The notes beneath the pieces were generated by a model. That model was not told the DNA's origin. It worked only from the letters and a program-made list of their open reading frames with translations, and made no database searches. A DNA stretch of 64,000 bases, taken from IMG/VR virus record IMGVR_UViG_3300046787_000408, positions 1 to 64,000 of that record; one strand, given 5' to 3'. The translations under genes and the position numbers were made by a program. Shown here piece after piece: positions 1-64,000 of this stretch. Within the stretch, counting starts at the first letter, position 1. Every line of letters starts with the position of its first letter.

Positions 1-2
1 AC

Positions 3-3000
3 TGCAAACGGGTAAGCACTAGAATTCCACCACGATGCTTCAACAGGGCCACCATCGCCTGCGACCCATGACTTTTGGAAACTGGTGTCGTCATAACCGC
101 CCACTACGCTAACAAATGGACTTACCAAGTTACCTTCACTGTCTACTGGCAGTACAGTGGTCAACTCTGGACGAGCATATGCTGGTAATATATACGCACC
201 GTCGGGGTCAGCAACACGACCTGCTTCAAGGTCGTCCCATAGCACCAAGTTGTCGCTAGTATAAGGTCCTGGACCATACACAGTGTTCCACCAGGTGGGT
301 TTGATTGCAAAGCCCAGCATCTCCCATGGAGTCAACGCAGGGTTTTCTGTGTCGTAGAAGTATCGGTTAATGCCGCGCCAAGCACCCAACAAGTTGGTGT
401 TGTTGAGACGGTCAAAGCTTAGTTTGTTCTGACTACTGCTGTAGTTCCAAGAAAACTCATTACTTGGCAAATAGTTTTGCGAAGTGTAATCCAGTTTGTT
501 CCAGCCTACATAACTTAGGAAATCTGTACTCAACAAACTGTTGATGTCTGAATATGAATATCCTGTTTCACGGAAGTTGCCAGGCAACACATCTGTAATT
601 AACAACGGTACAGGATTTCCGTCCAGTTTCAAGTTGTTGTAGATGCGAGTTTCAAATTCCAGTAGCACCTGATCTCTTATGTCGTCAAACGCAGGAGTTT
701 GGCTACCATCGTGACCCACAATTACAACTGCGGTGCCTGTGGTAGTTTTGGTTTCTACAATTTCTGGACGGTATGCAGGATACAGACCTAGTTTGGTAGG
801 AGTGTTAGGCACAAAGTTGCCGTAGGTAACAGTGTATTCTTGAATGGTAACAACATCGCCCACGGCCAACGGTGTTAGTATGGTCACACGAGGACCGTCT
901 ACAGCCACAGTGTAATCAAAACCACGAGTCAACAACTGACTGTTTTTGTATACCAACAGGCCAAGATAGTTGGCAGAAGTATAGTTATAGATCTGCACAG
1001 TGTCAAACACATTGGTAGTGATTAGACCCACTGTGTAGGAGTTCTCAATGAACACCGATCCAGTTGGCAGCATGTCGCTCCAGTAAAACGGATTGATCTC
1101 AATTCTACCAGCTGTGAGGTTTTCCATGGCCTGTGTTAGAATTTGGCCAGGGGTTTCAAATCCAATGGTGAGTCTAGTAACTTCTTCCAGCATCAAATTC
1201 TTGAACTTTTGATATTCTCTAGAATTGTATTGCAGGCTGGCAAAAATGTTGTACTCTTGCGAGCGGTTAAAATAACCGGGCAATACCAGCGGTGCGCTTT
1301 GTTGCAAAATTACTTGACCATATGGGCCAATGTTGCCAAGATCTCGTGTGTTGTTGGCACCGTTGATTGGACCAGTTAATGTGGTCAAGTTCTCGCAAAT
1401 TGACTCATAGTGAGTACGAACAGTACCCAAGGTAAAGCTGTCACTGTTGCCGTTGATTGGGTTCTTTTCTAGGTTGATAGGAATCTGGTAAAACGCTACC
1501 TGACTAATTTGATCACTCAGTACCAACACTTCTACAATATCACCAATTGCATATGTGTTGTCCAATGCAATAGTGGTTGAGTTATCAAACACTTCAACTG
1601 TGTATGTTCCTGGATCTCGAAATGCTGATCCCACATACACTTGTACCGCAGGTATATTCACATTTGATGATTGTGCCTGCACGTCTAGTTTTAGTAGCTC
1701 GCCAGAGTAGGTAAATTTAAATTGTTGTCTTATTAATGTATCTGTGGCCGCAGTGTTCCATCCAATTTGTCGTTGGAATACTGCTCTGGAGTCATACTCT
1801 CTAACAAAGCCAATGCTGATGGACTCTGTAGTACTAACGTTGTCACGCACATACAAGAAGGTGTCTTTGTAGAGATTGTTCTCAAAAACAATGTCGCCCA
1901 CGTTGTTGAGGTTGAGATACTGCAACGGGAATTGCAACACAGGATCTAGTACACCAGTGTCACCTACAGCATAGCTGAACAATTTGCTGCCTGCAAATGT
2001 TGTACTTGGATATTTTGCAAGATTAGCAAAACTCACTCCATCAGCATCGTAGATGTTGAACAACGGTGCTTGTTGAACACCAGTTTTGAGTTGTGCTTCA
2101 GCCCATACAACACCGTCATACCAAAAAGATATTCCTTTGAGTGTGGTACCGTCAAGACAAACTGTGCTTTGATCAACTAGGACTTCACCGTCAGTGGCCA
2201 ATGTCAAATGAATCAAAGGTTGTTCCACATACGGAGCAATAGAATCTGGTGTAATAAAGTTTACTACCCAGATCTTGTTTCGTACGTTGACGTCAAGGTC
2301 AGCTGCAAAAATAACTCGAGAACCTTCAGTAAAGGTGTAGCCCCCGGTTGAATATCCAGTAGAGCCTTCAATGTTACTGAATGCATCTGTTTCTGTAAAG
2401 TCAATGATGTTAACTGGTTGCTTGCCTTCAGTTCCCATGTTGAACATACGCAGGCCAGGACGGAACTCAATGATTGGTCGTTTGGCGCGGTACGCATTGT
2501 CAATCACTGCTTCTGTATTGTTGTAAACTGCTGTGGCGTTGATAACATCAATGTGGAACCAGCGGTTGCTACGGCTCCAGGCATTAAGGTCCAAGGCAGC
2601 ACGATCAATGGTCAAGTAATCTAGTTCACCAGGTTCAGTAGCTTCAGTGCTACCATCCCCGTCAACTACGTAGGTTTCAGGAGTGATGTAGTTGGTAACT
2701 GGCAACAACTCTATAGCAGTGCCTACTCCACTTATGTAATATTCTTTGTTGATGTATTCAGCTGGCTCTACTTGGCCACGAAACACTACCTTGAGTCCGT
2801 TGGTAAACACTACTCCGTTAGGGCTTGTGTATGCTGGCTTGCCCAGCAGCTCGTCAATAAACAAAGTGTCACTTTGTGTTTGTTCAATCAGTCGAATACG
2901 ACCAAATATTTCTGGATCTGTACCGTCTTGGTAATACAGCGTATCTTGCGCTGCTGTCAACAAAGGTATTTCTCTAAAGAAACCTGCGTCATTTTTGTAC

Positions 3001-4490
3001 CATTGTGTGCTAGCATAGGTATTGCCATAACGCACAGTGAATTTTTCAAGATTGTTGATCAACTGAATGCTGTTCAGCGTCATGTACACATAGCCATCGT
3101 CGTTGACGTATTCAATTTGCCAAATACCAGAGCGTTGATCTAGCGGTACTTCGGTGGTTTCAGAATACAACAAGCTGTCATAACTGCCTGGTTGTCCGTT
3201 GAGAGAGTTGTCTCGATCCAAGGGATCATATACAGTTGTCTTGAACCAGCCGCCTAGGTCAGCGTCTAATGCAGGCTGAGTAAACACTATGGTACGGCCA
3301 TTGAGTTCAGTAATACCGTCAATACCACCGTAGGCTGCAATAAAATCAGCCACTGACACATTGTCCAACTGATCAAACTTGAGCTCAGTAAGCAGATCTA
3401 CTGTGCCAATACTAGGCAAACCGTAGTAAAAATCTTGTGCTGTCTTGGTTGGCACGTTGAATGTAATTGTGCCAAGGTCTTCACCGTTGTTGGTGACGCC
3501 ATATACATCTCTGCTGCTGATGTTGGGAGTGATTGGAACTTTACCGTTTACACCTGGGGCAGACTGAATCCAAAAGCCTGGGCCAGTACCAGCAGTGGCG
3601 TTGGCCACTGCGATGGTGCCTTGCATGTTGCTTTGTGTAGAACTAGCATAGAACAAAGTATCAGGAGCGTCTTGTGGTACTACAAATGTTACCTGTCCAA
3701 CAACTGCTCCGTTGTTGGTTACACCTGAGTTGTAAACGTTGCTCAAGCCTGTGGTTGGAGCTGTTTTGATATAGAATGGGTATGCACCATCTAGGTTCAT
3801 GGTAAACACGTAGGTATTACCGCGAACCAGCGTCAGCGTAGGATTGCTTTGTGAATCAATTACATAGCTACTGATGCCAGAATTGCTTACTCTGTAGTTG
3901 ACAGTTTCTTTGTTGTTTTGTGCAACTTCAAAAGTATAACTACCACCACGCACCAGGTCAATAGTGGGATTAGTTCCAGCCAGACCTGAGAATGAGTACA
4001 CGCCGTTTGCACGATCTACAACAAAGTCATCAGTGGCTGGAACTCCAGTTGCTGCTACATCTACTGATGCAGGGCCGCCGGGAATCCAAAAGTACTGACT
4101 AAAGTTGATGAAGGTATCCCAGTTGATAAAAGGATCCCAGGTGTAGTATTGACTCTCAAACAGTCGATCAGGACGGCTAGCATTGCCTCCCTGATAGGCT
4201 ATTGCATCCAGGATGCCTGGATATGTCATTACGTCGCGAACCTTGTTTGTATCAGGTTCCAGACTTACAACTCCAGCTTCTAACTGATAGTCAGCACGAG
4301 TTTTGTTGGGTTCTACCACATAACGGTCATTGGGGTTTACGCCGGGCCCTACACTGCGACCAATAAAGCCCTGAGTCTTTTTGAACTTGGGCTCCTGAAT
4401 CAGTTGATCCAACGTTGCAGCCAAAAACTGCTTGTTTACATCAGTCTGAAAGATTTCAGGTAAAAATTCTACACTACGTACTCTTGCCAT
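3..4490 (-). CDS. Very large baseplate/virion structural protein (gp7-like wedge position), 3' end beyond the left edge, >1496 aa
   Basis: Absent from the ORF track, consistent with no stop inside the window. ATG at 4490 overlaps the upstream TAA (TAATG) and reads MARVRSVEFLPEIFQTDVNKQFLAATLDQLIQEPKFKKTQGFIGR; the same frame reads ...EASWWNSSAYPFA at the edge. Follows the gp6-like gene. Confidence 0.8.
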   Translation of the reverse strand, partial: MARVRSVEFLPEIFQTDVNKQFLAATLDQLIQEPKFKKTQGFIGRSVGPGVNPNDRYVVEPNKTRADYQLEAGVVSLEPDTNKVRDVMTYPGILDAIAYQGGNASRPDRLFESQYYTWDPFINWDTFINFSQYFWIPGGPASVDVAATGVPATDDFVVDRANGVYSFSGLAGTNPTIDLVRGGSYTFEVAQNNKETVNYRVSNSGISSYVIDSQSNPTLTLVRGNTYVFTMNLDGAYPFYIKTAPTTGLSNVYNSGVTNNGAVVGQVTFVVPQDAPDTLFYASSTQSNMQGTIAVANATAGTGPGFWIQSAPGVNGKVPITPNISSRDVYGVTNNGEDLGTITFNVPTKTAQDFYYGLPSIGTVDLLTELKFDQLDNVSVADFIAAYGGIDGITELNGRTIVFTQPALDADLGGWFKTTVYDPLDRDNSLNGQPGSYDSLLYSETTEVPLDQRSGIWQIEYVNDDGYVYMTLNSIQLINNLEKFTVRYGNTYASTQWYKNDAGFFREIPLLTAAQDTLYYQDGTDPEIFGRIRLIEQTQSDTLFIDELLGKPAYTSPNGVVFTNGLKVVFRGQVEPAEYINKEYYISGVGTAIELLPVTNYITPETYVVDGDGSTEATEPGELDYLTIDRAALDLNAWSRSNRWFHIDVINATAVYNNTEAVIDNAYRAKRPIIEFRPGLRMFNMGTEGKQPVNIIDFTETDAFSNIEGSTGYSTGGYTFTEGSRVIFAADLDVNVRNKIWVVNFITPDSIAPYVEQPLIHLTLATDGEVLVDQSTVCLDGTTLKGISFWYDGVVWAEAQLKTGVQQAPLFNIYDADGVSFANLAKYPSTTFAGSKLFSYAVGDTGVLDPVLQFPLQYLNLNNVGDIVFENNLYKDTFLYVRDNVSTTESISIGFVREYDSRAVFQRQIGWNTAATDTLIRQQFKFTYSGELLKLDVQAQSSNVNIPAVQVYVGSAFRDPGTYTVEVFDNSTTIALDNTYAIGDIVEVLVLSDQISQVAFYQIPINLEKNPINGNSDSFTLGTVRTHYESICENLTTLTGPINGANNTRDLGNIGPYGQVILQQSAPLVLPGYFNRSQEYNIFASLQYNSREYQKFKNLMLEEVTRLTIGFETPGQILTQAMENLTAGRIEINPFYWSDMLPTGSVFIENSYTVGLITTNVFDTVQIYNYTSANYLGLLVYKNSQLLTRGFDYTVAVDGPRVTILTPLAVGDVVTIQEYTVTYGNFVPNTPTKLGLYPAYRPEIVETKTTTGTAVVIVGHDGSQTPAFDDIRDQVLLEFETRIYNNLKLDGNPVPLLITDVLPGNFRETGYSYSDINSLLSTDFLSYVGWNKLDYTSQNYLPSNEFSWNYSSSQNKLSFDRLNNTNLLGAWRGINRYFYDTENPALTPWEMLGFAIKPTWWNTVYGPGPYTSDNLVLWDDLEAGRVADPDGAYILPAYARPELTTVLPVDSEGNLVSPFVSVVGGYDDTSFQKSWVAGDGGPVEASWWNSSAYPFA

Positions 4491-7400
4491 TAAATTACTC
4501 CGCTACCAGGGGCTGTTCGGAGATTGGTGCTGGTCAAAGCCTCAATCACATCTATATTAGTTATGTCTGCTGCATTCACGAATATTTCGTTGGGAGTTGA
4601 ACGAATCTCGTACAAGTCGCCAAAACTCTTTTGTGGGTCCAGTGGTACTAGTACTACCGAACTGATAATGGTTCCCAACTGGCGGTGCAGGTACGCTGCC
4701 AATTCTGAGAAGTAAAAGGTGTCACCAAAGTTCCACTTGTCAATACTGAAGTAGGTGTTCATTTCTGCAATCACAGAGCTTTTGATTTCACTGGTACTGG
4801 CAGTAGACCCTTGAGCACGAATCACCTTGATGGTAGCTCGCAACTGTGGTGCTGCTTTGGCTCCAAACAAGGGCTTGAAGTTTACAGAATTCAACACCAC
4901 GTTGTCAGAGATCATTTTGTAATCCTGCAAGCCTTGGTATGCTGTGCTCAGTTCATCAATAGTAGGAACGCTAGGCTCAGTCACTGTGCCAGTAGTATCA
5001 CGAATCCAGTTTTGATATGCAGTATAGTAGGCTTGTGTGACCACATACAAATCAATAATGTTTGTAGTACCTGGATCAATACGAGTGGTCAGTGGTGAGT
5101 TGTGGCGATACTGAAAGTATAAATCTTGACGTCCAGTGCGTGCAATCCAGCCTGATTGTTCTACCAGCGTGCGAACACCAGCAACGTTGATGCTCAACAA
5201 GTAGAATGCGTCATCAGTGTATGCATAGAAAATTTGTCCAGGGCTCCATTCGCTCTTGACCAATTCAATGTCATCCAGAGTAGCGTAGTCACTGTTTACA
5301 ATACCTTCTTCAACCAAGAGATATCTTTGCAAGTTGTCAAAGTCCACAGTTTGTTGCAAGAACACCAGTTTCTGGTTGGAATTTACACCAGGGGCAACAA
5401 TTTCTTTAAAGAAGTCTGGGTTGTCTGGTACACCGTCGTTGTCGCTGTCACGGAAGCTGACCAAGACTTGGAAGTCGTCAACATAACCGTCTGACTCAAC
5501 TGGCTGACCAATAATGTCCATGACCACATCGCCTTCTAAAGGAGCTGAGTCGTCAGGTTGAGTATTCATGGCCAACACATTGATAAAGTCTTTGATAATC
5601 GTGCCAGTTCTGCTGTCATAGATCAACTGATCGCCGTAGAAGAAAAAGCGAGTCTGCAACACACTACCAAAGTAGTAGGCTAGGCCACGGAATGTCACAG
5701 TGTAGTTTTGATTTTCCACTACAAATTGTATCAGCCAACTTGCGTCACTGTTTGTGCCTGCTGTTGACCCTGCATTGGCATCGCTCCAGGCAGCATCTTG
5801 ATCCAAATTGGTACTGGTAATAATATACCAAGTGCCTGTTAGGTTGTTGTAGCCTAGACCAAAGTCACGGAACAACTCAATTTGGTCGCCCATTTGTTGT
5901 TCTAGCGACACTGGCAGGTCAGTTACAAATAGCGGAATAATTTCGCTGACCACTGCGCCTGTGGGCACAAAGTTGTTGACTGTGACTGGGCCTGCGCCTG
6001 AACTTAAATTGCCTAGGCCATTGTTGTATCCATCGCCTACAATGGCTTGTGGACTAGCCCAAATTTCTGTGCGTTCGTCAGGTCGGGTAGGTACGCCAGC
6101 TTGCAGTCGATTGTTACGATCAAAGTAATAAGGCTGTCCGTTAATAACTGGAGCCACAAACTTGATCAAGCTGCCAACTTGCACATACTTAAAATCAGTA
6201 CCGCTGCTGGGACCAACAGGAACAGCAGTGCCTGCAGAATTCTTGAAATAACCAGTAGTTTCGTTGGCCAAGGTAGTGGACTGTTGCCATGTACTTCCAG
6301 CAATGCTAACAAATGCAGTACCGGTTCCTGCTCCTACTCCTGTGGCCACAAATTCTGTGCCCACGGTGTTGTTTGCCGCACCAATAGCAGTAAAGTTGGT
6401 AGTGCCCACAGTGGCAATTACATACGGTTGCCCAATTACAAAGCTGCCTGCTGGTGCTGCATTGGTGTACACACGAGGGAAATTGTCGTAGTAGAACTGC
6501 TTCATTGTGGCTTCAGTCAATTGCGGTTGTACTGAGTTGGTCACAAAGTCTGCGATTTCGTTACGGTTGGTCCACCCAAACAAGATAGTGGGCAGTATGT
6601 TGTTTTCCCACAATGCGCCGTCGCTAGAGAAACTGTTGGTACTAGAATACTTGCCAGTGTTGTCCACTAGATCCAAATAACGGCTGGTACCAATCGATGC
6701 ACGGTTAAGCGCCTTGCTCTTGATAATACTGTTGTACTGAGTAAACGGAAACAAGTTGTAGTCTTCGCCGTTGACCATACGGTTTTGTGTATAGTATCTA
6801 GCAGGAGCACGTTGTTTGATTGCATCAATAGGTTCACGAGCCTGTGCATTAGTCACTGGTTGTGTAATACCACAAGTGAATGTAATTGTTTCAAGATTAC
6901 CGCTACGGCTGGTATAACTGATAGGGATACTCACGCTCTGCATTTCAGCAGGATTGATAATGTATTCCAAACCGTTTGAAGCACGAGTGTAGCATCGGAA
7001 AATACCCACTGGGATTTCGCTAAACACACCGTCACCAAATACCAAGGTAATTTGGTCATTGGTTCTACTGGTTGTGCTGTAGATTGGACGAAGTTCTACT
7101 TGTTGTTCTGCTGCGGCAGTGTAAACACTTTCCACATACTGCCACTCACGAGTGATGTTACCAACGTTGTCCAACTGGAATAGCCAACGATCTTCATTGT
7201 TAACACCTTCCACGTTGATGTTTACAGTGCGGTTGCTAATACGTTCACTCAAGTTGAAGTCCGTGTTGATCAAAGTTCCTTGTTTGAACGCAAAGAAATA
7301 GCCAGTGTTGGCGCTTTGAAAGCCCAGTTGATCATTGCGGAACAAGATGTTAAAGGGCGAATTTGCTGTTGGAGCAGGTTCGTACACATAGTCACGACCC

Positions 7401-8059
7401 ACGCTGGTTGATGTTACTGCTTCAAACGGCATTGATACACCGTCAATTGTGGCAGTATACGGCACCACTGGCAAAAAGCCTGGCAACAGATTGATAGCAT
7501 ATTCTTCTGTGCGTACACCTAGAATTGTTTGGCGATTACCAGGACGTCCCACACGCTGACTGTCTACTAGAGCTGCATTGATAATTGTGGTAAACTGTTC
7601 TTGCCAATCAGGGTTTGTGGGGTCAGCCCAGTCCACAGTAACATTGCTTAGGTTAATACCGTTGTAGTCCGTGACGTTTTCTGTAGTGGTTACGTTGAAT
7701 ACTTTGAGAAAGCCACTAGATGCAGTATTTCGTTTGGGATCGTAGCTGACCAAGTTGGCCAAGCGTACCACACTGTCACGACGTTCAGCAGTGTCTAAAT
7801 AGTTTTCACGAGTGTTAAGGTCAGTACGGAACGCAAGACTTTGTCCCATGAATGCAATAATATCCAACAGTGCAATAAATTCTGAACTTTCAATATAGTC
7901 GTTGAAAGTTTCTGGATAGTACAATCTCAAATAATCTACAAAACTCTTGCGCAGAGTTTCAAAGTCGTAGCTTTGGAAGTCAGCTTCCCTGTAGGTCTGA
8001 TATATTTGTTTCCAGTCTTCTACACCGAAAATTGCTGTTTGTCTAGTGGTTTTTGCCAT
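4490..8059 (-). CDS. Baseplate wedge protein, T4 gp6-like (1189 aa)
   Basis: N-terminal YDFETLRKSFVDYL...LDIIAFMG...ENYLDTAERRDSVVRLANLVSYDPKR and EPIDAIKQRAPARYYTQNRMVNGEDY match gp6/gpJ motifs; next to a gp25-like gene. Confidence 0.85.
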   Translation of the reverse strand: MAKTTRQTAIFGVEDWKQIYQTYREADFQSYDFETLRKSFVDYLRLYYPETFNDYIESSEFIALLDIIAFMGQSLAFRTDLNTRENYLDTAERRDSVVRLANLVSYDPKRNTASSGFLKVFNVTTTENVTDYNGINLSNVTVDWADPTNPDWQEQFTTIINAALVDSQRVGRPGNRQTILGVRTEEYAINLLPGFLPVVPYTATIDGVSMPFEAVTSTSVGRDYVYEPAPTANSPFNILFRNDQLGFQSANTGYFFAFKQGTLINTDFNLSERISNRTVNINVEGVNNEDRWLFQLDNVGNITREWQYVESVYTAAAEQQVELRPIYSTTSRTNDQITLVFGDGVFSEIPVGIFRCYTRASNGLEYIINPAEMQSVSIPISYTSRSGNLETITFTCGITQPVTNAQAREPIDAIKQRAPARYYTQNRMVNGEDYNLFPFTQYNSIIKSKALNRASIGTSRYLDLVDNTGKYSSTNSFSSDGALWENNILPTILFGWTNRNEIADFVTNSVQPQLTEATMKQFYYDNFPRVYTNAAPAGSFVIGQPYVIATVGTTNFTAIGAANNTVGTEFVATGVGAGTGTAFVSIAGSTWQQSTTLANETTGYFKNSAGTAVPVGPSSGTDFKYVQVGSLIKFVAPVINGQPYYFDRNNRLQAGVPTRPDERTEIWASPQAIVGDGYNNGLGNLSSGAGPVTVNNFVPTGAVVSEIIPLFVTDLPVSLEQQMGDQIELFRDFGLGYNNLTGTWYIITSTNLDQDAAWSDANAGSTAGTNSDASWLIQFVVENQNYTVTFRGLAYYFGSVLQTRFFFYGDQLIYDSRTGTIIKDFINVLAMNTQPDDSAPLEGDVVMDIIGQPVESDGYVDDFQVLVSFRDSDNDGVPDNPDFFKEIVAPGVNSNQKLVFLQQTVDFDNLQRYLLVEEGIVNSDYATLDDIELVKSEWSPGQIFYAYTDDAFYLLSINVAGVRTLVEQSGWIARTGRQDLYFQYRHNSPLTTRIDPGTTNIIDLYVVTQAYYTAYQNWIRDTTGTVTEPSVPTIDELSTAYQGLQDYKMISDNVVLNSVNFKPLFGAKAAPQLRATIKVIRAQGSTASTSEIKSSVIAEMNTYFSIDKWNFGDTFYFSELAAYLHRQLGTIISSVVLVPLDPQKSFGDLYEIRSTPNEIFVNAADITNIDVIEALTSTNLRTAPGSGVI

Positions 8060-8088
8060 GCTCGTTGAACCTTTTTGTCACCTTGAAG

Positions 8089-8094
8089 TATTTA
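8089..8094 (-). promoter_or_regulatory. T4-type late promoter (TAAATA) for the gp6-like gene
   Basis: ATAAATA on the minus strand about 30 nt upstream of ATG 8059; a gp55-like sigma factor is in the window. Confidence 0.7.
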
Positions 8095-8115
8095 TGGAGA
8101 CTAAAAACGGCGCAG

Positions 8116-8490
8116 TTATACGTAGCTGGCTGTGCGTTGTTGTTGGTCGAAGAAGATGCTCAGTCTCTTGGCATCTGTTGTGGGCACTACAGTAAGTTGT
8201 ATCTGTAACAAGATACCGTTTTCCTGGGGGAATGCCTGCACCTGGCTTACAAATATTCTAGGATCGCCCCCAGCTACTCGTTGCACTTCTTGCTGGATTG
8301 ATGTTTGTGTTTCCTGTGTTTGTGGTTCAAACACAAAACTCCACAGTGTGGTACCATAGGCAGGGCGGCCAGGCAGTTGTCCTGGTCGAATGTTGAATGC
8401 ATTCAACAGATCTCGTTTGATCAGCTCAAAATCTGTTAGAGTAAACTTTTTGAATTGATTGATTGTGTTAAAGCCGATGAATGTAGACAT
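8116..8490 (-). CDS. Baseplate wedge subunit, gp25/GPW-like
   Basis: 124 aa; LIKRDLLNAFNIRPGQLPGRPAYGTTLWSFVFEP...DPRI is the gp25 pattern. Confidence 0.85.
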   Translation of the reverse strand: MSTFIGFNTINQFKKFTLTDFELIKRDLLNAFNIRPGQLPGRPAYGTTLWSFVFEPQTQETQTSIQQEVQRVAGGDPRIFVSQVQAFPQENGILLQIQLTVVPTTDAKRLSIFFDQQQRTASYV

Positions 8491-8495
8491 AACAA

Positions 8496-8501
8496 TATTT
8501 A
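8496..8501 (-). promoter_or_regulatory. Late promoter TAAATA, 5 nt before the ATG
   Basis: cgaTAAATAttgttATG; overlaps the stop codon of the upstream gene. Confidence 0.65.
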
Positions 8502-9899
8502 TCGGCGTTGCAATTGAGCTCTAGCTTGTTCAACAAACTGAATACTGTTGTTGATCTTGATTATCAAATTGTCAATTTGTTGTAGCAATAGATCTAGCTG
8601 TGCTACCAGTGCAGGAGAGATAGGAGCCGCAGTTGATGCTTGCTGGCGTATTGTAGATACTTGGGTTCGCAAAGTACCTAATGTTGCTCGGTAGTTTTCC
8701 AACTTGGTTCTACGCAACACTGCGTTTTGCACCGTTGTAGATTGTGCTACCACTGAGGCTACTGCATCTTGAGTATTAGTCAATTCCAGTTGTAAACGTG
8801 TATATTCTGTAACCAGCACTGGATTAACTGGCTCTGGACCATAAATCAATTGAGGGACTTTTGGGTTGCCCACAATTCTATTGGTGGCAGCGTCTAGTCT
8901 AGCACGGTCAGTGGTATTAACTACTCCCACAGGGTCTGCTTCGTTGGCCATAGAATTGTTAACTTTGTTGTCAACAAAGTCTACAGCATATGCACCGTCT
9001 CTAACATACTGACTAAACAAAACAGAGTCTGCAGCGCTTACTGACTGTCCACGCAACCATGCTTCGGTTGCTGCTGGAGATTTTGCAGCACTGAGCACAA
9101 CACCAGCTTGATTGCGTGGCGGAAATTGATCTACTGCTATGCCCACTTGAGCAAGGTAGTTTAGACCCAAATTCATCAAGCTTACTTGTGTTTGCTGTTG
9201 CAATGTTTCGTTAGATAACATTTGTTGTAGAGATTCAACCCCGTTGAGACCGGTCCAAACCGCAGGACTTTTTAACACATTAGGAAGCGAGTTTTGTCCT
9301 GTTTGCATCAGTTGCACTGCTATTGTTTTTACATATCCTGCTGCTGCAAGTTGTGATGCAGTGAGTGCATAAGATCCAAGTCCCACTGTGGTAACTACCC
9401 CAGCTGGTTGTGCCGCTAGTTTACGTGCTTGTGCCAACACTCCAGTAAATTGAGTATCTGTCATGTTACCAAGTCCAGTAGTTTCTGCTGGTTGTGTTGC
9501 ATAGTCTGATATGGTAATCCCGTTTGTAACCGGAAACTTTGCCAATACTTCAGTTATGACCTTGACTGGAGTTACTTGCTCTGCTTGACTGGGTGTTTGA
9601 GCTAGTTGTTGCAACAATTGAGATTCAGCTGTGATCAATCCATTGGCAGCTTGAGTGGCCGGACTGATTACATCGCCAACCGCAAGTCCTATCAAAGAAC
9701 CACTGGCCAACTGTTGATTAAAAATCCTCTGAGCTGCATCTCTATCCAAGCTTTCAGGTCCAGACACCACAATAGTTTGATTGGTGCTTGCTGTAAGAGT
9801 TACACCAGCAGGAACTGCTGGAGCGCCAGGTGGTGTTTGTGTACCAGTATTTGTGGTACTGGACTGTGGCGATGGATTGATAAAACTAAAAGATGCCAT
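8499..9899 (-). CDS. Baseplate-associated protein with a possibly degenerate lysozyme-like central domain and a C-terminal coiled coil
   Basis: 466 aa between the gp5-like and gp25-like genes; GLGSYALTASQLAAAGYVK...WTGLNG...LQQ resembles muramidase-like folds, catalytic residues not evident. Confidence 0.5.
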   Translation of the reverse strand: MASFSFINPSPQSSTTNTGTQTPPGAPAVPAGVTLTASTNQTIVVSGPESLDRDAAQRIFNQQLASGSLIGLAVGDVISPATQAANGLITAESQLLQQLAQTPSQAEQVTPVKVITEVLAKFPVTNGITISDYATQPAETTGLGNMTDTQFTGVLAQARKLAAQPAGVVTTVGLGSYALTASQLAAAGYVKTIAVQLMQTGQNSLPNVLKSPAVWTGLNGVESLQQMLSNETLQQQTQVSLMNLGLNYLAQVGIAVDQFPPRNQAGVVLSAAKSPAATEAWLRGQSVSAADSVLFSQYVRDGAYAVDFVDNKVNNSMANEADPVGVVNTTDRARLDAATNRIVGNPKVPQLIYGPEPVNPVLVTEYTRLQLELTNTQDAVASVVAQSTTVQNAVLRRTKLENYRATLGTLRTQVSTIRQQASTAAPISPALVAQLDLLLQQIDNLIIKINNSIQFVEQARAQLQRR

Positions 9900-9902
9900 A
9901 AC

Positions 9903-11324
9903 TTAGACCTTGACACCTGTGTTGTGGAACGGATATGGCTCATGTGTGGGCGCTCGATTAACCACACTGGCTATTCCTTTGTCCACTGGCTTCCACCCGG
10001 TGCTAGCGTTAAATGTCACGTCAGGCATAAGGTTCATGGGAATTACAGGTGGCGTCGGAATCTTGGATGCTGCTGGTCCATTAAGATCAATAGTACCAGC
10101 ACTGGCCACAATAGAACTGCCACCGTTGATACTGGTGTTTTTGCCTTGCAAGCCCAAGGTACCGTCTGCCTTGAGTGCTAGCGTGGCGCGAGAATATACA
10201 GTCATACTTTTACGAGCCATCATGATTAAATCAGTCTCAGTTTCGACCTGCATGGCCTCTTTGCTTTTTACCTTGATGTTTTTGCCAGCGTACATGTTGA
10301 TACTGCCGTCAGCATGCAGATTCAAGTCACCTTGTGTGCGCACATTTACAGAATTACTGCTGTAAAGATCTATTGTGCCTTCACTGCCAAACTCCAGCCA
10401 GCTTTGTCCGTTGGCATGAATGATATAGAAAAAGTCTCCAGAATCACTCATGGTAATCTGATGACCTTTAGCAGTGCGTAGTCTGATCATTTGATCCTTG
10501 CCGTCTACAGACCCATCATCCATGACCAGAGTGTGACCACCTAGACGTCCAATTACTTTGGTATCAACAGGTGATATTGCTCCTTGATCAATACGACTTG
10601 GGATCTCTTCTTGCTTGAATCCACCTTGATAAATTGGTCGTCCTGGTGTGCTAATTCCAAACACTTGGCTAGGACTTTCGCGTTGACTACTGCTGGCCAC
10701 TGGTCCACGGGCAGTGTCAGTTATCAGTCCCTGTTGAAACATTGTGGCTGCTGCCACAGCATGTACCGGCTTAGGTTGGTCAAAGAATCTTGGATTGTTG
10801 ATAATACCGGCGTTGGCTGCATTGATCTCAGTTACCGGCAATTGTGCTGCATCAGCAAAATAGGCTTTTTGACTGGGATTGGCAGTATCTGCTGCTGTAC
10901 TTGCACCTATTGCTGGCACCATGTGCCCAAGGCCTTGCTCAGGCAATACGCCAATGTAGTAACCCTTGTCTCGCTCACCGTTGACAAAGATGCACATGAC
11001 TTTGACTCCAATGTCAGGCGGAGTAAACCACATGCCATATGTGTTACGGTTACCTGGGTATGTACCAACACCAGTGGTAGTACCTGCGTTTGCTGGAGTA
11101 GATCCAAAAAAGCTTGGCAAATATTCTACAGTGGTCCATTTGGTATCGTCGTCTTCTGCACCGTCTGAGAATGTTTCAATGTACACACGTAGTCTACCTG
11201 ATCTAGTGTTATCAACATTGCTCTTGACTTTGCCAATAAACGGACCTGGTTGAGCAGGTACTCCGCCTCGATCCGGTTTGTAGTTCTGTGGTGTGCCTTT
11301 ACTGCGTGCTATATTTTCTGACAT
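9903..11324 (-). CDS. Baseplate hub/central spike, gp5/VgrG-like (OB fold plus beta-helix)
   Basis: GKVKSNVDNTRSGRLRVYI...GMWFTPPDIGVKVMCIFVNG OB-fold motif; GHTLVMDD, GHQITMSD and short beta repeats; TIDLNG end. Confidence 0.85.
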   Translation of the reverse strand: MSENIARSKGTPQNYKPDRGGVPAQPGPFIGKVKSNVDNTRSGRLRVYIETFSDGAEDDDTKWTTVEYLPSFFGSTPANAGTTTGVGTYPGNRNTYGMWFTPPDIGVKVMCIFVNGERDKGYYIGVLPEQGLGHMVPAIGASTAADTANPSQKAYFADAAQLPVTEINAANAGIINNPRFFDQPKPVHAVAAATMFQQGLITDTARGPVASSSQRESPSQVFGISTPGRPIYQGGFKQEEIPSRIDQGAISPVDTKVIGRLGGHTLVMDDGSVDGKDQMIRLRTAKGHQITMSDSGDFFYIIHANGQSWLEFGSEGTIDLYSSNSVNVRTQGDLNLHADGSINMYAGKNIKVKSKEAMQVETETDLIMMARKSMTVYSRATLALKADGTLGLQGKNTSINGGSSIVASAGTIDLNGPAASKIPTPPVIPMNLMPDVTFNASTGWKPVDKGIASVVNRAPTHEPYPFHNTGVKV

Positions 11325-11332
11325 GAGCGTCC

Positions 11333-14300
11333 TTATGCCTCACCAGACATTTGCTGGCTAGGAGTATTTGTTATTTGATTTTGCGCATTCAGTACCCCAG
11401 GTGCTGGTAAGTTAACTGACTGCACTTCTGAACCGTTGCTGGTGGTTGGAGTTGTTGACTGGCGAATCAAATCCACTGCTGCGGTGGCACTAGCGGTGGC
11501 ACTACTGCCAGCAAGATTTACTACATCTAGCACAGGAGGGGCAGGCAATGCTCCTGCTCCTGGAATTACATTCTGAGCCATGCTGGTTAGTACCGAGCTA
11601 CGTTCTGCTAATCCACTGTCATTTGCTGCTACACTGGCTGTTTTGGCAGTAGCGGTGTTTTGTTGTGCTGGAACTGGGAACATGTATAATGATCCTTCAA
11701 CTGTTTGCTCAAATTTACCTTGACGGAATTCACTCACACATTTTTTTGCCAAATAAACATTGCTTTGTATTGCTTGTCGTGCCAAGTTTGCGTTTCCTGA
11801 ATATGCACCTGAGTACGGATCTGCTAGTCCTGTGTTGATGTTGTAGTCTTCAGGGCGCTGCCAGGCAATTTCAAACATCACTTGACTACTGTCAAAGTTG
11901 ATTGTACCATCTGGTAAAAATCCCTTGTAGTCAAAGTTGGTGGGATTGACTCCTGCTGCCACACTGCCTTGTTGTATCCAGGCTGGATCGCCCACAATAC
12001 GAACCTTGGTTGTTCCTTGTTCGCTAGGTGCGTACAAATATTCAGCTGCGTTTGCGGATGTTTCATTACCTTTGCCATCAGCACCAAAGTTGCTTTCTGA
12101 ACTTCGAGCTTGATACACATAGGTAGAAATATCTCGCATGCTAGAAGTAAACTTTCTTCTGATAGCTTCAGTACCTGAGTCTTTGCTGTCACTGCCAGTC
12201 ATGGTCATGTTGTAAAGATGATTGAAATTGGCCTGGTAATCCAGTACGTCTTTGTTTTCACCAGTGAACCAATACTTGTAGCTCTTGTGCAAGCCATTAA
12301 ACTTAGGTATAGGGAAATATTTGCTGTCAAGATTTACAACCACATACGGACTAATAATATAACGAATATCATATGCATAATCGTTGCGTTTGTAATCATA
12401 TTCGCTCACACGGGGCACAGCTTCCATGGTAATATTGAACCAGTTGATTTTGGCTGTTGGAGGTGAGGCTGTGGGAGTTTCTCCTGCCACATCGCCGCTG
12501 GTTGTTGTTTCTTCTTCTTCTTGATTGACCACTCTAGCTTGTTGCGTAATAAACGTGCTATTACGAATAGTCAAGTCAATAACTTGCAACAATTGCTGTC
12601 CTGCAGTCACGGCTGAATTTCTCAAGGTATTGTCAACTTGATTTTTTCGAGGATCAAGGCCACTAGGATCAGTAGTGGCCGGTTTGCCCATTGGAGTTGC
12701 TGCTAGATTTTTAATCTTGTTTTCTGGTTTGATGATAGACGAGTCTCTAATGCTTTCTGCACCGTTAACAAAGACTATTTCATATTGATCTGCATATTCG
12801 TACACACCGTCTTGAACTAATTTTTTCTGAAAATCGTTCATTGCACCCATGAGGCCTTGACGGATAGTAGGTTTGTTTGACGGAGCTGCATTGGCCTTTT
12901 GTGGAGCTGTAGGATTGGTTGTTGGTGTTTCACTAGGTGACGCTGTTCCATACTGAGTGTCACCAGTTAACAATCCGCCCACAGTGCTGTCAGTTAATTC
13001 TATATCATAAGGAATGGTGCCACGGCTTTGTCCACCAGCTATCAACTGACCCACAGGCTTACATACAAAATCGTATGTGACCAGTTTGTTGTGAACGCCC
13101 CAGTTAATTGTTTGTATTTTAAAAGGAATAAATTTTTCAATTGCAGCGTTGGGATCAGTTAGACCTTGAGTTTGACCAACTCCACGTATGAGCTGTCCGT
13201 CAAGATCCCATCCATACCAACGAATGGCCAACAAGTACTGCACTGCGGTGTAGTTTACTTTGCCTGCTCCGTCCTTGGGCACAAAATCTTGCACTGCTGC
13301 ATACATCCTATCCAGCAAGGTAATACCATTGGGCTCAACCACTGTGAATTTTAATTCACTAGCCATGTGAGCCGCACCAGTTTGTTTGCCAGGAAATGCA
13401 TTTTCCAAAGTCAAACTGTCAATATAAAAATCTACATCAAAATAAGGATTGCGTCCTGCATCTCCTGGCTCAAGAGAAGTCATGCCACCAGGGGATTGAG
13501 ACCCACCAACCGGAGCTCCGCCACTTTGAAACAACAGATTACTGCCGTTGAGAGTGCGCTTTTTACTAGTTATCATGGATTTGTATGCTTCTGGAGTCAT
13601 CAAGTACACAGATATACCATATGTGTAGCTAGCAAACTGATCTAGCACATTGTCTTGTGGTTTGATCTGTTGCGGTTCATTGGCTGCATTGTTTGTGGCA
13701 GCGCTGGTGGACTGTGATGTTTCAAATGGATTATCGTCCTGAGCGCCGTTACCAACTGTAACAGCCGGAGCAGCGCCGCCGGCAGTGCCCTGTTGCGATG
13801 GATCAGTAACTTTGCCTTCGCCATTGGGCTGTTCAGTACCTGGTGGATATTCTGGTTGTTTTGGCGCTGATATTGTACCGGCGCCAGTTTGCTCTTGCTC
13901 GTTAGACGATGACTGAGTAGTTGAAAAAGTTTTTTGCGGCCCGTTGGTGTTGATGTCTGCATCGCCAGCGGCAGTGGTTGGTACCTGATCAGCATTAGAC
14001 GGTACAGTCTCAGGCACAAAGTTTTGTATGCGTCCTGTATCAGGGTTGGTTTCTAACGGTTGCTGCTTGATCGGGTTTGGAACTGCGTCATCGCCAACAG
14101 TTTGTCCCGCTGTTTTTGGTGGAGGTGGCACGACCCCACCTTCACTAGCAACTTTTTGTTGTGCTTGAACCAGCTCTTGTCTTAGAGCTGCCAGACGTGC
14201 TTCAGCACGTTGAAGATTGGTTTGAGCCGTGGCACGCTGAATTGGGCGTAAGTTAGGATCTTCAAGTCGTTCTCGAAAAGCAGCAATATCTGCAAGGGTG

Positions 14301-14353
14301 ACATTGATATCAACTTGTATGCGAACAACTTCGCTTTGGGCTGTGGTACTCAT
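11333..14353 (-). CDS. Large baseplate hub protein (gp27/gpD-like by position), with a disordered N-terminal region
   Basis: 1006 aa between the gp53-like and gp5-like genes; KVRIVGDPAWI and YLAKKCVSEFRQGKFEQTVEG resemble hub C-terminal motifs. Confidence 0.55.
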   Translation of the reverse strand: MSTTAQSEVVRIQVDINVTLADIAAFRERLEDPNLRPIQRATAQTNLQRAEARLAALRQELVQAQQKVASEGGVVPPPPKTAGQTVGDDAVPNPIKQQPLETNPDTGRIQNFVPETVPSNADQVPTTAAGDADINTNGPQKTFSTTQSSSNEQEQTGAGTISAPKQPEYPPGTEQPNGEGKVTDPSQQGTAGGAAPAVTVGNGAQDDNPFETSQSTSAATNNAANEPQQIKPQDNVLDQFASYTYGISVYLMTPEAYKSMITSKKRTLNGSNLLFQSGGAPVGGSQSPGGMTSLEPGDAGRNPYFDVDFYIDSLTLENAFPGKQTGAAHMASELKFTVVEPNGITLLDRMYAAVQDFVPKDGAGKVNYTAVQYLLAIRWYGWDLDGQLIRGVGQTQGLTDPNAAIEKFIPFKIQTINWGVHNKLVTYDFVCKPVGQLIAGGQSRGTIPYDIELTDSTVGGLLTGDTQYGTASPSETPTTNPTAPQKANAAPSNKPTIRQGLMGAMNDFQKKLVQDGVYEYADQYEIVFVNGAESIRDSSIIKPENKIKNLAATPMGKPATTDPSGLDPRKNQVDNTLRNSAVTAGQQLLQVIDLTIRNSTFITQQARVVNQEEEETTTSGDVAGETPTASPPTAKINWFNITMEAVPRVSEYDYKRNDYAYDIRYIISPYVVVNLDSKYFPIPKFNGLHKSYKYWFTGENKDVLDYQANFNHLYNMTMTGSDSKDSGTEAIRRKFTSSMRDISTYVYQARSSESNFGADGKGNETSANAAEYLYAPSEQGTTKVRIVGDPAWIQQGSVAAGVNPTNFDYKGFLPDGTINFDSSQVMFEIAWQRPEDYNINTGLADPYSGAYSGNANLARQAIQSNVYLAKKCVSEFRQGKFEQTVEGSLYMFPVPAQQNTATAKTASVAANDSGLAERSSVLTSMAQNVIPGAGALPAPPVLDVVNLAGSSATASATAAVDLIRQSTTPTTSNGSEVQSVNLPAPGVLNAQNQITNTPSQQMSGEA

Positions 14354-14356
14354 TTA

Positions 14357-14656
14357 TTAGAATCCCAGTGTTTCTTGCAGAGTTGATAACTTGGGCAAAT
14401 ATATTTTCTTTCCTGCCACAAAGTCCAAAGGTGGGGCAGTCAAAGTGTTGGGATTACGTTGATAAAACACCCACCATAAATTAGAATTTTGATAAAGGTC
14501 AAATGCCAACAGATCAGGACGATACTGATAAGTTTGATTGATCACAAATGACAAGTCGTCTGTGAGTCTAGGTATAGGTCTATCCACCATGACATCCAAA
14601 AAGAACTGACTGTAGCCAGTTGCATAGTATGGACTGGTTGCTCCGTATGTGGCCAT
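14357..14656 (-). CDS. Baseplate wedge gp53-like (LysM-like) protein
   Basis: YRPDLLAFDLYQNSNLWWVF...N...GKKIYLP. Confidence 0.85.
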   Translation of the reverse strand: MATYGATSPYYATGYSQFFLDVMVDRPIPRLTDDLSFVINQTYQYRPDLLAFDLYQNSNLWWVFYQRNPNTLTAPPLDFVAGKKIYLPKLSTLQETLGF

Positions 14657-17529
14657 TACCAGAACCCTCCTTTGAGCAAGCTGCCGTTAGCAAACTCTTT
14701 GACACTGAACTGTTGACTAACTTGACTGCGTGTGTTGGTAGGCAACAGTGTGATGCTGATTTCTATCTTGGTTGGCACGTAAGTGGCTCCTGTTAGATTG
14801 TCGACGTTTTGAGTTATAGAACCAGGTGTTGGGGAACTAGGCTCAGCGCCTTTGGGCACTCCGGCTGCGGTCAACCGACTCAATGCAGCACTTAACGGAT
14901 TGGTACTGATACCACCTGTTTTGGCTCGTTGGCTAAACAGGTTCCCGTAGTTGTTCGGACCCCATGCTCGTATATAGTCAACTTCGTTGGGCAAGCTGTA
15001 ACTAAAGTTGGATACCAAGCAAGGATGTTCGTTAAATTGGTATTCGCCAAACCCGCTGAGATATACCAAAGGAGGTGGTGCACCACGCAAGGCATCTTGG
15101 CCATAGAACATGCGTGTTACAGATCTAAAAAAGTGTATCACGGCCAGCATGTATTCTGCTTCAGCAGTGTCTTGAGCAGTAAAGGTGCCACGAATATTGA
15201 TGTCGTTGACCACACTGTTCTTGTAGAAATATCCACGATAGTTGCTGTGAACTAAATCGTACTTGTCATAGTTGGCAGCATAGGATGTTTCAATAGTTGG
15301 AGTGTAGGGAAACACTACCCCGTCTGTTTGAAACAGTGGTGCCAGTATACCTGGCTCAGGATCTTTGTAGAGATACTGTGCGCCAGGTGCCAGTTGCAAT
15401 CGTACACGCCAGTCTGGTGCAGCAGCTTCATTGTTTCGCGCCTCCAGTGTTGCTTGTTCTTTGGCTTTTTGTATAGTGGCATTTTGCCTTGACAGCAAGT
15501 CTGTTACTGCACCCAAGCCGCTGGCCTGTACCAAACTGTCTACAGTATCAGTTACAAATCCTGTTAGATTGTCAGGAATTCTTTCAGGTAAACTTCTAAT
15601 ACCGGCCACTAACGAATTGGCAGTGTCTTCAGCTTGTTGTGCCAGTCCAGCAACCTGAGCCGCAGTAAGTTGCAATGCACCAGTAACAGACGGAAGTGCT
15701 GGCAATGCAGCAGTAAATCCGGCTGCAAAGCCTGTAGCAATACCTGCTAGGTCAGTGGGCACAGATGGAACAGACGATAATACATTGTTGACTGCACCAG
15801 TTACTACACCAGTTGCTCCTGCTAGGTTAGTAGGTACTCCAGCGTTTGATGCAACTGATGAAAAAGACGCATTAGCAAATCCTGCTGAGTTAACAAGACC
15901 TGTTACTGCAACCACAGTGGCGCCGTTGGCAGATAACCCTGTTGAGCCACTTGAACCTGGACCAGCTACTAGACCAGCAGCGGCATCATTGATAGCAGCT
16001 TGTCTAGCTGCTTCGGTAGGATTGGTGGCGTTTAACGCCCAGCTTTGAAAAGTGGCTTCGTCCCAACCGTTTTCAGCTTTGAGTTGATTTTTAACATTAA
16101 CATCGGTAAGAGCTGCACTGGCAATACCATATGCTTCCTTGTTGCTGCCTTGATATGCTGGCCAATTTGGATCGTTCCAAGGTGCAATGGTGCTGCCCGG
16201 AGGTGTTACTCCATTTTGACTAAACAGTGCTGTTCGATCGTCTGCGCGATTAATTTGATTTTGTGCCTGCGCAACCAGTTTTGGATCAGCATAAGGGTCG
16301 GAGATACCTTGCCGAGCCCAGGTTTCTCTAACTAATCCCCCGTTATTGGGATCGTACTGTGATCCTTGCCACTGAATAAATCTAGCTGTTTCAGAGTTAG
16401 CATCAACTACTATGCTGCCTTCAGAAGTAGATACAGTTCTAGCCACTTCAGGCAGCGCTGTTATTGTCACAGTTCTAAACGGAGTGTCTACAGTAGTAGT
16501 ACCGTACGTGGGCACACTGATATCTATAGCTACTGGTGGTTTTGAGTTGCCTTCAAAGTAAGCGGTGATGTCAATATTTCTACCATTTTCTAGTGTAATA
16601 TAAACTTGGCCAGTGTTTGGATCACTAACAGTAGGAATTGCAGCATCTGGCGGAAATCCATTGGCGATAGCTGCTCTTCGAATATCATCGCGAGCCTCTT
16701 GTCTTGAAAGTTGTTCGGCCCGAATAAATTCAGTAGTGCCTCGATAAAACTGAGGATTTCCGCTGGCATTCAGTGTTCCTGGTTCTACTTGCGAAGGTGA
16801 ATTCGTAATACGATTTAACTGAGCAATTTCTTGAACAGCTTCTGGAGGGAGAAAATACGTACCGTCGGAGGCCCGGCTGTAGCGACCAACTGCACCAGTA
16901 GCACCTTCAATTCTAGCAATGTCCTCAACGGTCATGTTTTTGCCGCCATACAATTCAACTGCTAGTTTTTCCCAGGCTTGGTTTCCGTTCTTGACATTGC
17001 TTAGATCAACATTTCGAATTTCAGGATCTAGTGCAACTTCACGCCGGGTCGCAAAAGGATCACGAGCAGCATCTGCATATGAAAACTGGACTGGCGAATA
17101 ATAATCAGGTGCTGTTGGAAGGGGAGTGGGATTAAACCCGTACTCTTCTTTCCAGACTGCTCCAACTTCAGGAATAATGTTTGCAATTTCATTAAGATTG
17201 CTGTTGGAGCGAATGGTATAATCTTTTCTATCAGTACCAGAAATAAAATTTGCTTTATCTTCGCTGTAGCGATATATTACGCCGCCTGCAAAGTCGGTAT
17301 AAGAACCCACTGGAGCGTTTTTCCAGTAACTATCGTAGTCAGCTGCAATGCTCACCTGTGGCGGAGAAGCAACTACACCAGTATTGGTTACTGTTGGCAA
17401 CGGTGCTGGCACTGGAGCAGGTGCAGCAGATTCTACCCGAGGTGGGGGTGGTGGTGGCGGAGCGGGTACAGGATCGTCTTCCCAGACTGTAAATGAGTTT
17501 TCTCCAGTTCCTACGGTGATGTATGCCAT
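14656..17529 (-). CDS. Tail-tube initiator/baseplate cap (gp48/gp54-like) C-terminal domain with a ~700 aa N-terminal extension
   Basis: C-terminal VFPYTPTI...INIRGTFTAQ...HFFRS...GAPPPLVYLSGFG...PCLVSNFSYSLP...PTKIEISITL tube-like fold; immediately upstream of the gp53-like gene. Confidence 0.65.
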   Translation of the reverse strand: MAYITVGTGENSFTVWEDDPVPAPPPPPPPRVESAAPAPVPAPLPTVTNTGVVASPPQVSIAADYDSYWKNAPVGSYTDFAGGVIYRYSEDKANFISGTDRKDYTIRSNSNLNEIANIIPEVGAVWKEEYGFNPTPLPTAPDYYSPVQFSYADAARDPFATRREVALDPEIRNVDLSNVKNGNQAWEKLAVELYGGKNMTVEDIARIEGATGAVGRYSRASDGTYFLPPEAVQEIAQLNRITNSPSQVEPGTLNASGNPQFYRGTTEFIRAEQLSRQEARDDIRRAAIANGFPPDAAIPTVSDPNTGQVYITLENGRNIDITAYFEGNSKPPVAIDISVPTYGTTTVDTPFRTVTITALPEVARTVSTSEGSIVVDANSETARFIQWQGSQYDPNNGGLVRETWARQGISDPYADPKLVAQAQNQINRADDRTALFSQNGVTPPGSTIAPWNDPNWPAYQGSNKEAYGIASAALTDVNVKNQLKAENGWDEATFQSWALNATNPTEAARQAAINDAAAGLVAGPGSSGSTGLSANGATVVAVTGLVNSAGFANASFSSVASNAGVPTNLAGATGVVTGAVNNVLSSVPSVPTDLAGIATGFAAGFTAALPALPSVTGALQLTAAQVAGLAQQAEDTANSLVAGIRSLPERIPDNLTGFVTDTVDSLVQASGLGAVTDLLSRQNATIQKAKEQATLEARNNEAAAPDWRVRLQLAPGAQYLYKDPEPGILAPLFQTDGVVFPYTPTIETSYAANYDKYDLVHSNYRGYFYKNSVVNDINIRGTFTAQDTAEAEYMLAVIHFFRSVTRMFYGQDALRGAPPPLVYLSGFGEYQFNEHPCLVSNFSYSLPNEVDYIRAWGPNNYGNLFSQRAKTGGISTNPLSAALSRLTAAGVPKGAEPSSPTPGSITQNVDNLTGATYVPTKIEISITLLPTNTRSQVSQQFSVKEFANGSLLKGGFW

Positions 17530-17553
17530 TGGTTTGCTTGCCTTCTTATGGCT

Positions 17554-17559
17554 TATTTA
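17554..17559 (-). promoter_or_regulatory. Late promoter TAAATA for the baseplate operon
   Basis: ccggTAAATAagcc, 24 nt upstream of ATG 17529. Confidence 0.7.
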
Positions 17560-17590
17560 CCGGTATAAAAAACTGCGCCGTTTACTCTGA

Positions 17591-18436
17591 TTACACTGGA
17601 GGTTGTACAGGTATGCCAACAAATGGCTGATTGTCAAGCTGCTGTATAGCCAGCTGAAGATCTACTGCTGGACTCACTGTGTAGTTTACTGTGGGGTTGA
17701 CTGTGGTAGTTGCAACAGTTGTGGGTACACCAGGATCTGATTGAGTAGACGTTGGTGCAATTCTTACTGAAACTGGACGAGTTGCTGTGTACTGAGGACT
17801 AGAATAGTACACTGGTACTTCTGCCGCAGCAGCCGCTAGTGCAGCTGATTCAGCGTCAATTATGGTTATTGTTCTGCCTGCTGCTGCTACTGTTGCAGTT
17901 GTTTGAGCCTGTGCTTGTGACTCTGCTTGCGTTATTATCTGCACTGTTTGTATATCTTGCGCCAGCTGTTGCTGGTACAACTGCTGTTGAATTTCTGCAG
18001 CCTGTTGTGCAGCTTGTGCAGCAGCGGCTTGTTGTGCAGCCAGTTGTGCTTGAATAGCTGCCTGTCGAGCTGCTTCTTCATAGGCAACTTGTTGCGAAGC
18101 CTGAGCTTGAGCTGCTAGTTGTGCTTGGGCAGCAGCTTCTTGTGCAGCTTGGTAAGCGGCTTGTTGTGCTGCCGCTTGCTCGGCAGCAGCCTGGGCTTGT
18201 GCGGCTGCTTGTTGTGCGGCTGCTTGTGCAGCCTGCTGGGCTTGCTGTTGGGCTTGATACTGTTGTTGAGCAAGATACTGTGCATAGGCCTGTTGCTGTG
18301 CAATCTGTTGTTGTTGGGCCTGATATTGCTCATAAGCTCGCTGTTGAGCAAGTTGTTGTTGATACTGATAGTACGCCTGTTGTTGTGCTTGGTACTGATA
18401 ATATTGTTGTTGTGCTATGTATTGTGCGTAGTCCAT
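17591..18436 (-). CDS. Gln/Ala/Tyr-rich low-complexity protein (prion-like N-terminus, Q/A helix, Thr/Val/Pro-rich tail)
   Basis: 281 aa ORF with its own TAAATA (18455-18460) and AGGAG RBS; fills the space between the operon and gp55. Confidence 0.75.
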   Translation of the reverse strand: MDYAQYIAQQQYYQYQAQQQAYYQYQQQLAQQRAYEQYQAQQQQIAQQQAYAQYLAQQQYQAQQQAQQAAQAAAQQAAAQAQAAAEQAAAQQAAYQAAQEAAAQAQLAAQAQASQQVAYEEAARQAAIQAQLAAQQAAAAQAAQQAAEIQQQLYQQQLAQDIQTVQIITQAESQAQAQTTATVAAAGRTITIIDAESAALAAAAAEVPVYYSSPQYTATRPVSVRIAPTSTQSDPGVPTTVATTTVNPTVNYTVSPAVDLQLAIQQLDNQPFVGIPVQPPV

Positions 18437-18454
18437 GGTGGCTCCTGTTTACCA

Positions 18455-18460
18455 TATTTA
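18455..18460 (-). promoter_or_regulatory. Late promoter for the Q-rich gene
   Basis: gggTAAATAtggtaaacAGGAGccaccATG. Confidence 0.7.
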
Positions 18461-18471
18461 CCCAATTCTGG

Positions 18472-18499
18472 TTGACATCTGTGGCGTTTATGCTACAAT
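18472..18499 (+). promoter_or_regulatory. Sigma70-type promoter for the gp55-like gene
   Basis: TTGACA-16 nt-TACAAT with an extended -10 TG; ATG 9 nt downstream. Confidence 0.75.
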
Positions 18500-18508
18500 A
18501 AGTACTAT

Positions 18509-19408
18509 ATGTCCTTAATCCCTAAACCTCCTGCCAAAGTAAACTATCTCAACAACCGAGATATCCTCAAAGAAATTCATCTCAGCAAAAATACCTACTG
18601 CTGGTATCGTGACAGAGACCTTGATCATCAATTTGATTTGATTCTGCCGTCAGTGGACAAGATCAATCAGCGCACTGTGGTAGAAGCACGTAAAAATCGT
18701 GCTGACCGTATCAAACGCGAAACAGGTGAAGTAATTGATCAAAAGAAAATTGCCAACACTGATCTAGTGTTTCGAATCACTGCTTGGGATCATATTCCCA
18801 AGGCACCCAAGAAAATAACCAAAGCCGAAGCCAAACGCAAAAAACTAGAAGACATCTTTGAACTAGAAGATGCTGTAACTGATGATCCATTGGCTGATCT
18901 TGTGGACGAACCTGTGCTGAACATGAACTATGTGCGACTGAATTTTCCGCCGTTTGAGCACTACAGACTAGACGAAGACAAGGTTCCTTTTATTGTGGGC
19001 CGCAGTCACTGGAAAGGCGATTTGGCCACAGGCGAGTTTTGTCGTGAACACGGTACTATGACTCGCAAGTTGGCCACTATGTTTATGAAACTGTGTGAGC
19101 GTTATGCCACACGCTCTAACTGGAGAGGATACACCTACAATGAAGAAATGCGTGGACAAGCCCTACTTCAACTATCACAGATTGGTCTTCAATTCGATGA
19201 GTCTAAGAGTCAGAATCCGTTTGCATACTATACGGCGGCTATTACAAACAGTTTTACACGTATCCTAAACATCGAAAAGAAAAATCAAAACATTCGCGAT
19301 GACATTTTGGAGATCAACGGTCTCAACCCATCATGGACACGCCAAAACTCCGGCAGCAAAAGCATGGCAGCTATGTCTGGTCCGGTTATTTCCAGCCTAG
19401 ATGAATAA
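18509..19408 (+). CDS. gp55: Late-transcription sigma factor, T4 gp55-like
   Basis: YLNNRDILKEI N-terminus; RSNWRGYTYNEEMRGQAL...FDESKSQNPFAYYTAAITNSFTRILNIEKK; directly upstream of gp47/gp46 as in T4-like phages. Confidence 0.9.
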   Translation: MSLIPKPPAKVNYLNNRDILKEIHLSKNTYCWYRDRDLDHQFDLILPSVDKINQRTVVEARKNRADRIKRETGEVIDQKKIANTDLVFRITAWDHIPKAPKKITKAEAKRKKLEDIFELEDAVTDDPLADLVDEPVLNMNYVRLNFPPFEHYRLDEDKVPFIVGRSHWKGDLATGEFCREHGTMTRKLATMFMKLCERYATRSNWRGYTYNEEMRGQALLQLSQIGLQFDESKSQNPFAYYTAAITNSFTRILNIEKKNQNIRDDILEINGLNPSWTRQNSGSKSMAAMSGPVISSLDE

Positions 19409-20291
19409 AACTCTACATCTAACTCACCCTGAATTTGATGTATCCTTGGTGCTTCCTGGGAGTGTGTTGTTGAATGATAGTACTCAACTGCTTTCGGGAC
19501 AGTGCTATCATACTTCCTTGGGAGATTTATCTGTACAAGAAGTGTTGTGCATCAGCAAGCAATTTGATGTTATAAATTTTATACCCGACAAGTTTGATGC
19601 TGACAGTTCCATCTACCACGAAACTGTTGTCATACTCAATTATTTGTCTCATAAAAAACCAGTAACTGGATACACACCTGTTGGTCAACAGGAATTTTTA
19701 TCACTGGATGTTCATGATCGATCTGATGGCCCAACAGTGTGGGTTTTTGGTTGCAGTCACAGCTATGGCGTAGGGCTAACGGCCGATCAAGAGAATTTTG
19801 GGCAACACATAAGTCAGCACACCAAGTTGCCATTGAAATTGGTAGCACAATCAGGTTCTAGTGTTCAATGGAGTTTGCGACATTTGATGCATGCCAACTT
19901 CCAAGAAGGAGATTTTGTAATCTGGCAACTTACATCTCCGGAACGCATCAGTTACGGGTACCCACCGTCAGAGCTTAGATTCTCTCAAGCAGTGAGTCGA
20001 CATTTGCTTGAAACGTACAATGATCAACAGCTATTGTTCAATCAGTTATCGTTGTTCAATCAAGGTGTACAACATTTAAGATGTCAGCCAGTCAAATTTG
20101 CAGTTATATCCATTAGTGGATCATCGCCGCTGTTTTATCCTTGTTTGACCGAATACAGCAAGCACCCAGAATTTTGTCATGTGCCAAATTACCTATTGGA
20201 TTTAGGAACAGATGGAGAACACATGGGTCCTTTGAGTCACAAGGCTCTTGCGCAATCCATACTGAATCATGTAAACTACAGCAATGAGTAA
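19401..20291 (+). CDS. SGNH/GDSL hydrolase-like accessory protein
   Basis: VFGCSHSYGVG (block I) and DGEHMG (DxxH) motifs. Confidence 0.6.
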   Translation: MNKTLHLTHPEFDVSLVLPGSVLLNDSTQLLSGQCYHTSLGDLSVQEVLCISKQFDVINFIPDKFDADSSIYHETVVILNYLSHKKPVTGYTPVGQQEFLSLDVHDRSDGPTVWVFGCSHSYGVGLTADQENFGQHISQHTKLPLKLVAQSGSSVQWSLRHLMHANFQEGDFVIWQLTSPERISYGYPPSELRFSQAVSRHLLETYNDQQLLFNQLSLFNQGVQHLRCQPVKFAVISISGSSPLFYPCLTEYSKHPEFCHVPNYLLDLGTDGEHMGPLSHKALAQSILNHVNYSNE

Positions 20292-21300
20292 TCTATTTAA
20301 AAAAGCCGCAATCTTTACCGACATCCACTTTGGCTTGAAGTCAAACTCAGTTCTTCACAACGAGGACTGTTTGGCGTTTGTCAAGTGGGCAACTGCCAAA
20401 GCAAAAGAGGAAGGTTGTGAAACCTGTTTGTTCTTGGGCGATTGGCACAACAATCGATCAACTATTAACATTGTCACACTCAACTACAGCTTACAATCCC
20501 TGGAGCACCTAAATGAGCATTTTGAACGTGTTTATTTTATTCCTGGTAACCATGATCTATATTATCGCGATAAACGTGACATTCAAAGCGTGGAGTTTGC
20601 AAAGCACCTCCCTAATGTTCAAATCTGTAATGATTGGTTCAGCGACGGTAATGTCACTATTGCCCCTTGGCTATGTGGAGACGATCATAAACGCCTGGCC
20701 AAACTAAAAGGCGATTACTTGTTTGGGCACTTTGAGCTGCCCGGTTATTTGATGAACGCAATGGTGGAGATGCCAGATCATGGGGAACTGCAACGAGATA
20801 GTCTTGGGGGATTTGGTCATGTGTTCACTGGGCACTTCCACAAGCGACAGACTAAAAAGAACATTACCTATATCGGTAATGCGTTCCCTCACAATTATGC
20901 AGACGCTGGTGACGACGAAAGAGGTCTCACTGTGTTGGAGTGGGGAAGAGCGCCTGAATTTCATGCTTGGCCTGCTCAACCAACATATCGTGTATATGGA
21001 CTCGCCAACCTTATTGACAACGCTGCAACACTTCTTAAGCCCAAAATGCATGTTAGAGTGAACCTAGATATTGAGATCAGTTACGAAGAAGCTAACTTTA
21101 TCAAGGAAACGTTTGTGCGGGACTACAATCTACGTGAGATGGCCCTGATTCCCAACAAGTCTGCAGGAGTAGATGAAGACATGGCACCTGGTGAAGTCAA
21201 GTTTGAATCAGTAGATCAGATTGTTACAGACCAGCTCACAAACATCGAATCTGAATTTTACGACAATAAACTCTTGCTCAAGATTTATCAAACATTATGA
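20284..21300 (+). CDS. gp47: Recombination endonuclease subunit (gp47/SbcD/Mre11)
   Basis: Metallophosphoesterase motifs TDIHFG, LGDWH, GNHD, GHF, GHFHK. Confidence 0.95.
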   Translation: MSNLFKKAAIFTDIHFGLKSNSVLHNEDCLAFVKWATAKAKEEGCETCLFLGDWHNNRSTINIVTLNYSLQSLEHLNEHFERVYFIPGNHDLYYRDKRDIQSVEFAKHLPNVQICNDWFSDGNVTIAPWLCGDDHKRLAKLKGDYLFGHFELPGYLMNAMVEMPDHGELQRDSLGGFGHVFTGHFHKRQTKKNITYIGNAFPHNYADAGDDERGLTVLEWGRAPEFHAWPAQPTYRVYGLANLIDNAATLLKPKMHVRVNLDIEISYEEANFIKETFVRDYNLREMALIPNKSAGVDEDMAPGEVKFESVDQIVTDQLTNIESEFYDNKLLLKIYQTL

Positions 21301-22694
21301 TTGTTTCATTGAATGCAATTTCTAAAAATTTTAGACTCTTCAATAATGATGAGTGGCTTTCACGCGATCTACTAACTGAATTTGTTGATCATTGGAAACT
21401 GATTTTTGTTGAAAAAAATCAGTTAAAAGCTGGAGATAAAATAGGTCTAGGATTTGCACTCACTGACATATATTATTTCGGCGCACTTATTGCTGCTGCA
21501 GAACTTGGACTCAAGTTGGTTGTGCTCGATGTGTCGTCAACAAAAAACGCAACCTCTGAATATTTTTTCCCCCTTGATCTTTTTGTGTCTGGTCCCATGT
21601 TGTCACCTGACAAACATCAGTATTACAGTACAGTCAGTTTACAAACTGAATTTTGGCATGTATGGGACAATTACACTACTACGTCTGACGGTTGGTGGGA
21701 TCATTCAACTAGATCTAGTATAGACCAGGATCTTGCGCTATTGTCATGCACTAGCTCAGGAACTACCAATCGTCCAAAAAAAGTTGAGCATAGTCACAAA
21801 TTTATATTCAACATATCTAAAAGAAATTGTAATCTGTTGAAATTCCGGGGCAATGTAATGCATATTAGAAATTTGCATCATGGCAGCAGTATTGCAACGT
21901 ACTTCCTTCCTTCACTAATGTCTGATGAGTGCACCGGACACTATGTTTTCAATGTAGAATCCCAATATCAAACAGCAGACCTGGTTCGGTACTGTGCTGA
22001 TCACGATATCAATCATATACAATTTCCATATGTAAATTTTGCTGAACAATTTTTAAAACAGGCAGTTTTACAAAATATCAAGTTCAATGATCTTACAATA
22101 TATGTACTATCATACATCAATCCGGCCTGGCAATCATTGATCCGACAGTGCGGCTTGGTAAAAATTGTCAGTATATTTGGTTGCAACGAAACTAGTGGGC
22201 CTTTGTTTACTAACAGTCTACAATCGAATCAGGTAGAGTTTGATTGCAAAATTTTTGTGGCCCTTGATGACTTTTATCAATTTGATTTTAATCAGCAAGA
22301 TCAACTAGTAGTGCATATCAATGACTACAACACATCTATTGTGATGCAGGATTCTTTCAGTCGGAACAATAATGTTTTTACCCACCATGGCCGCAATGAT
22401 CTTGTACGAATCAATGATGTTGAGGTTGATCTGTTTTGGATTTTGGATCTAGCAAAGAACGAACAGATCAATGCACAAATTGTACTAGACCGAGATCGGG
22501 AAAAACTATATCTAGCTGTTTGGGATCAAACTGACTTACAGTCAGTAACTGATCAGCTAAACGATAAGATTATTGATCGTTACAGCAACAAAGTAGTTAT
22601 TAGTTCTGCTATGCACTTAACCATGGACGAGTGTAGCTACGGAATCAAATTAGACCATGAAATCATACGAAATATTTTTCGAAAAAACATATGA
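21297..22694 (+). CDS. Adenylate-forming (ANL/AMP-binding) enzyme-like protein
   Basis: CTSSGTTNRPKKV P-loop, IFGCNETSG, D...HHGRNDLVRIND and C-terminal GIKLD; AT-richer than its neighbours. Confidence 0.75.
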   Translation: MIVSLNAISKNFRLFNNDEWLSRDLLTEFVDHWKLIFVEKNQLKAGDKIGLGFALTDIYYFGALIAAAELGLKLVVLDVSSTKNATSEYFFPLDLFVSGPMLSPDKHQYYSTVSLQTEFWHVWDNYTTTSDGWWDHSTRSSIDQDLALLSCTSSGTTNRPKKVEHSHKFIFNISKRNCNLLKFRGNVMHIRNLHHGSSIATYFLPSLMSDECTGHYVFNVESQYQTADLVRYCADHDINHIQFPYVNFAEQFLKQAVLQNIKFNDLTIYVLSYINPAWQSLIRQCGLVKIVSIFGCNETSGPLFTNSLQSNQVEFDCKIFVALDDFYQFDFNQQDQLVVHINDYNTSIVMQDSFSRNNNVFTHHGRNDLVRINDVEVDLFWILDLAKNEQINAQIVLDRDREKLYLAVWDQTDLQSVTDQLNDKIIDRYSNKVVISSAMHLTMDECSYGIKLDHEIIRNIFRKNI

Positions 22695-22939
22695 AAAAAC
22701 ATCAACACTTGTATAACAGCAACGAAAGCTACAAATCACATTTGGTATGGGCAATAACTTCAGGTGTCCAGCTGATATGGGCTGGCATCATGAGTCTGCT
22801 TCATGCAATTTATCCTGGCTGGTTCCCGTTTGGCGCTGCAAAAACAGTCATTGACTTATATTACAAAAGACTGCATAATCATGTTAATGACGATTATCAA
22901 CGCTATATCCAACAAGTTAAAAATCAAAAGAAATCATGA
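22691..22939 (+). CDS. Small hydrophobic protein (resembles DUF6356 as recalled)
   Basis: HL...NESYKSHL..A...G......LLHAIYP pattern; ATGA-coupled on both sides. Confidence 0.6.
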   Translation: MKKHQHLYNSNESYKSHLVWAITSGVQLIWAGIMSLLHAIYPGWFPFGAAKTVIDLYYKRLHNHVNDDYQRYIQQVKNQKKS

Positions 22940-25017
22940 TCCAAATTAAAAAACTCACTGTCAAGAACTTTATGAGCGTGGGCAATGCCACGCAAGGTAT
23001 TGACTTTGATCGCAGAGACTTAACACTGGTACTAGGGGAAAATTTAGATCTTGGTGGCGACGGTAGTCGCAACGGCACCGGCAAAACCACTATCATCAAT
23101 GCTCTCAGCTATGCTTTGTATGGTAATGCCCTGTCAAACATTCGCAAAGACAATCTTGTGAACAAAACCAACGGCAAGAACATGTTGGTAAGTCTGGATT
23201 TCAGCGTAGGCGGACAGGACTACAGAATTGAACGTGGACGCAAACCCAACGTTCTAAAGTTCTATGTGAATCACGAAGCACAAGCTGCTACAGACGAAGC
23301 ACAAGGCGAAAACAAAGAAACACAAGAAGCCATTGAACGTGTGATGGGCATGAGTCACGACATGTTCAAACATGTGTTGGCTCTAAATACCTATACCGAA
23401 CCGTTCCTGAGTTTGAAAGCCAACGACCAACGTGCTATCATTGAACAGTTGTTGGGTATCACACTGTTGAGCGAACGTGCTGATCGTATCAAAGAACTCA
23501 ACCGGCAAACCAAAGATGCTATCTCGCAAGAAGAATTTAGAATACGAGCTGAACAAGAAGCAAACAAACGTATCGAAGAACAGATCGAAAGTTTGCGTCG
23601 TCGCCAAGTGATGTGGCAGAAAAAATACGACAGTGATCTACAGAGCCTGGTTGTGCAATACGATGACTTGTCAAAGATCAACATCGAAGTAGAATTACAA
23701 GCACACCGAGACCTAGCAGTTTGGAGTGATCAAAAGAAACAACAGGAAACCTACAACTCGTTGGTGGCCCGTAGTACCGCTTGGAAACAAAAGCAACAAG
23801 CTGAATGGCAAGCTGCTGGCAGTGCGTACTTGGACAAAAATCGCATCAACATTGATATTGAACTTGAAGCCTGGGCACAGTTGTCTGCTTACAATCAAAA
23901 GTCCAAAGACATTGCTGAATTACAAAAGCTAATTGAACGCTGTGTTCAAGACGAGAAGAAAGAAACCAAGCTAGTAGAAAAACTACGAGCCGAAATCCAA
24001 GAACTCAAGAATCACAAATGTTATGCTTGTGGTCAAGACTTTCATGACGCCAATCACGAAAGTGTGTTGGTCTCCAAGGAAAAAGCCCTTCAAGAAGCTG
24101 CACTACAGGCCCTGGCCACTAACACTCAATGGGTCGAACATACTGATGCTTTGCTAAAGCTAGGGGAGTTGGGCACAAAGCCAGTTACTCATTACAAAAC
24201 TGAAGCAGAAGCAATTCGCCATGCTGGCGAGTTAGCCAGCTTGAAACAGGCCATGGATGCTAAAGAAGCGGAAGTCAACCCGTTTGCTGAACAGTTGGCC
24301 GAGCTGGAAGAAGTTGTGCCTGGACCACAACCAGTCACACACTACGACACCGAAGCTGAAGCTATCAAACATTCTAGTCAAGTGGCCAGTTTGTTAGCAC
24401 AGATTACCAACAAGCATGCTGAAACTGATCCTTACACTGAACAGATTGATGAAATGACTGGGCAAGCTTTGCAACCGGTCAGTTACAGTCATCTTAATGA
24501 ACTTACACGAGTTCAAGACCATCAAGACTTTTTGCTCAAACTGCTGACTTCTAAAGACTCATTTGTTCGCAAAAAGATTATTGATCAAAACTTGAGCTAT
24601 CTCAACAGCCGACTCACACATTACTTGGATCGCATGGGCCTCCCGCACACAGTTAAATTCATGAATGACTTGTCAGTCAACATTGAAGAACTGGGTCGAG
24701 AACTGGACTTTGACAATCTTTCAAGAGGTGAACGTACCAGATTGATTCTCAGCATGAGCTGGGCGTTTCGTGATGTGTGGGAAAGTTTGTATTACCCCAT
24801 TAACTTGATGTTTATTGATGAACTGATCGACAACGGACTAGACACAGCCGGAGTGGAGAATGCACTGGGCTTGTTGAAACGCATGAGTCGCGAACGCAAC
24901 AAGAGCGTGTGGCTTGTGAGTCACCGAGACGAACTAGCCGGACGAGTTGAAAACATACTCAAGGTAGTCAAAGAGAACGGCTTCACAAATTACAATACAG
25001 ACGTAGATGTTGCTTGA
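22936..25017 (+). CDS. gp46: Recombination ATPase subunit (gp46/SbcC/Rad50)
   Basis: KNFMSVG, Walker A NGTGKTT, zinc hook CYAC, signature LSRGE, Walker B FIDE, VSH. Confidence 0.95.
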   Translation: MIQIKKLTVKNFMSVGNATQGIDFDRRDLTLVLGENLDLGGDGSRNGTGKTTIINALSYALYGNALSNIRKDNLVNKTNGKNMLVSLDFSVGGQDYRIERGRKPNVLKFYVNHEAQAATDEAQGENKETQEAIERVMGMSHDMFKHVLALNTYTEPFLSLKANDQRAIIEQLLGITLLSERADRIKELNRQTKDAISQEEFRIRAEQEANKRIEEQIESLRRRQVMWQKKYDSDLQSLVVQYDDLSKINIEVELQAHRDLAVWSDQKKQQETYNSLVARSTAWKQKQQAEWQAAGSAYLDKNRINIDIELEAWAQLSAYNQKSKDIAELQKLIERCVQDEKKETKLVEKLRAEIQELKNHKCYACGQDFHDANHESVLVSKEKALQEAALQALATNTQWVEHTDALLKLGELGTKPVTHYKTEAEAIRHAGELASLKQAMDAKEAEVNPFAEQLAELEEVVPGPQPVTHYDTEAEAIKHSSQVASLLAQITNKHAETDPYTEQIDEMTGQALQPVSYSHLNELTRVQDHQDFLLKLLTSKDSFVRKKIIDQNLSYLNSRLTHYLDRMGLPHTVKFMNDLSVNIEELGRELDFDNLSRGERTRLILSMSWAFRDVWESLYYPINLMFIDELIDNGLDTAGVENALGLLKRMSRERNKSVWLVSHRDELAGRVENILKVVKENGFTNYNTDVDVA

Positions 25018-25126
25018 TACAAACATCTACGTTTTGACAAATCACTGGCAGCAAAAATACCACTAAAATAACAGGCAACACTTTGATCATGCTAACTAAT
25101 ACATAAGGCAGCAACGCAAAACAAAC

Positions 25127-25555
25127 ATGACTTGGTTATATCAAAACACCCCAGTTGAGACATTACCCGAAGAGTGTATTGGATTTGTATACTTAATCAC
25201 CAATAATCTATCTGGACGCAAGTACATAGGCAAAAAACTAGCAAAATTTAGCAAGACCACTTACAAAACAGTCAAGCAAAAAAACGGCATCAAAAAGAAA
25301 AAGAAGGTTAGATCAAAAGTCGATTCAGACTGGCGCGACTACTATGGTAGCAGCGAGCATCTAACCGCAGACATCGCACAATTAGGCACCGAAAACTTTA
25401 CCAGAGAAATACTTTACTATTGCACATCAAAAGCGCAGTGTTCGTACATTGAAGCTCGCGAGCAGTTTGATCGTAAAGTATTAGAATCAACAGATTATTA
25501 CAACGGCCATATCTCGGTTAGAGTACATGGCTCACATATCATAAACAAAATTTAA
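25127..25555 (+). CDS. Single-domain GIY-YIG endonuclease (EndoII/Seg-like catalytic domain only)
   Basis: GFVYLITN...YIGKK, YYGSS, FTREIL, E, YYN; Lys-rich insertion; no C-terminal DNA-binding repeats. Confidence 0.85.
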   Translation: MTWLYQNTPVETLPEECIGFVYLITNNLSGRKYIGKKLAKFSKTTYKTVKQKNGIKKKKKVRSKVDSDWRDYYGSSEHLTADIAQLGTENFTREILYYCTSKAQCSYIEAREQFDRKVLESTDYYNGHISVRVHGSHIINKI

Positions 25556-25559
25556 GTCA

Positions 25560-25995
25560 GGCAGTTTCGGCCCGCACAAGCCAATATCGTGTGCCCTAGA
25601 CCTGGATCACGGATCACAGGGATGGAAGTCTTGCCGCGCCAGCAAGCACTCAATCAGTATCCTTGACAGGACCACGATCGCTAATTGCTGCGGTTTGATT
25701 GTTTGAAGATGAATAAAAGCTAAAAAGACGCTACCGTGGGGTAGCAGGTTGGCACAGTATGTTAGCGTATGTTGTGTCAATTGCCGTTGTGATAAAGACA
25801 ACACTCGAGGTACCGGACAACCGCCTCTGTAATGTGTTAACGCTAAGTGACTTGCCCGACTCGGATGAAGTTTCTTTGCCCTGTGCGGGCAAAGTGTGAC
25901 CATAAGATCTGGATGAATACTTAGTCGCTTCGCTCTTGAGCTAACAGTATGTGTGAGCGATAGCGAAACACTGATGTGCGTAGCACATCAAAACA
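25560..25995 (+). ncRNA. Candidate large structured non-coding RNA (strand inferred)
   Basis: About 440 bp gap in a gene-dense genome containing at least nine stem-loops, e.g. GCTACC/GGTAGC 25730-25745, CTTTGCCC/GGGCAAAG 25874-25894, TGATGTGC/GCACATCA 25972-25990. Confidence 0.55.
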
Positions 25996-25998
25996 CAG

Positions 25999-26373
25999 TT
26001 AATATATTTTCTCTTCTACTATATCACTGTTTGTGATTTGATTGATTTGGCGTTTGATTGCAGCTCTTTGATCGTTCTTGATATACACAGCCCTTGCCAA
26101 AGCAATGAAATCACTGTCAAATTGTTGACGTTGTTCGTGTTGCCTTTTGGCATCTTCAATATTCCACAGTTCTTGGTTTATTGCGTGTAGCTGTATGGTT
26201 TGTTGTGAGATGTCTTGGCTCAATGCCAACTGATTGAGAGTGCTGTTGAGCTGGGTTAACTCAACAGAAACATTGTGTGTTTGTGTGGGTGTGCGGGCAT
26301 GAGCCAATTTTATCTGCAAGATTGTTATCTTGTCAATCAACTCGCCTACACTAACCGGGACATGCACTATCAT
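25999..26373 (-). CDS. Conserved small helical protein (resembles DUF6165 as recalled)
   Basis: VPVSVGELIDKITILQIK...INQELWNIED...FIALARAVYIKNDQRAAIKRQIN...SDIVEEK. Confidence 0.7.
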   Translation of the reverse strand: MIVHVPVSVGELIDKITILQIKLAHARTPTQTHNVSVELTQLNSTLNQLALSQDISQQTIQLHAINQELWNIEDAKRQHEQRQQFDSDFIALARAVYIKNDQRAAIKRQINQITNSDIVEEKIY

Positions 26374-26711
26374 AGATTTTGATCAGGCCAGTCTCTAAAC
26401 AGTGCATGTTGAATAGTTGAGCAATCCACGAACTGATTAAAGCTCTTGTGTTTGTCTTCTAGTTCACCTTCAAGTGGTGCTACTCGTTTGAATGCCGAAT
26501 CCATCTGAGCCATTCCTGTAAACTCCATGAGTATCATCCATTCTGGCATGTCTGCGATTGAACGAAAGCCCATTTTACAGCGTGTGATTCTGTAGCTTTC
26601 CATTTTGCCTTCTGATATCAAGTGATCAAAAAAGCTTTTCATGTTTGTGACCCATTCAAGGTCTGAAATGTCGCCGGCCTTGTTGGCCCAAATTGTATAT
26701 ACGTCTGCCAT
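26370..26711 (-). CDS. Small alpha/beta protein (resembles DUF6614 as recalled)
   Basis: 113 aa, coupled in the operon; SYRITRCKMGF...PEWMILMEF...QMDSAF. Confidence 0.6.
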   Translation of the reverse strand: MADVYTIWANKAGDISDLEWVTNMKSFFDHLISEGKMESYRITRCKMGFRSIADMPEWMILMEFTGMAQMDSAFKRVAPLEGELEDKHKSFNQFVDCSTIQHALFRDWPDQNL

Positions 26712-26714
26712 GTT

Positions 26715-27149
26715 TTACTCCAGTGGTCCCAGTAGTTCAAAGCCATCCATGCTTTGTTTGTACAGGTGTGCTTGTTCAAGATACAGGTATTGGAACCCGC
26801 GAGCCTTGTAGATAGCACACTCTGTTTGTAGTGTCTCTATCCCTAGCCGTAGCCGGGGATTGTTGTAGTTCCATGCGAATTGATCACACAGTGCATTCTT
26901 TTCGTCGTAGCGTCGGATCAAGCTGAACGCTGCTAGTTTGTCCCCGTCGTAATACCCTATTACGTCAGTCATTGGGTCTGTATAACGACTGTCAAATATA
27001 GGCATCACACTGGCAAAATGTTTGTATTTGCAGTAGTCTCTGTAGATGCTGTTCAGCTGAGTGATATTGGGTTCACGCAAGTACTCCCATTTTACCGTGG
27101 GTTTGTAGTTGGTTTTTGACAAATCAATACGTGCGAACTGGTAAGTCAT
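26715..27149 (-). CDS. Arginyl/leucyl-tRNA-protein transferase (ATE1/Bpt) C-terminal-domain-like GNAT protein
   Basis: IYRDYCKYKH...YYDGDKLAAFS...RLGIETLQTE...KARGFQYLYL...YK follows the ATE_C pattern (LY.RY...H; LG...L; G..YLYL; YK). Confidence 0.65.
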   Translation of the reverse strand: MTYQFARIDLSKTNYKPTVKWEYLREPNITQLNSIYRDYCKYKHFASVMPIFDSRYTDPMTDVIGYYDGDKLAAFSLIRRYDEKNALCDQFAWNYNNPRLRLGIETLQTECAIYKARGFQYLYLEQAHLYKQSMDGFELLGPLE

Positions 27150-27646
27150 CTAGGATCCTTTCTGTGGTGAAACAGCACTTTTAAGTAATCTTCTGGCCAA
27201 GTATCGTAGAATCCTTTGCGTGCCATACCTGCTGCTCGTTGATTAAGATCCTCAAGTGGCTGCACCAGAGCCAGTGCATATTTGCCTTGGTTCATTACAA
27301 TGCCATTGACTATTTCAGGATCTGCAGGATGATCTTCCAGCGCAATCAAGTCGTTGTGGTGCAAGAACTCTTGATTGGCTTGTTCAAGACTGCTAGAGAA
27401 CAATTCGTAATTCCATTCTGCAGGATCGTAGGCATATATTATTACTTCGTGCGAGCCCATGCCATGCTGACTGCGATGCTTTAGATCATAGTAAGGATCG
27501 GACCCTACAAAGATACCTATGGTGTTCTTGAGTCTTGCTGATCTTGCAAACGGGCATGGTGGCCATCCGCCTAGCGCAGGATGCGGCTTTTCCACAAAGT
27601 TTTCGCTCCATTCCAGGATGTCTCGGCGTAGTTGTTCTAGTTCCAT
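27146..27646 (-). CDS. DUF1415-like protein (CPFA motif)
   Basis: W..NFVE.P......PCPFAR and DHP motif; TAATG and ATGA coupling to its neighbours. Confidence 0.55.
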   Translation of the reverse strand: MELEQLRRDILEWSENFVEKPHPALGGWPPCPFARSARLKNTIGIFVGSDPYYDLKHRSQHGMGSHEVIIYAYDPAEWNYELFSSSLEQANQEFLHHNDLIALEDHPADPEIVNGIVMNQGKYALALVQPLEDLNQRAAGMARKGFYDTWPEDYLKVLFHHRKDPR

Positions 27647-27882
27647 TAAAAGAAAGGCAATTTGCTTGATTTAGTTGTTTCTAAGTTTTCCTTGATCAAT
27701 TCACTGATCAAGGTTCGTTCAGACGGACTCATTTGCATAACATCGTCATAGGTGGCGCCGCCTCGCATGTACCATGACATTTTCAAACTCTGCCTACGCA
27801 TTTCGTTGGCCTCCTGGTCCATCTGATCGATTAGTGCTGAAATTTCGTCAGCAGACGCTGTCAGGAGGCGGCTTCGAAAAAA
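27646..27882 (-). CDS. gp51-like assembly chaperone domain, probably expressed as a -1 frameshift extension of the upstream gene
   Basis: WYMRGGATYDDVMQMSPSERTLISELIKEN; frame open through the upstream gene's end; no clear RBS before the first ATG; slippery T TTT TTC at 27882-27876. Confidence 0.6.
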   Translation of the reverse strand, partial: FFRSRLLTASADEISALIDQMDQEANEMRRQSLKMSWYMRGGATYDDVMQMSPSERTLISELIKENLETTKSSKLPFF

Positions 27883-28703
27883 CTTGCTTGGTCCAGAGTC
27901 AAGGGTTGATCGTACTCGTGTTCGCAATTGTTGCATTTTAAGTGCAAGGGCTTGAGTTCACTAGCAGTGCGCAGTTCAATCACGTGATCGCGAATTACGT
28001 TGAACAGCTTACGATCACAGTTGTTCAAAAACTCTTGAATAAATTCAGGTTCAACCACAACAGTGTTGGGAGTTCTAATGCCAGCAATACTGTGCTTGAG
28101 TGCTTGTACAGTAAGCTCAGTAATTTTACGCAGAGCTTGATTCAACTTGGTTAGTTTTTCTTCGTCGGACAGATCGCTACCGGGAATCTGTTGAATGATT
28201 CGTTGTTCTTCAAATTGAGTTTGATTGGTGTCTGTTTGATTTTTGTAGGTAATGGGTCTGAAAAAGATCTCCATGTCCCCATGACGAATAGTTTTGCTAA
28301 AGTCAGGACTGTCCAGCTGTGCCAGTACAGTGCGCAGATCCAGTTGATATTCTTCATCAGTTTTACATGCAGGACACTGAGTGCTAAAACCCATTTCGTG
28401 CCCATAACTGGCAATACGAATGGCTACCAAAATAGCATTGATGTCCACAGCAGGAGCAGCCCAGGCATTGAGCACGTTGGGCAAACAGCTTTGGATCACA
28501 TTGATCACAGCTTGTCCGTTGAACAGTGCGTCTGGAGTACGGTACGTGATCTCGTCAATGGCTGTCATGGGCAGCACAGGTAGTTCTTTATTTTCAGGCA
28601 TGCTGATAGCATCCTGATGCCAGAATTCTCCACGAGTGGGCAGGGTCAAATAGATTGCCGGTTGTCTAAAGAATTGTCGCAATGGGTTAGCTAATTGGGT
28701 CAT
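27861..28703 (-). CDS. Baseplate hub/tail assembly chaperone, T4 gp26-like
   Basis: P.IYLTLP, LPMTAIDE, DINAILVAIRIASYG, two CxxC pairs (CPAC, CNNC), C-terminal SFF. Confidence 0.75.
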   Translation of the reverse strand: MTQLANPLRQFFRQPAIYLTLPTRGEFWHQDAISMPENKELPVLPMTAIDEITYRTPDALFNGQAVINVIQSCLPNVLNAWAAPAVDINAILVAIRIASYGHEMGFSTQCPACKTDEEYQLDLRTVLAQLDSPDFSKTIRHGDMEIFFRPITYKNQTDTNQTQFEEQRIIQQIPGSDLSDEEKLTKLNQALRKITELTVQALKHSIAGIRTPNTVVVEPEFIQEFLNNCDRKLFNVIRDHVIELRTASELKPLHLKCNNCEHEYDQPLTLDQASFFEAAS

Positions 28704-28709
28704 GAATCA

Positions 28710-28735
28710 CCTATAAATATATGTCTACTTATAGG
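28710..28735. promoter_or_regulatory. Overlapping divergent late promoters
   Basis: TATAAATA (+, 28712-28719) toward the tape measure gene and TATAAGTA (-, 28733-28726) toward gp26-like, within the inverted repeat CCTATAA...TTATAGG. Confidence 0.65.
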
Positions 28736-28744
28736 CGATAGACC

Positions 28745-31696
28745 ATGGCAGACATAAATCAGCAAACAGAAGAACTAGCAAGAATAATGGAACAGGTCAA
28801 CCGGGAAATGGCGTTATACGGCCAAATTACCAAGACCACCGCTGATCAAAAGCGTGATGCTGAGATTGAAGCAGCCACAGGCATGAAAAACTTCACCAAA
28901 GCTTCTGGATCAGCAGCTGATGCAGTGGGTCACTTGGCCAATGCTGGTATGGCTGCTGGTAAAGCCATGCTGGATGGCAAAAAAGGCGCAGCAGTATTCA
29001 ACGACAGTATTGACGGTATGGCCAAAGCTGCTCAGGCAGCAGGCGTTGCCTTGGCTCTGTTGATACCTGGCGGCCCTGCAATCAAGCTACTGATAGCTGG
29101 TATAACTGCGTTAACTGGTGCAGTAGCCGGCATGGTCAAGGCATCCAACGAGATGGCCGACAAGTTGTACAAGAGCTATTCAGGTCTATCCAAGTCAGGT
29201 GCAGCAGCAAGTGACGGCATGACCGGCGTGTACAATGACGCTAAAAAGCTGGGTCTCAGCATGAACGACCTGGACAGCTTGGTGGGGTTAGTAGGCGAAA
29301 ATGCCAAAGATCTTGCACTGTTTTCTGGGTCTGTGTTTGAAGGGCGCAAACAGTTTGCTGACATTGGTCAAGCAATGGAGCCTTACCGCAAGAGCTTGAT
29401 TGCTGCTGGTATGACTCAAGAGCAGATCAACGAAGGCACAATGCAGTACATTAGACTGCAAACTCGTGTGGGTCTAGCACAAAACAAAACAACTCAAGAA
29501 CTAGCAGACGGTGCCAAAAAGTACTTGCAAGAACAAGATGCGCTGACCAAGCTAACTGGGCAAACACGACAAGAGCAAGAAGCAGCACTAGAAGAAGCAC
29601 GAAGCCAAATGCGCTTTCGTGCCAAACTGGAAGAAATGCGCGGATCAGGCGATGAGAAACAAATTGCCGCAGCAGCTCAACTGGAAAAAACATATGTGTT
29701 GTTGAGAAGTCAGAGTAAAGAAGCAGCGCAAGGCTTCGGTGACATGACCACTGGCATGATAGGTACTGAAGCTTCGCAAAAGTTACTGATGAGTACCAAT
29801 GGAGAAGCACTACAAACTGCTAACCAAATGGTTGCTGGGCAAAAAGATGCTATAGCAGGAACACAGGCTATTGCAGCCGCAGCTGGTCAAACCACCAAAG
29901 ACATGAATATGCTGTACCAAACAGGTGCAGCAGAAAACTTTTTGCTCAGTATTGACGAGGGCGCTAAACTAGGCTTGTTGGCACAAAAAGATCTATCAGA
30001 ACAGTACGACAAGATTACAGCAGACCAGAAAAAGCAAGGTCAAGAAGGCGGTAAAGCAGCAGACGGCATCACAGACCAGTACGCTAAAAACATCAAGCAA
30101 CAGCAAGATCTCAACAAGAAAATGGAAGATGTTGTGTTCAAAGGTATTGACAATGCTCTTGTGATCACTAACAAATTGGGCAATGCTACTGACACGTTGG
30201 CCACAGGTTTTGAAACTCTAGGAAAAGCAGTAAACAAGCTTTTGAATATCTTTGGGTTAGGTACTAAAGAACCCAAGGTCCCAGCACCACCTACTAAAGA
30301 ACAAGAAGCTGCTGGTGCAGCAGTTACCGCAGCAAGAACTCAGTCAGAGCAAGCAGACAAAAAGTTAGCTGATCAAATGGCTGCAACTGAAGCGCTAAAA
30401 AAGGATTTAGAGAGTATCACTAAGTCCAGCAACAAATCAGCAGAAACCACAGCCAAAATTGCTGAACTCAAGAAGCAGATTGCAGAGTCAGAAAGCAAAG
30501 AACTGACTCTAAACAAAGAAGCAAAAATTGCTTCGTCGAAAAAATTAGAAGCAGCAGCAGCGCAAACCAATGCTAATCGTGCATCGCGAGGGCAAGCGTC
30601 AACAGCTACAGCAACTCCAACTGCTCCTGCTAGCGCAGGGGGTGGCGGAGCACCAGCAGGTGAAGCAACATCACGATCAATGGCGCCACGTTCTGGATCA
30701 CCGTCACCATCAGCTGGTGCCCCAGACGGCCAGCCAGGAAAAGGCGCGGCCGCAGGACAAGCACAAGGCGGAGGTAGTCTCAAAATAGGTCCAGCAGCAG
30801 ACATGTCTGGTCTTGACAATGAAATGATTTCAAGATTGGAAAAATTTGCACTATCAACTGGAAAATCCGTAGATGTAAACAGTGCTTTTAGATCTGATCA
30901 GAAACAGGCAGAACTCTGGGTAAGAGGCCACATACTTAATGAGCCAGGTGTACACATGCCTGCTGCTCCTAAAGATGATCAAGAAATAACCTACAAAGGT
31001 AAAACTTATCAAGTCAAGGGCTCAGGCAAAGGCAGTTTACATGGAGTTGGTAATGCAGTAGACATTAGTGTAGCAGGTATGGGAAAAAGCAAAGGCCCCA
31101 TTGACGAGCTATTGGCCAATGCTGGTTTGTTCCGTCCTTTCATTGCCAATGATCCTCCTCATGTGCAAATGATGGCAGAAGGCGGTATTGTACAGCCTAC
31201 TCCGGGAGGAACACCGGCTATTATTGGCGAAGGTGGCAATGCTGAAGCAGTTATTCCTCTCAAAGGCAACAGAATTCCTGTAGACTTCCCCGAAGAAGTC
31301 AAAAGATTTTTTCAATTTCAAGCTCAGGCTGACAATCTCAAATTCCTTAAAGGGGGCGACGAAAAATCCACCTATGAAGATGTTGATGCTGTGGTAGCTG
31401 CTAGTCAAGTCAAGATGTTTGCTAAACTAGAAGAAATAAAATTGGATTTAATAACCAAGGGTTTTGATCGGGAAATTTTAGAAAACTACGGAGAAGAAGG
31501 CAAATCAGCAGGAAACAAAACTGAAGCAGATGTAGCTGATCTACAGAGCAGATACAACGATGATGTAGTAGCAGAATCAATAAAAGAAAACGTAGTACAG
31601 ACCAAAACATTGATTGACATGATTTCAGAACTTGTGCGTGAGCAACGCAATGCCAATGACATCAGTACAAGGATCCTGCAAGTCAGTAGCAATTAA
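28745..31696 (+). CDS. Tape measure protein with a C-terminal M15/VanY-type peptidoglycan peptidase domain
   Basis: Long Ala/Gln/Lys helical region; NSAFRSDQKQAELW...SLHGVGNAVDI...DPPHVQ zinc-peptidase motifs; MAEGGIV...IIGEGGNAEAVIPL tape-measure motif. Confidence 0.8.
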   Translation: MADINQQTEELARIMEQVNREMALYGQITKTTADQKRDAEIEAATGMKNFTKASGSAADAVGHLANAGMAAGKAMLDGKKGAAVFNDSIDGMAKAAQAAGVALALLIPGGPAIKLLIAGITALTGAVAGMVKASNEMADKLYKSYSGLSKSGAAASDGMTGVYNDAKKLGLSMNDLDSLVGLVGENAKDLALFSGSVFEGRKQFADIGQAMEPYRKSLIAAGMTQEQINEGTMQYIRLQTRVGLAQNKTTQELADGAKKYLQEQDALTKLTGQTRQEQEAALEEARSQMRFRAKLEEMRGSGDEKQIAAAAQLEKTYVLLRSQSKEAAQGFGDMTTGMIGTEASQKLLMSTNGEALQTANQMVAGQKDAIAGTQAIAAAAGQTTKDMNMLYQTGAAENFLLSIDEGAKLGLLAQKDLSEQYDKITADQKKQGQEGGKAADGITDQYAKNIKQQQDLNKKMEDVVFKGIDNALVITNKLGNATDTLATGFETLGKAVNKLLNIFGLGTKEPKVPAPPTKEQEAAGAAVTAARTQSEQADKKLADQMAATEALKKDLESITKSSNKSAETTAKIAELKKQIAESESKELTLNKEAKIASSKKLEAAAAQTNANRASRGQASTATATPTAPASAGGGGAPAGEATSRSMAPRSGSPSPSAGAPDGQPGKGAAAGQAQGGGSLKIGPAADMSGLDNEMISRLEKFALSTGKSVDVNSAFRSDQKQAELWVRGHILNEPGVHMPAAPKDDQEITYKGKTYQVKGSGKGSLHGVGNAVDISVAGMGKSKGPIDELLANAGLFRPFIANDPPHVQMMAEGGIVQPTPGGTPAIIGEGGNAEAVIPLKGNRIPVDFPEEVKRFFQFQAQADNLKFLKGGDEKSTYEDVDAVVAASQVKMFAKLEEIKLDLITKGFDREILENYGEEGKSAGNKTEADVADLQSRYNDDVVAESIKENVVQTKTLIDMISELVREQRNANDISTRILQVSSN

Positions 31697-31699
31697 CGG

Positions 31700-31705
31700 T
31701 AAATA
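31700..31705 (+). promoter_or_regulatory. Late promoter, 5 nt before the portal ATG
   Basis: ggTAAATAataacATG. Confidence 0.7.
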
Positions 31706-31710
31706 ATAAC

Positions 31711-33477
31711 ATGGCAGAACAAAACAAACCCGGTTGGAAAAAGTACTTTAAAGTAGCTGATACGTCAGGTCAGCTCGGTCCCATCTCTGGTAGACACGCT
31801 GACGGTTACCCCAACTACGGCAGAAATTCCGGCACAGAAACACAAACAGACATGGTGTTTAGAAACTATGCTAGCCGTCTGCCTGAAGTGTACTCGGGCC
31901 ACCCCAACCGTATCGAGCGATACAATCAGTACGAAAACATGGACATGGATTCAGAAATCAATGCATGTTTAGACATCATTGCTGAGTTCTCAACACAGAT
32001 GAACGAACAAAACGGCACGCCGTTTGACGTCAAGTACAATGACAAACCTACTGATCACGAAATTGACATTGTGCGCAAGCAATTGCAACAGTGGGTCAAG
32101 CTGAACAAACTAGATCAACGCATCTTCAAACTGTTTCGCAACACTATCAAGTATGGCGACCAAATTTTTGTGCGTGACCCAGAAACATTTGAAATGATGT
32201 GGGTGGACATGAGCAAATTGGCTCGTGTGATTGTAAACGAATCTGAAGGCAAGCGCCCAGAACAGTATGTGATTCGTGACATCAACCCTAACTTTCAAAA
32301 CATGACTGTGGCAGCAAAAACCACTACAGATTACATGACCAATCCTACCACAGGATCAGTAGCTGGCAACAGCAACTACACCATGCCCAACGGCGGCACA
32401 GGTGGCGGTGTGGGCAACAGTCGCTTTATGCAGGCCATGAACGAAGTTTGCTTGGATTCCAAGCACGTGGTGCACCTGAGTCTTAACGAAGGTTTGGATG
32501 TGTTTTGGCCGTTTGGCAAAAGCATCTTGGAAAACATTTTCAAAGTGTTCAAACAAAAAGAATTGCTTGAAGATGCTATCTTGATCTATCGTGTACAACG
32601 TGCTCCGGAACGCAGAATCTTCAAGATTGACGTGGGTAATATGCCAAGCCACTTGGCTATGGCATTTGTGGAACGTGTGAAAAACGAAATGCATCAGCGC
32701 AGAATTCCCACTACCAATGGCGGTGGTGGCAACATGATGGATGCCAGTTACAATCCACTCAGTATCAACGAAGACTATTTCTTTCCACAAACAGCAGACG
32801 GTCGCGGCAGCAGTGTTGAAACATTGCCTGGAGGCCAGAACCTAGGCGAGATTGACGACTTGAAGTACTTCAACAACAAGATGGCTCGCGGCTTGCGTGT
32901 GCCCTCAAGCTACTTGCCTACAGGCCCTGATGACTCAGGTGCTACCATGAACGACGGCAAAGTAGGCACAGCATTGATTCAAGAATATCGTTTCAACCAG
33001 TACTGTGAGCGCTTGCAGGCCTTAATTGCACAGAAACTAGACGACGAATTCAAGATGTTCTTGAAGTGGCGCGGTTTCAACATTGATTCTGGCTTGTTCT
33101 CAATTGGATTCAATGCACCGCAAAACTTTGCTAGTTATCGCCAAAGTGAACTGGACAACACTCGTATTACTGCTTTCCAGGGTCTAGAACAGTTGCCTTA
33201 CATGAGCAAGCGATTCTTGCTTGAGCGTTTCCTAGGCCTAACTGAAGAAGAAATCAAGAAAAACGAAGAGATGTGGCGTGAAGAACGCGACCAGCCTGAT
33301 GCACCTGCTACAACTGGTCAAGACCTACGTGGTGTGGGTATCACTCCTGGCGGATTGGAAAGTGATGTAACAGCAGGCGAAGAAGTAGCTGGCATGGATC
33401 CTGCTATGGCAGGCGGCCCAGCAGATGCTGGAGTAGCACCAGCAGGTCCAGGTGCAGCAGCACCACCACCAGTATAA
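31711..33477 (+). CDS. gp20: Portal vertex protein
   Basis: LEDAILIYRVQRAPERRIFKIDVGNMP, EDYFFP...GRGSSVETLPGGQNLGEIDDLKYF...LRVPSS. Confidence 0.97.
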   Translation: MAEQNKPGWKKYFKVADTSGQLGPISGRHADGYPNYGRNSGTETQTDMVFRNYASRLPEVYSGHPNRIERYNQYENMDMDSEINACLDIIAEFSTQMNEQNGTPFDVKYNDKPTDHEIDIVRKQLQQWVKLNKLDQRIFKLFRNTIKYGDQIFVRDPETFEMMWVDMSKLARVIVNESEGKRPEQYVIRDINPNFQNMTVAAKTTTDYMTNPTTGSVAGNSNYTMPNGGTGGGVGNSRFMQAMNEVCLDSKHVVHLSLNEGLDVFWPFGKSILENIFKVFKQKELLEDAILIYRVQRAPERRIFKIDVGNMPSHLAMAFVERVKNEMHQRRIPTTNGGGGNMMDASYNPLSINEDYFFPQTADGRGSSVETLPGGQNLGEIDDLKYFNNKMARGLRVPSSYLPTGPDDSGATMNDGKVGTALIQEYRFNQYCERLQALIAQKLDDEFKMFLKWRGFNIDSGLFSIGFNAPQNFASYRQSELDNTRITAFQGLEQLPYMSKRFLLERFLGLTEEEIKKNEEMWREERDQPDAPATTGQDLRGVGITPGGLESDVTAGEEVAGMDPAMAGGPADAGVAPAGPGAAAPPPV

Positions 33478-33480
33478 ATA
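33473..33480 (+). promoter_or_regulatory. Late promoter TATAAATA
   Basis: Exact T4 consensus, 5 nt before ATG 33486. Confidence 0.75.
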
Positions 33481-33485
33481 CCAGT

Positions 33486-33704
33486 ATGATTCTCAACGAA
33501 TTTTTCAATAAAGAACCTGAAGCATATCAGGACCTGTCACAGGACAACAGCCAACCCAAGTTGGGAGACTTGCGCAAGACTCGCTTGACCTTGAGACAAA
33601 TCAACAAGCTTCGCAAAATGAACGATGTCCGCACATATGAGTACAAAGAAAAACTCAAGCTGGTGAGACAACAATATGCACCACCACCTGCACCAATTGC
33701 ATAA
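33486..33704 (+). CDS. Small head-module protein
   Basis: 72 aa, own late promoter, between the portal and prohead core genes. Confidence 0.7.
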   Translation: MILNEFFNKEPEAYQDLSQDNSQPKLGDLRKTRLTLRQINKLRKMNDVRTYEYKEKLKLVRQQYAPPPAPIA

Positions 33705-33761
33705 CTTTGGCAATTTAGCATAGTTTTTACCCCATAAACCACAGAGTTTTTACATGTTGTG

Positions 33762-33767
33762 TAAATA
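33762..33767 (+). promoter_or_regulatory. Late promoter for the core/protease/scaffold/capsid operon
   Basis: gtgTAAATAac followed by AGGAG RBS and ATG 33800. Confidence 0.7.
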
Positions 33768-33799
33768 ACAACATACTTTACCTAACAGGAGTTTACCTT

Positions 33800-34636
33800 A
33801 TGAACAAATTTGAACAATTGATCGAATACGTGATCAATGATGACACACAAAAAGCACAAGAATTGTTCCACGAAATTGTAGTGGAAAAAAGCCGTCAAAT
33901 CTACGAAGACATCATGTCTGAAGAAGAAATTGACGAAGCTGACGAAGGCGAAGACCTAGAAGAAGGCGACATGGGCGGCGATGCTGCTGATGACCTAATC
34001 GACGATGTTGAAGCTGAAGAACAAGACGACATGAACATGGAAGCTGAAGGCGACGACGACATGGAAATGGACGTTGAAGTTGGCGGCGACGAAGACATGG
34101 GCGGCGATGATTTTGGCGGTGACGACATGGGTGGTAGCGATGAAGCAGCCACCAAAGACGACATCCTTAACTTGGAAGACAAGCTAGACCAATTGATGGC
34201 AGAATTTGAAGACCTTATGGGTGGTGATAATGATGAAGTTGGTGATGGCGACGGATTTGGTCCAGACGAAGGCGGCGACGCTATTGAAATGGACGACACT
34301 GAAGAAATGGAACCAGGCATGATGGAATCCTTGGATCTCAAGGCAGCTCCAAAGCCAGTTACCAGTGAAGAAGGTGGCGTAAACAAGAAGTCTACAGTAG
34401 CTGCAAATGCAGGCGCAAAAGGCCCAATCGGCAATAGCGTTAAGCCAGTACACACAGGTGCTGATGGCGGCGGTCACCATGATGCTAGCCCATACAAGAA
34501 CACTGTAAAAGAAATTGGTACACCTAGTACACAAGAAGCTGGTAAGAAAGCATTTAAAACTGCTGCTCCTAAGCCAGTAACTGGTCAAGCTGCTGGTGTT
34601 AACAACCGTAGCATTACCCCAGGTGGACGTGGTTAA
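33800..34636 (+). CDS. Highly acidic prohead core protein (gp67/gp68-like position)
   Basis: Asp/Glu/Gly-rich 278 aa between portal and protease; strong RBS. Confidence 0.65.
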   Translation: MNKFEQLIEYVINDDTQKAQELFHEIVVEKSRQIYEDIMSEEEIDEADEGEDLEEGDMGGDAADDLIDDVEAEEQDDMNMEAEGDDDMEMDVEVGGDEDMGGDDFGGDDMGGSDEAATKDDILNLEDKLDQLMAEFEDLMGGDNDEVGDGDGFGPDEGGDAIEMDDTEEMEPGMMESLDLKAAPKPVTSEEGGVNKKSTVAANAGAKGPIGNSVKPVHTGADGGGHHDASPYKNTVKEIGTPSTQEAGKKAFKTAAPKPVTGQAAGVNNRSITPGGRG

Positions 34637-34639
34637 TTA

Positions 34640-35272
34640 ATGAAAACTCTAAGAGAACAACTTACTTTTAGCCAGGCCAACATTCAGGTTCTTGAAGAAT
34701 CTGACATGGCTGGTGGTAAGCATCTCTATCTCAAAGGTATCTGCATCGAAGGCGATAAACAAAACGCTAACGGACGCACATACCCTTTGAGAGAAATTGC
34801 TAAAGCAGTTAACACTATTAATCAACAGATTAGAGAAGGTAACTCCGTTTTAGGTGAAGTGGATCACCCAGATGATTTGAAGATTAACTTGGATCGTGTG
34901 TGCCATAGCGTGGAAAACATGTGGATGGACGGTGATGCTGGTTGCGGTAAACTTAAAATTTTACCAACACCTATGGGAGAATTGATCAAGACGTTGTTGC
35001 AATCGGGAGTGAAACTTGGAGTTTCAAGCCGTGGTTCCGGTAACGTTGACGACAGAACAGGACATGTGAGTGACTTTGAAATAGTCACAATCGATGTGGT
35101 TGCCCAACCCAGTGCGCCAAATGCGTATCCTAAAGCAATTTATGAAAGTATGATGAACATGAAATATGGTCATAGACTTCTTGAAATTGCCAAAGAAGCT
35201 GGTCAAGACAACAAAGTGCAAAAGTATCTCAAGAGTGAAGTTGTAAAACTCATTCGAGAACTTAAAATCTAA
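34640..35272 (+). CDS. gp21: Prohead protease
   Basis: NANGRTYP, LGEVDHP, ILPTPMG, LGVSSRGSG, DVVAQPSAPNAY. Confidence 0.97.
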   Translation: MKTLREQLTFSQANIQVLEESDMAGGKHLYLKGICIEGDKQNANGRTYPLREIAKAVNTINQQIREGNSVLGEVDHPDDLKINLDRVCHSVENMWMDGDAGCGKLKILPTPMGELIKTLLQSGVKLGVSSRGSGNVDDRTGHVSDFEIVTIDVVAQPSAPNAYPKAIYESMMNMKYGHRLLEIAKEAGQDNKVQKYLKSEVVKLIRELKI

Positions 35273-35285
35273 GGAGAATCTACTA

Positions 35286-36380
35286 ATGTTAGATGCAATC
35301 AAACCATTGCTAGATAGCAACTTGATCACCGAGGAAACTCGTACAGAGATCAACGAAGCTTGGGAAGCCAAGCTAAGTGAAGCTCGTGAACAAGCTCGCA
35401 CCGAACTTCGTGAAGAATTCGCGCAACGCTATGAGCACGACAAAACAGTCATGGTAGAAGCCCTAGATAGAATGGTAACAGAAGGTTTGGCCGCAGAGAT
35501 CCAAGCAGTAGCCGCTGAAAAGCGTTCACTGGCTGAAGACCGCGTCAAGTTCCAACGCAAGATGGGCGAAAGCGCCACAAAGTTTAACAGCTTCATGGTA
35601 ACAAAACTTGCAGAAGAAATTGGCGAATTGCGCAAAGACCGACAAATGCACAGCGAAGGACTTGAGAAACTTGAGTCATTTATGGTGCATGCTCTAGCTC
35701 GTGAAATTCAAGAATTTGCCGCAGACAAGCGTGATGTAGTGGAAACAAAAGTCCGCTTGGTCCGTGAAGCTCGTAGCAAACTTGAAACTCTCAAGTCACG
35801 TTTCGTTAAAGAAAGTGCTGAGAAAATGAGCCGTGCTGTTAGCAGTCATCTAAAGGCTGAACTAAACCAACTACAAGAAGACATCAAAATTGCTCGTGAG
35901 AACAGTTTCGGTCGTCGTATCTTTGAAGCATACGCAGCAGAATTTGGTGCTACTCACTTAAATGAGAAAGCAGAAGTTCGTACACTGCATGCATTGCTGG
36001 TCAATAAAGACAAGCAACTGGCGGAAGCCATCAAACTCACCGAGAAGGCTAAGGTCGTCGTTGAGTCTAAAGAACGCGAAATACGCATGATTCGCGAATC
36101 CAATGAGCGTCAAAGCACAATGGAAATGTTGCTAGCTCCTTTGAACAAGGAAAAAGCAGAAGTAATGCGTAATTTGCTCGAAAGCGTACAAACAGCTCGT
36201 CTGAAAAACGCATTCGAAAAGTATCTACCAGCAGTGTTGGAAGACCGCTCCGTGAAAGCTTCTAAAGTGATCACAGAATCGGTTACCGCAGTTACCGGTG
36301 ATAAGACTGTTCCTAACCGTGACGTCGAACAGGAAGATCGCAGCAATGTGATTGACCTCAAGCGCTTGGCTGGACTGTAA
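35286..36380 (+). CDS. gp22: Prohead scaffolding protein
   Basis: Glu/Lys-rich coiled coil between protease and major capsid; AAGGAG RBS. Confidence 0.85.
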   Translation: MLDAIKPLLDSNLITEETRTEINEAWEAKLSEAREQARTELREEFAQRYEHDKTVMVEALDRMVTEGLAAEIQAVAAEKRSLAEDRVKFQRKMGESATKFNSFMVTKLAEEIGELRKDRQMHSEGLEKLESFMVHALAREIQEFAADKRDVVETKVRLVREARSKLETLKSRFVKESAEKMSRAVSSHLKAELNQLQEDIKIARENSFGRRIFEAYAAEFGATHLNEKAEVRTLHALLVNKDKQLAEAIKLTEKAKVVVESKEREIRMIRESNERQSTMEMLLAPLNKEKAEVMRNLLESVQTARLKNAFEKYLPAVLEDRSVKASKVITESVTAVTGDKTVPNRDVEQEDRSNVIDLKRLAGL

Positions 36381-36401
36381 TTTAAACTATAGGAGACTTA
36401 A

Positions 36402-37598
36402 ATGTCAGAACAACTATTAGAAAGCCGCTGGGGCGAGACCAAAGAAGCATTGCTTGAAGGTCTGAACGGTACCAAGCGCAATAGCATGGGTGTTATCCTC
36501 GAAAACACTCGCAAGTACTTGAAGGAAAACGCTTCCGCAGGTTCCACCGCTGCCGGTAACATCGCTACACTTAACCGTGTGATTTTGCCTGTTATCCGTC
36601 GTGTAATGCCAACAGTTATCGCTAACGAGTTGGTAGGCGTTCAGCCCATGACTGGTCCAGTTGGTCAGATCCACACTCTACGTGTGCGTTATGCCCAAAG
36701 CTTGACAGACTCTTCTGCTGCTGCAACTAGCGTTACTGCTGGTCAAGAAGCATTGAGCCCGTTCACTATCGCTACTGCATATTCTACTGTGCCTAAAGAC
36801 ACAGCTACTGCTACTGGTTACACTGGTAACAACACAGCAGTTATGGAAGGTAACGGCGGTAAGCAAATTTCCGTGCAAATCTTGAAGCAGGCTGTTGAAG
36901 CCAAGACTCGCAAGTTGCAAGCACGTTGGACTTTTGAATCTGCACAAGATGCACAAGCTATGCATGGTATCGACGTTGAAGCCGAAATCATGGCAGCATT
37001 GGCTCAAGAAATTACAGCTGAAATTGACCAAGAGATTCTCTTGAGTCTACGCAGCTTGGCTTCTACTGAGTTCACATACAACCAAGCTACCGTATCTGGT
37101 ACTGCTACATTCGTTGGTGACGAACACGCTGCTTTGGCCGTGTTGATCAACCGTGTTGCTAACTTGATCGCCCAACGTACTCGTCGTGGCGCAGGTAACT
37201 ACGCTGTTGTTTCTAGCGCTGCATTGACAGTGTTGCAATCTGCAACTACTTCTGCATTTGCTCGTACTACAGAAGGTACATTTGAAGCTCCCACAAACAC
37301 CAAGTTTGTTGGTACACTGAACGGCGCAATGCGTGTGTTTGTTGATAGCTATGCTAGCGACACAACACCTGTGTTGGTTGGTTACAAAGGTTCGTCTGAA
37401 GCTGATGCTCCAGCGTTCTATTGCCCATACATCCCGTTGATGAGTTCTGGTGTTGTTCTTGACCCAACAACATTCGAACCAGTCGTGAGCTTCATGACAC
37501 GTTACGGGTACATAGAACTCACCAACACTGCATCAAGCTTCGGCAATGCGGGCGATTATGTCGGAGAAATTGCCGTGAGCAATTTGTCCTTCAGCTAA
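36402..37598 (+). CDS. gp23: Major capsid protein
   Basis: LVGVQPMTGPVGQI, VEAKTRKLQARWTFESAQD, EITAEIDQEI, FYCPYIPL, FMTRYG. Confidence 0.98.
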   Translation: MSEQLLESRWGETKEALLEGLNGTKRNSMGVILENTRKYLKENASAGSTAAGNIATLNRVILPVIRRVMPTVIANELVGVQPMTGPVGQIHTLRVRYAQSLTDSSAAATSVTAGQEALSPFTIATAYSTVPKDTATATGYTGNNTAVMEGNGGKQISVQILKQAVEAKTRKLQARWTFESAQDAQAMHGIDVEAEIMAALAQEITAEIDQEILLSLRSLASTEFTYNQATVSGTATFVGDEHAALAVLINRVANLIAQRTRRGAGNYAVVSSAALTVLQSATTSAFARTTEGTFEAPTNTKFVGTLNGAMRVFVDSYASDTTPVLVGYKGSSEADAPAFYCPYIPLMSSGVVLDPTTFEPVVSFMTRYGYIELTNTASSFGNAGDYVGEIAVSNLSFS

Positions 37599-37623
37599 TC
37601 GAAAACGTTTGTTTATCAAACTC

Positions 37624-37647
37624 AAAAAGGGCCGCAAGGCCCTTTTT
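37624..37647 (+). terminator. Rho-independent terminator after gp23 (potentially bidirectional)
   Basis: AAAAAGGGCC-GCAA-GGCCCTTTTT. Confidence 0.9.
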
Positions 37648-37649
37648 CA

Positions 37650-37687
37650 TTGACTAAAACTTTATTTCGTGCTAACATACATAAATA
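37650..37687 (+). promoter_or_regulatory. Tandem sigma70 and late promoters for the HNH gene
   Basis: TTGACT-17 nt-TAACAT (with extended TG), then ATAAATA 5 nt before ATG 37693. Confidence 0.65.
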
Positions 37688-37692
37688 ACATT

Positions 37693-38439
37693 ATGAACAA
37701 ATACACTCGTTGGTACAACCAAATAGTCAAAAACGCTCAAACTCGTGTAACAGAAGGGTATGTTGAACGTCATCATATACAACCACGTAGTCTTGGCGGA
37801 GCAGATACACCAGACAATCTTGTTGAACTGACTGCACGTGAACATTTTGTTTGCCATTGGTTGTTGACCAAAATGACCACAGGTGAAGATAGATACAAAA
37901 TGCTAAATGCACTGCGAATGATGCGAGCAGAAAAAGAAGGTCAGCAACGTTATAACACTTCAATAACTAGCAGAGTATATGAAAGCATCAAACAAGAATA
38001 TGCAGAGCTACAGTCAATCTTGCGTTCTGGCGAAGGCAACGGATTCTACGGTAAAACACATACTGATGAAGCTAGGCGTAAGATAAGTGAAGCCAATAAA
38101 GGCCGTATCCAACCGCCTGAAGAAAAAGCAAAACAGATAACGGCTATCACTGGTCGAAAACGTGCTCCGTTTTCAGACGAGTGGCGTGCTAAAATGTCTG
38201 CTTCTAAATTAGGCGAAAACAACAATAGATATGGCGTTGAGCTCAGTGATAAAACCAAACAAAAAATACGAGAGAAAGCAACAGGCCGCAAACAGTCAGC
38301 AGAAACAATCCAAAAGAAAGCAGATGCTATTCGTGGAATCAAAAGAGAGAAAAAGCTGTGCCCTCACTGCGGCCAAATGATTGCTGTGAACACATTCTCC
38401 CGTTGGCACGGTACCAACTGTGTTGCCGTCAAAGTTTGA
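37693..38439 (+). CDS. Free-standing HNH homing endonuclease with NUMOD3-type repeats
   Basis: ERHHIQPRSLGGAD...NLVELTAREHFVCHWLL; FYGKTHTDEARRKISEA-type repeats; terminal CPHC. Start moved to ATG 37693, after the promoter. Confidence 0.9.
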   Translation: MNKYTRWYNQIVKNAQTRVTEGYVERHHIQPRSLGGADTPDNLVELTAREHFVCHWLLTKMTTGEDRYKMLNALRMMRAEKEGQQRYNTSITSRVYESIKQEYAELQSILRSGEGNGFYGKTHTDEARRKISEANKGRIQPPEEKAKQITAITGRKRAPFSDEWRAKMSASKLGENNNRYGVELSDKTKQKIREKATGRKQSAETIQKKADAIRGIKREKKLCPHCGQMIAVNTFSRWHGTNCVAVKV

Positions 38440-38959
38440 ATCTTGACCGGGGACCTAGAACTCTGGTGTCATTTGATCCGGGGTTGGGTACTGGTCGTCC
38501 CTGCTGATTCACATAAAAACTCACGATGTCCCCGGTGGCAATACTGTCCCAGAGTCGTGACGCACCTTGAGTGTGTTCATCTGTTACAAACACCCAAGGC
38601 CCGCCACGCAGGAATGTGGTGTATGCCCGTGTGCTGATGCCTTGTCGCTGTGCTTCAGGGGCCAGGGCCATGTGTGGAGTCACTGCTCGTATTCCGGGCT
38701 GGAGAACTTTTATGCGATCACCAGTGTCTTCTATGGTAAACAGTCCCACGCACCGTCCAGTTTGCTTGTGGTATAGATAGTAGTCATGATAGTTTTCAGC
38801 TTGTTCGTAGCGCACATCAAAGTCAGCTAGAGGAGTTTTGACCGGTTTCAGCTGAGACTTTTTGCGATCACCACGCTGAACTGACGTCATGGGATCATAA
38901 CTTCTAAGCAGTCTGTATTCGTCCACTATTTGTTCGGGTATAACATCTTCAATCAGCAT
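38429..38959 (-). CDS. GNAT-fold protein
   Basis: LAPEAQRQGISTRAY acetyl-CoA-binding-like motif; HTQGASRLW; TAAATA 4 nt before the ATG. Confidence 0.55.
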   Translation of the reverse strand: MLIEDVIPEQIVDEYRLLRSYDPMTSVQRGDRKKSQLKPVKTPLADFDVRYEQAENYHDYYLYHKQTGRCVGLFTIEDTGDRIKVLQPGIRAVTPHMALAPEAQRQGISTRAYTTFLRGGPWVFVTDEHTQGASRLWDSIATGDIVSFYVNQQGRPVPNPGSNDTRVLGPRSRFKL

Positions 38960-38977
38960 GTGTTATTTAGTGGCCGT

Positions 38978-39024
38978 AAAAAATCCGCACATCCTGACGG
39001 GTCAATTCAGGAGTGGTGCGGATT
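38978..39024 (-). terminator. Long hairpin plus U-tract (terminator, possibly of a small RNA)
   Basis: AATCCGCAC/GTGCGGATT with inner TCCTGA/TCAGGA, followed by a T run on the minus strand. Confidence 0.65.
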
Positions 39025-39071
39025 GAGTAATATAGTTTAACGACCTTGCTATTAGCGTTTATTGTAACATA

Positions 39072-40220
39072 TTAGACCTTGAACCACGAGAGATATTGGG
39101 AAACACGATCAGTCACACTGTTCCAGTCTCCCATGGCAGGTTGTCTAAACAATCTAGCAGTAGCATACCAAGGTGAATCATCTCGATTCAACAACCAACG
39201 CCAGTCAGTGCTGAACCAATTGAGCATGATCCAGACTGGTCTTCCTAAACTACCGGCCAAATGCGCTACTGCGGTATCTACACTAATAATCACATCCATG
39301 TGCATCATTTGTGCAGCAGTGTCGGCCCATTGATATTGACTAGGCGGCAAACAGTGTACTCCTGCTGCTTTTAATTCATCTTCTTCTTCAGCGGTACAAT
39401 CAGCCTGCAAGTTGATCCACTCGTGCTGAGGATTTTTACGTATCAACTCTAACATTTGTTCAAAGGGCATACCTTTGTGACGATTTAACCAGTTATCTCT
39501 ACGTCCACTCCAGCTAAACCCCACACGCATACGATGCTTGGGCCCAAAGTAGTCTAGCCATCTACGTTGCAGTCCTGCATCAGCATTAAGATAATTTACT
39601 GGACGAGGCATGTTGTCCAATGTGACTCCTAGTATACCCGGGATGCTCATGATCGGAGTCCAGTAATCAAAGTCGTTCACAGTGTAGTCATAACCGCTGA
39701 CTCTTTTAATAATTGGGCTGGCACTAAGCATAGGAACCAAACCATCTGTAACTTGCAAAATAATTTCAGCGCCCATCACATGCAGATTGTATACAAAACG
39801 CACAAACTGAATGTTGTCTCCGTGTCCTTGTTCGCCTACCACAAGAATAGTTTTGCCCTGAAGATCCTCACCGCGCCATCTTGGCTGTGTAAATGGTGGC
39901 ATTGTATTGGCTAGATGTTCATAGTCCCATCGAGTTTCGTATGCTGGCCATCCTTGGGCATAGTCTCCAGACAACAAATGAGCCACTGCAAGATTGAATT
40001 TTGCAGTTACATTGGAGGGTTCCAATTGAATAGCCCTTTGCAAAAACGGTATAGCTGCTTGGGGTTCTCCAACTTCTCGTAGCACATTACCGTAGTTGTT
40101 GAATGCAGCCGACGAATTGCGATCCTGTGCAAATGCCAAGGCGTAGCATTGCAAAGCCTGTTCGGGCTGATCATCGGACCGGTGTTGATTGCCTTGATCT
40201 ATAAGTTGATTTGTGTTCAC
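39072..40220 (-). CDS. TPR-repeat glycosyltransferase (GT-B, GT9-like C-terminus)
   Basis: TPRs (AFNNYGNVLREVG...), EQGHGDNIQFVRF, DVIISVDTAVAHLAGSLGRPVW, DWRW. Probable start is GTG 40220, 4 nt after TAAATA (40230-40225). Confidence 0.85.
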   Translation of the reverse strand: MNTNQLIDQGNQHRSDDQPEQALQCYALAFAQDRNSSAAFNNYGNVLREVGEPQAAIPFLQRAIQLEPSNVTAKFNLAVAHLLSGDYAQGWPAYETRWDYEHLANTMPPFTQPRWRGEDLQGKTILVVGEQGHGDNIQFVRFVYNLHVMGAEIILQVTDGLVPMLSASPIIKRVSGYDYTVNDFDYWTPIMSIPGILGVTLDNMPRPVNYLNADAGLQRRWLDYFGPKHRMRVGFSWSGRRDNWLNRHKGMPFEQMLELIRKNPQHEWINLQADCTAEEEDELKAAGVHCLPPSQYQWADTAAQMMHMDVIISVDTAVAHLAGSLGRPVWIMLNWFSTDWRWLLNRDDSPWYATARLFRQPAMGDWNSVTDRVSQYLSWFKV

Positions 40221-40260
40221 TGAATATTTAATGCTGCGGTAGTTGTAGTGTAGATTTTCA

Positions 40261-40358
40261 TAAATACTTGTCAACACAATCAGGTGTTTTATGCTGGGAC
40301 TAACTACCCACAGCGTAGCGGCTAGAACCCGCATCGGACTTCTTTAAGGAGAAAACAA
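40261..40358 (+). promoter_or_regulatory. Late promoter and ~90 nt structured 5' leader
   Basis: TAAATA 40261-40266; stems AACAC/GTGTT, TGGG/CCCA, GCGG/CCGC; TAAGGAG RBS. Confidence 0.55.
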
Positions 40359-41060
40359 ATGGGTCGTCCTCTAAAAATTAAAAAATCTACCACTAGCGAT
40401 ATTGGTTTCAATCCGTTCAGCGCACTAACAAACCCAGTATATCCATCAACTCCTACTGTGTTTGATGGTACTGAGTATTTGGGTGTTGTTGGTGGTGCCA
40501 ATGCCAACGTAGCATCTACTGCATTTCCAGTAGTCAAGTGCCGTGCGTTTATCGCAGGTACAAGCGCAGAAGATGATGCATACATCATCACACAAAAAGG
40601 CACAACCAAGTATCAAGTGGCTACAGTAAGTGCTATCAATGACGAAGACATTGTGGCCGGACGTGCATACAGAATCTTGGCAGTGGGAACTACCAACTGG
40701 GCAGCCATTGGAGCCAGCGGTTCCGCTGCGGTAGGCGATGTGTTTACAGCCACAGGTGCTGGTGCAGGTACAGGTACTGTGCAAGCAGTGGGCACATGTA
40801 TTCTAGCCAACCAAGCTGATACTGCATTGACTTCGGGCAACATGAACATCACATTCAGCACTGGCGACAGTACTGCTCAATTGATCAGCAAGCTGACCAA
40901 CAAGTTTGCTTTGGATTACAGCACACCGCCAGTTCGTTATTTGACCAACTTCTTCAGTGACGAAGGTTACGAAATCAAGTCAGGTACCACTGGTGCCGCC
41001 AACGTAACCGGACAACAAAACCAAGTTAGCTTGGCAATTGTAGAGAACTTTACTTCGTAA
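40359..41060 (+). CDS. Putative virion structural protein
   Basis: 233 aa, Thr/Gly/Ala-rich, own late promoter, strong RBS and terminator. Confidence 0.65.
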   Translation: MGRPLKIKKSTTSDIGFNPFSALTNPVYPSTPTVFDGTEYLGVVGGANANVASTAFPVVKCRAFIAGTSAEDDAYIITQKGTTKYQVATVSAINDEDIVAGRAYRILAVGTTNWAAIGASGSAAVGDVFTATGAGAGTGTVQAVGTCILANQADTALTSGNMNITFSTGDSTAQLISKLTNKFALDYSTPPVRYLTNFFSDEGYEIKSGTTGAANVTGQQNQVSLAIVENFTS

Positions 41061-41075
41061 TATCTCCCAACTCCA

Positions 41076-41109
41076 AATCCTCTCAGCTACATACTGGGAG
41101 GATTTTTTT
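41076..41109 (+). terminator. Rho-independent terminator
   Basis: AATCCTCTCAG-ctacata-CTGGGAGGATT followed by a T run. Confidence 0.75.
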
Positions 41110-41694
41110 ATGAGCAGAGCATTTGTATTGGGTAATGGCGTAAGCCGACAACAGATTGATCTAAACAATCTACGACATTTGGGCAAGATTTATGGGTGCA
41201 ACGCCCTGTACAGAGATTTTGTTCCTGATGTGTTGGTCAGCACAGATAAACCTATCAGCACTAGAATACAAGATTCGGGATACGCTCATAACAACAGATT
41301 TTACACTCGACGCCCTGAACCTGGGAATGGTGCTCATCCTGTTCCACAAAAGTACTATGGCTACAGTTCAGGGCCCATTGCTGCTAGCATTGCAGCAATA
41401 GATGGCGCTGTAATAATTTATCTTGTGGGTTTTGACATGGGCCCAGTCAATAGCCATTTCAACAATGTGTATGCTGATACTGAATTTTACAAAAAAAGCT
41501 CAGCTCCGCCTACTTTTACTGGTAATTGGGCCAGACAACTAACACAAATCATGCGTGATTTCCCCAACACGGCTTTTGTAAGGGTAATGGGAGATACCAC
41601 AGCACCCGTTGATGATTTTTCTAGCTCACGAAACTTCAGAACCATGCCCATGGTGGACTTTCAAAACCGTATAAATAACACAAAGGATCTTTAA
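41110..41694 (+). CDS. Maf/DUF115-like (sialyltransferase-like fold) protein
   Basis: AFVLGNGVSR, IYGCNALY, PDVLVSTD, SSGPIA, IYLVGFDM. Confidence 0.6.
   Translation: MSRAFVLGNGVSRQQIDLNNLRHLGKIYGCNALYRDFVPDVLVSTDKPISTRIQDSGYAHNNRFYTRRPEPGNGAHPVPQKYYGYSSGPIAASIAAIDGAVIIYLVGFDMGPVNSHFNNVYADTEFYKKSSAPPTFTGNWARQLTQIMRDFPNTAFVRVMGDTTAPVDDFSSSRNFRTMPMVDFQNRINNTKDL
41670..41677 (+). promoter_or_regulatory. Late promoter TATAAATA for the first fibre gene
   Basis: Exact consensus, followed by AAAGGA RBS and ATG 41695. Confidence 0.75.
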
Positions 41695-44499
41695 ATGTCT
41701 ACCTACAAGCGTGTTAACGGCGATTATACAATTCAAACACTTGGTGCAAACACCATCACCTTTGCAGGTAACGTTGCTAACGCAGTCACAGTTGTGGTGG
41801 ACGGTAATTTCACAGTAACTGGCAACGCTACTTTGACTGGTAATATTTCCGGCGACAAACTGTTTAACGGAACAACGTCAATTGAAATCCCCGCAGCCAA
41901 CGGCAACGCTAATGTAACAGTAGGTGGCACATCTAACGTAGCAGTGTTTACCACAACAGGCCTTAACATCAGTGGGGTAGCCAGCGTAAGTGGCAACATT
42001 GTTGGCGGCAATCTTAACACAGCTGGCCTGGTGTCAGCTACTGGTAACATCAATGGTGGGAACGTTAACACCGCAGGTAATGTAACTATCACACGTGATG
42101 CTAGTGTGAGTCAACCAACAATACGATTTGCAGACACAGACACTACTGGTACCGCAGGCACAGTGCTAGGCGCAGTTGAATGGTTTACTAGTGATGTTAC
42201 CGCTGCAGGCGTGACCGCAGCAATTAGAGCAACACTGGTTGACACTGGCGGAAACAGTAACGTACAAATTTTAACAGGAACTCCGGGTAGTCTTGCAGCC
42301 AGAGTTACTGTATTGCATACAGGAAATGTGGGTGTTGCTAACGCAGCCCCAGACACCACAATAGGAGTTACTGGTACAGCGTACATAAGTGGTAACACCA
42401 CAGTTGCAGCCAATATTTCAGGTGGCAACATTTCCACAGCTGGATTAATCGCAGCAACAGGCAATATCACTGGTGGTAATATCAACACTGCTGGCCTGGT
42501 AACAGCTACTGGTAACATTACTGGTGGCAACATTATTACAGCAGGCACAATTTCTGCTGGTGCAGCTGGAATAACAGCCACTGGCAATATTCGTGGCGGC
42601 AACTTGGTAAGTGACGCTGCAATTACTGCTACAGGTAGCATTGCGTCAGGCGCTAGTATAACAGCCCAAGATCAAATCAGCGCACAAGGCAACGTGATTG
42701 CTAACAACATCAGTGCTGGTAACATTATCAATACTGGTATTCTAAATGCCACCAGTAACGTTAGCGCAACTGGCAACGTTACTGGATCAAATTTGGTAAC
42801 TGGTGGCGCAGTTACAGCAGTAGGTGCAGTCACAGGCGGAAGTATCACTACAGGCGGATTGATAACTGCTACAGGCAACATTACAACCAGCGCATTTTTT
42901 GTAGGCGATGGTGGATTTTTATCCAACGTTACGGCTATCTCAAACGTTACCACAAGCCAGATTACTAACGGTACCACAGTAATGGCCGTTGCAGGCCCCA
43001 ATGGCAATATTTTTGCTACAGTCAATGCTGTGGGAAATATTTTGGTATTGTCTGACACTGGTGCTTTTGTTACTGGCACATTGTCAGCAACTGGAAACGT
43101 AACTGGTGCCAATGTTAATACTGCAGGATTGGTCAGCGCAACAGGAAACGTCAATGGTGGAAACGTTAATGGTGGCATTGGTAACTTTACCACTGTGATT
43201 GGTGCAGCAAATGCATCCAGTTTGACATCAGGTACTGTGTCAGCTGACCGACTAAGTGGCAGTTATGTGATCAACGTTACTGGTAACGTGAGTGGTACAG
43301 CCGCTACAGTAACCAATGGTGCTCAAGCCAACATTACTTCAGTAGGCACATTGACTTCTTTGAGTGTGAGTGGCAACATCAACACTGGAGGGGTATTCAG
43401 CGCAACTGGTAATATCACTGGTGGAAACGTCAGCACTGGCGCATTGAGTTTGAGCGGCAATGTACTAAGTGCAATCAACACTACTAGTGCAATTACTACC
43501 ACAGCCAATATCACTGGTGGCAACATCTTGGGCGGTGCCAATGTAAACGCTACCACTCATACAGGTACTACAGTAAGTGTTACTGGAAATATCACTGGTG
43601 GCAACTTGATTACCGCTGGGCTTGTGAGTGCAGGTACAACAATTAGTGCTACTGGCAACATTACCGGTGGTAACTTGATTACTGCAGGATTGATTACGGC
43701 AACTGGTAACATCAGTGCAACTGCTAACATATCAGGCGGCAATATTAGAACAACAGGTACAACTAATACTGTTGGCTTGATTGCTAGTGGTACAATTAGC
43801 GCTAGTGGTTCAATTAGTGGAGCTGACCTACTTTTGGTTGACGGTGTTGCAAACATTGGCGGTTTCATAATTGATAGTAGTGCAACACCTACTGGGCCAA
43901 CCTTTATGTCTGGGCCTGGTGGTAACCTTGAGATTGTTGGGAATGTTTCTGCTGATCGACTTACTTCTGCGGGTAACATCACTGGCGGCAATTTAATCAC
44001 CAGTGGTACTACAGGCATTTTGAGTGTTAACAGTATCACTCACACTGGCACAAATGCAGTGGGTAATATTGGTAGTGCCAGCAGTTATTTCAACCAGGTG
44101 TTTGCCACAGCTACCACTGCACTTTATGCTGACTTGGCAGAAAAATATGCAGCAGACGCTGATTATGAACCAGGTACTGTGGTAAGTTTTGGCGGCACAG
44201 CAGAAGTCACCGCCAGCGTAGTCAGTGCTGATCGAAAAATTGCTGGTGTAGTATCTGCTAACCCTAGCTATTTGATGAACGCTGGACTTGAGTCAGCACA
44301 TACTGTTGTGGTTGCACTGCAAGGTCGTGTGCCATGCAAGGTGGTTGGTACAGTTCAAAAAGGCGATATGATGATATCAGCTGGCAACGGCCGAGCACAA
44401 GCCTGTGAAAACCCACTAGTGGGATCTGTGATTGGTAAAGCCCTGGAAAACTTTGATGGTGTTGAAGGCACAATTGAAGTTGTAGTAGGCAGAATCTAA
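41695..44499 (+). CDS. Tail fibre-like protein with TGNITGGN repeats and a C-terminal intramolecular-chaperone-like domain
   Basis: Many ATGNITGGNI repeats; C-terminal ADLAEKY...YEPGTVV...GVVS..P...VALQGRVPCKV...IGKALE. Confidence 0.8.
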   Translation: MSTYKRVNGDYTIQTLGANTITFAGNVANAVTVVVDGNFTVTGNATLTGNISGDKLFNGTTSIEIPAANGNANVTVGGTSNVAVFTTTGLNISGVASVSGNIVGGNLNTAGLVSATGNINGGNVNTAGNVTITRDASVSQPTIRFADTDTTGTAGTVLGAVEWFTSDVTAAGVTAAIRATLVDTGGNSNVQILTGTPGSLAARVTVLHTGNVGVANAAPDTTIGVTGTAYISGNTTVAANISGGNISTAGLIAATGNITGGNINTAGLVTATGNITGGNIITAGTISAGAAGITATGNIRGGNLVSDAAITATGSIASGASITAQDQISAQGNVIANNISAGNIINTGILNATSNVSATGNVTGSNLVTGGAVTAVGAVTGGSITTGGLITATGNITTSAFFVGDGGFLSNVTAISNVTTSQITNGTTVMAVAGPNGNIFATVNAVGNILVLSDTGAFVTGTLSATGNVTGANVNTAGLVSATGNVNGGNVNGGIGNFTTVIGAANASSLTSGTVSADRLSGSYVINVTGNVSGTAATVTNGAQANITSVGTLTSLSVSGNINTGGVFSATGNITGGNVSTGALSLSGNVLSAINTTSAITTTANITGGNILGGANVNATTHTGTTVSVTGNITGGNLITAGLVSAGTTISATGNITGGNLITAGLITATGNISATANISGGNIRTTGTTNTVGLIASGTISASGSISGADLLLVDGVANIGGFIIDSSATPTGPTFMSGPGGNLEIVGNVSADRLTSAGNITGGNLITSGTTGILSVNSITHTGTNAVGNIGSASSYFNQVFATATTALYADLAEKYAADADYEPGTVVSFGGTAEVTASVVSADRKIAGVVSANPSYLMNAGLESAHTVVVALQGRVPCKVVGTVQKGDMMISAGNGRAQACENPLVGSVIGKALENFDGVEGTIEVVVGRI

Positions 44500-44553
44500 T
44501 CTTTTGACACCGTAAGCGCAGTTTTTGCTGAATTAGTAGATAAAGTCTTTTGG

Positions 44554-44559
44554 TAAATA
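44554..44559 (+). promoter_or_regulatory. Late promoter
   Basis: ggTAAATAc followed by GAGGA RBS. Confidence 0.65.
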
Positions 44560-44581
44560 CAACCAGAGGACTTGAATCTAC

Positions 44582-45199
44582 ATGACACAACAGATCATTG
44601 ATGTTGGCGCTGCGGCCAACGACGGCACAGGTGAACCGTTACGTACCGCATTTGAAGCTGTAAATTCTAATTTTACAGAAATTTACACGGCTGGTCCAGT
44701 TGGTAGCAATATCCAAATTGCCAACAACACTATCACCACCACAGTTACAAACACCAACCTGGTACTAAAACCCAATGGTATTGGCGTTATACAAGCCAAC
44801 GCCGCAGTGCTGCCCAGTATCGACAACGTGTACGACATTGGTAGCCCGACTCTGAGATTTGACACTATCTATGCTGGTTACTTTGTGGGTAACGGTGCAT
44901 TGCTTACTGGTATCTCAGGAGGCTCAGGAAACGGCCAGGCAATCGTCAATGGCAACTCCAATGTAGCAATCTCCACATCCGGCGGCAATGTAACCATTGG
45001 TATCAACGGCACCGGCAACGTAGTTACAGTAAGCCAAACGTCACTGTTTGTCAATGGCGTAATAGCAACTCCTCGCACACTTTCTGCCAACATTGCAGTT
45101 CAAGCAAACGTATCTGCAATGATGGTAAGCCCATTAACAATCCCTAGTGGATTGCAAATTACCGTACCCAGCTCATCAACATTCAATGTGGTACCATAA
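44582..45199 (+). CDS. Fibre connector with a gp9/gp10-like N-terminal motif
   Basis: QIIDVGAAANDGTGEPLRTAFEAVNSNFTEIY matches the T4 gp9/gp10 N-terminal DGTG.LR....N.NF.E.Y motif. Confidence 0.75.
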   Translation: MTQQIIDVGAAANDGTGEPLRTAFEAVNSNFTEIYTAGPVGSNIQIANNTITTTVTNTNLVLKPNGIGVIQANAAVLPSIDNVYDIGSPTLRFDTIYAGYFVGNGALLTGISGGSGNGQAIVNGNSNVAISTSGGNVTIGINGTGNVVTVSQTSLFVNGVIATPRTLSANIAVQANVSAMMVSPLTIPSGLQITVPSSSTFNVVP

Positions 45200-45202
45200 A
45201 TA
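45197..45202 (+). promoter_or_regulatory. Late promoter
   Basis: caTAAATAt overlapping the stop codon, then AAGGA RBS. Confidence 0.6.
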
Positions 45203-45223
45203 TAAGATTAAAGGACTGAATAA

Positions 45224-48200
45224 ATGGCAATCGAACTCGACGGCACCACAGGCATAAGCGCATCAGGTAATATCCAGGCGGCAAACATAACCGCGAGTGG
45301 TAACGTCACTGCTACATATTTTGTCGGTAACGGTGCTGCACTAACAGGGATTGTGGCCTCAGCAGGCGCTGCTATCACCAACGGAACATCCAACGTCAGT
45401 ATTGGCGGCTCAGGAGCCAATGTAACTGTCAGTGTTGACGGTATTGGCAACGTGGCAGTTTTCTCTAAAACAGACCTAACAATTTCAGGAAACTTGTTGC
45501 CCACTGGCAACGTATCCAAGAACATTGGTAGCGCAACCAATGCATTCAATGACTTGTTTCTGGCCAATGGTACAATTTACCTTGGTAATGCTACAATCAG
45601 TGCCAATGCAACTTCTATTATCCTGACCAACGAGTCTGGGCAAACCACTGTACTCACAGGGTCAGGCACAGTGACTCCTTACGGCAACTCCAACGTGGCT
45701 ACACTGTTGGCTGGGTTTGGGTCAAACACAATTTCAACAACTGGCAACGTTACAGCAGGCTTCTTTTTGGGTGACGGTAGCCAACTAACAAACTTGCCAA
45801 GTGGCAATTATTCAAATGCCAACGTAGCTGCTTACTTGCCAACATATACAGGCAACTTGGTAGCATTGCAGGGCAACGTTACTACAACAGCCAACATTAG
45901 TGCTAGCTATGTTCTTGGTAACGGTGCTTTCCTAACAGGTATTTCAGGTGGCGGAACACCAACATCAATTGTTAATGGTACATCAAACGTAGTAGCAGCC
46001 TCAAGTGGCAACGTTACTGTGGGTGTAGCTGGTACAGGTGTTGCTACATTTGCTACCACAGGTGAGTATGTAACAGGCGTAATTAGTGCATCAGGTAACA
46101 TCACCAGTGGTGCTAACGTCAGCGGTAATTACATCTTAGGTAACGGCGCTTTCTTGACAGGTGTTGCTTCAAGTTATGGCAATGCAGATGTTTCGAGTTA
46201 TCTAGCATCTGGTACAGATACTGCTAACATTGTAACAACTGGCAATGTAACTGGAGGCAATGTTACAACTGCAGGATTGATCTCAGCTACAGGTAATATC
46301 ACTGGCGGCAACTTAAATGCTACAGGCCTGAGCCTGAGTGGTAACGTTGTAAGTGCAATCAATACCACAGCCAATATCACAACCACTGCCAACATTGCTG
46401 GTGGCAACATCCAGGGAACAACAGGGGATATACTCAATGTTACTAGTACAAACCTAACAGTTACAAATATCTCTGCACCAAGTTCCGGCAATATTGTAAA
46501 CATCGGTGCTGGCGGAAACAACAATCTTGTGGTAAGCAACGTGCTGGTGCAGGTGCAAAACGTTCCCTTGAGCGTAAATGGTAACGTAGTTGGTGGTAAC
46601 TTAACCACAGCTGGCCAAGTATCTGCAACTGGTAATATTAGTGCTGCTAATGTGGTAGTAACTCCTGGTGTTGGAACATTGGTACTTGGTCGAGCCACTG
46701 CCACTGGATCTCCAGGATTAAGTTCAACTACGTCTTTAACTTTTACAGCTAACCGAGCTGGCACCGCCAGCTCAATGGAATTGAGTGACAATGGCGTCTT
46801 GTCAGTTCCTGGTAACATTTACACTGCTGCCAACGTCAGTGGTGGCAACTTGATTACCACTGGTAATGTTAATGCAGCTTGGGCAAGTTTAGGCAACGTT
46901 GGTAACATCGCTGTATTGGCAGCAAACGCCCTTTTCCAAATTACCGCAAACGCAGCCAGCAACACTGCACCATATTGGACATTTAATACTGACGGCACTA
47001 TGTATGTGCCTGGAAATATTTCTGGTGACAATGGTGGTGCGTTGATCATTGATGGTAATGGCTTAGGGGAAGGCATCATCAGTTTGCCGGCTACAGCATT
47101 TGGTGGTGAGCAGATAGCTATTATCAACCAGTTTAGTCTAGGCAACGGTATTCGTTTGCAAACTAATGGCGGTAACTGGCACTTTAGCGACGCTGGTTCG
47201 CTAACTACCCCTGGGAACGTTACTGCTACTGGTATCTTAAGTGCAACAGGTAACATCATTACCACTGCTAATATTTCAGGTGGTAATTTGTCAGTAACCG
47301 GTGCATTTGCTCCTGCTAGTGTTGCTGCTACAGGAAACGTAGCTGGCGGCAACTTGACCACACAAGGCATTGTGAGTGCAGTAGGTAACATTGTAACTGA
47401 CGGATATTTTGTTGGTAACTTTGCTGGCAACATCACTGGTAACATTGTTGTGCCTGGCGCTAACACACAAATTCTCTTCAACACCAATGGTAATGCAGAT
47501 GCAGTTGGCGGATTAACTTACAACAAAGATTCTAATGTATTTGCTGTACTTGGAAACGTCAGTGCTCAAGGCAATGTAATTGCTGGTAACGTAAGCACTG
47601 TTGGCAATATCAGCGCTGGTAATATTTCAGTTACTAGCGCAGTTGCAGGAGCAACTGTTAGTGCAAGTGGCAACGTAACCGGCGGTAACATTAACACAGC
47701 TGGCCTGATCAGTGCTACTGGTAACATCATTGGCGGCAACCTAAGCGGCACAAATATTGTTGGTACGCTAACTACCGCAGCTCAAACAAACATTACGTCT
47801 GTTGGCACGCTGGGATCATTGGCAGTAACTGGTAACATTAGTGGTGGTAACTTGAGTGGTACTAGCATTGTTGGTACGCTGACTACTGCTGCTCAAACAA
47901 ACATCACATCAGTTGGTACCCTTGGTAGTCTAGCGGTCACTGGCAACATCGGTGGTGGCAACCTAAACGCCACAGGGTTGAGTCTGAGTGGTAACGTTGT
48001 AAGCGCAATCAACACCACAGCTAACATTACAACCACAGCCAATATCAGCGGTAACTTTATATTAGGTAACGGTAGTCAACTAACTGGCTTGCCAGCAACA
48101 TATGGCAATGCTAACGTAGCAGCTAACTTGGCAGCATTTGGATCTAATCCAATATTGACCACTGGCAACATCACAGGCGGCAACCTAAATGCTACAGGTT

Positions 48201-51200
48201 TGAGTCTGAGTGGTAACGTTGTAAGTGCATTGGTTTCAGCAGCCAATATTACAACCACAGCCAATATCTCAGGTGGATACATTTTAGGTAACGGCGCTTT
48301 CTTGACAGGTGTTGCTGCAAGTTACGGTAACTCAAATGTTGCTGCATACTTGCCTACATACACAGGTAACTTGGTTGCATTGCAAGGCAACGTAACAACC
48401 ACAGCCAACGTCCAGGCCAATTACTTTATTGGTAATGGTGCTGCACTTACAGGAATTGTTGCATCAGCTGGCGCTGCTATCACTAACGGAACATCTAATG
48501 TAACAGTGGCAGCAAGCGGCAACACCACAGTTGGTGTAGCTGGTACCACAATTGGTACATTCCATCCAGGCGGCGCAACTGTTGCTGGTAACTTGTTGGC
48601 AGGTAACCTAACAGGTACGTTTGTAACTGGTACATTGACCACTGCAAGTCAGCCAAATATCACCACAATTGGTACTCTAGGTAGTTTGGCAGTAACTGGC
48701 AACGTTGCCGGTGGCAACATCAGCACAGGTGGATTGATCACAGCAACCGGTAATATTAATGGTGCTAACATCACAACTGGTGGAGTAGTAACTGCAACTG
48801 GTAACGTTCGTGGTGGTAATATCAATACCGATGGAGTGCTTAGTTCAACTGGTGGAGTAAACACCATTGGTAACATCACTGGTGGCAACTTAATTACATC
48901 AGGCACAGTAAGCGCAACTGGCAATATCTCTGGTGGCAACGTCAATACTGGTGCATTGAGCTTGAGTGGCAACGTACTGAGTGCAATCAATACTACCAGC
49001 GCAATTACTACTACAGCCAATATCACTGGTGGTAACATCAATACCACTGGGCTTGCAGCGTCTGGCAACGTAAGTGCAACTGGCACTGTTACTGCGGCAG
49101 ACCTCAGCGCAACTGGAAATGTACAAGCCACCTACTTTAATGGCACAGGAATTAGTTTAAGTGGAAATGTAATATCTCCATTGAATGTAACTGGTAACGT
49201 AACAGCATCCTACTACTTTGGTAATGGTAGCCAGCTTACAGGTGTTGTTGCAACTGGAATTGGCACACTGGCTTCATTGAGTGTAACTGGTAACACTGTA
49301 TCTGGAAACTTGATCACTGGTGGATTGATCACTGCAACTGGCGGGATCACAACCAATGCAGCAGTAGTTGCGGCTAGTCTGAGCACAACTGGTAACGTGG
49401 TTATTGGTGGCGACTTAGCAGTTAATGGCAACATCAGTTACATAAACGTCTCTACTCTAGCAATTGAAGATCCAATTATTGAAATGGGCCGTGGCCCTAA
49501 CAATGCACCATTGGTAGCCAACGACGGCAAGGATCGAGGTCTTGATCTTTGGTATTATGACTCAACAGAAAAACAAGCCTTTGTTGGATTGGACACTCTA
49601 AACGACAAGCTGTTTGCGGCTGTTGACGTTAGTGTTGCTAACGAAGTGGTCACTGTTAATTCATACGGAACATTTGTAGTTGGTGACCTAGAAAGCACTT
49701 CAGTTGCGACCGCAACAATTTCAGCTACAGGCAACGTTACTGGTGGTAACTTGTTTACAGGTGGCTATATTGACGCTACTGGTAACATCAGTACCACTGC
49801 CAATATTGCAGGCGGTAACTTGATTGTGGGACCAGTGTACTCTAGTGGAAATGTAAACGCTGCAAACGTTAATGCGTCTGGTACAATTTCTGCGGCAAGT
49901 GCAACACTGACTGGTACAGTAACTGGTGGCAACATTGCTACAGGTGGTACTGTAAGTGCAAGCGGAAACATCACTGGCGGCAATGTTAATACTGCAACTG
50001 TGGCAGCTACCACAGTTAGTGCAACAGGTAACGTTACAGGTGGTAACGTTAATACCACTGTATTGTACACCACTACAATTTCTGCTGCTGGCAACATCAT
50101 TGGCGGCAACGTAAATGCAACTGGCCTAAGCCTAAGCGGAAATGTGGTAAGTGCTTTAAACGTAACTGGCACTGTAACTGGCGGCACTGTAAATTCAGCA
50201 GGCGCCGTAAGCGCTGTTGGTAACGTCACTGGTGGTAACATCAACACCACTGGCATAGTGTCTGCACAAGGCAGCATTGTTAGCGCAGCAAACGTTACCG
50301 GCGCAAACATTACTACATTGGGATTGATCAGTGCATTTGGTAACATTACAGGTGGAAACCTAAGTGGTGTCAGCATTGAAGGTACTTTGCTGACAGCAAG
50401 CCAAACCAATATTACCGCAGTTGGTACACTAGCATCACTTGCAGTAACCGGTAACGTTGGTGCTGGCAATGTAAACGCAACTGGCCTAAGCCTAAGCGGA
50501 AATGTATTGAGTGCAATCAATACCACCAGCGCAATTACTACCACAGCCAATATCACTAGTGGTAACCTTGCTACTACCGCAATACAAGCAGCTACTGTAA
50601 GCCTAAGTGGTAACATTGTTTCTGCATTGAATGTAACTGGCAATGTAACAGCACCGTTCTTTATTGGTAACGGAAGTCAATTAACTGGCGTAGTAGCAAC
50701 TGGTATTGGTACTCTGGCTTCGTTGAGTGTAACTGGTAACACTGTATCTGGTAATCTTGAAACAGGTGGCGTAGTCACAGCAACCGGCAACATCATTGGT
50801 GGCAATTTGATCACTGGTGGATTTGTAACTGCGGTTGGCAACGTAAACGGTGCCAATATTGGCACAGCAGGCCTAATTACTGCCACAGGAAACATCACAA
50901 GCTCTGCTAACATTGCTGGTGGCAATATTGGCGCTACAGGCATAATCAGCGCAGTAGGTACTATAACAGGCGGCAACGTGTCCACAGGCGGTTTTGTGTT
51001 TGCTCTTGGTAACGTTGAAGGTGGTAACGTTAATACTGGAGGAGTAAACGCAGCCACAGTTAGTGCTACTGGTACAATAACAGGTGGCAACTTGGCCACA
51101 GGCGGAACAGTTAGTGCTACAGGCAACATCACTGGTGGCAATGTTAGTACAGGGCTGATTACAGCTACTGGCAACATCACAAGCTCTGCTAACATTGCTG

Positions 51201-52615
51201 GTGGAAACATCAGTACAGCAGGTCGACTAACAGTAACTGGCAACATTGCAGGCAACAACATTTCAGCAATTGGACTGGTTTCTACCAAAGACATTAGTGC
51301 AAGTGGTAACATCAACGTTGATGGCACCGTTGACATTGTTGGTAATACCACAGTAACTGCTGACTTTACGGCTGGCAACTTGAACTCTGGTGGCATTGCA
51401 CTTGTAACTGGCAACGTAATTGGTGGCAACTTGATCACTGGTGGGTTTGTTTTTGCAAGCGGCAACGTTAGCGGTAGCAACATCAATGGTACAAATGTAT
51501 ATTCAACTGGTGTTGTAAGCTCTACTGGTAACATTACTGGTGGCAACTTGATTACCGCAGGACTAATTAGTGCTGCTGGCAACATCATTGCCAACAATAT
51601 TGTTGGTACATTGGTAATGTCAACTGCTAACACCCAAGTGGCATTCAATGACAATGGTATTGTTGGTGGCACCGCAGGATTTGTATTTGATAAAGTGGGC
51701 AATGTGTTCACAGTTGGCGGCCCAATCAGCACAGCCAATGGTGGCAATATTACTGCTGCTGGGGCACTGAGTGCAACTGGTAATATCACAACCAATACTG
51801 GCAACATCACTGGTGGTAACATCGCTACTGCTGGTACAGTTACTGCTACAGGCAACATTACTGGTGGCAACATTGACACCAGTGGCGAACTCACAGTTGG
51901 TGGCAACATTGTAGCAAGTCAAGACATTACTGGCTTGAATTTGAACGCTAGCGGATATGCTCTGGTTACAGGCAACATCATTGGTGGCAATTTGATCACT
52001 GGTGGATACGTGTTGTCAACAGGATCTGTAACTGGTGGTAATTTGTTAACTGGTGGCAGAGTTAGTGCAACAGGTAACATTACCGGCGGTAACTTGATCA
52101 GTTCAACACTAAGCTTGTCTGGTAACGTACTAGGTAACCTCAATATTGACGGTGGTGCTACAGGCGCATTCTTCAACAGTACTGGTGCAGTAAGTGCTGT
52201 GGGTAATGTCAACAGCGGCAACTTGCAAGTGACTGGAACAGGTACCGTAGCTACCTTGGTAGTGACATCAACTCACAGTGTGACTGGCAACATCACTGGT
52301 GGTAACGTCAACACTGGTGGATTGGTATCTGCTACTGGCAACGTTAACGGTGGTAACGTCAACGCAGGCGGCATAGTTAGTTCAGTTGGCAACGTAATAG
52401 CTACTGGTAATGTTACTGGTGGCAACGTCACAACCGGAGGCATAGTAACTTCTACAGGTAATGTTCGCGGTGGTAACATCACAACAGGTGGTCAGGTAAG
52501 CGCAACTGGTAACATTACCGGCGCTAACTTGGCAGTTTCGGGAGTGATAAATATCAATAACCAGAGAGCTGCAACAGTAGATGACGCAATTGCGTTGTCA
52601 ATAGCATTAGGATAA
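45224..52615 (+). CDS. Giant fibre protein (2463 aa), G/N/T/A/V/I/S repeats
   Basis: Dense SATGNITGGN repeats punctuated by GNG(A/S)xLTG; several internally duplicated modules. Confidence 0.85.
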   Translation: MAIELDGTTGISASGNIQAANITASGNVTATYFVGNGAALTGIVASAGAAITNGTSNVSIGGSGANVTVSVDGIGNVAVFSKTDLTISGNLLPTGNVSKNIGSATNAFNDLFLANGTIYLGNATISANATSIILTNESGQTTVLTGSGTVTPYGNSNVATLLAGFGSNTISTTGNVTAGFFLGDGSQLTNLPSGNYSNANVAAYLPTYTGNLVALQGNVTTTANISASYVLGNGAFLTGISGGGTPTSIVNGTSNVVAASSGNVTVGVAGTGVATFATTGEYVTGVISASGNITSGANVSGNYILGNGAFLTGVASSYGNADVSSYLASGTDTANIVTTGNVTGGNVTTAGLISATGNITGGNLNATGLSLSGNVVSAINTTANITTTANIAGGNIQGTTGDILNVTSTNLTVTNISAPSSGNIVNIGAGGNNNLVVSNVLVQVQNVPLSVNGNVVGGNLTTAGQVSATGNISAANVVVTPGVGTLVLGRATATGSPGLSSTTSLTFTANRAGTASSMELSDNGVLSVPGNIYTAANVSGGNLITTGNVNAAWASLGNVGNIAVLAANALFQITANAASNTAPYWTFNTDGTMYVPGNISGDNGGALIIDGNGLGEGIISLPATAFGGEQIAIINQFSLGNGIRLQTNGGNWHFSDAGSLTTPGNVTATGILSATGNIITTANISGGNLSVTGAFAPASVAATGNVAGGNLTTQGIVSAVGNIVTDGYFVGNFAGNITGNIVVPGANTQILFNTNGNADAVGGLTYNKDSNVFAVLGNVSAQGNVIAGNVSTVGNISAGNISVTSAVAGATVSASGNVTGGNINTAGLISATGNIIGGNLSGTNIVGTLTTAAQTNITSVGTLGSLAVTGNISGGNLSGTSIVGTLTTAAQTNITSVGTLGSLAVTGNIGGGNLNATGLSLSGNVVSAINTTANITTTANISGNFILGNGSQLTGLPATYGNANVAANLAAFGSNPILTTGNITGGNLNATGLSLSGNVVSALVSAANITTTANISGGYILGNGAFLTGVAASYGNSNVAAYLPTYTGNLVALQGNVTTTANVQANYFIGNGAALTGIVASAGAAITNGTSNVTVAASGNTTVGVAGTTIGTFHPGGATVAGNLLAGNLTGTFVTGTLTTASQPNITTIGTLGSLAVTGNVAGGNISTGGLITATGNINGANITTGGVVTATGNVRGGNINTDGVLSSTGGVNTIGNITGGNLITSGTVSATGNISGGNVNTGALSLSGNVLSAINTTSAITTTANITGGNINTTGLAASGNVSATGTVTAADLSATGNVQATYFNGTGISLSGNVISPLNVTGNVTASYYFGNGSQLTGVVATGIGTLASLSVTGNTVSGNLITGGLITATGGITTNAAVVAASLSTTGNVVIGGDLAVNGNISYINVSTLAIEDPIIEMGRGPNNAPLVANDGKDRGLDLWYYDSTEKQAFVGLDTLNDKLFAAVDVSVANEVVTVNSYGTFVVGDLESTSVATATISATGNVTGGNLFTGGYIDATGNISTTANIAGGNLIVGPVYSSGNVNAANVNASGTISAASATLTGTVTGGNIATGGTVSASGNITGGNVNTATVAATTVSATGNVTGGNVNTTVLYTTTISAAGNIIGGNVNATGLSLSGNVVSALNVTGTVTGGTVNSAGAVSAVGNVTGGNINTTGIVSAQGSIVSAANVTGANITTLGLISAFGNITGGNLSGVSIEGTLLTASQTNITAVGTLASLAVTGNVGAGNVNATGLSLSGNVLSAINTTSAITTTANITSGNLATTAIQAATVSLSGNIVSALNVTGNVTAPFFIGNGSQLTGVVATGIGTLASLSVTGNTVSGNLETGGVVTATGNIIGGNLITGGFVTAVGNVNGANIGTAGLITATGNITSSANIAGGNIGATGIISAVGTITGGNVSTGGFVFALGNVEGGNVNTGGVNAATVSATGTITGGNLATGGTVSATGNITGGNVSTGLITATGNITSSANIAGGNISTAGRLTVTGNIAGNNISAIGLVSTKDISASGNINVDGTVDIVGNTTVTADFTAGNLNSGGIALVTGNVIGGNLITGGFVFASGNVSGSNINGTNVYSTGVVSSTGNITGGNLITAGLISAAGNIIANNIVGTLVMSTANTQVAFNDNGIVGGTAGFVFDKVGNVFTVGGPISTANGGNITAAGALSATGNITTNTGNITGGNIATAGTVTATGNITGGNIDTSGELTVGGNIVASQDITGLNLNASGYALVTGNIIGGNLITGGYVLSTGSVTGGNLLTGGRVSATGNITGGNLISSTLSLSGNVLGNLNIDGGATGAFFNSTGAVSAVGNVNSGNLQVTGTGTVATLVVTSTHSVTGNITGGNVNTGGLVSATGNVNGGNVNAGGIVSSVGNVIATGNVTGGNVTTGGIVTSTGNVRGGNITTGGQVSATGNITGANLAVSGVININNQRAATVDDAIALSIALG

Positions 52616-52621
52616 AACGAA

Positions 52622-52954
52622 ATGGCAAACACTTTTACAAGAAAACTGAGTCAAAACATCGGAACTTCGGCAATTGATGTTGGAGGCTACACAGTAGCAG
52701 CCAACACCACAGTTGTGGTTGTGGGATTGACTATCACAAACAAAACCGGAAGCTCTATAGCAGCCAACGTTTTTATCAGCGATGGAGCAGCTAACACTTA
52801 TGTCACTGCAAACGCTCCAATTTCTTCAGGATCAAGCTTGGTTGCAGTAGGTGGCGATCAAAAGGTTGTGCTATTAACTGGAGACAAAATCTACGTTCAA
52901 AGCAGTGCAGCCAGCTCGTTGGATGCAGTCCTAAGTATTCTGGAAATTACATAA
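52622..52954 (+). CDS. Small beta-rich fibre-associated protein
   Basis: 110 aa between fibre genes; MANTF...KVVLLTGDKIYV...LSILEIT. Confidence 0.7.
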   Translation: MANTFTRKLSQNIGTSAIDVGGYTVAANTTVVVVGLTITNKTGSSIAANVFISDGAANTYVTANAPISSGSSLVAVGGDQKVVLLTGDKIYVQSSAASSLDAVLSILEIT

Positions 52955-52955
52955 T

Positions 52956-55900
52956 ATGAGTTATATCGGTCTCAACCCAAATGTACCACTACTGAACGCT
53001 AGCACTGAGCAGTTTAGTGGCAATGGTTCGTCACAACAGTTTACGCTAAGTCGTAACGTTGCTTCGGCTAGTGATCTGGATGTGTTGATCAACAACACAG
53101 CCCAACGTCCCGGGACCGATTACGATGCAGAAGGTACTACACTATTATTCACAGTTGCACCCGGTGCTGGTGTCAACAATATCACTGTTACTTTCCGTGG
53201 CGGCGCATTAAACACATTAGACCTGCAAGCAACTGCATTTCCTGCAGGAACTGAAGGTGCACCAGGAGTGTACAGTTTAGCAGCCAACAACTCAGGTTTG
53301 TATTGGGGTAATGCAACATCAATGGCAGTGACCATTGCTGGAGTAGACAAAGCTACATTCAATTCCAATTCTGCTAGTACCAGTAACGTTACTGGCGCAT
53401 TAACACTCAACGGTGGCCTAGGTGTAAGTGGCAACATTAACTCTAGTGGACAACTTCGAGTAACAGATACCACACAAAGTGGCAATATCAGTACTGGTGC
53501 TGTGACTATTGCTGGCGGACTTGGCGTTACAGCCAACGTCAACGTAGGTGGCAACATTGTGGTAGTAGGGGACTTTACTGTAAATGGAACATTTACAACC
53601 ACTGGTACTGACAGCCTGGACGTTACAGATCCTTTTATCTTTTTGGCCAACAACAATCCTGGCGACACATTTGATACTGGTATTGTTGCTCAATATTTTG
53701 ACGGTGCTAACACACGTTACACTGGTTATTTTCGAGACGTAACTGATGGGCAATACAAGTTTTTTGGAAACTTGTTAACAGAGCCTACTACCACAGTAGA
53801 TACTAACGCTGCAAGTTTTGCATATGCCAACGTGGTAGGCGGAAACTTGCAAGCTATTGGCAATGTAACTGGAACTTATTTTATTGGTAATGGAAGTCAG
53901 TTAACTGGTATTTCAGTTGACACAACTCAAATTGCCAACAGCAATTCCAAAGTGGTTATTGCTAGTCCTAACGGCAGCATTGTATCCAACGTCAACAACA
54001 TCACAGTTGGTGTTGTTAGCTCTACTGGTCTAGCAGTTACTGGAGTAGTAACTGCGTCAGCTAATATCAGCGCAACTGGAAACGTCTTGGGTGCAAATGT
54101 GCAAACTGGAGGTTTGATAACAGCAACTGGTAATATCACCAGCGCTGCTAATATCGCTGGCGGCAACATCAGCTCGGGCGCACAAGTCAGCGCAGTAGGC
54201 AACATCACTGGTGGTAATGTTATCACTGGAGGATTGGTTACAGCAACTGGAAACATTCAAGGTGCTAACCTTCGTAGCGGTGGATCAGTTATTGCAGCTG
54301 GAGACATTCAAGCCGGTGGAGACCTAAGCGGCGATAACATCTTAACTGGCGGAACTATCAGTGCAACCGGCAACATTACCGGTGGCAACATTGATACAGC
54401 TAGATTGGTAGCTAATTCAACTATATCGGCTACAGGAACCATTACTGGTGGCAACATTGCTACAGGTGGCACAGTTAGTGCTGTGGGCAATATCACTGGT
54501 AACTACATTTTAGGTAATGGATCATTGCTGTCTGGTTTAAGCACCAGCAGTATCAGCAATGGAACATCCAACGTTAGAGTTATTGCCAACGCCAACGTTA
54601 CTATTCAAGTCAATAGCACAGCCAACGTTTTGGTTGCTGCTACCGACGGTGTTTATGTAACTGGTGATGTTAGTGCTACAGGTAACGTAACTGGTGGCAA
54701 CATTATTACATCAGGCTCAGGCGGAAACATTACTGGTGCCAACGTTATTACAGCCAGCACATTGAGTGCTACTAGTGGTGTTAACGCAACTGGCAACATC
54801 ACCGGTGGTAATTTGATTACTGGTGGCCTAGTTACTGCTACAGGAAATATCCGAGGTGGTAACATAGTTACAGGCGGATTGGTTAGTGCAGTTGGTGCAG
54901 TTAATGCAGCTAGCTTGGCTCTAACTGGTGCTATTACAGGAGCAACCACAATCAGTGCCAGCGGCACAGTTACAGGTGGTAATCTAGCAACTACTGGATC
55001 AATCACTGGTGGTGGTATAATCAGCACCACAGGCAACGTCACAGGCGGTAATTTTATCACAGCTGGACTGATTACAGCAACTGGCAATATTTCTGCAACT
55101 GCCAACGTCAGTGGCGGAAATATTTTATCTGGTGCAGCAATCAATGGTGCAAGTCTAAGTGTAAGCGGCAACATCTCTGCAAACAATGCATCGTTTACCA
55201 ATATTGTCACAGCAGCCAATGCCGCAGCAGACACCAATACAAATCAAGTTGCTACTACAGCATATGTAATTGGACAAGCCAGTGCAACGACTCCAACTTC
55301 AATTGGCACCAATACTGTTGGTACTAGTACTAGATATGCTCGTGCAGACCACACTCATACAGGCGTTGGTAGTTTAACCACATCTGGTACTGGTATCAGT
55401 GTTAATGCCACAACAGGTGCTATTACTCTGACTAGTAATGCAAACACTGCTAACTCAGCCAGTACATTAGTAGCACGTGACTCTGCTGGTAACTTTGCAG
55501 CCAACACAATTACAGCTACTTTGAGCGGCGCAGCCACTAGTGCTGGTACCGCTACCACAGCAGGTACTGTTACAGGTAACGCTCAGGCCAATATTACTAG
55601 TGTTGGTACACTGACCAGTTTGGCAGTTACTGGCAATATTACATCAGGTAATTTGAGTGGTACTAGCATTGTAGGTACATTAACCACAGCGTCACAGACC
55701 AATATTACAGCGGTAGGTACGTTGGGCAGTTTGGCGGTAACCGGCAATATCACATCAGGTAATTTGAGTGGTACTAGTATTGTAGGTACACTGACTACTG
55801 CGTCACAGACCAACATCACAGCAGTGGGTACATTAGGTAGCCTGGCAGTAACCGGCAATGCAAGTTCTGCAACAGCCGCAGCAGACACAAACACAACACA

Positions 55901-56777
55901 GTTAGCTACCACAGCGTTTGTGATAGGCCAAGCAAGTTCAACAACTCCTTCAGTAATTGGCGCTGCTGGTGTAGTAGGCACAAGTTTGCGTTATGCTAGA
56001 GCTGATCACACACACGAAGGTGTAACAAGTGTTGCAACTGGAACAGGTATCAGCACAAGTGCAGCAGACGGTGCAATCACATTAACTAACACAGGTGTTA
56101 CTAGTGTTGTGGCAGGTACCAACATTGCAGTCAGCGCCGCAACAGGTGCAGTTACAGTTAGCGTTACAGGTACTGTACCAACAGCAACATCGGCAACCAC
56201 AGCAGGTACTGTAACTACAGCGGCACAAGGCAACATTACATCAGTTGGTACGTTGACTAGCTTGGCTGTTAGCGGTGCAATCACAGTAAACTCAGGTGGG
56301 GCAGCAACTGCTATCGTCAACGGCACCTCAAGTGGTGTGGGCAACATTGGTAGTGCAGCCACTACGTTCAACACTGTTTTTGCCAAAGCAACTACAGCAC
56401 AGTATGCTGACTTGGCAGAAAATTATGCAGCAGATGCTGAATACGAACCAGGCACAGTGGTTGACTTTGGCGGTGCAGCCGAAGTTACTATGAGTCATGA
56501 ATCAGGAAGCACTAGAATTGCTGGTGTGGTTTCTACACAACCAGCTTACTTGATGAACAGTCACATGGAAGCTGAATATGTTGCAGCAGTGGCCTTGATG
56601 GGAAGAGTTCCAGTCAAAGTTACAGGACCAGTTCGCAAGGGCGACATGATGATATCAGACGGACACGGACGTGCAAAATCAGCTGTTCGACCAGAAATGG
56701 GCTCTGTAATTGGCAAAGCTCTAGAAAACTTTGATGGCGCTTATGGCGTGATCGAAGTTGTTATAGGTAAAATGTAA
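52956..56777 (+). CDS. Tail fibre-like protein (1273 aa) with a C-terminal chaperone-like domain
   Basis: MSYIG..P N-terminus, FSGNGSSQQFTL beta module, GNITGGN repeats, two YARADHTH motifs, ADLAENY... C-terminus paralogous to that of 41695-44499. Confidence 0.8.
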   Translation: MSYIGLNPNVPLLNASTEQFSGNGSSQQFTLSRNVASASDLDVLINNTAQRPGTDYDAEGTTLLFTVAPGAGVNNITVTFRGGALNTLDLQATAFPAGTEGAPGVYSLAANNSGLYWGNATSMAVTIAGVDKATFNSNSASTSNVTGALTLNGGLGVSGNINSSGQLRVTDTTQSGNISTGAVTIAGGLGVTANVNVGGNIVVVGDFTVNGTFTTTGTDSLDVTDPFIFLANNNPGDTFDTGIVAQYFDGANTRYTGYFRDVTDGQYKFFGNLLTEPTTTVDTNAASFAYANVVGGNLQAIGNVTGTYFIGNGSQLTGISVDTTQIANSNSKVVIASPNGSIVSNVNNITVGVVSSTGLAVTGVVTASANISATGNVLGANVQTGGLITATGNITSAANIAGGNISSGAQVSAVGNITGGNVITGGLVTATGNIQGANLRSGGSVIAAGDIQAGGDLSGDNILTGGTISATGNITGGNIDTARLVANSTISATGTITGGNIATGGTVSAVGNITGNYILGNGSLLSGLSTSSISNGTSNVRVIANANVTIQVNSTANVLVAATDGVYVTGDVSATGNVTGGNIITSGSGGNITGANVITASTLSATSGVNATGNITGGNLITGGLVTATGNIRGGNIVTGGLVSAVGAVNAASLALTGAITGATTISASGTVTGGNLATTGSITGGGIISTTGNVTGGNFITAGLITATGNISATANVSGGNILSGAAINGASLSVSGNISANNASFTNIVTAANAAADTNTNQVATTAYVIGQASATTPTSIGTNTVGTSTRYARADHTHTGVGSLTTSGTGISVNATTGAITLTSNANTANSASTLVARDSAGNFAANTITATLSGAATSAGTATTAGTVTGNAQANITSVGTLTSLAVTGNITSGNLSGTSIVGTLTTASQTNITAVGTLGSLAVTGNITSGNLSGTSIVGTLTTASQTNITAVGTLGSLAVTGNASSATAAADTNTTQLATTAFVIGQASSTTPSVIGAAGVVGTSLRYARADHTHEGVTSVATGTGISTSAADGAITLTNTGVTSVVAGTNIAVSAATGAVTVSVTGTVPTATSATTAGTVTTAAQGNITSVGTLTSLAVSGAITVNSGGAATAIVNGTSSGVGNIGSAATTFNTVFAKATTAQYADLAENYAADAEYEPGTVVDFGGAAEVTMSHESGSTRIAGVVSTQPAYLMNSHMEAEYVAAVALMGRVPVKVTGPVRKGDMMISDGHGRAKSAVRPEMGSVIGKALENFDGAYGVIEVVIGKM
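55632..55853 (+). repeat. Tandem 111 bp (37 aa) coding repeat
   Basis: GNITSGNLSGTSIVGTLTTASQTNITAVGTLGSLAVT occurs twice with synonymous differences; a near-identical unit occurs twice at about 47730-47950. Confidence 0.8.
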
Positions 56778-56786
56778 GGATACAAA

Positions 56787-57179
56787 ATGGCCTACTTAGG
56801 TAATACGCCACAGATTGGACAATATAGAAAAATGGACTCCCTGACGTTTGACGGGAGTACTACAAGTTTTCCGATTGAAGTCAGTGGCACAGCATTTACG
56901 CCGCCCACAGTTTTTGCGATGATGGTAAGTCTCAATAATGTTGTACTGAATCCAGGAGTGGATTTTAGTATCAGTGGTCCTACAATTAGTTTTGTAACGC
57001 CACCAGCAGCATTTACCCCATTTTTTGCTTTGCTTTTTGGGGATACGCTATATACTGGCACGCCCAGCGACGGCACAGTTACTGATAGCAAAATTGCTGA
57101 TGGTACAATTAGTTACAACAAGTTCTCAACGAATACACAAGCAACGTTGACAGCTAATCAAATTATTTTTGGAGTTTAA
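56787..57179 (+). CDS. Small fibre-associated structural protein
   Basis: MAYLGNTP...FDGSTTSF...LNPGVDFSISG..ISFVTPP, the same module as the N-terminus of 52956-56777. Confidence 0.7.
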   Translation: MAYLGNTPQIGQYRKMDSLTFDGSTTSFPIEVSGTAFTPPTVFAMMVSLNNVVLNPGVDFSISGPTISFVTPPAAFTPFFALLFGDTLYTGTPSDGTVTDSKIADGTISYNKFSTNTQATLTANQIIFGV

Positions 57180-57182
57180 GAA

Positions 57183-60100
57183 ATGGCAAGACAAAGAATT
57201 AGTGAATATGTGTTCACCCCAGGAGTTTCTGGCAGTGGTACCATCAAAGTTCCTGGCAGAATAAACCTAGAAGACTTTTTGGCCATTTATAACACAACTG
57301 ACCAGATTTCAATCTACAATTTTGGTGATACTGCACAAGGCGGATCTGTAGCCTGGGTAGCAGGAGTAACTGCGGACTTCCCTACAGCTTATGCAGGGGT
57401 AACTACTCTGAGCCTAGACTGGGATACTAGTTCTATGAATGCTAACGATAAGTTGGCTATCTATGTAGAGTCTCAAGCATTAACAGTGCAACCCTGGGCG
57501 TTTGGCATGGATGCGATTGGTCGCGAGCGAGTTTCAAATCCGCAAGCCCTAATTGACGCTGACTTTGAATATGGTTTACAAAATACCAAATGGCAAAACG
57601 TCAGTACCATCAATAACATTCCAGCGTTCTACGAAGACATTGGCGCAGATATTACGATCAACACCAATGGATACGTTAGCATGATTGCTGGTGACGATCA
57701 AATCACCAGCAACTCAGACACTGCGGTTAGATTAGAAAATCAAGGTACACCAGAATGGCATACAGCTGATTTTGCATTGATGATTAGCCAAACTCAAGGC
57801 AACGTTACTCCGTTCACCAGCAACTATCTTACTGCAAACATCAACAGTTCAGCTGAACGAACATTCACAGTAGCTAGCACCACAGGATTCACAGCTGACG
57901 ACAATATCATAATCATTGGCAATCCAGGTACAGGTGGTACCACAGTGGCTACAGCCAACATTACCAGTGTGGCTACTACCACAGTTAACGTGGCCAACGT
58001 AGCAGCCGCTGGTATCAGTGACGGCAGTTATATTATTGTAGAAACAGACACTGCAAACGTGTTTGAAGTAATGTCAGTAACCAACGTGACTGGTAATGCA
58101 CTTACTGTGGTACGACAAAGCAACCGCTCTAACGGCAGTTCGGCCAACATCACCATTGGCAACGATGTATTTGCAGTGAACAATATTGAGATTGCTAAAG
58201 TATTTGAAGTGACAGACGGTACAACCCTGCAACTCACTCGTGGTTGGTACAATATTCCAGCTGCTAACAGTTTTGTTACTGGCAGTGTAATACAAAAACT
58301 CAGTGGTAACGTTGAACTAGTTAACATGAGTGCAATCAACACAGCAGTAAACGGTACACAAACTATTGTTCGTGGCCAATTTGGAACCACAGCATTAACT
58401 GCTGCTGGTGTAGGTTCTCCTGTAATTCGCATGACTGGTATCTTTAACGCTACTGGCAACTCTGACATTCCGCAAGTGGCCGTGAATGCTACCAGTCACG
58501 GGCTAGTAGCTGGCGACTATGTCAGCGCACAAAACCAAGCCAGTACCAATGCTAGCGGAGTTAGCTATGTGTATTACTCCAACGATGACAACTTTGCGTT
58601 CTATCCTCCACGTTCAACTGGGTTAGCAGTAGGATATCCATTGAATCGTATTGACTCTATTATACGTCAGGCGTTCCAGTATACTGGTGCCGATCTTGAC
58701 GTTGTTAGTATCGCTAGCAATGGCTCTACTCCTAGTACAATTACAGTTACAACTCAGTATGCACATGGCCTAGTACCTGGTACCCCAATCATTGTGGCAC
58801 TAACATCAGGAACCAACCAAGCATATGCTACAGGTAGCTTTTTTGTTACAGAAGTGCCCAGTACTACAACATTCACTTACACTGCCAAAGCAGGTGCAGC
58901 AGTAAGCGGTAGTCTTGGTGGTACAGTGAACGTTCGTAGTAATGCGGTGTTCTTGCCAAGACCGTTTGATGGTGGTGTTATTCTTGGACCTGGTACTCCA
59001 ACTCGTGGTGCTAGTGCTGTACGTCAAACCAAGAAGTACTTTCGTTATCAATCAGGTAAGGGTATCTTGTTTACATCAGGTACCATGCTCAAGCCAACAT
59101 TTGATATTGCTAGCATCATTGCAGCTGGCACCAGTGTGGGCAGCAACATTACAGTAACTACCGATATTGAACACGGTCTCAATGCAGGTGCTGTGATTGA
59201 TCTAGCAGGTATTGTGACTTCGGGATACAATGATACCGGTTACACAGTGACCAGCATTGGAAGTGATACTGCTTTTGTAGTTGAAGCACAAAACAGTCTA
59301 GGTTCAGTAAGTCCTGAATTGGGACAACAACCACGTGTGAACGTTACCGGCTGGCACGGCTCTAGCATTCGTGCTGGTATGATGGACGATCAAAACGGTT
59401 TGTTCTGGGAACATAACGGACAAACACTCAATGTGGTGCAACGTTCTAGCACATTACAATTGGCTGGCTTTGTATCAGTCGGTGTTGGCAGTAACTTGGT
59501 TACAGGTGACGGAACATGTAGATTCCAGGATCAACTCAACAACGGTGATACTGTGGTTATTCAGGGTATGACTCACACTGTGGCCAGTGTGCTAGACAAC
59601 AACCGAATTACTGTGGTGCCTACTTTCCGTGGTGTACAGAATCAGACCAGGGTAAAAATGGCTCTGCGCAACGAGATTCGCGTGGTGCAGGAAGATTTTA
59701 ACGTGGACCAACTTGATGGTACTGGCTATAGTGGATACACTATTGATGCAAGTAAAATGCAGATGTTGGGAGTAGAATACTCATGGTACGGTGCTGGTTA
59801 TGTACAATGGATGGTTCGTGGACAAGACGGCAAGTTTGTTATGGCACATCGTTTGCCCAACAACAACCGCAACAACGAAGCATACATGCGTTCAGGTAAC
59901 TTGCCAGGACGTTATGAAGCTATCAACGATACACCAGTATCAAGCTTGGACGGTGCAATTGATGGCAGTCAAACAACTATTTCCTTGCGAGATGCTAGCC
60001 AGTATCCTGCAGCCAGCGTCACATATCCTGTGTTTGTAATGATTGACAGCGAAGTGATCAAGTACTCAGGCAAGAGTGGTAATGACCTAACTGGTTGCAC

Positions 60101-61148
60101 AAGAGCTGCTACGTTTACACAGTGGGTTGAAGGTGCTAGCCGTAGTTTTACATCTAGTTCAGCAACAAGTCACGCAGATAATACTGGCGTGATATTGATC
60201 TCAAACACTTGTACTCCACTAGTTAACCACTGGGGTAGTTCAGTTATCATGGACGGTAGCTTTGATGGCGACGAAGGTTATCAGTTTACATTCAACCGTA
60301 CCAGTTATGGTATGCCAGCTACAGTGGGTGAAAAACAAACTGTGTTTGCTATGCGTCTAAGCCCTAGCGTTAGTAATGGTATCATTGGTGACCTTGGTCA
60401 ACGCGAACTGATCAACCGTGCTCAGTTGACCTTGAGTAACATGACTGTTAACTTAACTGGTGGTCGTTTCTTGGTAGAAGGTATTTTGAACCCCAGCAAT
60501 ATTGACAGTGCTAACACAGTATGGGCAGGACTCAACAACGTCGGAGGTGGCTTCCAGCCTAGCTTTAGTCAGTTCACTACTGCACCTCGATACACTGGTG
60601 AAACCACAGGTGGTGTAACTAGTTCTTTGTTTGGCTCTGAAGGTGGTTTCTCTAAGTCAGGAACAAAAGTTACCTTCTCAGGAACCAAGAACCGTACATT
60701 CTCTGGATTGAGTTTAACCAACGTATCTAGTTCAGGTAGTTCAGCTAACGTAACAATTACACTGACTCCTACCAGCACTTTGTACAACAACAACACAGTG
60801 GCGATCAGTGTACAGAACCCAGGTACTGGTTATGCAATCGGTGACACAGTCAAGATTCTAGGAACAAGTTTGGGCGGAGCAACTCCGTTGAACGACTTGA
60901 ACATGACTGTGCAAGCGATTACTACTGAACTTACAGGTGGTGAAAGACTGTTTGCGATTCCAATCTCAACTACTAACTCAGGTGTGTTGGATTTGAGTTC
61001 AGTTAAACAGATTGGAACCAGTGCTGTACCCGGTACAGGCACATATCCTAACGGTCCAGAAGTATTGGCTATTCAGGTAACTGCGTTGAGCACAGTAACA
61101 ACACCAACTGCTGACGTGCAGTTGCAGTTCCAAGAATCTCAAGCTTGA
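57183..61148 (+). CDS. Large beta-rich virion structural/receptor-binding protein (1321 aa)
   Basis: RVSNPQALIDADFEYGLQ, RQTKKYFRYQSGKG, EYSWYGAG, YMRSGNLPGRYE; ITVTT..HGL repeats. Confidence 0.7.
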   Translation: MARQRISEYVFTPGVSGSGTIKVPGRINLEDFLAIYNTTDQISIYNFGDTAQGGSVAWVAGVTADFPTAYAGVTTLSLDWDTSSMNANDKLAIYVESQALTVQPWAFGMDAIGRERVSNPQALIDADFEYGLQNTKWQNVSTINNIPAFYEDIGADITINTNGYVSMIAGDDQITSNSDTAVRLENQGTPEWHTADFALMISQTQGNVTPFTSNYLTANINSSAERTFTVASTTGFTADDNIIIIGNPGTGGTTVATANITSVATTTVNVANVAAAGISDGSYIIVETDTANVFEVMSVTNVTGNALTVVRQSNRSNGSSANITIGNDVFAVNNIEIAKVFEVTDGTTLQLTRGWYNIPAANSFVTGSVIQKLSGNVELVNMSAINTAVNGTQTIVRGQFGTTALTAAGVGSPVIRMTGIFNATGNSDIPQVAVNATSHGLVAGDYVSAQNQASTNASGVSYVYYSNDDNFAFYPPRSTGLAVGYPLNRIDSIIRQAFQYTGADLDVVSIASNGSTPSTITVTTQYAHGLVPGTPIIVALTSGTNQAYATGSFFVTEVPSTTTFTYTAKAGAAVSGSLGGTVNVRSNAVFLPRPFDGGVILGPGTPTRGASAVRQTKKYFRYQSGKGILFTSGTMLKPTFDIASIIAAGTSVGSNITVTTDIEHGLNAGAVIDLAGIVTSGYNDTGYTVTSIGSDTAFVVEAQNSLGSVSPELGQQPRVNVTGWHGSSIRAGMMDDQNGLFWEHNGQTLNVVQRSSTLQLAGFVSVGVGSNLVTGDGTCRFQDQLNNGDTVVIQGMTHTVASVLDNNRITVVPTFRGVQNQTRVKMALRNEIRVVQEDFNVDQLDGTGYSGYTIDASKMQMLGVEYSWYGAGYVQWMVRGQDGKFVMAHRLPNNNRNNEAYMRSGNLPGRYEAINDTPVSSLDGAIDGSQTTISLRDASQYPAASVTYPVFVMIDSEVIKYSGKSGNDLTGCTRAATFTQWVEGASRSFTSSSATSHADNTGVILISNTCTPLVNHWGSSVIMDGSFDGDEGYQFTFNRTSYGMPATVGEKQTVFAMRLSPSVSNGIIGDLGQRELINRAQLTLSNMTVNLTGGRFLVEGILNPSNIDSANTVWAGLNNVGGGFQPSFSQFTTAPRYTGETTGGVTSSLFGSEGGFSKSGTKVTFSGTKNRTFSGLSLTNVSSSGSSANVTITLTPTSTLYNNNTVAISVQNPGTGYAIGDTVKILGTSLGGATPLNDLNMTVQAITTELTGGERLFAIPISTTNSGVLDLSSVKQIGTSAVPGTGTYPNGPEVLAIQVTALSTVTTPTADVQLQFQESQA

Positions 61149-61586
61149 TCAATTGCGAACAAGATCCTGTTGCACACGCAGGATCTTGTTTTGCACTGCA
61201 TCGATATTCACAGTACTCCACAACCCTGGGTGCATAGGTCTAGGCCATGTACCTTCGTCTATCCAAGCGTACCCTAGATGTTCATCGTTGAGCACAGGAG
61301 TAAATTCATCTTCTACTACACAAACAAATGTGTGATACACAAATTCGTTGTCTGACGATGTAAATTTCTCAATGGGAATTAGTCGTTGATAAACAGGAAA
61401 GCTGCCTAGTTCTTCTTGGCATTCTCGCTCCATGCCACCTAGCAAAGTCTCGCCATCTTCAATTTTTCCACCAGGTAGTCCCCAAGCTCCAGGGTGCTTG
61501 GGATCGTTGCGTAACAGATAAAGATAACGACCAGTTTGGTTGCTGCGGAACCAAACACCTACTGCTTTTACAGTACTAGATTCCAT
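61149..61586 (-). CDS. NUDIX hydrolase
   Basis: WGLPGGKIEDGETLLGGMERECQEELG Nudix box; start moved to ATG 61586, which overlaps the end of the gp15-like gene. Confidence 0.9.
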   Translation of the reverse strand: MESSTVKAVGVWFRSNQTGRYLYLLRNDPKHPGAWGLPGGKIEDGETLLGGMERECQEELGSFPVYQRLIPIEKFTSSDNEFVYHTFVCVVEDEFTPVLNDEHLGYAWIDEGTWPRPMHPGLWSTVNIDAVQNKILRVQQDLVRN

Positions 61587-62968
61587 TGCCCGCCGGGGTA
61601 AATTCCTTGATAGCTTTTTATCCATTGCTGACCTGTCCATTGATATTGTAGTGAGGTAGTTAAGTTTGTAACGTACTGATCTCCAGGTTGGGTACTGGCA
61701 ATAAACGCCACATCCCAACGTGATCCATTGAATTCGATAATGTCGTTGTAGTTAGCAACCAGTGGACGTCCGCTGGGTCCTACCCAAGCAGTTGCTGGCC
61801 CAACGTTGCCATCAGCACCAGTGGACTCAGTTAACAAATAACGCTGACCTACCACCGCAGCCGGTAAACCTTGACCAGGCCCACTTACTAGTGGATTGAT
61901 CACAGCGTCAACTGGTAACAATGTATTTTGGGGCACAGTGTCTTGATCCACACTGAGCAACAAAAAACGTTCATCATTAGGGTCAACCACAATGGTTCCA
62001 ATCACTTGTGTTCCGTCGTCTTGATCAAGCCTCAGCTGACTGATACCTGGTCTCAACACACCATACATACCTATTATAGCAGGCCACATCACGTTACTGC
62101 TAGACACAATGGAAGGAGGCACAAGACTTTGGTTGGTTTGATCCACAATAGTGCGTTCTTGTAGGGCTTGTACTTGATTTCCAATTAACACAATTTTGTA
62201 GTTGTAAGGAGTAATCACTTGACGAGTGCCCAGTAACAAGTCACTGTTAGTAATAGCGTTCACAGCATCGCCTTGTGCATCGTAGATGGATGCAATCACA
62301 CGCTCAATGACTCCTAGCTTCTTGACTTTGGCAGGACTTGAAATCCAGATAGGCAAATTGAATCGTAAGGTAGCAATGTCAATAGGGTTTTCTGTTCCCA
62401 TGGGAATAGTACGACTGCTCCACTGCACACTTTCTAGTTCTACCACACTCAAACTGGTCCAGTCAATGTAGTTGTCAGTGCTTTGTATTTCCAAACTGGG
62501 ATTGAACAAGGTTAAAATTTGTTCTAGCAACTGCATTTTTTGATTGGTGTTTGTGGTCCAAATATCCAGATTCAGAGTCAACTTGTAAGGCACAGGCATC
62601 AAACGCTCAATGCTGAATGCATTGCCTTGTGTGCGTTCAAATGTGTCTGTGGTTTCATCATATGTGCGTTGGCGTACTGCAATTTTGCTCACGTGATATG
62701 GCTCTTGCATTCTGGGACGATCATAGTCCATGGCAGCAACATAAAAAGTCATGAGTGGTGCAGCCGGCAAGCTGTTGGCAGAGTTTTCTTGAATTATGGT
62801 TTGAGCATTACGGGTAGCATCGCCATATCGCACAGGTACTCGCAACAGGGCAGCAGCATCTCCTTCTTCTTCGCGACCGTATTCAATTTGAAAATTGCTA
62901 AAGATACGAGTAAATTGCAAAAGGAATCTGCGTATTTGAGCATCGTAAAAAAATTGGGACATACTCAT
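61568..62968 (-). CDS. Tail sheath stabiliser/terminator, gp15-like, with a C-terminal extension
   Basis: FFYDAQIRRFLLQFTRIFS, VPVRYG, YDRPR, MPVPYKLTLNLDIW, LEQILTLFNP. Confidence 0.85.
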   Translation of the reverse strand: MSMSQFFYDAQIRRFLLQFTRIFSNFQIEYGREEEGDAAALLRVPVRYGDATRNAQTIIQENSANSLPAAPLMTFYVAAMDYDRPRMQEPYHVSKIAVRQRTYDETTDTFERTQGNAFSIERLMPVPYKLTLNLDIWTTNTNQKMQLLEQILTLFNPSLEIQSTDNYIDWTSLSVVELESVQWSSRTIPMGTENPIDIATLRFNLPIWISSPAKVKKLGVIERVIASIYDAQGDAVNAITNSDLLLGTRQVITPYNYKIVLIGNQVQALQERTIVDQTNQSLVPPSIVSSSNVMWPAIIGMYGVLRPGISQLRLDQDDGTQVIGTIVVDPNDERFLLLSVDQDTVPQNTLLPVDAVINPLVSGPGQGLPAAVVGQRYLLTESTGADGNVGPATAWVGPSGRPLVANYNDIIEFNGSRWDVAFIASTQPGDQYVTNLTTSLQYQWTGQQWIKSYQGIYPGGQWNLVL

Positions 62969-63525
62969 TGTTGTTTCTCCGTGTATACTCTTTTGCCATC
63001 AACTAGTTGCCAAGTTTTTCCTTTGGTCCCACTTCTTTCTAACTGCACTTGCCTTAGGCGTTCTTTTGCACTATTGGGCATATGCCACAATCCTGACACC
63101 CCTTTTCTAGGATGCGTCTTGCCTTTCATTGCGCCACCATCTCGACGAGTCCATGTATCTGTGCCACTGGCACGTCGTCGGGCATGAGCTTGTCTTTGAG
63201 ATTCTTTCATCTTTTCTTTTGATTGATCACTGTGTATCTTGTTGTTTCCGGCTTCTCTGAGATTGTAAACCTCGTTTGTTTTTCTGTATTCATCTAACCA
63301 CTGCTGTTCTTTGTTATTAAGATCGTCCAAGCAATGAGCAGAATCAATCACTTCCCATAGGAATTGGTCAATTCCGTATTTTCTCATACTGTTATAAAGA
63401 TGAGTATTTTTGCCTCCCCGAGCATCAGCCTGATGACTGTACCATCGCATCTTTGGATTTTTTTGTATGGTTTGTCCAATGTAAATCTTGTTGTTTACAA
63501 GGTTGGTTATTTTGTATATGTGCAT
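62965..63525 (-). CDS. Free-standing Seg-like GIY-YIG homing endonuclease with NUMOD3-type motif
   Basis: IYKITNLVNNKIYIGQT...RW..H, RKYGIDQF, E, YNL, HSDQSKEKMKES. Confidence 0.9.
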   Translation of the reverse strand: MHIYKITNLVNNKIYIGQTIQKNPKMRWYSHQADARGGKNTHLYNSMRKYGIDQFLWEVIDSAHCLDDLNNKEQQWLDEYRKTNEVYNLREAGNNKIHSDQSKEKMKESQRQAHARRRASGTDTWTRRDGGAMKGKTHPRKGVSGLWHMPNSAKERLRQVQLERSGTKGKTWQLVDGKRVYTEKQQ

Positions 63526-63530
63526 AAGTT

Positions 63531-63536
63531 TATTTA
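63531..63536 (-). promoter_or_regulatory. Late promoter of the Seg-like gene, inside a hairpin covering the ATG
   Basis: GCATAA-ataaac-TTATGC contains both TAAATA and the start codon. Confidence 0.65.
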
Positions 63537-63563
63537 TGCGTCATCATAAAAGAATTGCTGCAT
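63534..63563 (-). pseudogene. Orphaned original 5' end of the gp15-like gene (MQQFFYDDA*)
   Basis: ATG CAG CAA TTC TTT TAT GAT GAC GCA TAA begins 2 nt after the upstream stop and matches MSQFFYD at the current gene start. Confidence 0.8.
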
Positions 63564-63565
63564 TG

Positions 63566-64000
63566 TTAGTATCCTGGTGGGCGTGGGTTAGGCGGTAAGT
63601 TGCCACCATCATCGCCGTTGTCTGCTTGGGGGCGCAGTATTTCTGACAAGCTTTGGCGGCTGGGAATATTGCCCATGTCTGTGGTGGGCACTGTGTATGT
63701 ATTGTTTACAAAGCCCGAGCGTAATGTTTTGTTCTCTGGACCATTGTTGAGATTGGTGCGTACACGATCTTCAATCTTGATCCAACGACGACCGTCATAT
63801 CTAAACAGCCTATTGGGCTGATAGTCCAAGCGCAATGCATAATCGCCGCTGACAGGATTGGGCGGAAAACTCACACCTGGGGTTACAGGAAAGGCGTTGG
63901 GAGCCAATCCGTCACCAGTCAAATAGCCCATGGTATAACCGTCAGTTCTAGGAGTAACATTCATGCCACCCTCGGTGCCATCGGCGGTAGCAGTACCTAC
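63566..64000 (-). CDS. Neck protein (gp14-like by position), C-terminal part; 5' end beyond the right edge
   Basis: Frame open to the window edge; GVSFPPNPVSGDYALRLDYQPNRLFRYDGRRW; upstream of gp15-like. Confidence 0.6.
   Translation of the reverse strand, partial: VGTATADGTEGGMNVTPRTDGYTMGYLTGDGLAPNAFPVTPGVSFPPNPVSGDYALRLDYQPNRLFRYDGRRWIKIEDRVRTNLNNGPENKTLRSGFVNNTYTVPTTDMGNIPSRQSLSEILRPQADNGDDGGNLPPNPRPPGY

What the first reader, a model, noticed from the sequence alone, without database searches (positions are those of the whole stretch)
17591..18436. Late-expressed prion-like Gln/Tyr/Ala protein
Seen: the first ~65 residues are almost entirely Q, Y and A (MDYAQYIAQQQYYQYQAQQQAYYQYQQQLAQQRAYEQY...), followed by ~100 aa of Q/A helix and a T/V/P-rich tail. 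Codons vary, so it is not a DNA microsatellite, and it has its own late promoter and AGGAG RBS. Established: Q-rich, Tyr-spaced, charge-poor domains typify yeast prion and phase-separating domains. Inference: a phage amyloid/condensate protein or filament-forming coiled coil, possibly an assembly scaffold or decoy. It sits back-to-back with gp55.
Basis: partly seen in the sequence, partly recalled or inferred. Interest (0 to 1): 0.62.

Follow-up and report, generated by a model that had tools for sequence, protein, structure and literature searches.

The report
Gln/Ala/Tyr helical rod, phage baseplate operon
A freshwater jumbo phage carries a real, selection-maintained late gene for an orphan protein that is nearly all glutamine, alanine and tyrosine; it looks like a 28-nm unbroken helical rod with a conserved docking tail, placed at the head of the baseplate genes, and not like a prion domain.

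Summary
Window 17591-18436 (minus strand) encodes a 281-aa protein. Residues 1-65 are 88% Q/Y/A, 66-165 are 79% A/Q, and the tail is T/V/P-rich. There is no lysine and no Gly/Pro in the first 186 residues.

It is a real gene. Seven distinct metagenomic relatives carry it in the same slot, dN/dS is 0.06-0.15 at near-saturated dS, and the start-codon position, AGGAG and a GGTAAATA late-promoter-like box are conserved.

The genome is a 300-kb jumbo phage from a freshwater metagenome. The gene opens a leftward baseplate operon. The next gene encodes a protein whose C-terminal domain has a tail-tube-initiator-like fold.

AF2 predicts one continuous helix (residues 3-188, pLDDT about 80-96) and an unfolded but highly conserved C-terminal module. 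That module also occurs fused to an unrelated Lys-rich N-terminus.

The Q/Y segment is the most position-conserved part of the protein and contains no G, S, P or N. This is unlike yeast-type prion domains.

The best reading is a lineage-specific helical rod docked at the baseplate-tube junction. Virion presence, oligomeric state and expression remain untested. No homologue of known function exists.

The parts
17591..18436 (-). CDS of the 281-aa Q/A/Y protein (P0001), stop codon TAA at 17591-17593
   Evidence: ORF list and translation. dN/dS is 0.09-0.16 against two full-length orthologues at dS 0.8-2.0. Orthologues occupy the same slot in L004/L009, L008, L018, L019/L023 and L020/L021, with partial copies in L003 and L005.
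18242..18436 (-). Residues 1-65: the Q/Y/A segment (49% Q, 20% Y, 18% A)
   Evidence: Composition. It is 71-89% identical across orthologues, against a 30-34% mean and 55% maximum in same-composition shuffles. dN/dS is 0.06-0.11. AF2 predicts helix with pLDDT 85-96. Tyr is replaced by Phe, Ile, Ala or Leu in some orthologues.
17873..18241 (-). Residues 66-188: the A/Q-rich continuation of the same predicted helix
   Evidence: Composition. AF2 helix runs from residue 3 to 188, with pLDDT about 78-91 up to residue 170. No Gly or Pro occurs before residue 187.
17594..17872 (-). Residues 189-281: conserved T/V/P-rich C-terminal module, the putative docking element
   Evidence: 46 invariant columns across 6 sequences. 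The module is retained at 86% identity in P0006, which has an unrelated Lys-rich N-terminus. A divergent copy is in L089. AF2 of the monomer gives pLDDT below 50 except for a short helix at 256-268.
18442..18446 (-). Shine-Dalgarno AGGAG, 5 nt upstream of the ATG
   Evidence: Read from the sequence. It is invariant in four loci whose coding synonymous sites are near saturation.
18455..18462 (-). GGTAAATA, a T4-late-promoter-like box 18 nt upstream of the ATG
   Evidence: TAAATA occurs 117 times in the genome against about 256 expected, and 65 copies lie within 60 nt upstream of an ORF start in the sense orientation. The box is invariant in four loci. A gp55-type sigma factor is encoded next door.
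17554..17561 (-). Second GGTAAATA box, in the 61-nt spacer before the next gene
   Evidence: invariant in six loci, including the divergent L089. The downstream baseplate genes therefore do not depend on read-through from the Q/A/Y gene.
14656..17529 (-). Downstream neighbour of 957 aa: a hypervariable N-terminal extension plus a C-terminal tail-tube-fold domain resembling baseplate tube initiators
   Evidence: phrog_12050 virion structural protein, E 1e-51. It is homologous to PA5oct gp347, which was detected in virions by MS. AF2 followed by VIA-align gives Z 9.1-9.6 to the Afp7/Pvc7 class, cyanophage A-1(L) initiators and P1 and KP1 baseplate chains.
18509..19408 (+). Divergently transcribed gp55-type late sigma factor, with a sigma-70-like promoter at 18472-18499
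   Evidence: phrog_12791, E 5e-74. Promoter is TTGACA-16-TACAAT, matching 11 of 12 positions with an extended -10 TG.

Best explanation
The gene encodes a lineage-specific accessory protein of the tail baseplate module. It is transcribed late from its own gp55-type promoter.

The protein has two functional parts.
- Residues 3-188 form one uninterrupted alpha-helix, about 28 nm long if straight. Its surface is almost only Gln, Ala and spaced aromatic residues. It probably self-associates or packs against other helices through Gln hydrogen bonds and Ala/Tyr contacts, as a rod or fibre rather than an amyloid.
- Residues 189-281 form a conserved Thr/Val/Pro-rich module that is unfolded alone. It docks the rod onto a partner at the baseplate-tube junction. 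The likeliest partner is the product of the adjacent gene (a tube-initiator-like protein) or the hub.

**Shown:** the gene is real and under purifying selection; the promoter and RBS are conserved; the position is conserved; the N-terminus is modular; a helix is predicted.

**Inferred:** virion or assembly association; the docking role of the tail; self-association of the rod.
For: **Real gene.**
- dN/dS is 0.06-0.15 in all three regions, with dS about 0.8-2.
- The start codon alternates ATG and GTG at the same position.

**Late expression signal.**
- The TAAATA motif is depleted genome-wide yet concentrated upstream of ORFs.
- The box and the AGGAG are invariant in relatives.

**Structural context.**
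- It is the first gene of a leftward run that continues with a tube-initiator-like protein, a LysM-like wedge protein, a 1006-aa structural protein, a gp5-like hub/lysozyme, a gp25-like protein and a gp6-like protein.
- The same gene order, minus this gene, holds in PA5oct, where these products were found in virions by MS.
- Every family member found lies directly upstream of the tube-initiator-like gene. This includes the Lys-rich variant in L006 and the divergent copy in L089.

**Rod.**
- AF2 gives one helix from residue 3 to 188 with pLDDT up to 96.
- The 186-residue run free of Gly and Pro is the longest in the proteome.
- Tyr to Phe, Ile or Leu changes in orthologues point to a hydrophobic or aromatic packing role.

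**Docking module.**
- The C-tail has 46 invariant columns and survives an N-terminal domain swap.
- Low monomer confidence fits folding on binding.

**Background.** PolyQ and polyA stretches are reported to form and associate as coiled coils (PMC4049302, title and abstract).
Against: - No virion proteomics or RNA data exist for this uncultured phage.
- No heptad periodicity was found.
- The gene is absent from about 65 of about 78 close relatives and from PA5oct and Atu_ph07. It is therefore dispensable for building a baseplate.
- The AF2 alignment had only 6 sequences, and long Q/A helices can be over-confidently predicted.
- Operon position alone is weak evidence of function.
- The partner of the C-tail is unknown. 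Co-occurrence with one N-terminal motif of the neighbour is broken by L018.
Confidence: 0.45

Rival explanations
1. Prion-like, amyloid or condensate-forming protein. The Q/Y-rich N-terminus would drive self-templating aggregation or phase separation late in infection, for example as an assembly hub or decoy.
For: - Residues 1-65 are 49% Q and 20% Y with almost no charge, and the protein has no Lys.
- This composition would probably score in Q/N-based predictors. Such predictors flag thousands of phage proteins, mostly tail and baseplate components (PMC5694896).
- Q-rich helices can mediate aggregation (PMC4049302).
Against: - The first 113 residues contain no G, S, P or N, and the segment is 18% Ala.
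- AF2 predicts an ordered helix at pLDDT 85-96, not disorder.
- The segment is the most position-conserved part of the protein, at 71% identity in the most distant orthologue against 47% for the tail. This is far above same-composition shuffles, and dN/dS is 0.06-0.11.
- By my recollection of the literature, prion-like domains conserve composition rather than sequence.
- One relative replaces the whole N-terminus with a Lys-rich domain and keeps the tail.
- PLAAC and PAPA could not be run here.
Confidence: 0.12
2. Internal, tape-measure-like lumen protein. A helical rod would be stored in the tube or hub channel, anchored by its C-terminus at the tube initiator or hub, and expelled with the DNA on infection.
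For: - The gene lies directly upstream of the tube-initiator-like gene. From my memory of the T4 and Mu genome maps, not checked here, tape-measure genes occupy that position in T4 (29 before 48 and 54) and Mu (42 before 43).
- It has a long unbroken helix and a conserved C-terminal end.
- It has a late promoter.
Against: - 186 helical residues span only about 28 nm, which is far too short to measure a jumbo-phage tail.
- The gene is missing from most close relatives, so it cannot be the ruler.
- The helical region changes length between relatives (L005 has a deletion, L019 has insertions).
- There is no sequence similarity to any tape-measure family.
Confidence: 0.15
3. A late non-virion protein whose location in the baseplate operon is incidental. 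Possibilities include an assembly chaperone or scaffold that is not incorporated, or a host-directed or surface-directed late function.
For: - The slot between gp55 and the tube-initiator gene is variable. Atu_ph07 has a cytidyltransferase there and most relatives have nothing.
- The gene has its own promoter, and the next gene has another.
- It is dispensable in relatives.
Against: - The C-terminal module is always found immediately upstream of the tube-initiator-like gene, even in divergent contigs and after a domain swap.
- The extreme rod-like build is typical of structural rather than enzymatic or regulatory proteins.
Confidence: 0.2
4. Not a protein-coding gene: an open frame produced by biased CAA/GCA-rich DNA.
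For: Low-complexity DNA opens frames on both strands. The plus strand carries 118-aa and 126-aa ORFs across the same region.
Against: - dN/dS is well below 1 in this frame, with near-saturated synonymous change.
- The RBS and start-codon position are conserved.
- The non-repetitive tail is conserved.
- Codon usage matches the genome.
Confidence: 0.02

Closest known systems
Q/N-rich prion-like domains as predicted by PLAAC in phage proteins (Tetz and Tetz 2017, PMC5694896)
   Same: Very high Gln with spaced Tyr and very low charge. It sits among tail and baseplate genes, which is the class where most phage prion-like predictions fall.
   Different: - No Asn, Gly, Ser or Pro, and rich in Ala.
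- Predicted as an ordered helix.
- Position-specific conservation under strong purifying selection.
- The phage predictions in that paper are computational; a text search of it for 'experimentally' found nothing.
PolyQ/polyA coiled coils (Pelassa et al. 2014, PMC4049302)
   Same: Helix-prone Gln/Ala stretches that can associate as coiled coils. This is the nearest physical model for how such a rod could self-associate.
   Different: - Here Q and A are interspersed with conserved aromatic residues over 186 residues, not homopolymeric tracts.
- No heptad signal was found.
- The context is bacteriophage, not eukaryotic.
- Self-association is untested.
Phage tape measure proteins (T4 gp29, Mu gp42)
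   Same: A long helical protein. Its gene lies directly upstream of a tube-initiator-type gene, which by my recollection of the T4 and Mu maps is where their tape-measure genes sit. The C-terminal end is conserved.
   Different: Too short (about 28 nm), absent from most relatives, and without sequence similarity to any tape-measure family.
Modular phage fibres such as T4 fibritin (from general knowledge, not tested here)
   Same: A conserved terminal module plus a long helical shaft, with exchange of one end between relatives.
   Different: - No heptads.
- No detectable homology.
- The conserved end here is C-terminal, and the shaft is low-complexity Q/A/Y.
- The trimer test gave no answer.
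PA5oct / Atu_ph07-type jumbo phages (Arenbergviridae and relatives)
   Same: gp55 is about 40% identical. The gene order is the same: gp55 back-to-back with the gp347-like structural protein, then the LysM-like wedge protein, a large structural protein and gp5-like hub.
   Different: Neither phage has this gene. In PA5oct the gp347 homologue directly abuts gp55, and Atu_ph07 has a cytidyltransferase in the slot.

Membership tests
Yeast-type prion-like domain (PLAAC/PAPA sense) | Q/N-rich, charge-poor stretch of about 60 residues or more | tested here: met
   Residues 1-65 are 49% Q with 3 charged residues, but contain 0 N.
Yeast-type prion-like domain (PLAAC/PAPA sense) | Intrinsic disorder, with helix-breaking G, S, P or N interspersed | tested here: not met
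   Residues 1-113 contain no G, S, P or N. AF2 predicts helix at pLDDT 85-96.
Yeast-type prion-like domain (PLAAC/PAPA sense) | Composition conserved rather than sequence | tested here: not met
   Identity is 71-89%, against a 55% maximum in same-composition shuffles. dN/dS is 0.06-0.11 at dS above 1.
Yeast-type prion-like domain (PLAAC/PAPA sense) | Self-propagating aggregation (ThT, SDD-AGE, Sup35 swap) | not testable with these tools
   Needs bench work. PLAAC and PAPA scores were also not computable here.
Canonical alpha-helical coiled coil | Heptad (about 3.5-residue) periodicity of hydrophobic residues | tested here: not met
   Fourier power at periods 3.4-3.7 lies below the 95th percentile of shuffles in every region and residue class tried.
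Canonical alpha-helical coiled coil | Long helix without breakers | tested here: met
   186 residues free of Gly and Pro. AF2 helix spans residues 3-188.
Canonical alpha-helical coiled coil | Homo-oligomerisation | tested here: inconclusive
   The three-copy complex job returned 'no answer', which is neither for nor against.
Tail tape measure protein | Gene adjacent to and upstream of tube-initiator or hub genes, and a long helical protein | tested here: met
   Synteny, tube-initiator-like fold of the neighbour and predicted helix.
Tail tape measure protein | Universal in the clade and long enough for the tail | tested here: not met
   Absent from about 65 of about 78 related loci. The helix is about 28 nm long.
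T4-type late gene (gp55-dependent) | TATAAATA-like box shortly upstream, and gp55 encoded by the phage | tested here: met
   GGTAAATA lies 18 nt upstream of the ATG. The motif is enriched genome-wide upstream of ORFs and conserved in relatives. gp55 is present.
T4-type late gene (gp55-dependent) | Late transcript observed | not testable with these tools
   No RNA run holds this phage.
Any Pfam or PHROG family | Significant profile match | tested here: not met
   No family matched the whole protein at E up to 0.1 (Pfam) or 0.01 (PHROGs). The tail alone and the divergent orthologue matched nothing better than E 1.8 at a cut-off of 10.

The most novel reading that the evidence does not exclude
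A phage has evolved a sequence-constrained, ordered Gln/Tyr/Ala 'polar zipper' rod. This would be a helical, non-heptad, charge-free self-assembling or surface-binding element whose Tyr/Gln face binds a periodic target such as a host polysaccharide, S-layer or another virion lattice. It would be plugged into the baseplate through a portable C-terminal docking module that can carry alternative heads, such as the Lys-rich one. That would be a new class of modular baseplate accessory and a natural, ordered counterpart of prion-like sequences.
Probability: 0.15. Interest if true: 0.7.

Novelty: new variant of a known kind. Interest (0 to 1): 0.45.

Why it matters
- **Reading low-complexity sequence.** This Q/Y-rich, charge-poor sequence would probably be flagged as prion-like (PLAAC was not run), yet it evolves like an ordered structural element. 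It has strong position-specific purifying selection, contains no helix breakers and is confidently predicted as a helix. It is a caution against reading composition alone. It is also a natural test case for how Gln/Ala/Tyr helices assemble.
- **Phage biology.** It defines an orphan, portable C-terminal module. The module is always encoded next to the tube-initiator-like gene of an abundant clade of freshwater jumbo phages: more than 590 related gp55 loci are in IMG/VR. The module can carry different N-terminal heads, which suggests a plug-in site at the baseplate-tube junction.
- **Limit.** None of this is yet tied to a phenotype.

Tried and rejected
**Searches for known relatives**
- DNA and protein searches of the phage collection, with the whole region, the whole protein and the tail alone, found no match.
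- Pfam and PHROGs, on the whole protein, the tail, the Lys-rich variant and the divergent orthologue, gave nothing significant.
- ESM Atlas by features gave no usable hit.
- Two word-index protein searches found only two relatives, P0005 (a truncated gene call) and P0006.
- A profile of the C-tail searched against 1.84 billion representatives found only two fragments of the same family. The module therefore has no detectable distant kin.

**Structure and binding**
- The homotrimer complex prediction returned 'no answer' (score 0.00; controls not run). I count it neither for nor against binding.
- The Fourier test for heptad or hendecad periodicity showed no signal at 3.4-3.7. Weak peaks near periods 4.9-5 (A versus Q) and 3.2 remain uninterpreted.
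- A PDB sequence search with the neighbour's domain profile found nothing. Only the fold comparison worked.

**Co-occurrence and RNA structure**
- I considered that the protein co-occurs with a specific 22-residue N-terminal motif of the neighbour (begins MAYITV). This holds in 5 lineages but is broken by L018, and adjacency alone could explain it, so I do not rely on it.
- I considered that a conserved block after the stop codon is a terminator hairpin. No stable fold was found (z 0.2 to 1.1).

**Expression**
- No RNA run holds this phage. The one metatranscriptome contig lies on gp55 at under 90% identity and comes from a relative.

**Not run or not encountered**
- PLAAC, PAPA, COILS and Marcoil are not installed.

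Full report

Yes. Window 17591..18436 holds a 281-codon ORF on the minus strand. Its composition:
- Residues 1-65: Q 49%, Y 20%, A 18%.
- Residues 66-165: A 45%, Q 34%.
- Residues 201-281: V 16%, P 15%, T 14%.
- No lysine anywhere, only 5 Arg and 15 acidic residues.

Codons are mixed (CAA 50 / CAG 28; all four Ala codons) and follow the genome's usage. Tandem Repeats Finder sees only weak 2-4-copy arrays. This is not a microsatellite.

The protein is an extreme outlier in its own genome:
- Q is 28% against 4.6% proteome-wide, and the next protein has 13%.
- The best 60-residue window is 95% Q+Y+A, against 45% for the runner-up.
- Its 186-residue run without Gly or Pro is the longest in the proteome.

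**2. Is it a gene?**

Yes. Relatives were found by back-translated patterns, by word search and by surveying 80 loci that encode a close gp55.
- Full-length orthologues lie in the same slot in L004/L009 (281 aa), L008 (285 aa), L018 (284 aa, GTG start), L020/L021 (280 aa) and the more distant L019/L023 (299 aa).
- L003 is cut by a contig end.
- L005 has lost residues of about 14-65, with a frameshift.

Against L004 and L008, dN/dS is 0.06-0.15 in each of the three regions, while dS is about 0.8-2. gp55 next door gives 0.03.

The opposite-strand ORFs listed are by-products of the biased DNA.

The Q/Y segment is the best conserved part of the protein. It is 71% identical in L019, against 55% for the mid region and 47% for the tail. 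It is 83-89% identical in the closer orthologues. Same-composition shuffles average 30-34% and never exceed 55%.

**3. Genomic context**

The window is the first 64 kb of a single 299,983-bp contig. The source is a freshwater metagenome.

The adjacent divergent gene is a gp55-type late sigma factor (phrog_12791, E 5e-74). It is about 40% identical to those of Atu_ph07 and PA5oct.

Leftward from the Q/A/Y gene lie:
- A 957-aa protein (phrog_12050). Its C-terminal 232 residues are homologous to PA5oct gp347, a virion protein by MS. They fold as a tail-tube domain whose best structural matches are baseplate tube initiators: the Afp7/Pvc7 class, cyanophage A-1(L) initiators, and P1, KP1, T4 and Mu baseplate chains. 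VIA Z is 8.4-9.6 over 115-147 residues, the model pLDDT is 62, and Foldseek E is about 2e-3. This is a moderate but coherent match.
- A 99-aa LysM-like wedge protein.
- A 1006-aa structural protein.
- A gp5-like hub/lysozyme.
- A 466-aa protein with no family match.
- gp25-like and gp6-like proteins.

So the gene heads the baseplate operon. PA5oct and Atu_ph07 share the order but lack this gene.

**4. Expression signals**

TAAATA is under-represented in the genome, with 117 copies against about 256 expected. Yet 65 copies lie within 60 nt upstream of an ORF start in the sense orientation. This is the behaviour expected of a T4-type late promoter core.
- One GGTAAATA sits 18 nt upstream of this ATG, followed by AGGAG. 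Both are invariant in four loci whose synonymous sites are near saturation.
- A second GGTAAATA precedes the next gene and is invariant in six loci.

No RNA data set holds this phage, so late transcription is inferred and not shown.

**5. Architecture**

AF2, with a 6-sequence alignment, predicts one helix from residue 3 to 188. The pLDDT is 85-96 for the first 100 residues and 78-91 up to residue 170. Residues 184-281 fall below 50 apart from a short helix at 256-268. At 1.5 Å per residue the helix would be about 28 nm long (inference).

No 3.5-residue hydrophobic periodicity is present. It is therefore not a textbook coiled coil. A three-copy complex job gave no answer.

In orthologues several Tyr residues are replaced by Phe, Ile, Leu or Ala. 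This points to packing rather than hydroxyl chemistry.

The C-terminal 85 or so residues have 46 invariant columns. They also occur behind an entirely different, Lys-rich N-terminus in P0006 (L006/L007), again directly upstream of the tube-initiator-like gene. A more divergent copy lies in the same position in L089.

A profile of this module found nothing else among 1.84 billion representatives. No Pfam, PHROG or Atlas match exists.

**6. Distribution**

In about 65 of about 78 informative gp55-related loci, the tube-initiator-like gene abuts gp55 directly. On a quick gp55 tree the Q/A/Y-positive loci fall in one 13-row subclade (SH-aLRT 90) and need three changes. This fits one gain with losses, or cassette exchange.

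The N-terminal extensions of the neighbouring protein are themselves hypervariable, at 363-1265 aa. They often contain Q/A/E-rich helical stretches.

**7. Interpretation**

The best-supported reading is a dispensable, lineage-specific accessory of the baseplate-tube junction. It would be a helical Q/A/Y rod carried by a portable C-terminal docking module (confidence 0.45).

The prion/amyloid/condensate reading is not excluded experimentally but is disfavoured (0.12). The segment has no G, S, P or N, is predicted ordered, and evolves under position-specific constraint. A large PLAAC screen shows that such compositional hits are common among phage tail proteins (PMC5694896).

A tape-measure-like lumen protein (0.15) and an unincorporated late factor (0.2) remain open.

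**8. Novelty**

This is an orphan family with no characterised relative. In kind it looks like a new variant of modular, rod-like phage tail accessories. Interest is moderate. The unusual point is an ordered, strongly constrained 'prion-like' composition, but no function has been demonstrated.

Noticed in passing
window 18472-18511 (+): gp55 has a near-consensus sigma-70-type promoter (TTGACA-16-TACAAT with an extended -10 TG). Its ATG lies only 9 nt after the -10 box and has no Shine-Dalgarno, so the mRNA would be leaderless or nearly so. Relatives L005 and L008 carry an insert of about 18 nt there that contains an RBS.
   Followed up: partly
whole genome G000; in the window for example 8496, 31700, 37682, 38964, 63531: 25 of the 65 ORF-proximal TAAATA boxes lie only 2-8 nt from the start codon. 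This suggests many late mRNAs are leaderless.
   Followed up: partly
window 14656-17529 (-), and L010-L088: The tube-initiator-like protein carries an N-terminal extension that is hypervariable among close relatives. Total length ranges from 363 to 1265 aa. The extension holds poly-Pro runs, Q/A/E helices and several unrelated N-terminal types, while the C-terminal domain stays 59-88% identical.
   Followed up: partly
L005:5680-5760: In one relative the Q/Y segment (about residues 14-65) is deleted and the frame is shifted. This is either a pseudogene or an assembly collapse of the low-complexity stretch.
   Followed up: partly
L006:348-911 and L007:348-911 (P0006): This variant of the family has the Q/A/Y rod replaced by a Lys-rich domain of about 100 aa, with the C-terminal module 86% identical. 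It occupies the same position, upstream of the tube-initiator-like gene.
   Followed up: partly
window 17562-17590 (-): A block (TAAAC, then a few bases, then GTTTTT) between the stop codon and the second late box is conserved in six loci. It does not fold into a stable hairpin, and its role is unknown.
   Followed up: partly
G000:C1:282057-297281: An array of 38 tRNA genes includes Gln(UUG), two Ala(UGC) and Tyr(GUA). These read the dominant codons of the Q/A/Y gene.
   Followed up: no
window 19401-20291 (+) and 21297-22694 (+): Two ORFs flank the gp47-like nuclease gene, and neither has a family match. One is 296 aa and sits between gp55 and gp47. The other is 465 aa and carries an SGTTNRPK motif reminiscent of adenylate-forming enzymes.
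   Followed up: no
L014, about 3300-3890 (-): One relative has a 197-aa Q/A/E-rich helical ORF in the slot next to gp55. It is probably the split-off N-terminus of the tube-initiator-like protein and not a member of this family, since it has no C-tail match.
   Followed up: no

What the first reader, a model, noticed from the sequence alone, without database searches (positions are those of the whole stretch)
25127..25995. Minimal GIY-YIG nuclease followed directly by a ~440 nt hairpin-dense non-coding element: candidate nuclease-RNA system
Seen: this is the largest non-coding gap in the window, starting right after the nuclease stop. Stems: GCACA/TGTGC (25574-25594); CCTGGATC/GATCACAGG (25601-25620); CTTGC/GCAAG (25630-25646); CAATCA/TGATTG (25651-25701) enclosing TCCT/AGGA; GCTACC/GGTAGC (25730-25745); TTGGCACA/TGTGTCAA (25749-25780); AACAC/GTGTT enclosing GAGG..CGG-acaa-CCG.CCTC (25800-25838); CTTTGCCC/GGGCAAAG (25874-25894) flanked by two GGATGAA copies; TCGCTTCGCTC/GAGCGATAGCGA (25925-25966); TGATGTGC/GCACATCA (25972-25990). 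G-U pairs favour the plus strand. I do not recognise tRNA, tmRNA, RNase P, group I/II intron or CRISPR signatures. The nuclease has only the catalytic domain plus a Lys-rich insert (KTVKQKNGIKKKKKVRSK) and lacks the DNA-binding repeats of the other two endonucleases here. Inference (speculative): an undescribed large phage ncRNA, possibly co-transcribed with and bound by the nuclease as a guide, scaffold or inhibitor. Alternatives are an independent ncRNA or a replication origin.
Basis: partly seen in the sequence, partly recalled or inferred. Interest (0 to 1): 0.82.

Follow-up and report, generated by a model that had tools for sequence, protein, structure and literature searches.

The report
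Nuclease-linked large structured phage RNA
The 440-base gap after a tiny GIY-YIG nuclease gene in this freshwater jumbo-phage fragment encodes one large, doubly pseudoknotted RNA; its first third is the already catalogued Polynucleobacter-1 motif, and it almost never occurs without a small nuclease gene just upstream, so the two form a mobile nuclease-plus-RNA cassette of unknown mechanism.

Summary
Window 25556-25998 is the largest non-coding gap, lying between convergent genes. It is not wholly new: 25569-25704 (+) is a full-length Polynucleobacter-1 RNA (Rfam RF01718, 112.5 bits). Weinberg et al. 2010 had already noted that this motif lies downstream of one gene family.

What is new:
- Comparison with more than 300 related viral contigs shows the whole gap (25569-25990, + strand) is one covarying RNA. 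Its parts are an exchangeable 5' domain, a core with two pseudoknots, and a 3' module.
- In the 3' module, two 7-nt boxes flank a hairpin. They are identical to each other in 175 of 180 loci, across nine versions.
- Linkage to the nuclease is near-obligate in both directions. It was 126/126 with a probe that uses neither the nuclease nor the core.
- The cassette sits in many genomic contexts and can carry an extra ORF. In two loci it carries a PD-(D/E)XK nuclease instead of GIY-YIG, with the RNA intact.
- No guide-like segment tracks context.

I read it as an obligate, co-transcribed RNA module of a mobile nuclease cassette that works regardless of nuclease family. A programmable-guide role is unlikely. 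Function is unresolved and transcription is unproven.

The parts
25091..25101 (+). Left-end motif of the cassette (gCTAACTAATA; relatives have ggcATAACTATA or CTAACTAA 0-35 nt before the ATG). Probably the cassette promoter or left border.
   Evidence: Similarity between loci from different contexts begins here. The motif is kept in the PDDEXK cassette L407. There are only 3 such motifs in the 64 kb window. Promoter function is inferred.
25127..25555 (+). Minimal GIY-YIG nuclease, 142 aa, catalytic domain only, with a Lys-rich beta-hairpin (residues 40-66).
   Evidence: Pfam PF19835 SegE_GIY-YIG, E 3.8e-33, covering 3-129. phrog_447. The GIY/YIG tyrosines Y22 and Y33, plus R93, E109/E112 and N126, are at least 98% conserved in 142 distinct relatives. 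AF2 pLDDT 79; best PDB fold match I-TevI catalytic domain 1LN0.
25569..25990 (+). The whole structured RNA (about 420 nt), made of the parts listed below.
   Evidence: Homologous and covarying over its whole length in type-A relatives.
25569..25704 (+). 5' domain = Polynucleobacter-1 RNA (Rfam RF01718). It is exchangeable: other cassettes carry unrelated 5' domains (types B and C).
   Evidence: cmscan 112.5 bits against a gathering score of 37, model positions 1-141/141. Types B and C give no Rfam hit. Clustering.
25730..25745 (+). Hairpin Ha, preceded by a conserved A-run (25722-25728). Read on the minus strand it looks like an intrinsic terminator.
   Evidence: Covaries in A1. Minus-strand terminator-like hit at 25746..25729.
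25749..25780 (+). Hairpin Hb. Its loop UUAGCGU (25762-68) forms pseudoknot PK2 with 25840-25846.
   Evidence: In PK2 all 7 pairs show compensatory changes and 85.7-89% of cells are paired.
25786..25790 (+). 5' strand of pseudoknot PK1 (GUUGU), pairing with ACAAC 25817-25821 in the loop of hairpin Hc.
   Evidence: 100% of cells paired in 48 sequences, with UA/CG and GC/AU/GU exchanges. Compensatory GUCAG/CUGAC in L407.
25800..25838 (+). Helix Px (25800-04/25834-38) enclosing hairpin Hc (25807-11/25823-27). Holds the near-invariant GGUACCGGACAACCGCC.
25840..25846 (+). 3' strand of pseudoknot PK2 (ACGCUAA).
25845..25871 (+). Unit U1 (AAGUGAC-N8-CUC-GGAUGAA-G). Twin box 1 = 25863-25869.
25874..25894 (+). 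Hairpin Hd between the two units.
   Evidence: 89% canonical; 5 of 8 pairs compensatory.
25892..25919 (+). Unit U2 (AAGUGUGAC-N7-UCU-GGAUGAA-UA). Twin box 2 = 25911-25917.
   Evidence: The box is identical to box 1 in 175/180 loci, in nine versions.
25926..25934 (+). Small hairpin He (degenerate in the window; 4 bp with a UUC loop in relatives).
25951..25971 (+). Hairpin Hf: outer helix, GA/GAA internal loop, and a 2-bp stem whose tetraloop is GNRA in most relatives (GAUA in the window).
25972..25990 (+). Terminal hairpin Hg. It marks the right end of the cassette and is probably the transcript end; relatives follow it with UCUUUAAU.
   Evidence: 93% canonical; 8/8 pairs compensatory. Similarity between contexts stops just after it.

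Best explanation
The gap encodes a modular plus-strand RNA of about 420 nt. It forms the 3' half of a mobile cassette that looks like a free-standing homing-endonuclease cassette.

The cassette has this layout:
- a short left-end motif;
- a small nuclease gene without a DNA-binding domain (almost always this GIY-YIG, rarely a PD-(D/E)XK enzyme);
- sometimes one extra ORF;
- an exchangeable 5' RNA domain (here the Polynucleobacter-1 motif);
- a core with two pseudoknots;
- a constant 3' module (unit 1, hairpin, unit 2, three hairpins) that ends the cassette.

Shown: the RNA structure, its strand, its modules, its near-obligate coupling to a nuclease gene, the scatter of the cassette over many genomic contexts, and the nuclease swap.

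Inferred:
- The RNA is made as the 3' part of the nuclease transcript, because there is no promoter motif and only 13 nt between the stop codon and the RNA, and it ends at the terminal hairpin.
- It is needed for the cassette to persist.
- It acts in a way that does not depend on the fold of the nuclease. I commit to a role as controller of the cassette's nuclease, setting dose or timing or acting as a decoy or antidote. The twin 7-nt boxes would be two equivalent sites for one still unidentified partner. I do not think it is a programmable guide.
For: - Rfam hit for the 5' domain.
- Homology of the whole gap downstream of GIY-YIG genes.
- Covariation including two pseudoknots.
- Linkage, probe 1: 93 of 101 RNA cores have the GIY-YIG gene upstream (88 of them with the gene ending 157-330 nt before the core motif, nearly all 247-330).
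- Linkage, probe 2: 119 of 124 Polynucleobacter-1 hits have it.
- Linkage, probe 3: 126 of 126 twin-box modules found without reference to nuclease or core have it.
- Reverse linkage: 71 of 74 genes of this GIY-YIG subfamily are followed by the module, sometimes after an extra ORF.
- Many upstream and downstream contexts. The cassette is present directly after Rad50 in only 14 of 70 related loci.
- The nuclease is replaced by PDDEXK_15 in L137 and L407. L407 keeps the left motif and an intact RNA with compensated PK1; L137's contig ends just after the core.
- Nuclease active-site residues are conserved.
- Twin boxes are identical in 175/180 loci.
Against: - Transcription is not shown. Metatranscriptome contigs contain relatives of both the ORF and the RNA, but DNA carry-over cannot be excluded and contigs have no direction.
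- No partner for the twin boxes was found in cis, in the nuclease sequence or in the flanks.
- A controller sited 3' of its gene is unusual, and 420 nt with two pseudoknots is far more than a terminator or stabiliser needs.
- The two PDDEXK loci share one context, so the swap is a single event.
- No cultured phage carries the RNA, so nothing has been tested experimentally.
Confidence: 0.4

Rival explanations
1. Ribonucleoprotein nuclease. The RNA binds the nuclease, which lacks a DNA-binding domain, and supplies DNA recognition or assembles two monomers on the twin boxes. The cassette would then be an RNA-dependent homing nuclease, analogous to IscB/TnpB with their omega RNAs.
For: - The nuclease is a bare catalytic domain with a Lys-rich beta-hairpin arm.
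- Coupling is near-obligate and co-directional at a fixed distance.
- Two equivalent boxes could seat a dimer.
- Exchangeable 5' domains could be alternative specificity modules.
Against: - No segment varies with the insertion context.
- Box versions do not covary with nuclease residues.
- The identical RNA serves an unrelated PD-(D/E)XK nuclease.
- 36-50% identical nucleases in 499 cultured-phage records have no such RNA.
- No RuvC- or HNH-type RNA-binding architecture is present.
Confidence: 0.17
2. Purely cis-acting cassette end. The RNA region would be only a bidirectional terminator, insulator and 3' stabiliser that lets the cassette sit between convergent genes without disturbing them.
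For: - It is always the 3' end of the cassette, even when an extra ORF intervenes.
- The terminal hairpin is followed by a U-rich run in relatives.
- Ha plus its A-run reads as a minus-strand terminator.
- This role is indifferent to the nuclease family.
Against: - Two conserved pseudoknots, near-invariant single-stranded stretches, GNRA loops and twin boxes under identity selection are not needed for termination.
- The 5' domains are large and separately conserved.
Confidence: 0.17
3. Autonomous phage ncRNA gene. Either it is a conserved landing site for homing endonucleases, or it is useful cargo that the nuclease merely helps to spread.
For: - Two unrelated nuclease families sit next to the same RNA.
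- Homing endonucleases commonly target conserved RNA or protein genes (general knowledge).
- One locus has an RNA with a decayed GIY-YIG remnant (L115).
Against: - RNA without a nuclease is very rare: 0 of 126 with the unbiased probe and at most 8 of 101 with the core probe, several of which are chance or PDDEXK cases.
- The RNA moves with the nuclease through many contexts instead of holding a fixed position.
Confidence: 0.12
4. Processing ribozyme or substrate. The twin boxes would be two equivalent cleavage sites, cut by the RNA itself, by a host RNase or by the nuclease, releasing the hairpin-containing piece or maturing the 3' end of the mRNA. This would resemble the repeat processing of type III toxin-antitoxin RNAs.
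For: - Direct repeats kept identical by selection.
- A compact pseudoknotted core with invariant nucleotides.
Against: - No match to any ribozyme family in Rfam, even at E up to 10.
- No read-level end data.
- There are only two repeats, and they are not full-length identical.
Confidence: 0.09
5. DNA-level element: a replication origin with iterons, or a recombination site.
For: - Two direct repeats evolve in concert.
- The region is A-rich.
Against: - Compensatory changes with many strand-specific G-U pairs and two pseudoknots indicate selection on a single-stranded plus-strand RNA.
Confidence: 0.03

Closest known systems
Polynucleobacter-1 RNA motif (Rfam RF01718; Weinberg et al. 2010, PMC2864571)
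   Same: Window 25569-25704 is a full-length, high-scoring member. As noted in the paper's Additional file 1, it lies downstream of one gene family (GOS11034, similar to cyanophage P-SSM2 PSSM2_218) and comes from fresh water.
   Different: The catalogued motif is 141 nt, was built from 16 examples and has no known function. Here it is only one of at least three exchangeable 5' domains of a 420-nt RNA. The upstream gene is identified as a minimal GIY-YIG nuclease in a mobile cassette.
HEARO / IscB and TnpB omega RNAs (OMEGA systems)
   Same: A large structured RNA is encoded next to a small nuclease gene inside a mobile element. The RNA lies at the element's end.
   Different: Those nucleases are RuvC (+HNH) enzymes with RNA-binding lobes, carried by IS200/605 transposons, and the RNA has a guide that matches the flank. 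Here there is a GIY-YIG or PD-(D/E)XK catalytic domain, no transposase and no context-matched segment.
Free-standing GIY-YIG homing endonucleases of T4-like phages (Seg proteins) and I-TevI
   Same: GIY-YIG catalytic domain of the SegE type. Intergenic and patchy presence among related phages. Probably its own promoter.
   Different: Seg proteins and I-TevI carry C-terminal DNA-binding domains and have no associated structured RNA, except for the group I intron that hosts I-TevI. Here there is no DNA-binding domain, no intron signature and no split host gene.
Type III toxin-antitoxin systems (ToxIN)
   Same: A protein nuclease encoded beside a structured RNA with direct repeats kept alike. An RNA antidote is one possible mechanism.
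   Different: ToxI repeats lie upstream of the toxin, are tandem 36-nt units, and ToxN is an endoribonuclease. Here there are two partial repeats downstream of a DNA-nuclease-type gene.
Large ornate phage- or lake-derived ncRNAs (GOLLD, ROOL)
   Same: Large, elaborately folded RNAs of unknown function, found in phages and environmental DNA.
   Different: No sequence or model similarity. Those are not tied to a nuclease gene.

Membership tests
Polynucleobacter-1 RNA (RF01718) | Score at or above the curated gathering score over the full covariance model | tested here: met
   112.5 bits against 37; model positions 1-141/141; E 1.4e-23
Polynucleobacter-1 RNA (RF01718) | Position downstream of the GOS11034 / PSSM2_218-like gene family | tested here: met
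   The RNA lies 13 nt after the GIY-YIG ORF. That ORF has relatives in T4-like cyanophages. Identity of the ORF with GOS11034 itself is inferred.
GIY-YIG nuclease superfamily (SegE-type domain, PF19835) | Profile match above the curated cutoff | tested here: met
   114.8 bits against 25, covering residues 3-129
GIY-YIG nuclease superfamily (SegE-type domain, PF19835) | Conserved GIY and YIG tyrosines, and the Arg, Glu and Asn of the active site | tested here: met
   Y22, Y33, R93, E109/E112 and N126 are at least 98% conserved in 142 distinct relatives. Assignment of each residue to a catalytic role is inferred.
GIY-YIG nuclease superfamily (SegE-type domain, PF19835) | GIY-YIG alpha/beta fold | tested here: inconclusive
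   The best PDB match is the I-TevI catalytic domain 1LN0 (probability 0.98, TM 0.59 on the target), but E is only 0.1.
Seg-type free-standing homing endonuclease | C-terminal DNA-binding domain | tested here: not met
   The 142-aa protein is filled by the catalytic domain. The last 20 residues are modelled as disordered.
Seg-type free-standing homing endonuclease | Patchy intergenic presence among related phages | tested here: met
   14 of 70 Rad50-related loci have the cassette directly after Rad50, while others have it further on or not at all. Several upstream context clusters exist.
Seg-type free-standing homing endonuclease | Site-specific cleavage of the cassette-free allele, and homing | not testable with these tools
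   Needs enzyme assays and co-infection experiments.
RNA-guided nuclease systems (IscB/TnpB omega RNA, HEARO) | RuvC or HNH nuclease with an RNA-binding domain | tested here: not met
   Only the GIY-YIG domain is found.
RNA-guided nuclease systems (IscB/TnpB omega RNA, HEARO) | A variable guide segment that matches the flank or target | tested here: not met
   No RNA position or box version tracks context. The variable linker has no match elsewhere in the window.
Group I intron carrying a GIY-YIG gene | Group I catalytic core and an interrupted host gene | tested here: not met
   No Intron_gpI hit even at E up to 10. The flanking genes are convergent and intact.
Type III toxin-antitoxin | Tandem RNA repeats upstream of an endoribonuclease toxin | tested here: not met
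   The RNA is downstream and has two partial repeats, and the nuclease is of the DNA-nuclease type. Inhibition of the nuclease by the RNA was not tested.

The most novel reading that the evidence does not exclude
The cassette is a new kind of RNA-dependent nuclease system. A large folded RNA, rather than a protein domain, decides where or whether a bare, structure-selective nuclease (GIY-YIG or RusA-like PD-(D/E)XK) cuts. The twin 7-nt boxes would define a small set of specificity or immunity types among competing phages.
Probability: 0.15. Interest if true: 0.95.

Novelty: new variant of a known kind. Interest (0 to 1): 0.7.

Why it matters
- A 2010 orphan RNA motif turns out to be one interchangeable domain of a much larger RNA.
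- The last orphan 'endonuclease-associated RNA' (HEARO) proved to be the guide of IscB. This is a second, unrelated nuclease-RNA pairing, and its nuclease lacks any DNA-binding domain.
- Even if the RNA is only a controller or antidote, this would be the first elaborate RNA partner described for a free-standing homing-type nuclease.
- The twin boxes, held identical through nine versions without a visible partner, are a type of covariation that standard RNA-structure models do not explain.

Tried and rejected
- tRNA/tmRNA scan: none.
- Rfam at permissive E-values on the window and on type B and C RNAs: only Polynucleobacter-1.
- DNA similarity to 50,697 phage records: none.
- Group I intron reading: rejected, with no model hit and convergent intact neighbours.
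- Partner for the twin boxes, all negative or weak:
  - extra copies or complements within 1.5 kb;
  - covariation with any column from the nuclease start to unit 1;
  - covariation within type A or type B 5' domains;
  - wobble-tolerant complement search, which found only a U/G-rich stretch in 31 of 143;
  - coupling to nuclease residues;
  - coupling to genomic context.
- Genome-wide avoidance of the own box: the window has 0 further copies against 5.7 expected, but this does not hold over 172 loci.
- Empty-site comparison after Rad50: the region is a variable gene island, so no clean empty allele was found.
- Scan of bacterial and archaeal genomes for the core 17-mer: almost all chance hits, with two short MAG contigs real.
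- Metatranscriptome contigs: presence only, with no ends or direction.
- Conserved ORF in the gap: rejected because indels are not multiples of three and ORFs are sporadic.
Full report
**What is at the coordinates**

The ORF 25127-25555 (+) encodes a 142-aa protein that is filled almost entirely by the Pfam domain SegE_GIY-YIG (E 3.8e-33, residues 3-129). The next gene, 25999-26373, is on the minus strand (DUF6165). The 443-nt gap therefore lies downstream of two convergent genes. It is the largest non-coding stretch in the window. The seemingly empty first 4.5 kb is a 1500-aa open frame on the minus strand that runs off the window. ARAGORN finds no tRNA or tmRNA.

**Part of it is already known**

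Rfam places a full-length Polynucleobacter-1 RNA (RF01718) at 25569-25704 on the plus strand. It scores 112.5 bits against a gathering score of 37. The only paper in the library that names this motif is Weinberg et al. 2010. Nothing in Rfam matches 25705-25998, even at E up to 10.

**The whole gap is one structured RNA**

Relatives of the nuclease are very numerous in viral contigs: more than 593, with 80 fetched at 72-94% identity. Nearly all are followed by an ORF-free stretch of 380-500 nt.

In 21 of them the whole window gap aligns at 67-82% identity. RNAalifold finds 57 pairs, 34 of them with compensatory changes, and many invariant G-U pairs that exist only on the plus strand.

With 136 non-redundant sequences, mutual information and per-helix counts support these elements:

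| Element | Window coordinates | Support |
|---|---|---|
| Hairpin Hb | 25749-80 | covaries |
| Helix Px | 25800-04 / 25834-38 | covaries |
| Hairpin Hc | 25807-11 / 25823-27 | covaries |
| Hairpin Hd | 25874-94 | covaries |
| Hairpin He | 25926-34 | covaries |
| Hairpin Hf | 25951-71 | covaries; tetraloop is GNRA in most relatives (GAUA in the window) |
| Terminal hairpin Hg | 25972-90 | 8/8 pairs compensatory |
| Pseudoknot PK1 | 25786-90 with 25817-21 | covaries |
| Pseudoknot PK2 | loop 25762-68 with 25840-46 | covaries |

The pair-counting tool on a 48-sequence alignment gives 84.6% paired cells against 69.5% in shuffles (0/500). With slid partners the figure is 37-49%. PK1 is 100% paired and PK2 85.7% paired, with all seven pairs changed on both sides.

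Single-sequence folding energy is only weakly better than shuffles (z = -1.7 to -3.3). Covariation, not energy, is the evidence. Relatives instead show two local hairpins.

**The RNA is modular**

The first ~340 nt after the nuclease gene fall into at least three types that BLAST cannot connect:
- Type A (the window) starts with Polynucleobacter-1.
- Type B has another 5' domain but keeps Hc, PK1 and the near-invariant GGUACCGG..ACCGCC.
- Type C shares only the 3' module.

Types B and C have no Rfam match. The common part of all three is unit 1, hairpin, unit 2, and the terminal hairpins Hf and Hg (type B lacks the small hairpin He).

**Twin boxes**

Units U1 (25845-71) and U2 (25892-919) are partial direct repeats. 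Their 7-mers, NNAURAN, are GGAUGAA in the window at 25863-69 and 25911-17.

- Positions 48 nt apart covary as identities (A with A, G with G), not as complements.
- In 180 loci the two boxes are identical in 175, although nine versions exist. The regex required at least 6 of 7 matches, so the informative contrast is 175 exact against 5 with one mismatch.
- I found no complementary or third copy in cis.
- There is no link to genomic context, no clear link to nuclease residues and no general avoidance of the box elsewhere in the genomes.
- Within a unit, 25850/25864 change A.G to G-C, which fits a tandem sheared G.A motif.

**Linkage to the nuclease**

I used three independent probes and one reverse test.

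| Probe | Loci with enough upstream sequence | With GIY-YIG upstream |
|---|---|---|
| Core 17-mer | 101 | 93 (88 ending 157-330 nt before the core motif, nearly all 247-330; 5 with one extra ORF between) |
| Polynucleobacter-1 pattern | 124 | 119 |
| Twin-box pattern (uses neither nuclease nor core) | 126 | 126 (119 directly, 7 with an ORF between) |

- For the Polynucleobacter-1 pattern, 101 of 112 loci also have the core downstream.
- In reverse, 71 of 74 genes of this GIY-YIG subfamily are followed by the module.
- The few RNAs without GIY-YIG include two loci (L137, L407) where a PD-(D/E)XK endonuclease gene (PF24608; PHROG 'RusA-like') takes its place. L407 keeps the left-end motif CTAACTAA, a complete type-A RNA, matched boxes and a compensated PK1. 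L137's contig ends just after the core, and its upstream sequence does not show the motif.
- One locus (L115) has a decayed GIY-YIG remnant.

**The cassette and its mobility**

- Similarity between loci from different places begins at a short motif (ggcATAACTATA or CTAACTAA; window 25091-25101) up to 35 nt before the ATG, and ends just after hairpin Hg.
- Flanks fall into many clusters.
- Among 70 loci with a closely related Rad50-like gene, only 14 have the cassette directly after it. Others have it one or two genes later or not at all, within a variable gene island.
- Host contigs range from 4 to 347 kb. The window itself comes from a 299,983-bp viral contig.
- This is the behaviour of a free-standing homing-endonuclease cassette, except that the nuclease has no DNA-binding domain and an elaborate RNA always comes along.

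**The nuclease**

- Active-site-type residues are at least 98% conserved in 142 distinct relatives.
- An AlphaFold model (pLDDT 79) matches the I-TevI catalytic domain best, though weakly (1LN0, probability 0.98, E 0.1). It shows the Lys-rich stretch as a long beta-hairpin (residues 40-66) and a disordered tail.
- There is no sequence hit in the PDB.
- More distant homologues (36-50% identity) occur in 499 cultured-phage records. These are mostly T4-like cyanophages, plus Melnitz, phiN3 and others, often mislabelled 'NAD synthetase'. In the three I inspected there was no large downstream gap.
- The RNA itself has no match in cultured phages.

**Expression**

Contigs from four metatranscriptomes contain relatives of the ORF and of parts of the RNA. 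One example is a 253-nt contig spanning 25783-25989. Such contigs carry no direction and may derive from DNA. Transcription is therefore unproven. Only 13 nt separate the stop codon from the start of the Rfam match, there is no second copy of the left motif, and the RNA always closes the cassette. From this I infer co-transcription with the nuclease gene.

**Interpretation**

Obligate two-way coupling and a conserved nuclease argue that RNA and nuclease need each other. This weakens the 'independent RNA gene' reading.

Four findings argue against a programmable guide and against a tight, fold-specific RNP:
- the nuclease swap;
- the tolerated extra ORF;
- RNA-free homologues of the nuclease in cultured phages;
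- the absence of any context-matched segment.

Strand-specific covariation excludes a DNA-only element. The complexity of the fold argues against a mere terminator.

I therefore favour an obligate, co-transcribed RNA module that controls or neutralises whichever small nuclease the cassette carries, with the twin boxes as two equivalent sites for one unknown partner (confidence 0.4). The RNP reading (0.17), a pure cassette-end element (0.17), an autonomous RNA (0.12), a processing element (0.09) and a DNA element (0.03) remain as rivals.

**Novelty**

Literature searches for GIY-YIG with ncRNA, RNA-guided, or endonuclease-associated RNA found no description of this pairing.

The finding is partly known: the motif, and a note on its neighbouring gene family. 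The new parts are:
- the 420-nt architecture with two pseudoknots;
- the exchangeable 5' domains;
- the twin boxes;
- the identification of the neighbour as a minimal GIY-YIG nuclease;
- the mobile cassette and the nuclease swap.

Noticed in passing
window 40272-40361 (+): A second catalogued environmental RNA motif, freshwater-2 (RF02980, 68.2 bits against a gathering score of 49.9). It lies directly upstream of ORF 40359-41060 (+) and overlaps the start of the divergent ORF 39072-40334 (-).
   Followed up: partly
window 3-4502 (-) and 4490-8059 (-): Two very large adjacent minus-strand reading frames: an open frame of at least 1500 aa that runs off the window start, and a 1189-aa ORF. They explain why the first 4.5 kb show no listed ORFs.
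   Followed up: partly
window 25863-25869 and 25911-25917; 180 related loci: The twin 7-nt boxes are kept identical to each other through nine versions, with no detectable complementary partner. This is identity covariation rather than base-pair covariation.
   Followed up: yes
L407:3963-4484 and L137:8819-9385: The same type-A RNA follows a PD-(D/E)XK endonuclease gene (PF24608, PHROG 'RusA-like resolvase') instead of the GIY-YIG gene.
   Followed up: yes
L094, L101, L145, L149, L194, L002, L020, L023, L050, L051: Some cassettes carry one extra ORF of 238-337 aa between the nuclease gene and the RNA (in L050/L051 the insert was not characterised). One (L094) has a weak methyltransferase-like Pfam hit; the others have no family match.
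   Followed up: partly
window 25722-25746: Hairpin Ha with its conserved upstream A-run reads on the minus strand as an intrinsic terminator (hairpin followed by UCUUUUUAGC). If used, it would stop convergent transcription inside the RNA region, before the nuclease gene.
   Followed up: no
window 22936-25017 and loci L484-L562: The Rad50/SbcC-like gene is followed in related phages by a highly variable set of genes, many with Cys-rich radical-SAM-like N-termini. This looks like a plasticity hotspot where the cassette sits at different positions.
   Followed up: partly
cultured-phage records (e.g. KR052482.1 phiN3, GU071101.1 P-HM1): Homologues of this minimal GIY-YIG protein are annotated 'NAD synthetase' in many GenBank phage records and in PHROG 447. 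This looks like a propagated misannotation.
   Followed up: no
window 1-64000: GGATGAA occurs nowhere else on either strand of the window, against about 5.7 copies expected. The depletion did not generalise to 172 related loci.
   Followed up: yes

What the first reader, a model, noticed from the sequence alone, without database searches (positions are those of the whole stretch)
25999..27646. Four-gene operon around an ATE1/Bpt-like aminoacyl-transferase domain
Seen: CPFA-motif protein, ATE_C-like GNAT, a small alpha/beta protein and a helical protein are tightly coupled (TAATG, ATGA, 3 nt gap, ATGA) behind the tail chaperone genes. Established: ATE1/Bpt enzymes move Arg or Leu from aminoacyl-tRNA to N-terminal Asp/Glu and mark proteins for N-degron proteolysis; they normally also have an N-terminal domain, missing from this 144 aa protein. 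Inference: a phage tRNA-dependent aminoacylation system, possibly split with the Cys-containing neighbour as partner, which could direct host proteins to ClpS-ClpAP or aminoacylate another substrate (glycan, lipid, virion protein).
Basis: partly seen in the sequence, partly recalled or inferred. Interest (0 to 1): 0.68.

Follow-up and report, generated by a model that had tools for sequence, protein, structure and literature searches.

The report
Phage ATE-like transferase plus haem-protein partner
An uncultured jumbo phage carries a stripped-down relative of the enzymes that move amino acids from tRNA onto proteins, always next to a predicted haem enzyme of a newly recognised type, which suggests an unstudied tRNA-dependent chemistry in phages rather than the textbook protein-degradation tag.

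Summary
The four minus-strand ORFs exist as described, with junctions TAATG, ATGA, a 3-nt gap and ATGA. B (144 aa) is a true homologue of the ATE1/Bpt catalytic GNAT core. Its family profile hits ATE1 structures at E 2e-7, and 50%-identical relatives pass Pfam ATE_C. B keeps Trp93, Gly103, Tyr130-Lys131 and Glu110, which matches Ate1 Glu277 of the arginine pocket (Gln in Bpt). It lacks the ATE_N acceptor pocket.

The 'CPFA' neighbour A is not an ATE_N substitute. It is a distant relative of DUF6875 ('cytochrome P422') and AglA, thiolate-haem hydroxylases of Trp and Arg derivatives, and has an invariant Cys31.

A-B adjacency recurs in at least five unrelated phage contexts. Four of them also carry an AGAT-like arginine amidinotransferase; this genome has one 190 kb away. 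The order gp26-like hub, s96, A, B, C holds in nearly all 80 related contigs, while D is variable.

- **Best reading (0.4):** tRNA-dependent, probably arginyl, transfer coupled to haem oxygenation on a non-canonical arginine- or guanidino-type acceptor.
- **Main rival (0.25):** N-degron tagging. The phage encodes ClpS and ClpP, but so do cultured relatives that lack B.

Nothing here is biochemically shown.

The parts
27861..28703 (-). gp26-like baseplate hub gene. It is the fixed upstream neighbour and context, not part of the module.
   Evidence: PF12322 T4_baseplate 9.9e-14 and phrog_150 baseplate hub 1e-15. Found upstream of A-B-C in 75 of 80 related loci.
27646..27936 (-). Small ORF s96 (96 aa as listed; called as 62 aa in relatives). 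Its stop overlaps the start of A by 1 nt (TAATG).
   Evidence: No family hit.
27146..27646 (-). Gene A, 166 aa: a predicted thiolate-haem protein distantly related to DUF6875 (cytochrome P422), DUF1415 and YqcI/YcgG (AglA). Cys31 is invariant in the PPCP[FY]A motif, and Asp105-His106-Pro107 of LEDHP are invariant too (Glu104 nearly so).
   Evidence: - PF21780: 19.2 bits, below the cut-off of 24.5, over residues 8-47. 17 of 18 family members hit it weakly.
- AF2 model pLDDT 90.5.
- ESM-Atlas TM about 0.8 to clusters carrying DUF6875 or DUF1415.
- Invariant columns.
26715..27149 (-). Gene B, 144 aa: the ATE1/Bpt-type aminoacyl-tRNA transferase reduced to its catalytic GNAT core, with no ATE_N domain.
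   Evidence: - Profile A1 against PDB: ATE1 entries 7wfx and 8e3s at E 1.7e-7 to 3e-7.
- Relatives reach ATE_C above the Pfam cut-off, e.g. P0241 at 33.5 bits.
- AF2 model pLDDT 94.8.
- Conserved W93, G103, E110, Y130 and K131.
26370..26711 (-). Gene C, 113 aa, DUF6614. It is a very conserved downstream neighbour of B in this phage clade only. Its function is unknown.
   Evidence: PF20319 2e-20. Median 85% identity over 75 relatives. Still 81% identical where B is only 46% (L106). Absent next to B in the other contexts.
25999..26373 (-). Gene D, 124 aa, DUF6165. It is a variable accessory gene and probably not part of the module.
   Evidence: PF19662 2e-11. Present in only 2 of 80 related loci. 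46% identical to an ORF beside a glycosyltransferase in Synechococcus phage S-SRM01.

Best explanation
A and B form a two-enzyme unit.

B is an aminoacyl-tRNA-dependent transferase of the ATE1/Bpt lineage cut down to the GNAT core that binds the tRNA 3' end and the aminoacyl group. Its pocket keeps the Glu that Ate1 needs for arginine, so the likeliest donor is Arg-tRNA (inference). The ATE_N pocket that reads N-terminal Asp/Glu is absent, so the acceptor is not the classical one.

A is a P422/AglA-like thiolate-haem monooxygenase. It would oxidise, most likely hydroxylate, either the acceptor before transfer or the aminoacylated product after it.

In other phages the same pair sits beside an AGAT-like L-arginine amidinotransferase. 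The pathway therefore most likely builds or modifies an arginine- or guanidino-containing compound: a small molecule or short peptide rather than a protein N-terminus. This parallels argolaphos biosynthesis, where tRNA-dependent GNAT ligases and the haem enzyme AglA act on an Arg-amide.

Shown here: the homologies, the conserved residues and the gene linkage. Inferred: tRNA dependence, Arg as donor, haem binding, the order of steps and the nature of the acceptor.
For: - **B belongs to the ATE family.** The profile hits only ATE1 chains in the PDB at E about 2e-7. Relatives pass Pfam ATE_C. ESM-Atlas neighbours are viral ATE_C clusters.
- **Residue mapping to klAte1** (alignment, functions from PMC9351520, counts): W260 maps to W93 (53/54 sequences), G270 to G103 (54/54), E277 to E110 (50/54; Gln in Bpt), and Y303-K304 to Y130-K131 (49 and 50 of 54).
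- **No ATE_N.** None in B or anywhere in the 300-kb record.
- **A resembles thiolate-haem enzymes.**, with an invariant Cys-Pro. P422 and AglA use such a Cys as the axial haem ligand (bioRxiv 10.64898/2025.12.11.692455; PMC12866846).
- **A-B linkage in five different contexts.**
  - gp26 context: 78 of 80 loci.
  - L006/L007.
  - After ribonucleotide reductase in L010 and L107.
  - L011, with A convergent.
  - L100.
- **Amidinotransferase E.** It lies beside A-B in L100, L010, L011 and L006. Its profile hits AGAT 1jdw at 2e-20, and the PRD and GG.HC motifs are kept. It is present in G000 and in 5 of 5 large relatives.
- **A-B complex prediction.** Median score 0.49, best control 0.00, a weak pass.
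- **Precedent.** The argolaphos cluster combines a YqcI/YcgG haem hydroxylase that acts on AMPn-Arg with GNAT aminoacyl-tRNA ligases (PMC8976061, PMC12866846).
Against: - To my knowledge no characterised ATE_C-family enzyme acts on anything but protein N-termini.
- A misses the Pfam cut-off and lacks the P422 Trp-binding motifs and most of the RxGxVCP motif. Haem binding is unproven, and Cys31 with His106 could equally bind a metal.
- In this genome the amidinotransferase is 190 kb from A-B. The gene next to B is instead the unexplained DUF6614.
- The complex score is in the range where passes are more often wrong than right unless the prior was good.
- The phage encodes ClpS and ClpP, which fits the rival N-degron reading.
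Confidence: 0.4

Rival explanations
1. N-degron tagging. B adds a destabilising residue from aminoacyl-tRNA to protein N-termini, and the tagged proteins go to ClpS and a Clp protease (the phage's own ClpS and ClpP, or the host's). A prepares or selects the N-terminus by oxidation, as cysteine oxidases do before ATE1 in eukaryotes, or supplies the missing acceptor-binding lobe.
For: - The only characterised relatives of B (ATE1, Bpt) are protein N-terminal transferases (PMC9351520).
- G000 encodes ClpS at 88 bits, two ClpP-like proteins and Hsp20.
- ClpS is present in both relatives that are at least 98% complete.
- The phage ClpS keeps the N-D-x...H core seen in E. coli ClpS (the comparison is from my own knowledge).
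- A distant long-form ATE_C (34% identical to B) lies directly after a ClpA-like Clp_N+AAA gene in L108/L109.
- The A-B complex prediction passes weakly.
Against: - The pocket that recognises N-terminal Asp/Glu (klAte1 Arg80, Tyr25, Tyr87) lies in ATE_N (PMC9351520). ATE_N is absent from B and from the whole record.
- A is not ATE_N-like, and it also pairs with a long-form B that keeps its own N-terminal extension.
- ClpS is a trait of the whole jumbo lineage. PA5oct-like phages and Phosso have it but lack B, so its co-presence says little.
- An arginine amidinotransferase as the recurrent third neighbour has no place in an N-degron scheme.
- If the donor is Arg, bacterial ClpS would not read it directly (my own knowledge).
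Confidence: 0.25
2. B is not tRNA-dependent. It would be an acyl-CoA-using GNAT, or a non-catalytic GNAT-fold protein such as a binding or structural subunit, whose ATE ancestry no longer reflects its chemistry.
For: - B is a single GNAT domain, whereas all known aa-tRNA transferases of this superfamily use two lobes.
- The window protein itself has no Pfam hit.
Against: - Sequence homology points specifically to ATE_C, not to Acetyltransf families.
- The residues that in Ate1 bind the tRNA end and the aminoacyl group, and the FemX-like catalytic Lys, are kept in at least 49 of 54 family members.
- B's median identity of 85%, against 55-64% for neighbouring genes, argues for a constrained active protein. 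The loci were ranked by B, which biases this figure.
Confidence: 0.15
3. B aminoacylates a cell-envelope or virion component (lipid, peptidoglycan precursor, glycan or baseplate protein), in the manner of MprF or FemX, and is placed beside baseplate genes for that reason.
For: - In this clade the module always follows the gp26-like hub gene.
- A further long-form relative lies among glycosyltransferases (L110/L111).
Against: - Sequence affinity is to ATE_C, not to LPG_synthase_C or FemAB.
- B has no membrane segment.
- In the other four contexts A-B is not near structural genes.
Confidence: 0.08

Closest known systems
ATE1 (eukaryotic arginyl-tRNA-protein transferase) and bacterial Bpt (leucyl-tRNA-protein transferase)
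   Same: The GNAT core is homologous (profile E about 2e-7 to ATE1 structures). Conserved Trp, Gly and Tyr-Lys sit at the tRNA-end and catalytic positions. Glu sits at the Ate1 Glu277 position of the arginine pocket.
   Different: B has 144 aa instead of about 235-520. It has no ATE_N domain, no Cys/metal cluster and no pocket for N-terminal Asp/Glu. It is always paired with a predicted haem protein. It is found in phages.
Cytochrome P422 (DUF6875) and YqcI/YcgG enzymes such as AglA
   Different: A is shorter (166 aa against 180-300). It falls below the Pfam cut-off. Only the Cys-Pro of the RxGxVCP motif is kept, and the Trp-binding motifs are absent. Haem binding has not been tested.
Argolaphos-type natural-product logic (GNAT aminoacyl-tRNA ligases AlpF/AlpO plus haem hydroxylase AglA acting on AMPn-Arg)
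   Same: A tRNA-dependent GNAT transferase is combined with a thiolate-haem hydroxylase of the same fold class, with arginine chemistry as the common theme.
   Different: The argolaphos GNATs belong to the Acetyltransf_6/FemX-like family, not ATE_C. That pathway lies in an actinomycete gene cluster with phosphonate genes. Nothing here shows a small-molecule product.
MprF C-terminal domain, FemX and Sbb17/Sba18 (dupli-GNAT aminoacyl-tRNA transferases)
   Different: Those enzymes have two fused GNAT lobes, while B is only the second lobe. No sequence-level match was found.
Eukaryotic Cys branch of the Arg/N-degron pathway (thiol dioxygenase PCO/ADO, then ATE1)
   Same: An oxygen-dependent enzyme is coupled to an ATE-type transferase.
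   Different: PCO and ADO are non-haem iron enzymes unrelated to A. The analogy is conceptual only and was not tested.

Membership tests
ATE1/Bpt aminoacyl-tRNA-protein transferases (Pfam ATE_N + ATE_C) | Sequence homology of the GNAT core to ATE_C (PF04377) | tested here: met
   Profile A1 hits ATE1 chains 7wfx, 7wg1, 8e3s, 7tif and 8j6v at E 1.7e-7 to 3e-7. Relatives P0241, P0329, P0347 and others score 25.5-35 bits against a cut-off of 25.
ATE1/Bpt aminoacyl-tRNA-protein transferases (Pfam ATE_N + ATE_C) | The protein itself reaches the Pfam ATE_C gathering score | tested here: not met
   No Pfam family at E<=1 for window:26715-27149:-.
ATE1/Bpt aminoacyl-tRNA-protein transferases (Pfam ATE_N + ATE_C) | Residues for the tRNA 3' end and catalysis (klAte1 Trp260, Tyr303, Lys304) | tested here: met
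   They align to W93, Y130 and K131 and are kept in 53, 49 and 50 of 54 family members. Functions are taken from PMC9351520.
ATE1/Bpt aminoacyl-tRNA-protein transferases (Pfam ATE_N + ATE_C) | Acidic residue of the arginine pocket (klAte1 Glu277; Gln189 in Bpt) | tested here: met
   It aligns to E110, which is Glu in 50 of 54 sequences. This makes the family Ate1-like rather than Bpt-like at this position.
ATE1/Bpt aminoacyl-tRNA-protein transferases (Pfam ATE_N + ATE_C) | ATE_N domain with the Cys cluster and the pocket for N-terminal Asp/Glu (klAte1 Arg80, Tyr25, Tyr87) | tested here: not met
   B starts at the ATE_N/ATE_C boundary. Long forms show no ATE_N hit. The best ATE_N match in the whole 300-kb record is E 0.03 in a 42-aa frame.
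ATE1/Bpt aminoacyl-tRNA-protein transferases (Pfam ATE_N + ATE_C) | Transfer of Arg or Leu from aminoacyl-tRNA to protein N-termini | not testable with these tools
   This needs an enzyme assay.
Cytochrome P422 / DUF6875 (PF21780) | Pfam gathering score reached | tested here: not met
   19.2 bits against 24.5. 17 of 18 family members give sub-threshold hits, best E 1.1e-4.
Cytochrome P422 / DUF6875 (PF21780) | Haem-binding motif RxGxVCP with the axial Cys | tested here: inconclusive
   A has an invariant Cys31-Pro32 inside GGWPPCP[FY]A. The Arg and Val of the motif are absent. The Pfam match covers exactly this stretch, residues 8-47.
Cytochrome P422 / DUF6875 (PF21780) | Alpha/beta sandwich fold shared with YqcI/YcgG enzymes | tested here: met
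Cytochrome P422 / DUF6875 (PF21780) | Trp-binding motifs Rx(M/L)x3Dx2F, Dx2(Q/H)x3K and MxGxF | tested here: not met
   Read by eye from the sequence against the motifs in bioRxiv 10.64898/2025.12.11.692455. Only a near-match, M118-x-x-G121-x-Y123, is present.
Cytochrome P422 / DUF6875 (PF21780) | Binds b-type haem through a thiolate | not testable with these tools
   Haem rode along in the complex job, but it is not scored.
Dupli-GNAT aminoacyl-tRNA transferases (FemX, MprF C-domain, L/F-transferase) | Two fused GNAT lobes that form the donor and acceptor sites | tested here: not met
   The model is one GNAT domain of 144 aa. It superposes only on the second lobe: MprF 640-838, FemX 135-386.
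Acetyl-CoA-dependent GNAT acetyltransferases | Match to Acetyltransf families or a clearly better fit to CoA-using GNATs | tested here: inconclusive
Amidinotransferases (AGAT, StrB1, SxtG, HsvA) for the linked protein E, outside the window | Profile homology and the catalytic Cys motif | tested here: met
   Profile A6 hits AGAT 2jdx/1jdw at E 2e-20 to 5e-20, HsvA at 2.5e-18, SxtG at 1e-17 and StrB1 at 2e-13. PRD and GG.HC motifs are present in all five copies examined.

The most novel reading that the evidence does not exclude
A widespread, purely viral enzyme pair uses charged tRNA as a building block outside translation. A minimal ATE-type transferase and a P422-like haem oxygenase, joined in many phages by an arginine amidinotransferase, would make an N-oxygenated arginine- or guanidino-type compound during infection. 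One possibility is a hydroxyguanidine-like antimetabolite, and two of the contexts place the pair directly after ribonucleotide reductase genes. Alternatively the pair forms an oxidation-gated N-degron system, analogous to the eukaryotic Cys/Arg branch, feeding the phage's own ClpS.
Probability: 0.15. Interest if true: 0.85.

Novelty: new variant of a known kind. Interest (0 to 1): 0.62.

Why it matters
ATE/Bpt enzymes are known only as two-domain protein N-terminal transferases of cells. Here the catalytic core alone is fixed in an abundant clade of uncultured jumbo phages: more than 2,800 protein clusters at 90% identity, and none in any cultured phage. It is coupled to a member of the thiolate-haem enzyme class that was recognised only in 2025.

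If the pair is active, it would add a new acceptor class, or a new oxidation-gated mode, to tRNA-dependent aminoacyl transfer. It would also give a first function to viral DUF6875-like proteins that are common in marine and freshwater phages. All the parts are small, soluble-looking proteins, so direct assays are simple.

Tried and rejected
- **DNA and protein searches of cultured phages.** The 4-kb region, B and C gave no match. A matches only distantly, in HMO-2011, cyanophages and roseophages, with no B nearby.
- **NCBIfam and PADLOC.** Nothing meaningful for A-D.
- **PDB searches for A.** The sequence profile found nothing and Foldseek found nothing below E 0.01. Only the exhaustive aligner found AglA.
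- **Second profile search for A.** It listed only close relatives, so no distant ones were gained.
- **Genome scans.**
  - B occurs only on phage-like contigs binned into Bacteroidota MAGs.
  - 13 of 400 other Bacteroidota genomes give only weak hits, E 1e-8 to 3e-4, in longer ORFs that were not examined.
  - DUF6875 was not found in 401 Bacteroidota genomes, and no control rang at that threshold, so this says nothing.
- **'A replaces ATE_N'.** Rejected on fold and on its pairing with long-form B.
- **ClpS as a specific partner of B.** Weakened because cultured relatives without B also carry ClpS.
- **The 69-aa ORF between the ClpA-like gene and the long-form ATE_C in L108.** It is not convincingly ClpS.
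- **Complex prediction for A+B.** Weak support only: 0.49 against 0.00. The calibration held no ligand and did not use my alignments.
- **PDB hints for C and D.** Not significant, with the best at E about 0.1 (coproheme decarboxylase for C).
Full report
**Setting.** The window is the first 64 kb of a 299,983-bp IMG/VR virus record, linear, with a CheckV completeness of 81%.
- The gene content is that of a T4-superfamily myovirus. It includes a gp47-like phosphoesterase, a gp46-like ATPase, a SegE-like GIY-YIG gene, a gp26-like baseplate hub, a 983-aa hub/tape-measure-like protein, a gp20 portal and a prohead protease.
- The portal is closest (49-52%) to the jumbo phages Phosso, Atu_ph07 and PA5oct.
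- No cultured phage shares DNA with the region.

**The observation.**
- Four ORFs lie on the minus strand: A 27146-27646, B 26715-27149, C 26370-26711 and D 25999-26373.
- The genes upstream are a gp26-like baseplate hub and a small ORF, not tail chaperones.
- Tight coupling alone is ordinary in phages. The informative signal is conservation.
- Among 80 related IMG/VR loci the order gp26-like, s96, A, B, C is essentially invariant. D occurs in only two of them, and other relatives carry a PNP_UDP_1 gene there.
- Median identities to the window proteins are B 85%, C 85% and SegE-like 84%. The corresponding values are A 64%, gp26-like 58%, s96 55% and gp46-like 61%.
- The loci were ranked by B, which inflates B's figure. 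C's figure is not affected by that ranking.

**Gene B.**
- The window protein has no Pfam hit of its own.
- An exhaustive search found 132 representatives. They comprise short forms of 140-150 aa and long forms of 225-268 aa with an N-terminal extension.
- Relatives reach Pfam ATE_C above the curated cut-off, while none shows ATE_N.
- A profile of 54 family members hits only ATE1 chains in the PDB, at E 1.7e-7 to 3e-7.
- ESM-Atlas neighbours are viral ATE_C clusters.
- The AF2 model is confident, at pLDDT 94.8.
- By Foldseek, the best matches are MprF C-domains, tandem GNATs, ATE1 and the tRNA-dependent peptide synthases Sbb17/Sba18.
- All these matches are to the second lobe of two-lobed enzymes.

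**Residue mapping for B.** I used the HMMER alignment to K. lactis Ate1 (the chain index is the native number plus 4) together with the mutational data of PMC9351520.

| klAte1 residue | Role in Ate1 | Residue in B | Conservation in family |
|---|---|---|---|
| Trp260 | tRNA end | W93 | 53/54 |
| Gly270 | not specified | G103 | 54/54 |
| Ser273 | aminoacyl pocket | T106 | Ser or Thr in 40/54 |
| Glu277 | essential for Arg; Gln in Bpt | E110 | 50/54 |
| Tyr303 | tRNA end | Y130 | 49/54 |
| Lys304 | FemX-like catalytic Lys | K131 | 50/54 |

- The Ate1 pocket for N-terminal Asp/Glu (Arg80, Tyr25, Tyr87) lies in ATE_N. ATE_N is missing from B and from the whole record.
- B is thus a real member of the ATE lineage by descent. 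It fails the two-domain definition of the family and cannot read its classical acceptor in the classical way.

**Gene A.**
- A gives a sub-threshold match to DUF6875 over residues 8-47, the stretch holding PPCPFA. 17 of 18 family members do the same.
- DUF6875 was described in December 2025 as 'cytochrome P422': thiolate-ligated haem enzymes that hydroxylate tryptophan, with the axial Cys in an RxGxVCP motif (bioRxiv 10.64898/2025.12.11.692455).
- The AF2 model of A (pLDDT 90.5) has no Foldseek match in the PDB.
- AglA is a YqcI/YcgG thiolate-haem enzyme with a 'sandwich' fold. It N-hydroxylates the arginine of AMPn-Arg and uses Cys44 as the ligand (PMC12866846).
- Predicted structures of Atlas clusters carrying DUF6875 or DUF1415 match A at TM about 0.8.
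- Cys31-Pro32, Asp105-His106-Pro107 and a few aromatic residues are invariant.
- The Trp-binding motifs of P422 are not present, so the substrate should differ.
- A is therefore best read as a divergent member of this new haem-thiolate fold class. Haem binding itself is inferred, not shown.

**Linkage.** A and B are neighbours in at least five unrelated settings.
- The gp26 context of this clade.
- L006/L007, with A 38% and B 50% identical to the window proteins.
- Directly after ribonucleotide reductase genes in L010 and L107.
- L011-L014, where B is a long form and A is convergent.
- L100.

Most junctions overlap or are at most 9 nt apart. A complex prediction of A+B with haem riding along gave a median score of 0.49 (runs 0.44, 0.49, 0.59) against 0.00 for all three controls. 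Runs agreed in at least 86% of contacts, and partner pLDDT was at least 83. The tool rates this as weak support. In its calibration 58 of 80 solved complexes and 2 of 110 mismatched pairs reached the mark. Only 7 of those solved complexes did so at a score of 0.60 or below, as did both mismatched pairs.

More distant long forms (32-34% identical to B) have no A nearby. One lies after a ClpA-like gene and another among glycosyltransferases. A-like genes also occur without B in cultured marine phages.

**A third partner.**
- In L100, L010, L011 and L006 a 330-375-aa protein, E, flanks A-B.
- The E profile matches L-arginine:glycine amidinotransferase at E 2e-20, as well as HsvA, SxtG and StrB1. 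The PRD and GG.HC catalytic motifs are kept.
- The window's genome has a homologue at 216.6-217.7 kb and a weaker paralogue at 157.5-158.4 kb.
- All five large relatives examined have one or more copies.
- Three independent hints point to arginine or guanidino chemistry: Glu110 of B, the AglA-like fold of A, and the amidinotransferase.

**Proteolysis genes.**
- The record also encodes ClpS (88 bits), two ClpP-like proteins and Hsp20 at 152-167 kb.
- ClpS is found in three of five large relatives, including both that are at least 98% complete.
- This keeps the N-degron idea alive.
- However, ClpS is also present in PA5oct-like phages and Phosso, none of which has B. It is a lineage trait rather than a specific companion of B.

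**Genes C and D.**
- C (DUF6614) is extremely conserved and clade-specific. It is 81% identical even where B is 46% (L106). No function can be proposed.
- One preprint lists a DUF6614-like phage ORF with anti-Druantia activity (10.1101/2024.04.14.589459). I did not test any relation to C.
- D (DUF6165) is variable, and in a cyanophage its homologue sits beside a glycosyltransferase.

**Verdict.**
- The partner A has a different identity from the one proposed, and the conserved unit is A-B. It extends to C in this clade and to an amidinotransferase elsewhere.
- I commit, at 0.4, to tRNA-dependent (probably arginyl) transfer coupled to haem oxygenation on a non-canonical arginine- or guanidino-type acceptor.
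- The rivals are N-degron tagging at 0.25, a tRNA-independent GNAT at 0.15, and envelope or virion aminoacylation at 0.08.
- No paper in the searched library describes a phage ATE_C protein.
The reads tools could not be used.

Noticed in passing
window 25569-25704 (+): A strong Rfam match to the Polynucleobacter-1 RNA motif (RF01718, 112.5 bits against a gathering score of 37). It lies in the 440-nt gap between the SegE-like gene and gene D. It hints at a freshwater setting and at a phage origin for this orphan RNA motif.
   Followed up: no
window 21297-22939 (+): A 465-aa protein with a weak AMP-binding/adenylation-domain match (PF00501 2.9e-6, below the cut-off) and an 82-aa DUF6356 protein are inserted between the gp47-like and gp46-like recombination genes. 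Relatives carry radical-SAM/SPASM genes in this neighbourhood instead.
   Followed up: partly
G000 152113-167558 (outside the window; L122): The phage encodes Hsp20, a ClpS adaptor (ORF 153166-153621) and two ClpP-like proteases (163.8 and 166.9 kb). A UvdE endonuclease, a UDP-glucose dehydrogenase-like gene and a radical-SAM gene lie nearby. ClpS is shared with cultured PA5oct-like phages and Phosso.
   Followed up: partly
G000 216625-217689 (+) and 157496-158407 (+) (L105, L122): AGAT-like amidinotransferase paralogues. Related jumbo phage records carry one to several copies each. A TctC-like solute-receptor gene lies just upstream of the 216-kb copy.
   Followed up: partly
G000 282057-297281: A cluster of 38 tRNA genes, including four tRNA-Arg (TCT, ACG, TCG, CCT).
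   Followed up: no
L098, L099 (NZ_JBBAKG010000003.1, NZ_JBBAKG010000001.1): Two contigs of 148 and 183 kb in a 'Haliscomenobacter sp.' MAG carry the whole gp26-s96-A-B-C-SegE-gp46 block. They are phage contigs binned with a Bacteroidota genome. This is either a weak host hint or contamination of the MAG.
   Followed up: partly
L108 3225-5765 and L109: On a phage-like contig (DNA polymerase III alpha, RNase T), a long-form ATE_C protein of 254 aa directly follows a 499-aa ClpA-like Clp_N+AAA protein and a 69-aa ORF. The 69-aa ORF is not clearly ClpS.
   Followed up: partly
L017 3775-5000; L021, L031, L065, L077, L091, L092 (between B and C): In some relatives about 1.1-1.2 kb is inserted between A and B or between B and C. 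These may be mobile elements that split the module.
   Followed up: no
window 27861-27936 (-): The gp26-like ORF and the following 96-aa ORF overlap by 76 nt in different frames. Gene callers on relatives start the small gene later, giving 62 aa and no overlap.
   Followed up: no
protein P0285: A 963-aa representative matches B in 14 separate stretches. It may be a repeat protein or an assembly artefact built from the QFAW...LG segment.
   Followed up: no
window 41695-61148 (+) and 3-17529 (-): Runs of very large ORFs (2463, 1321, 1273 and 934 aa on the plus strand; 1496, 1189, 1006 and 957 aa on the minus strand). They are presumably tail-fibre or structural genes. The 957-aa one has no Pfam hit.
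   Followed up: no
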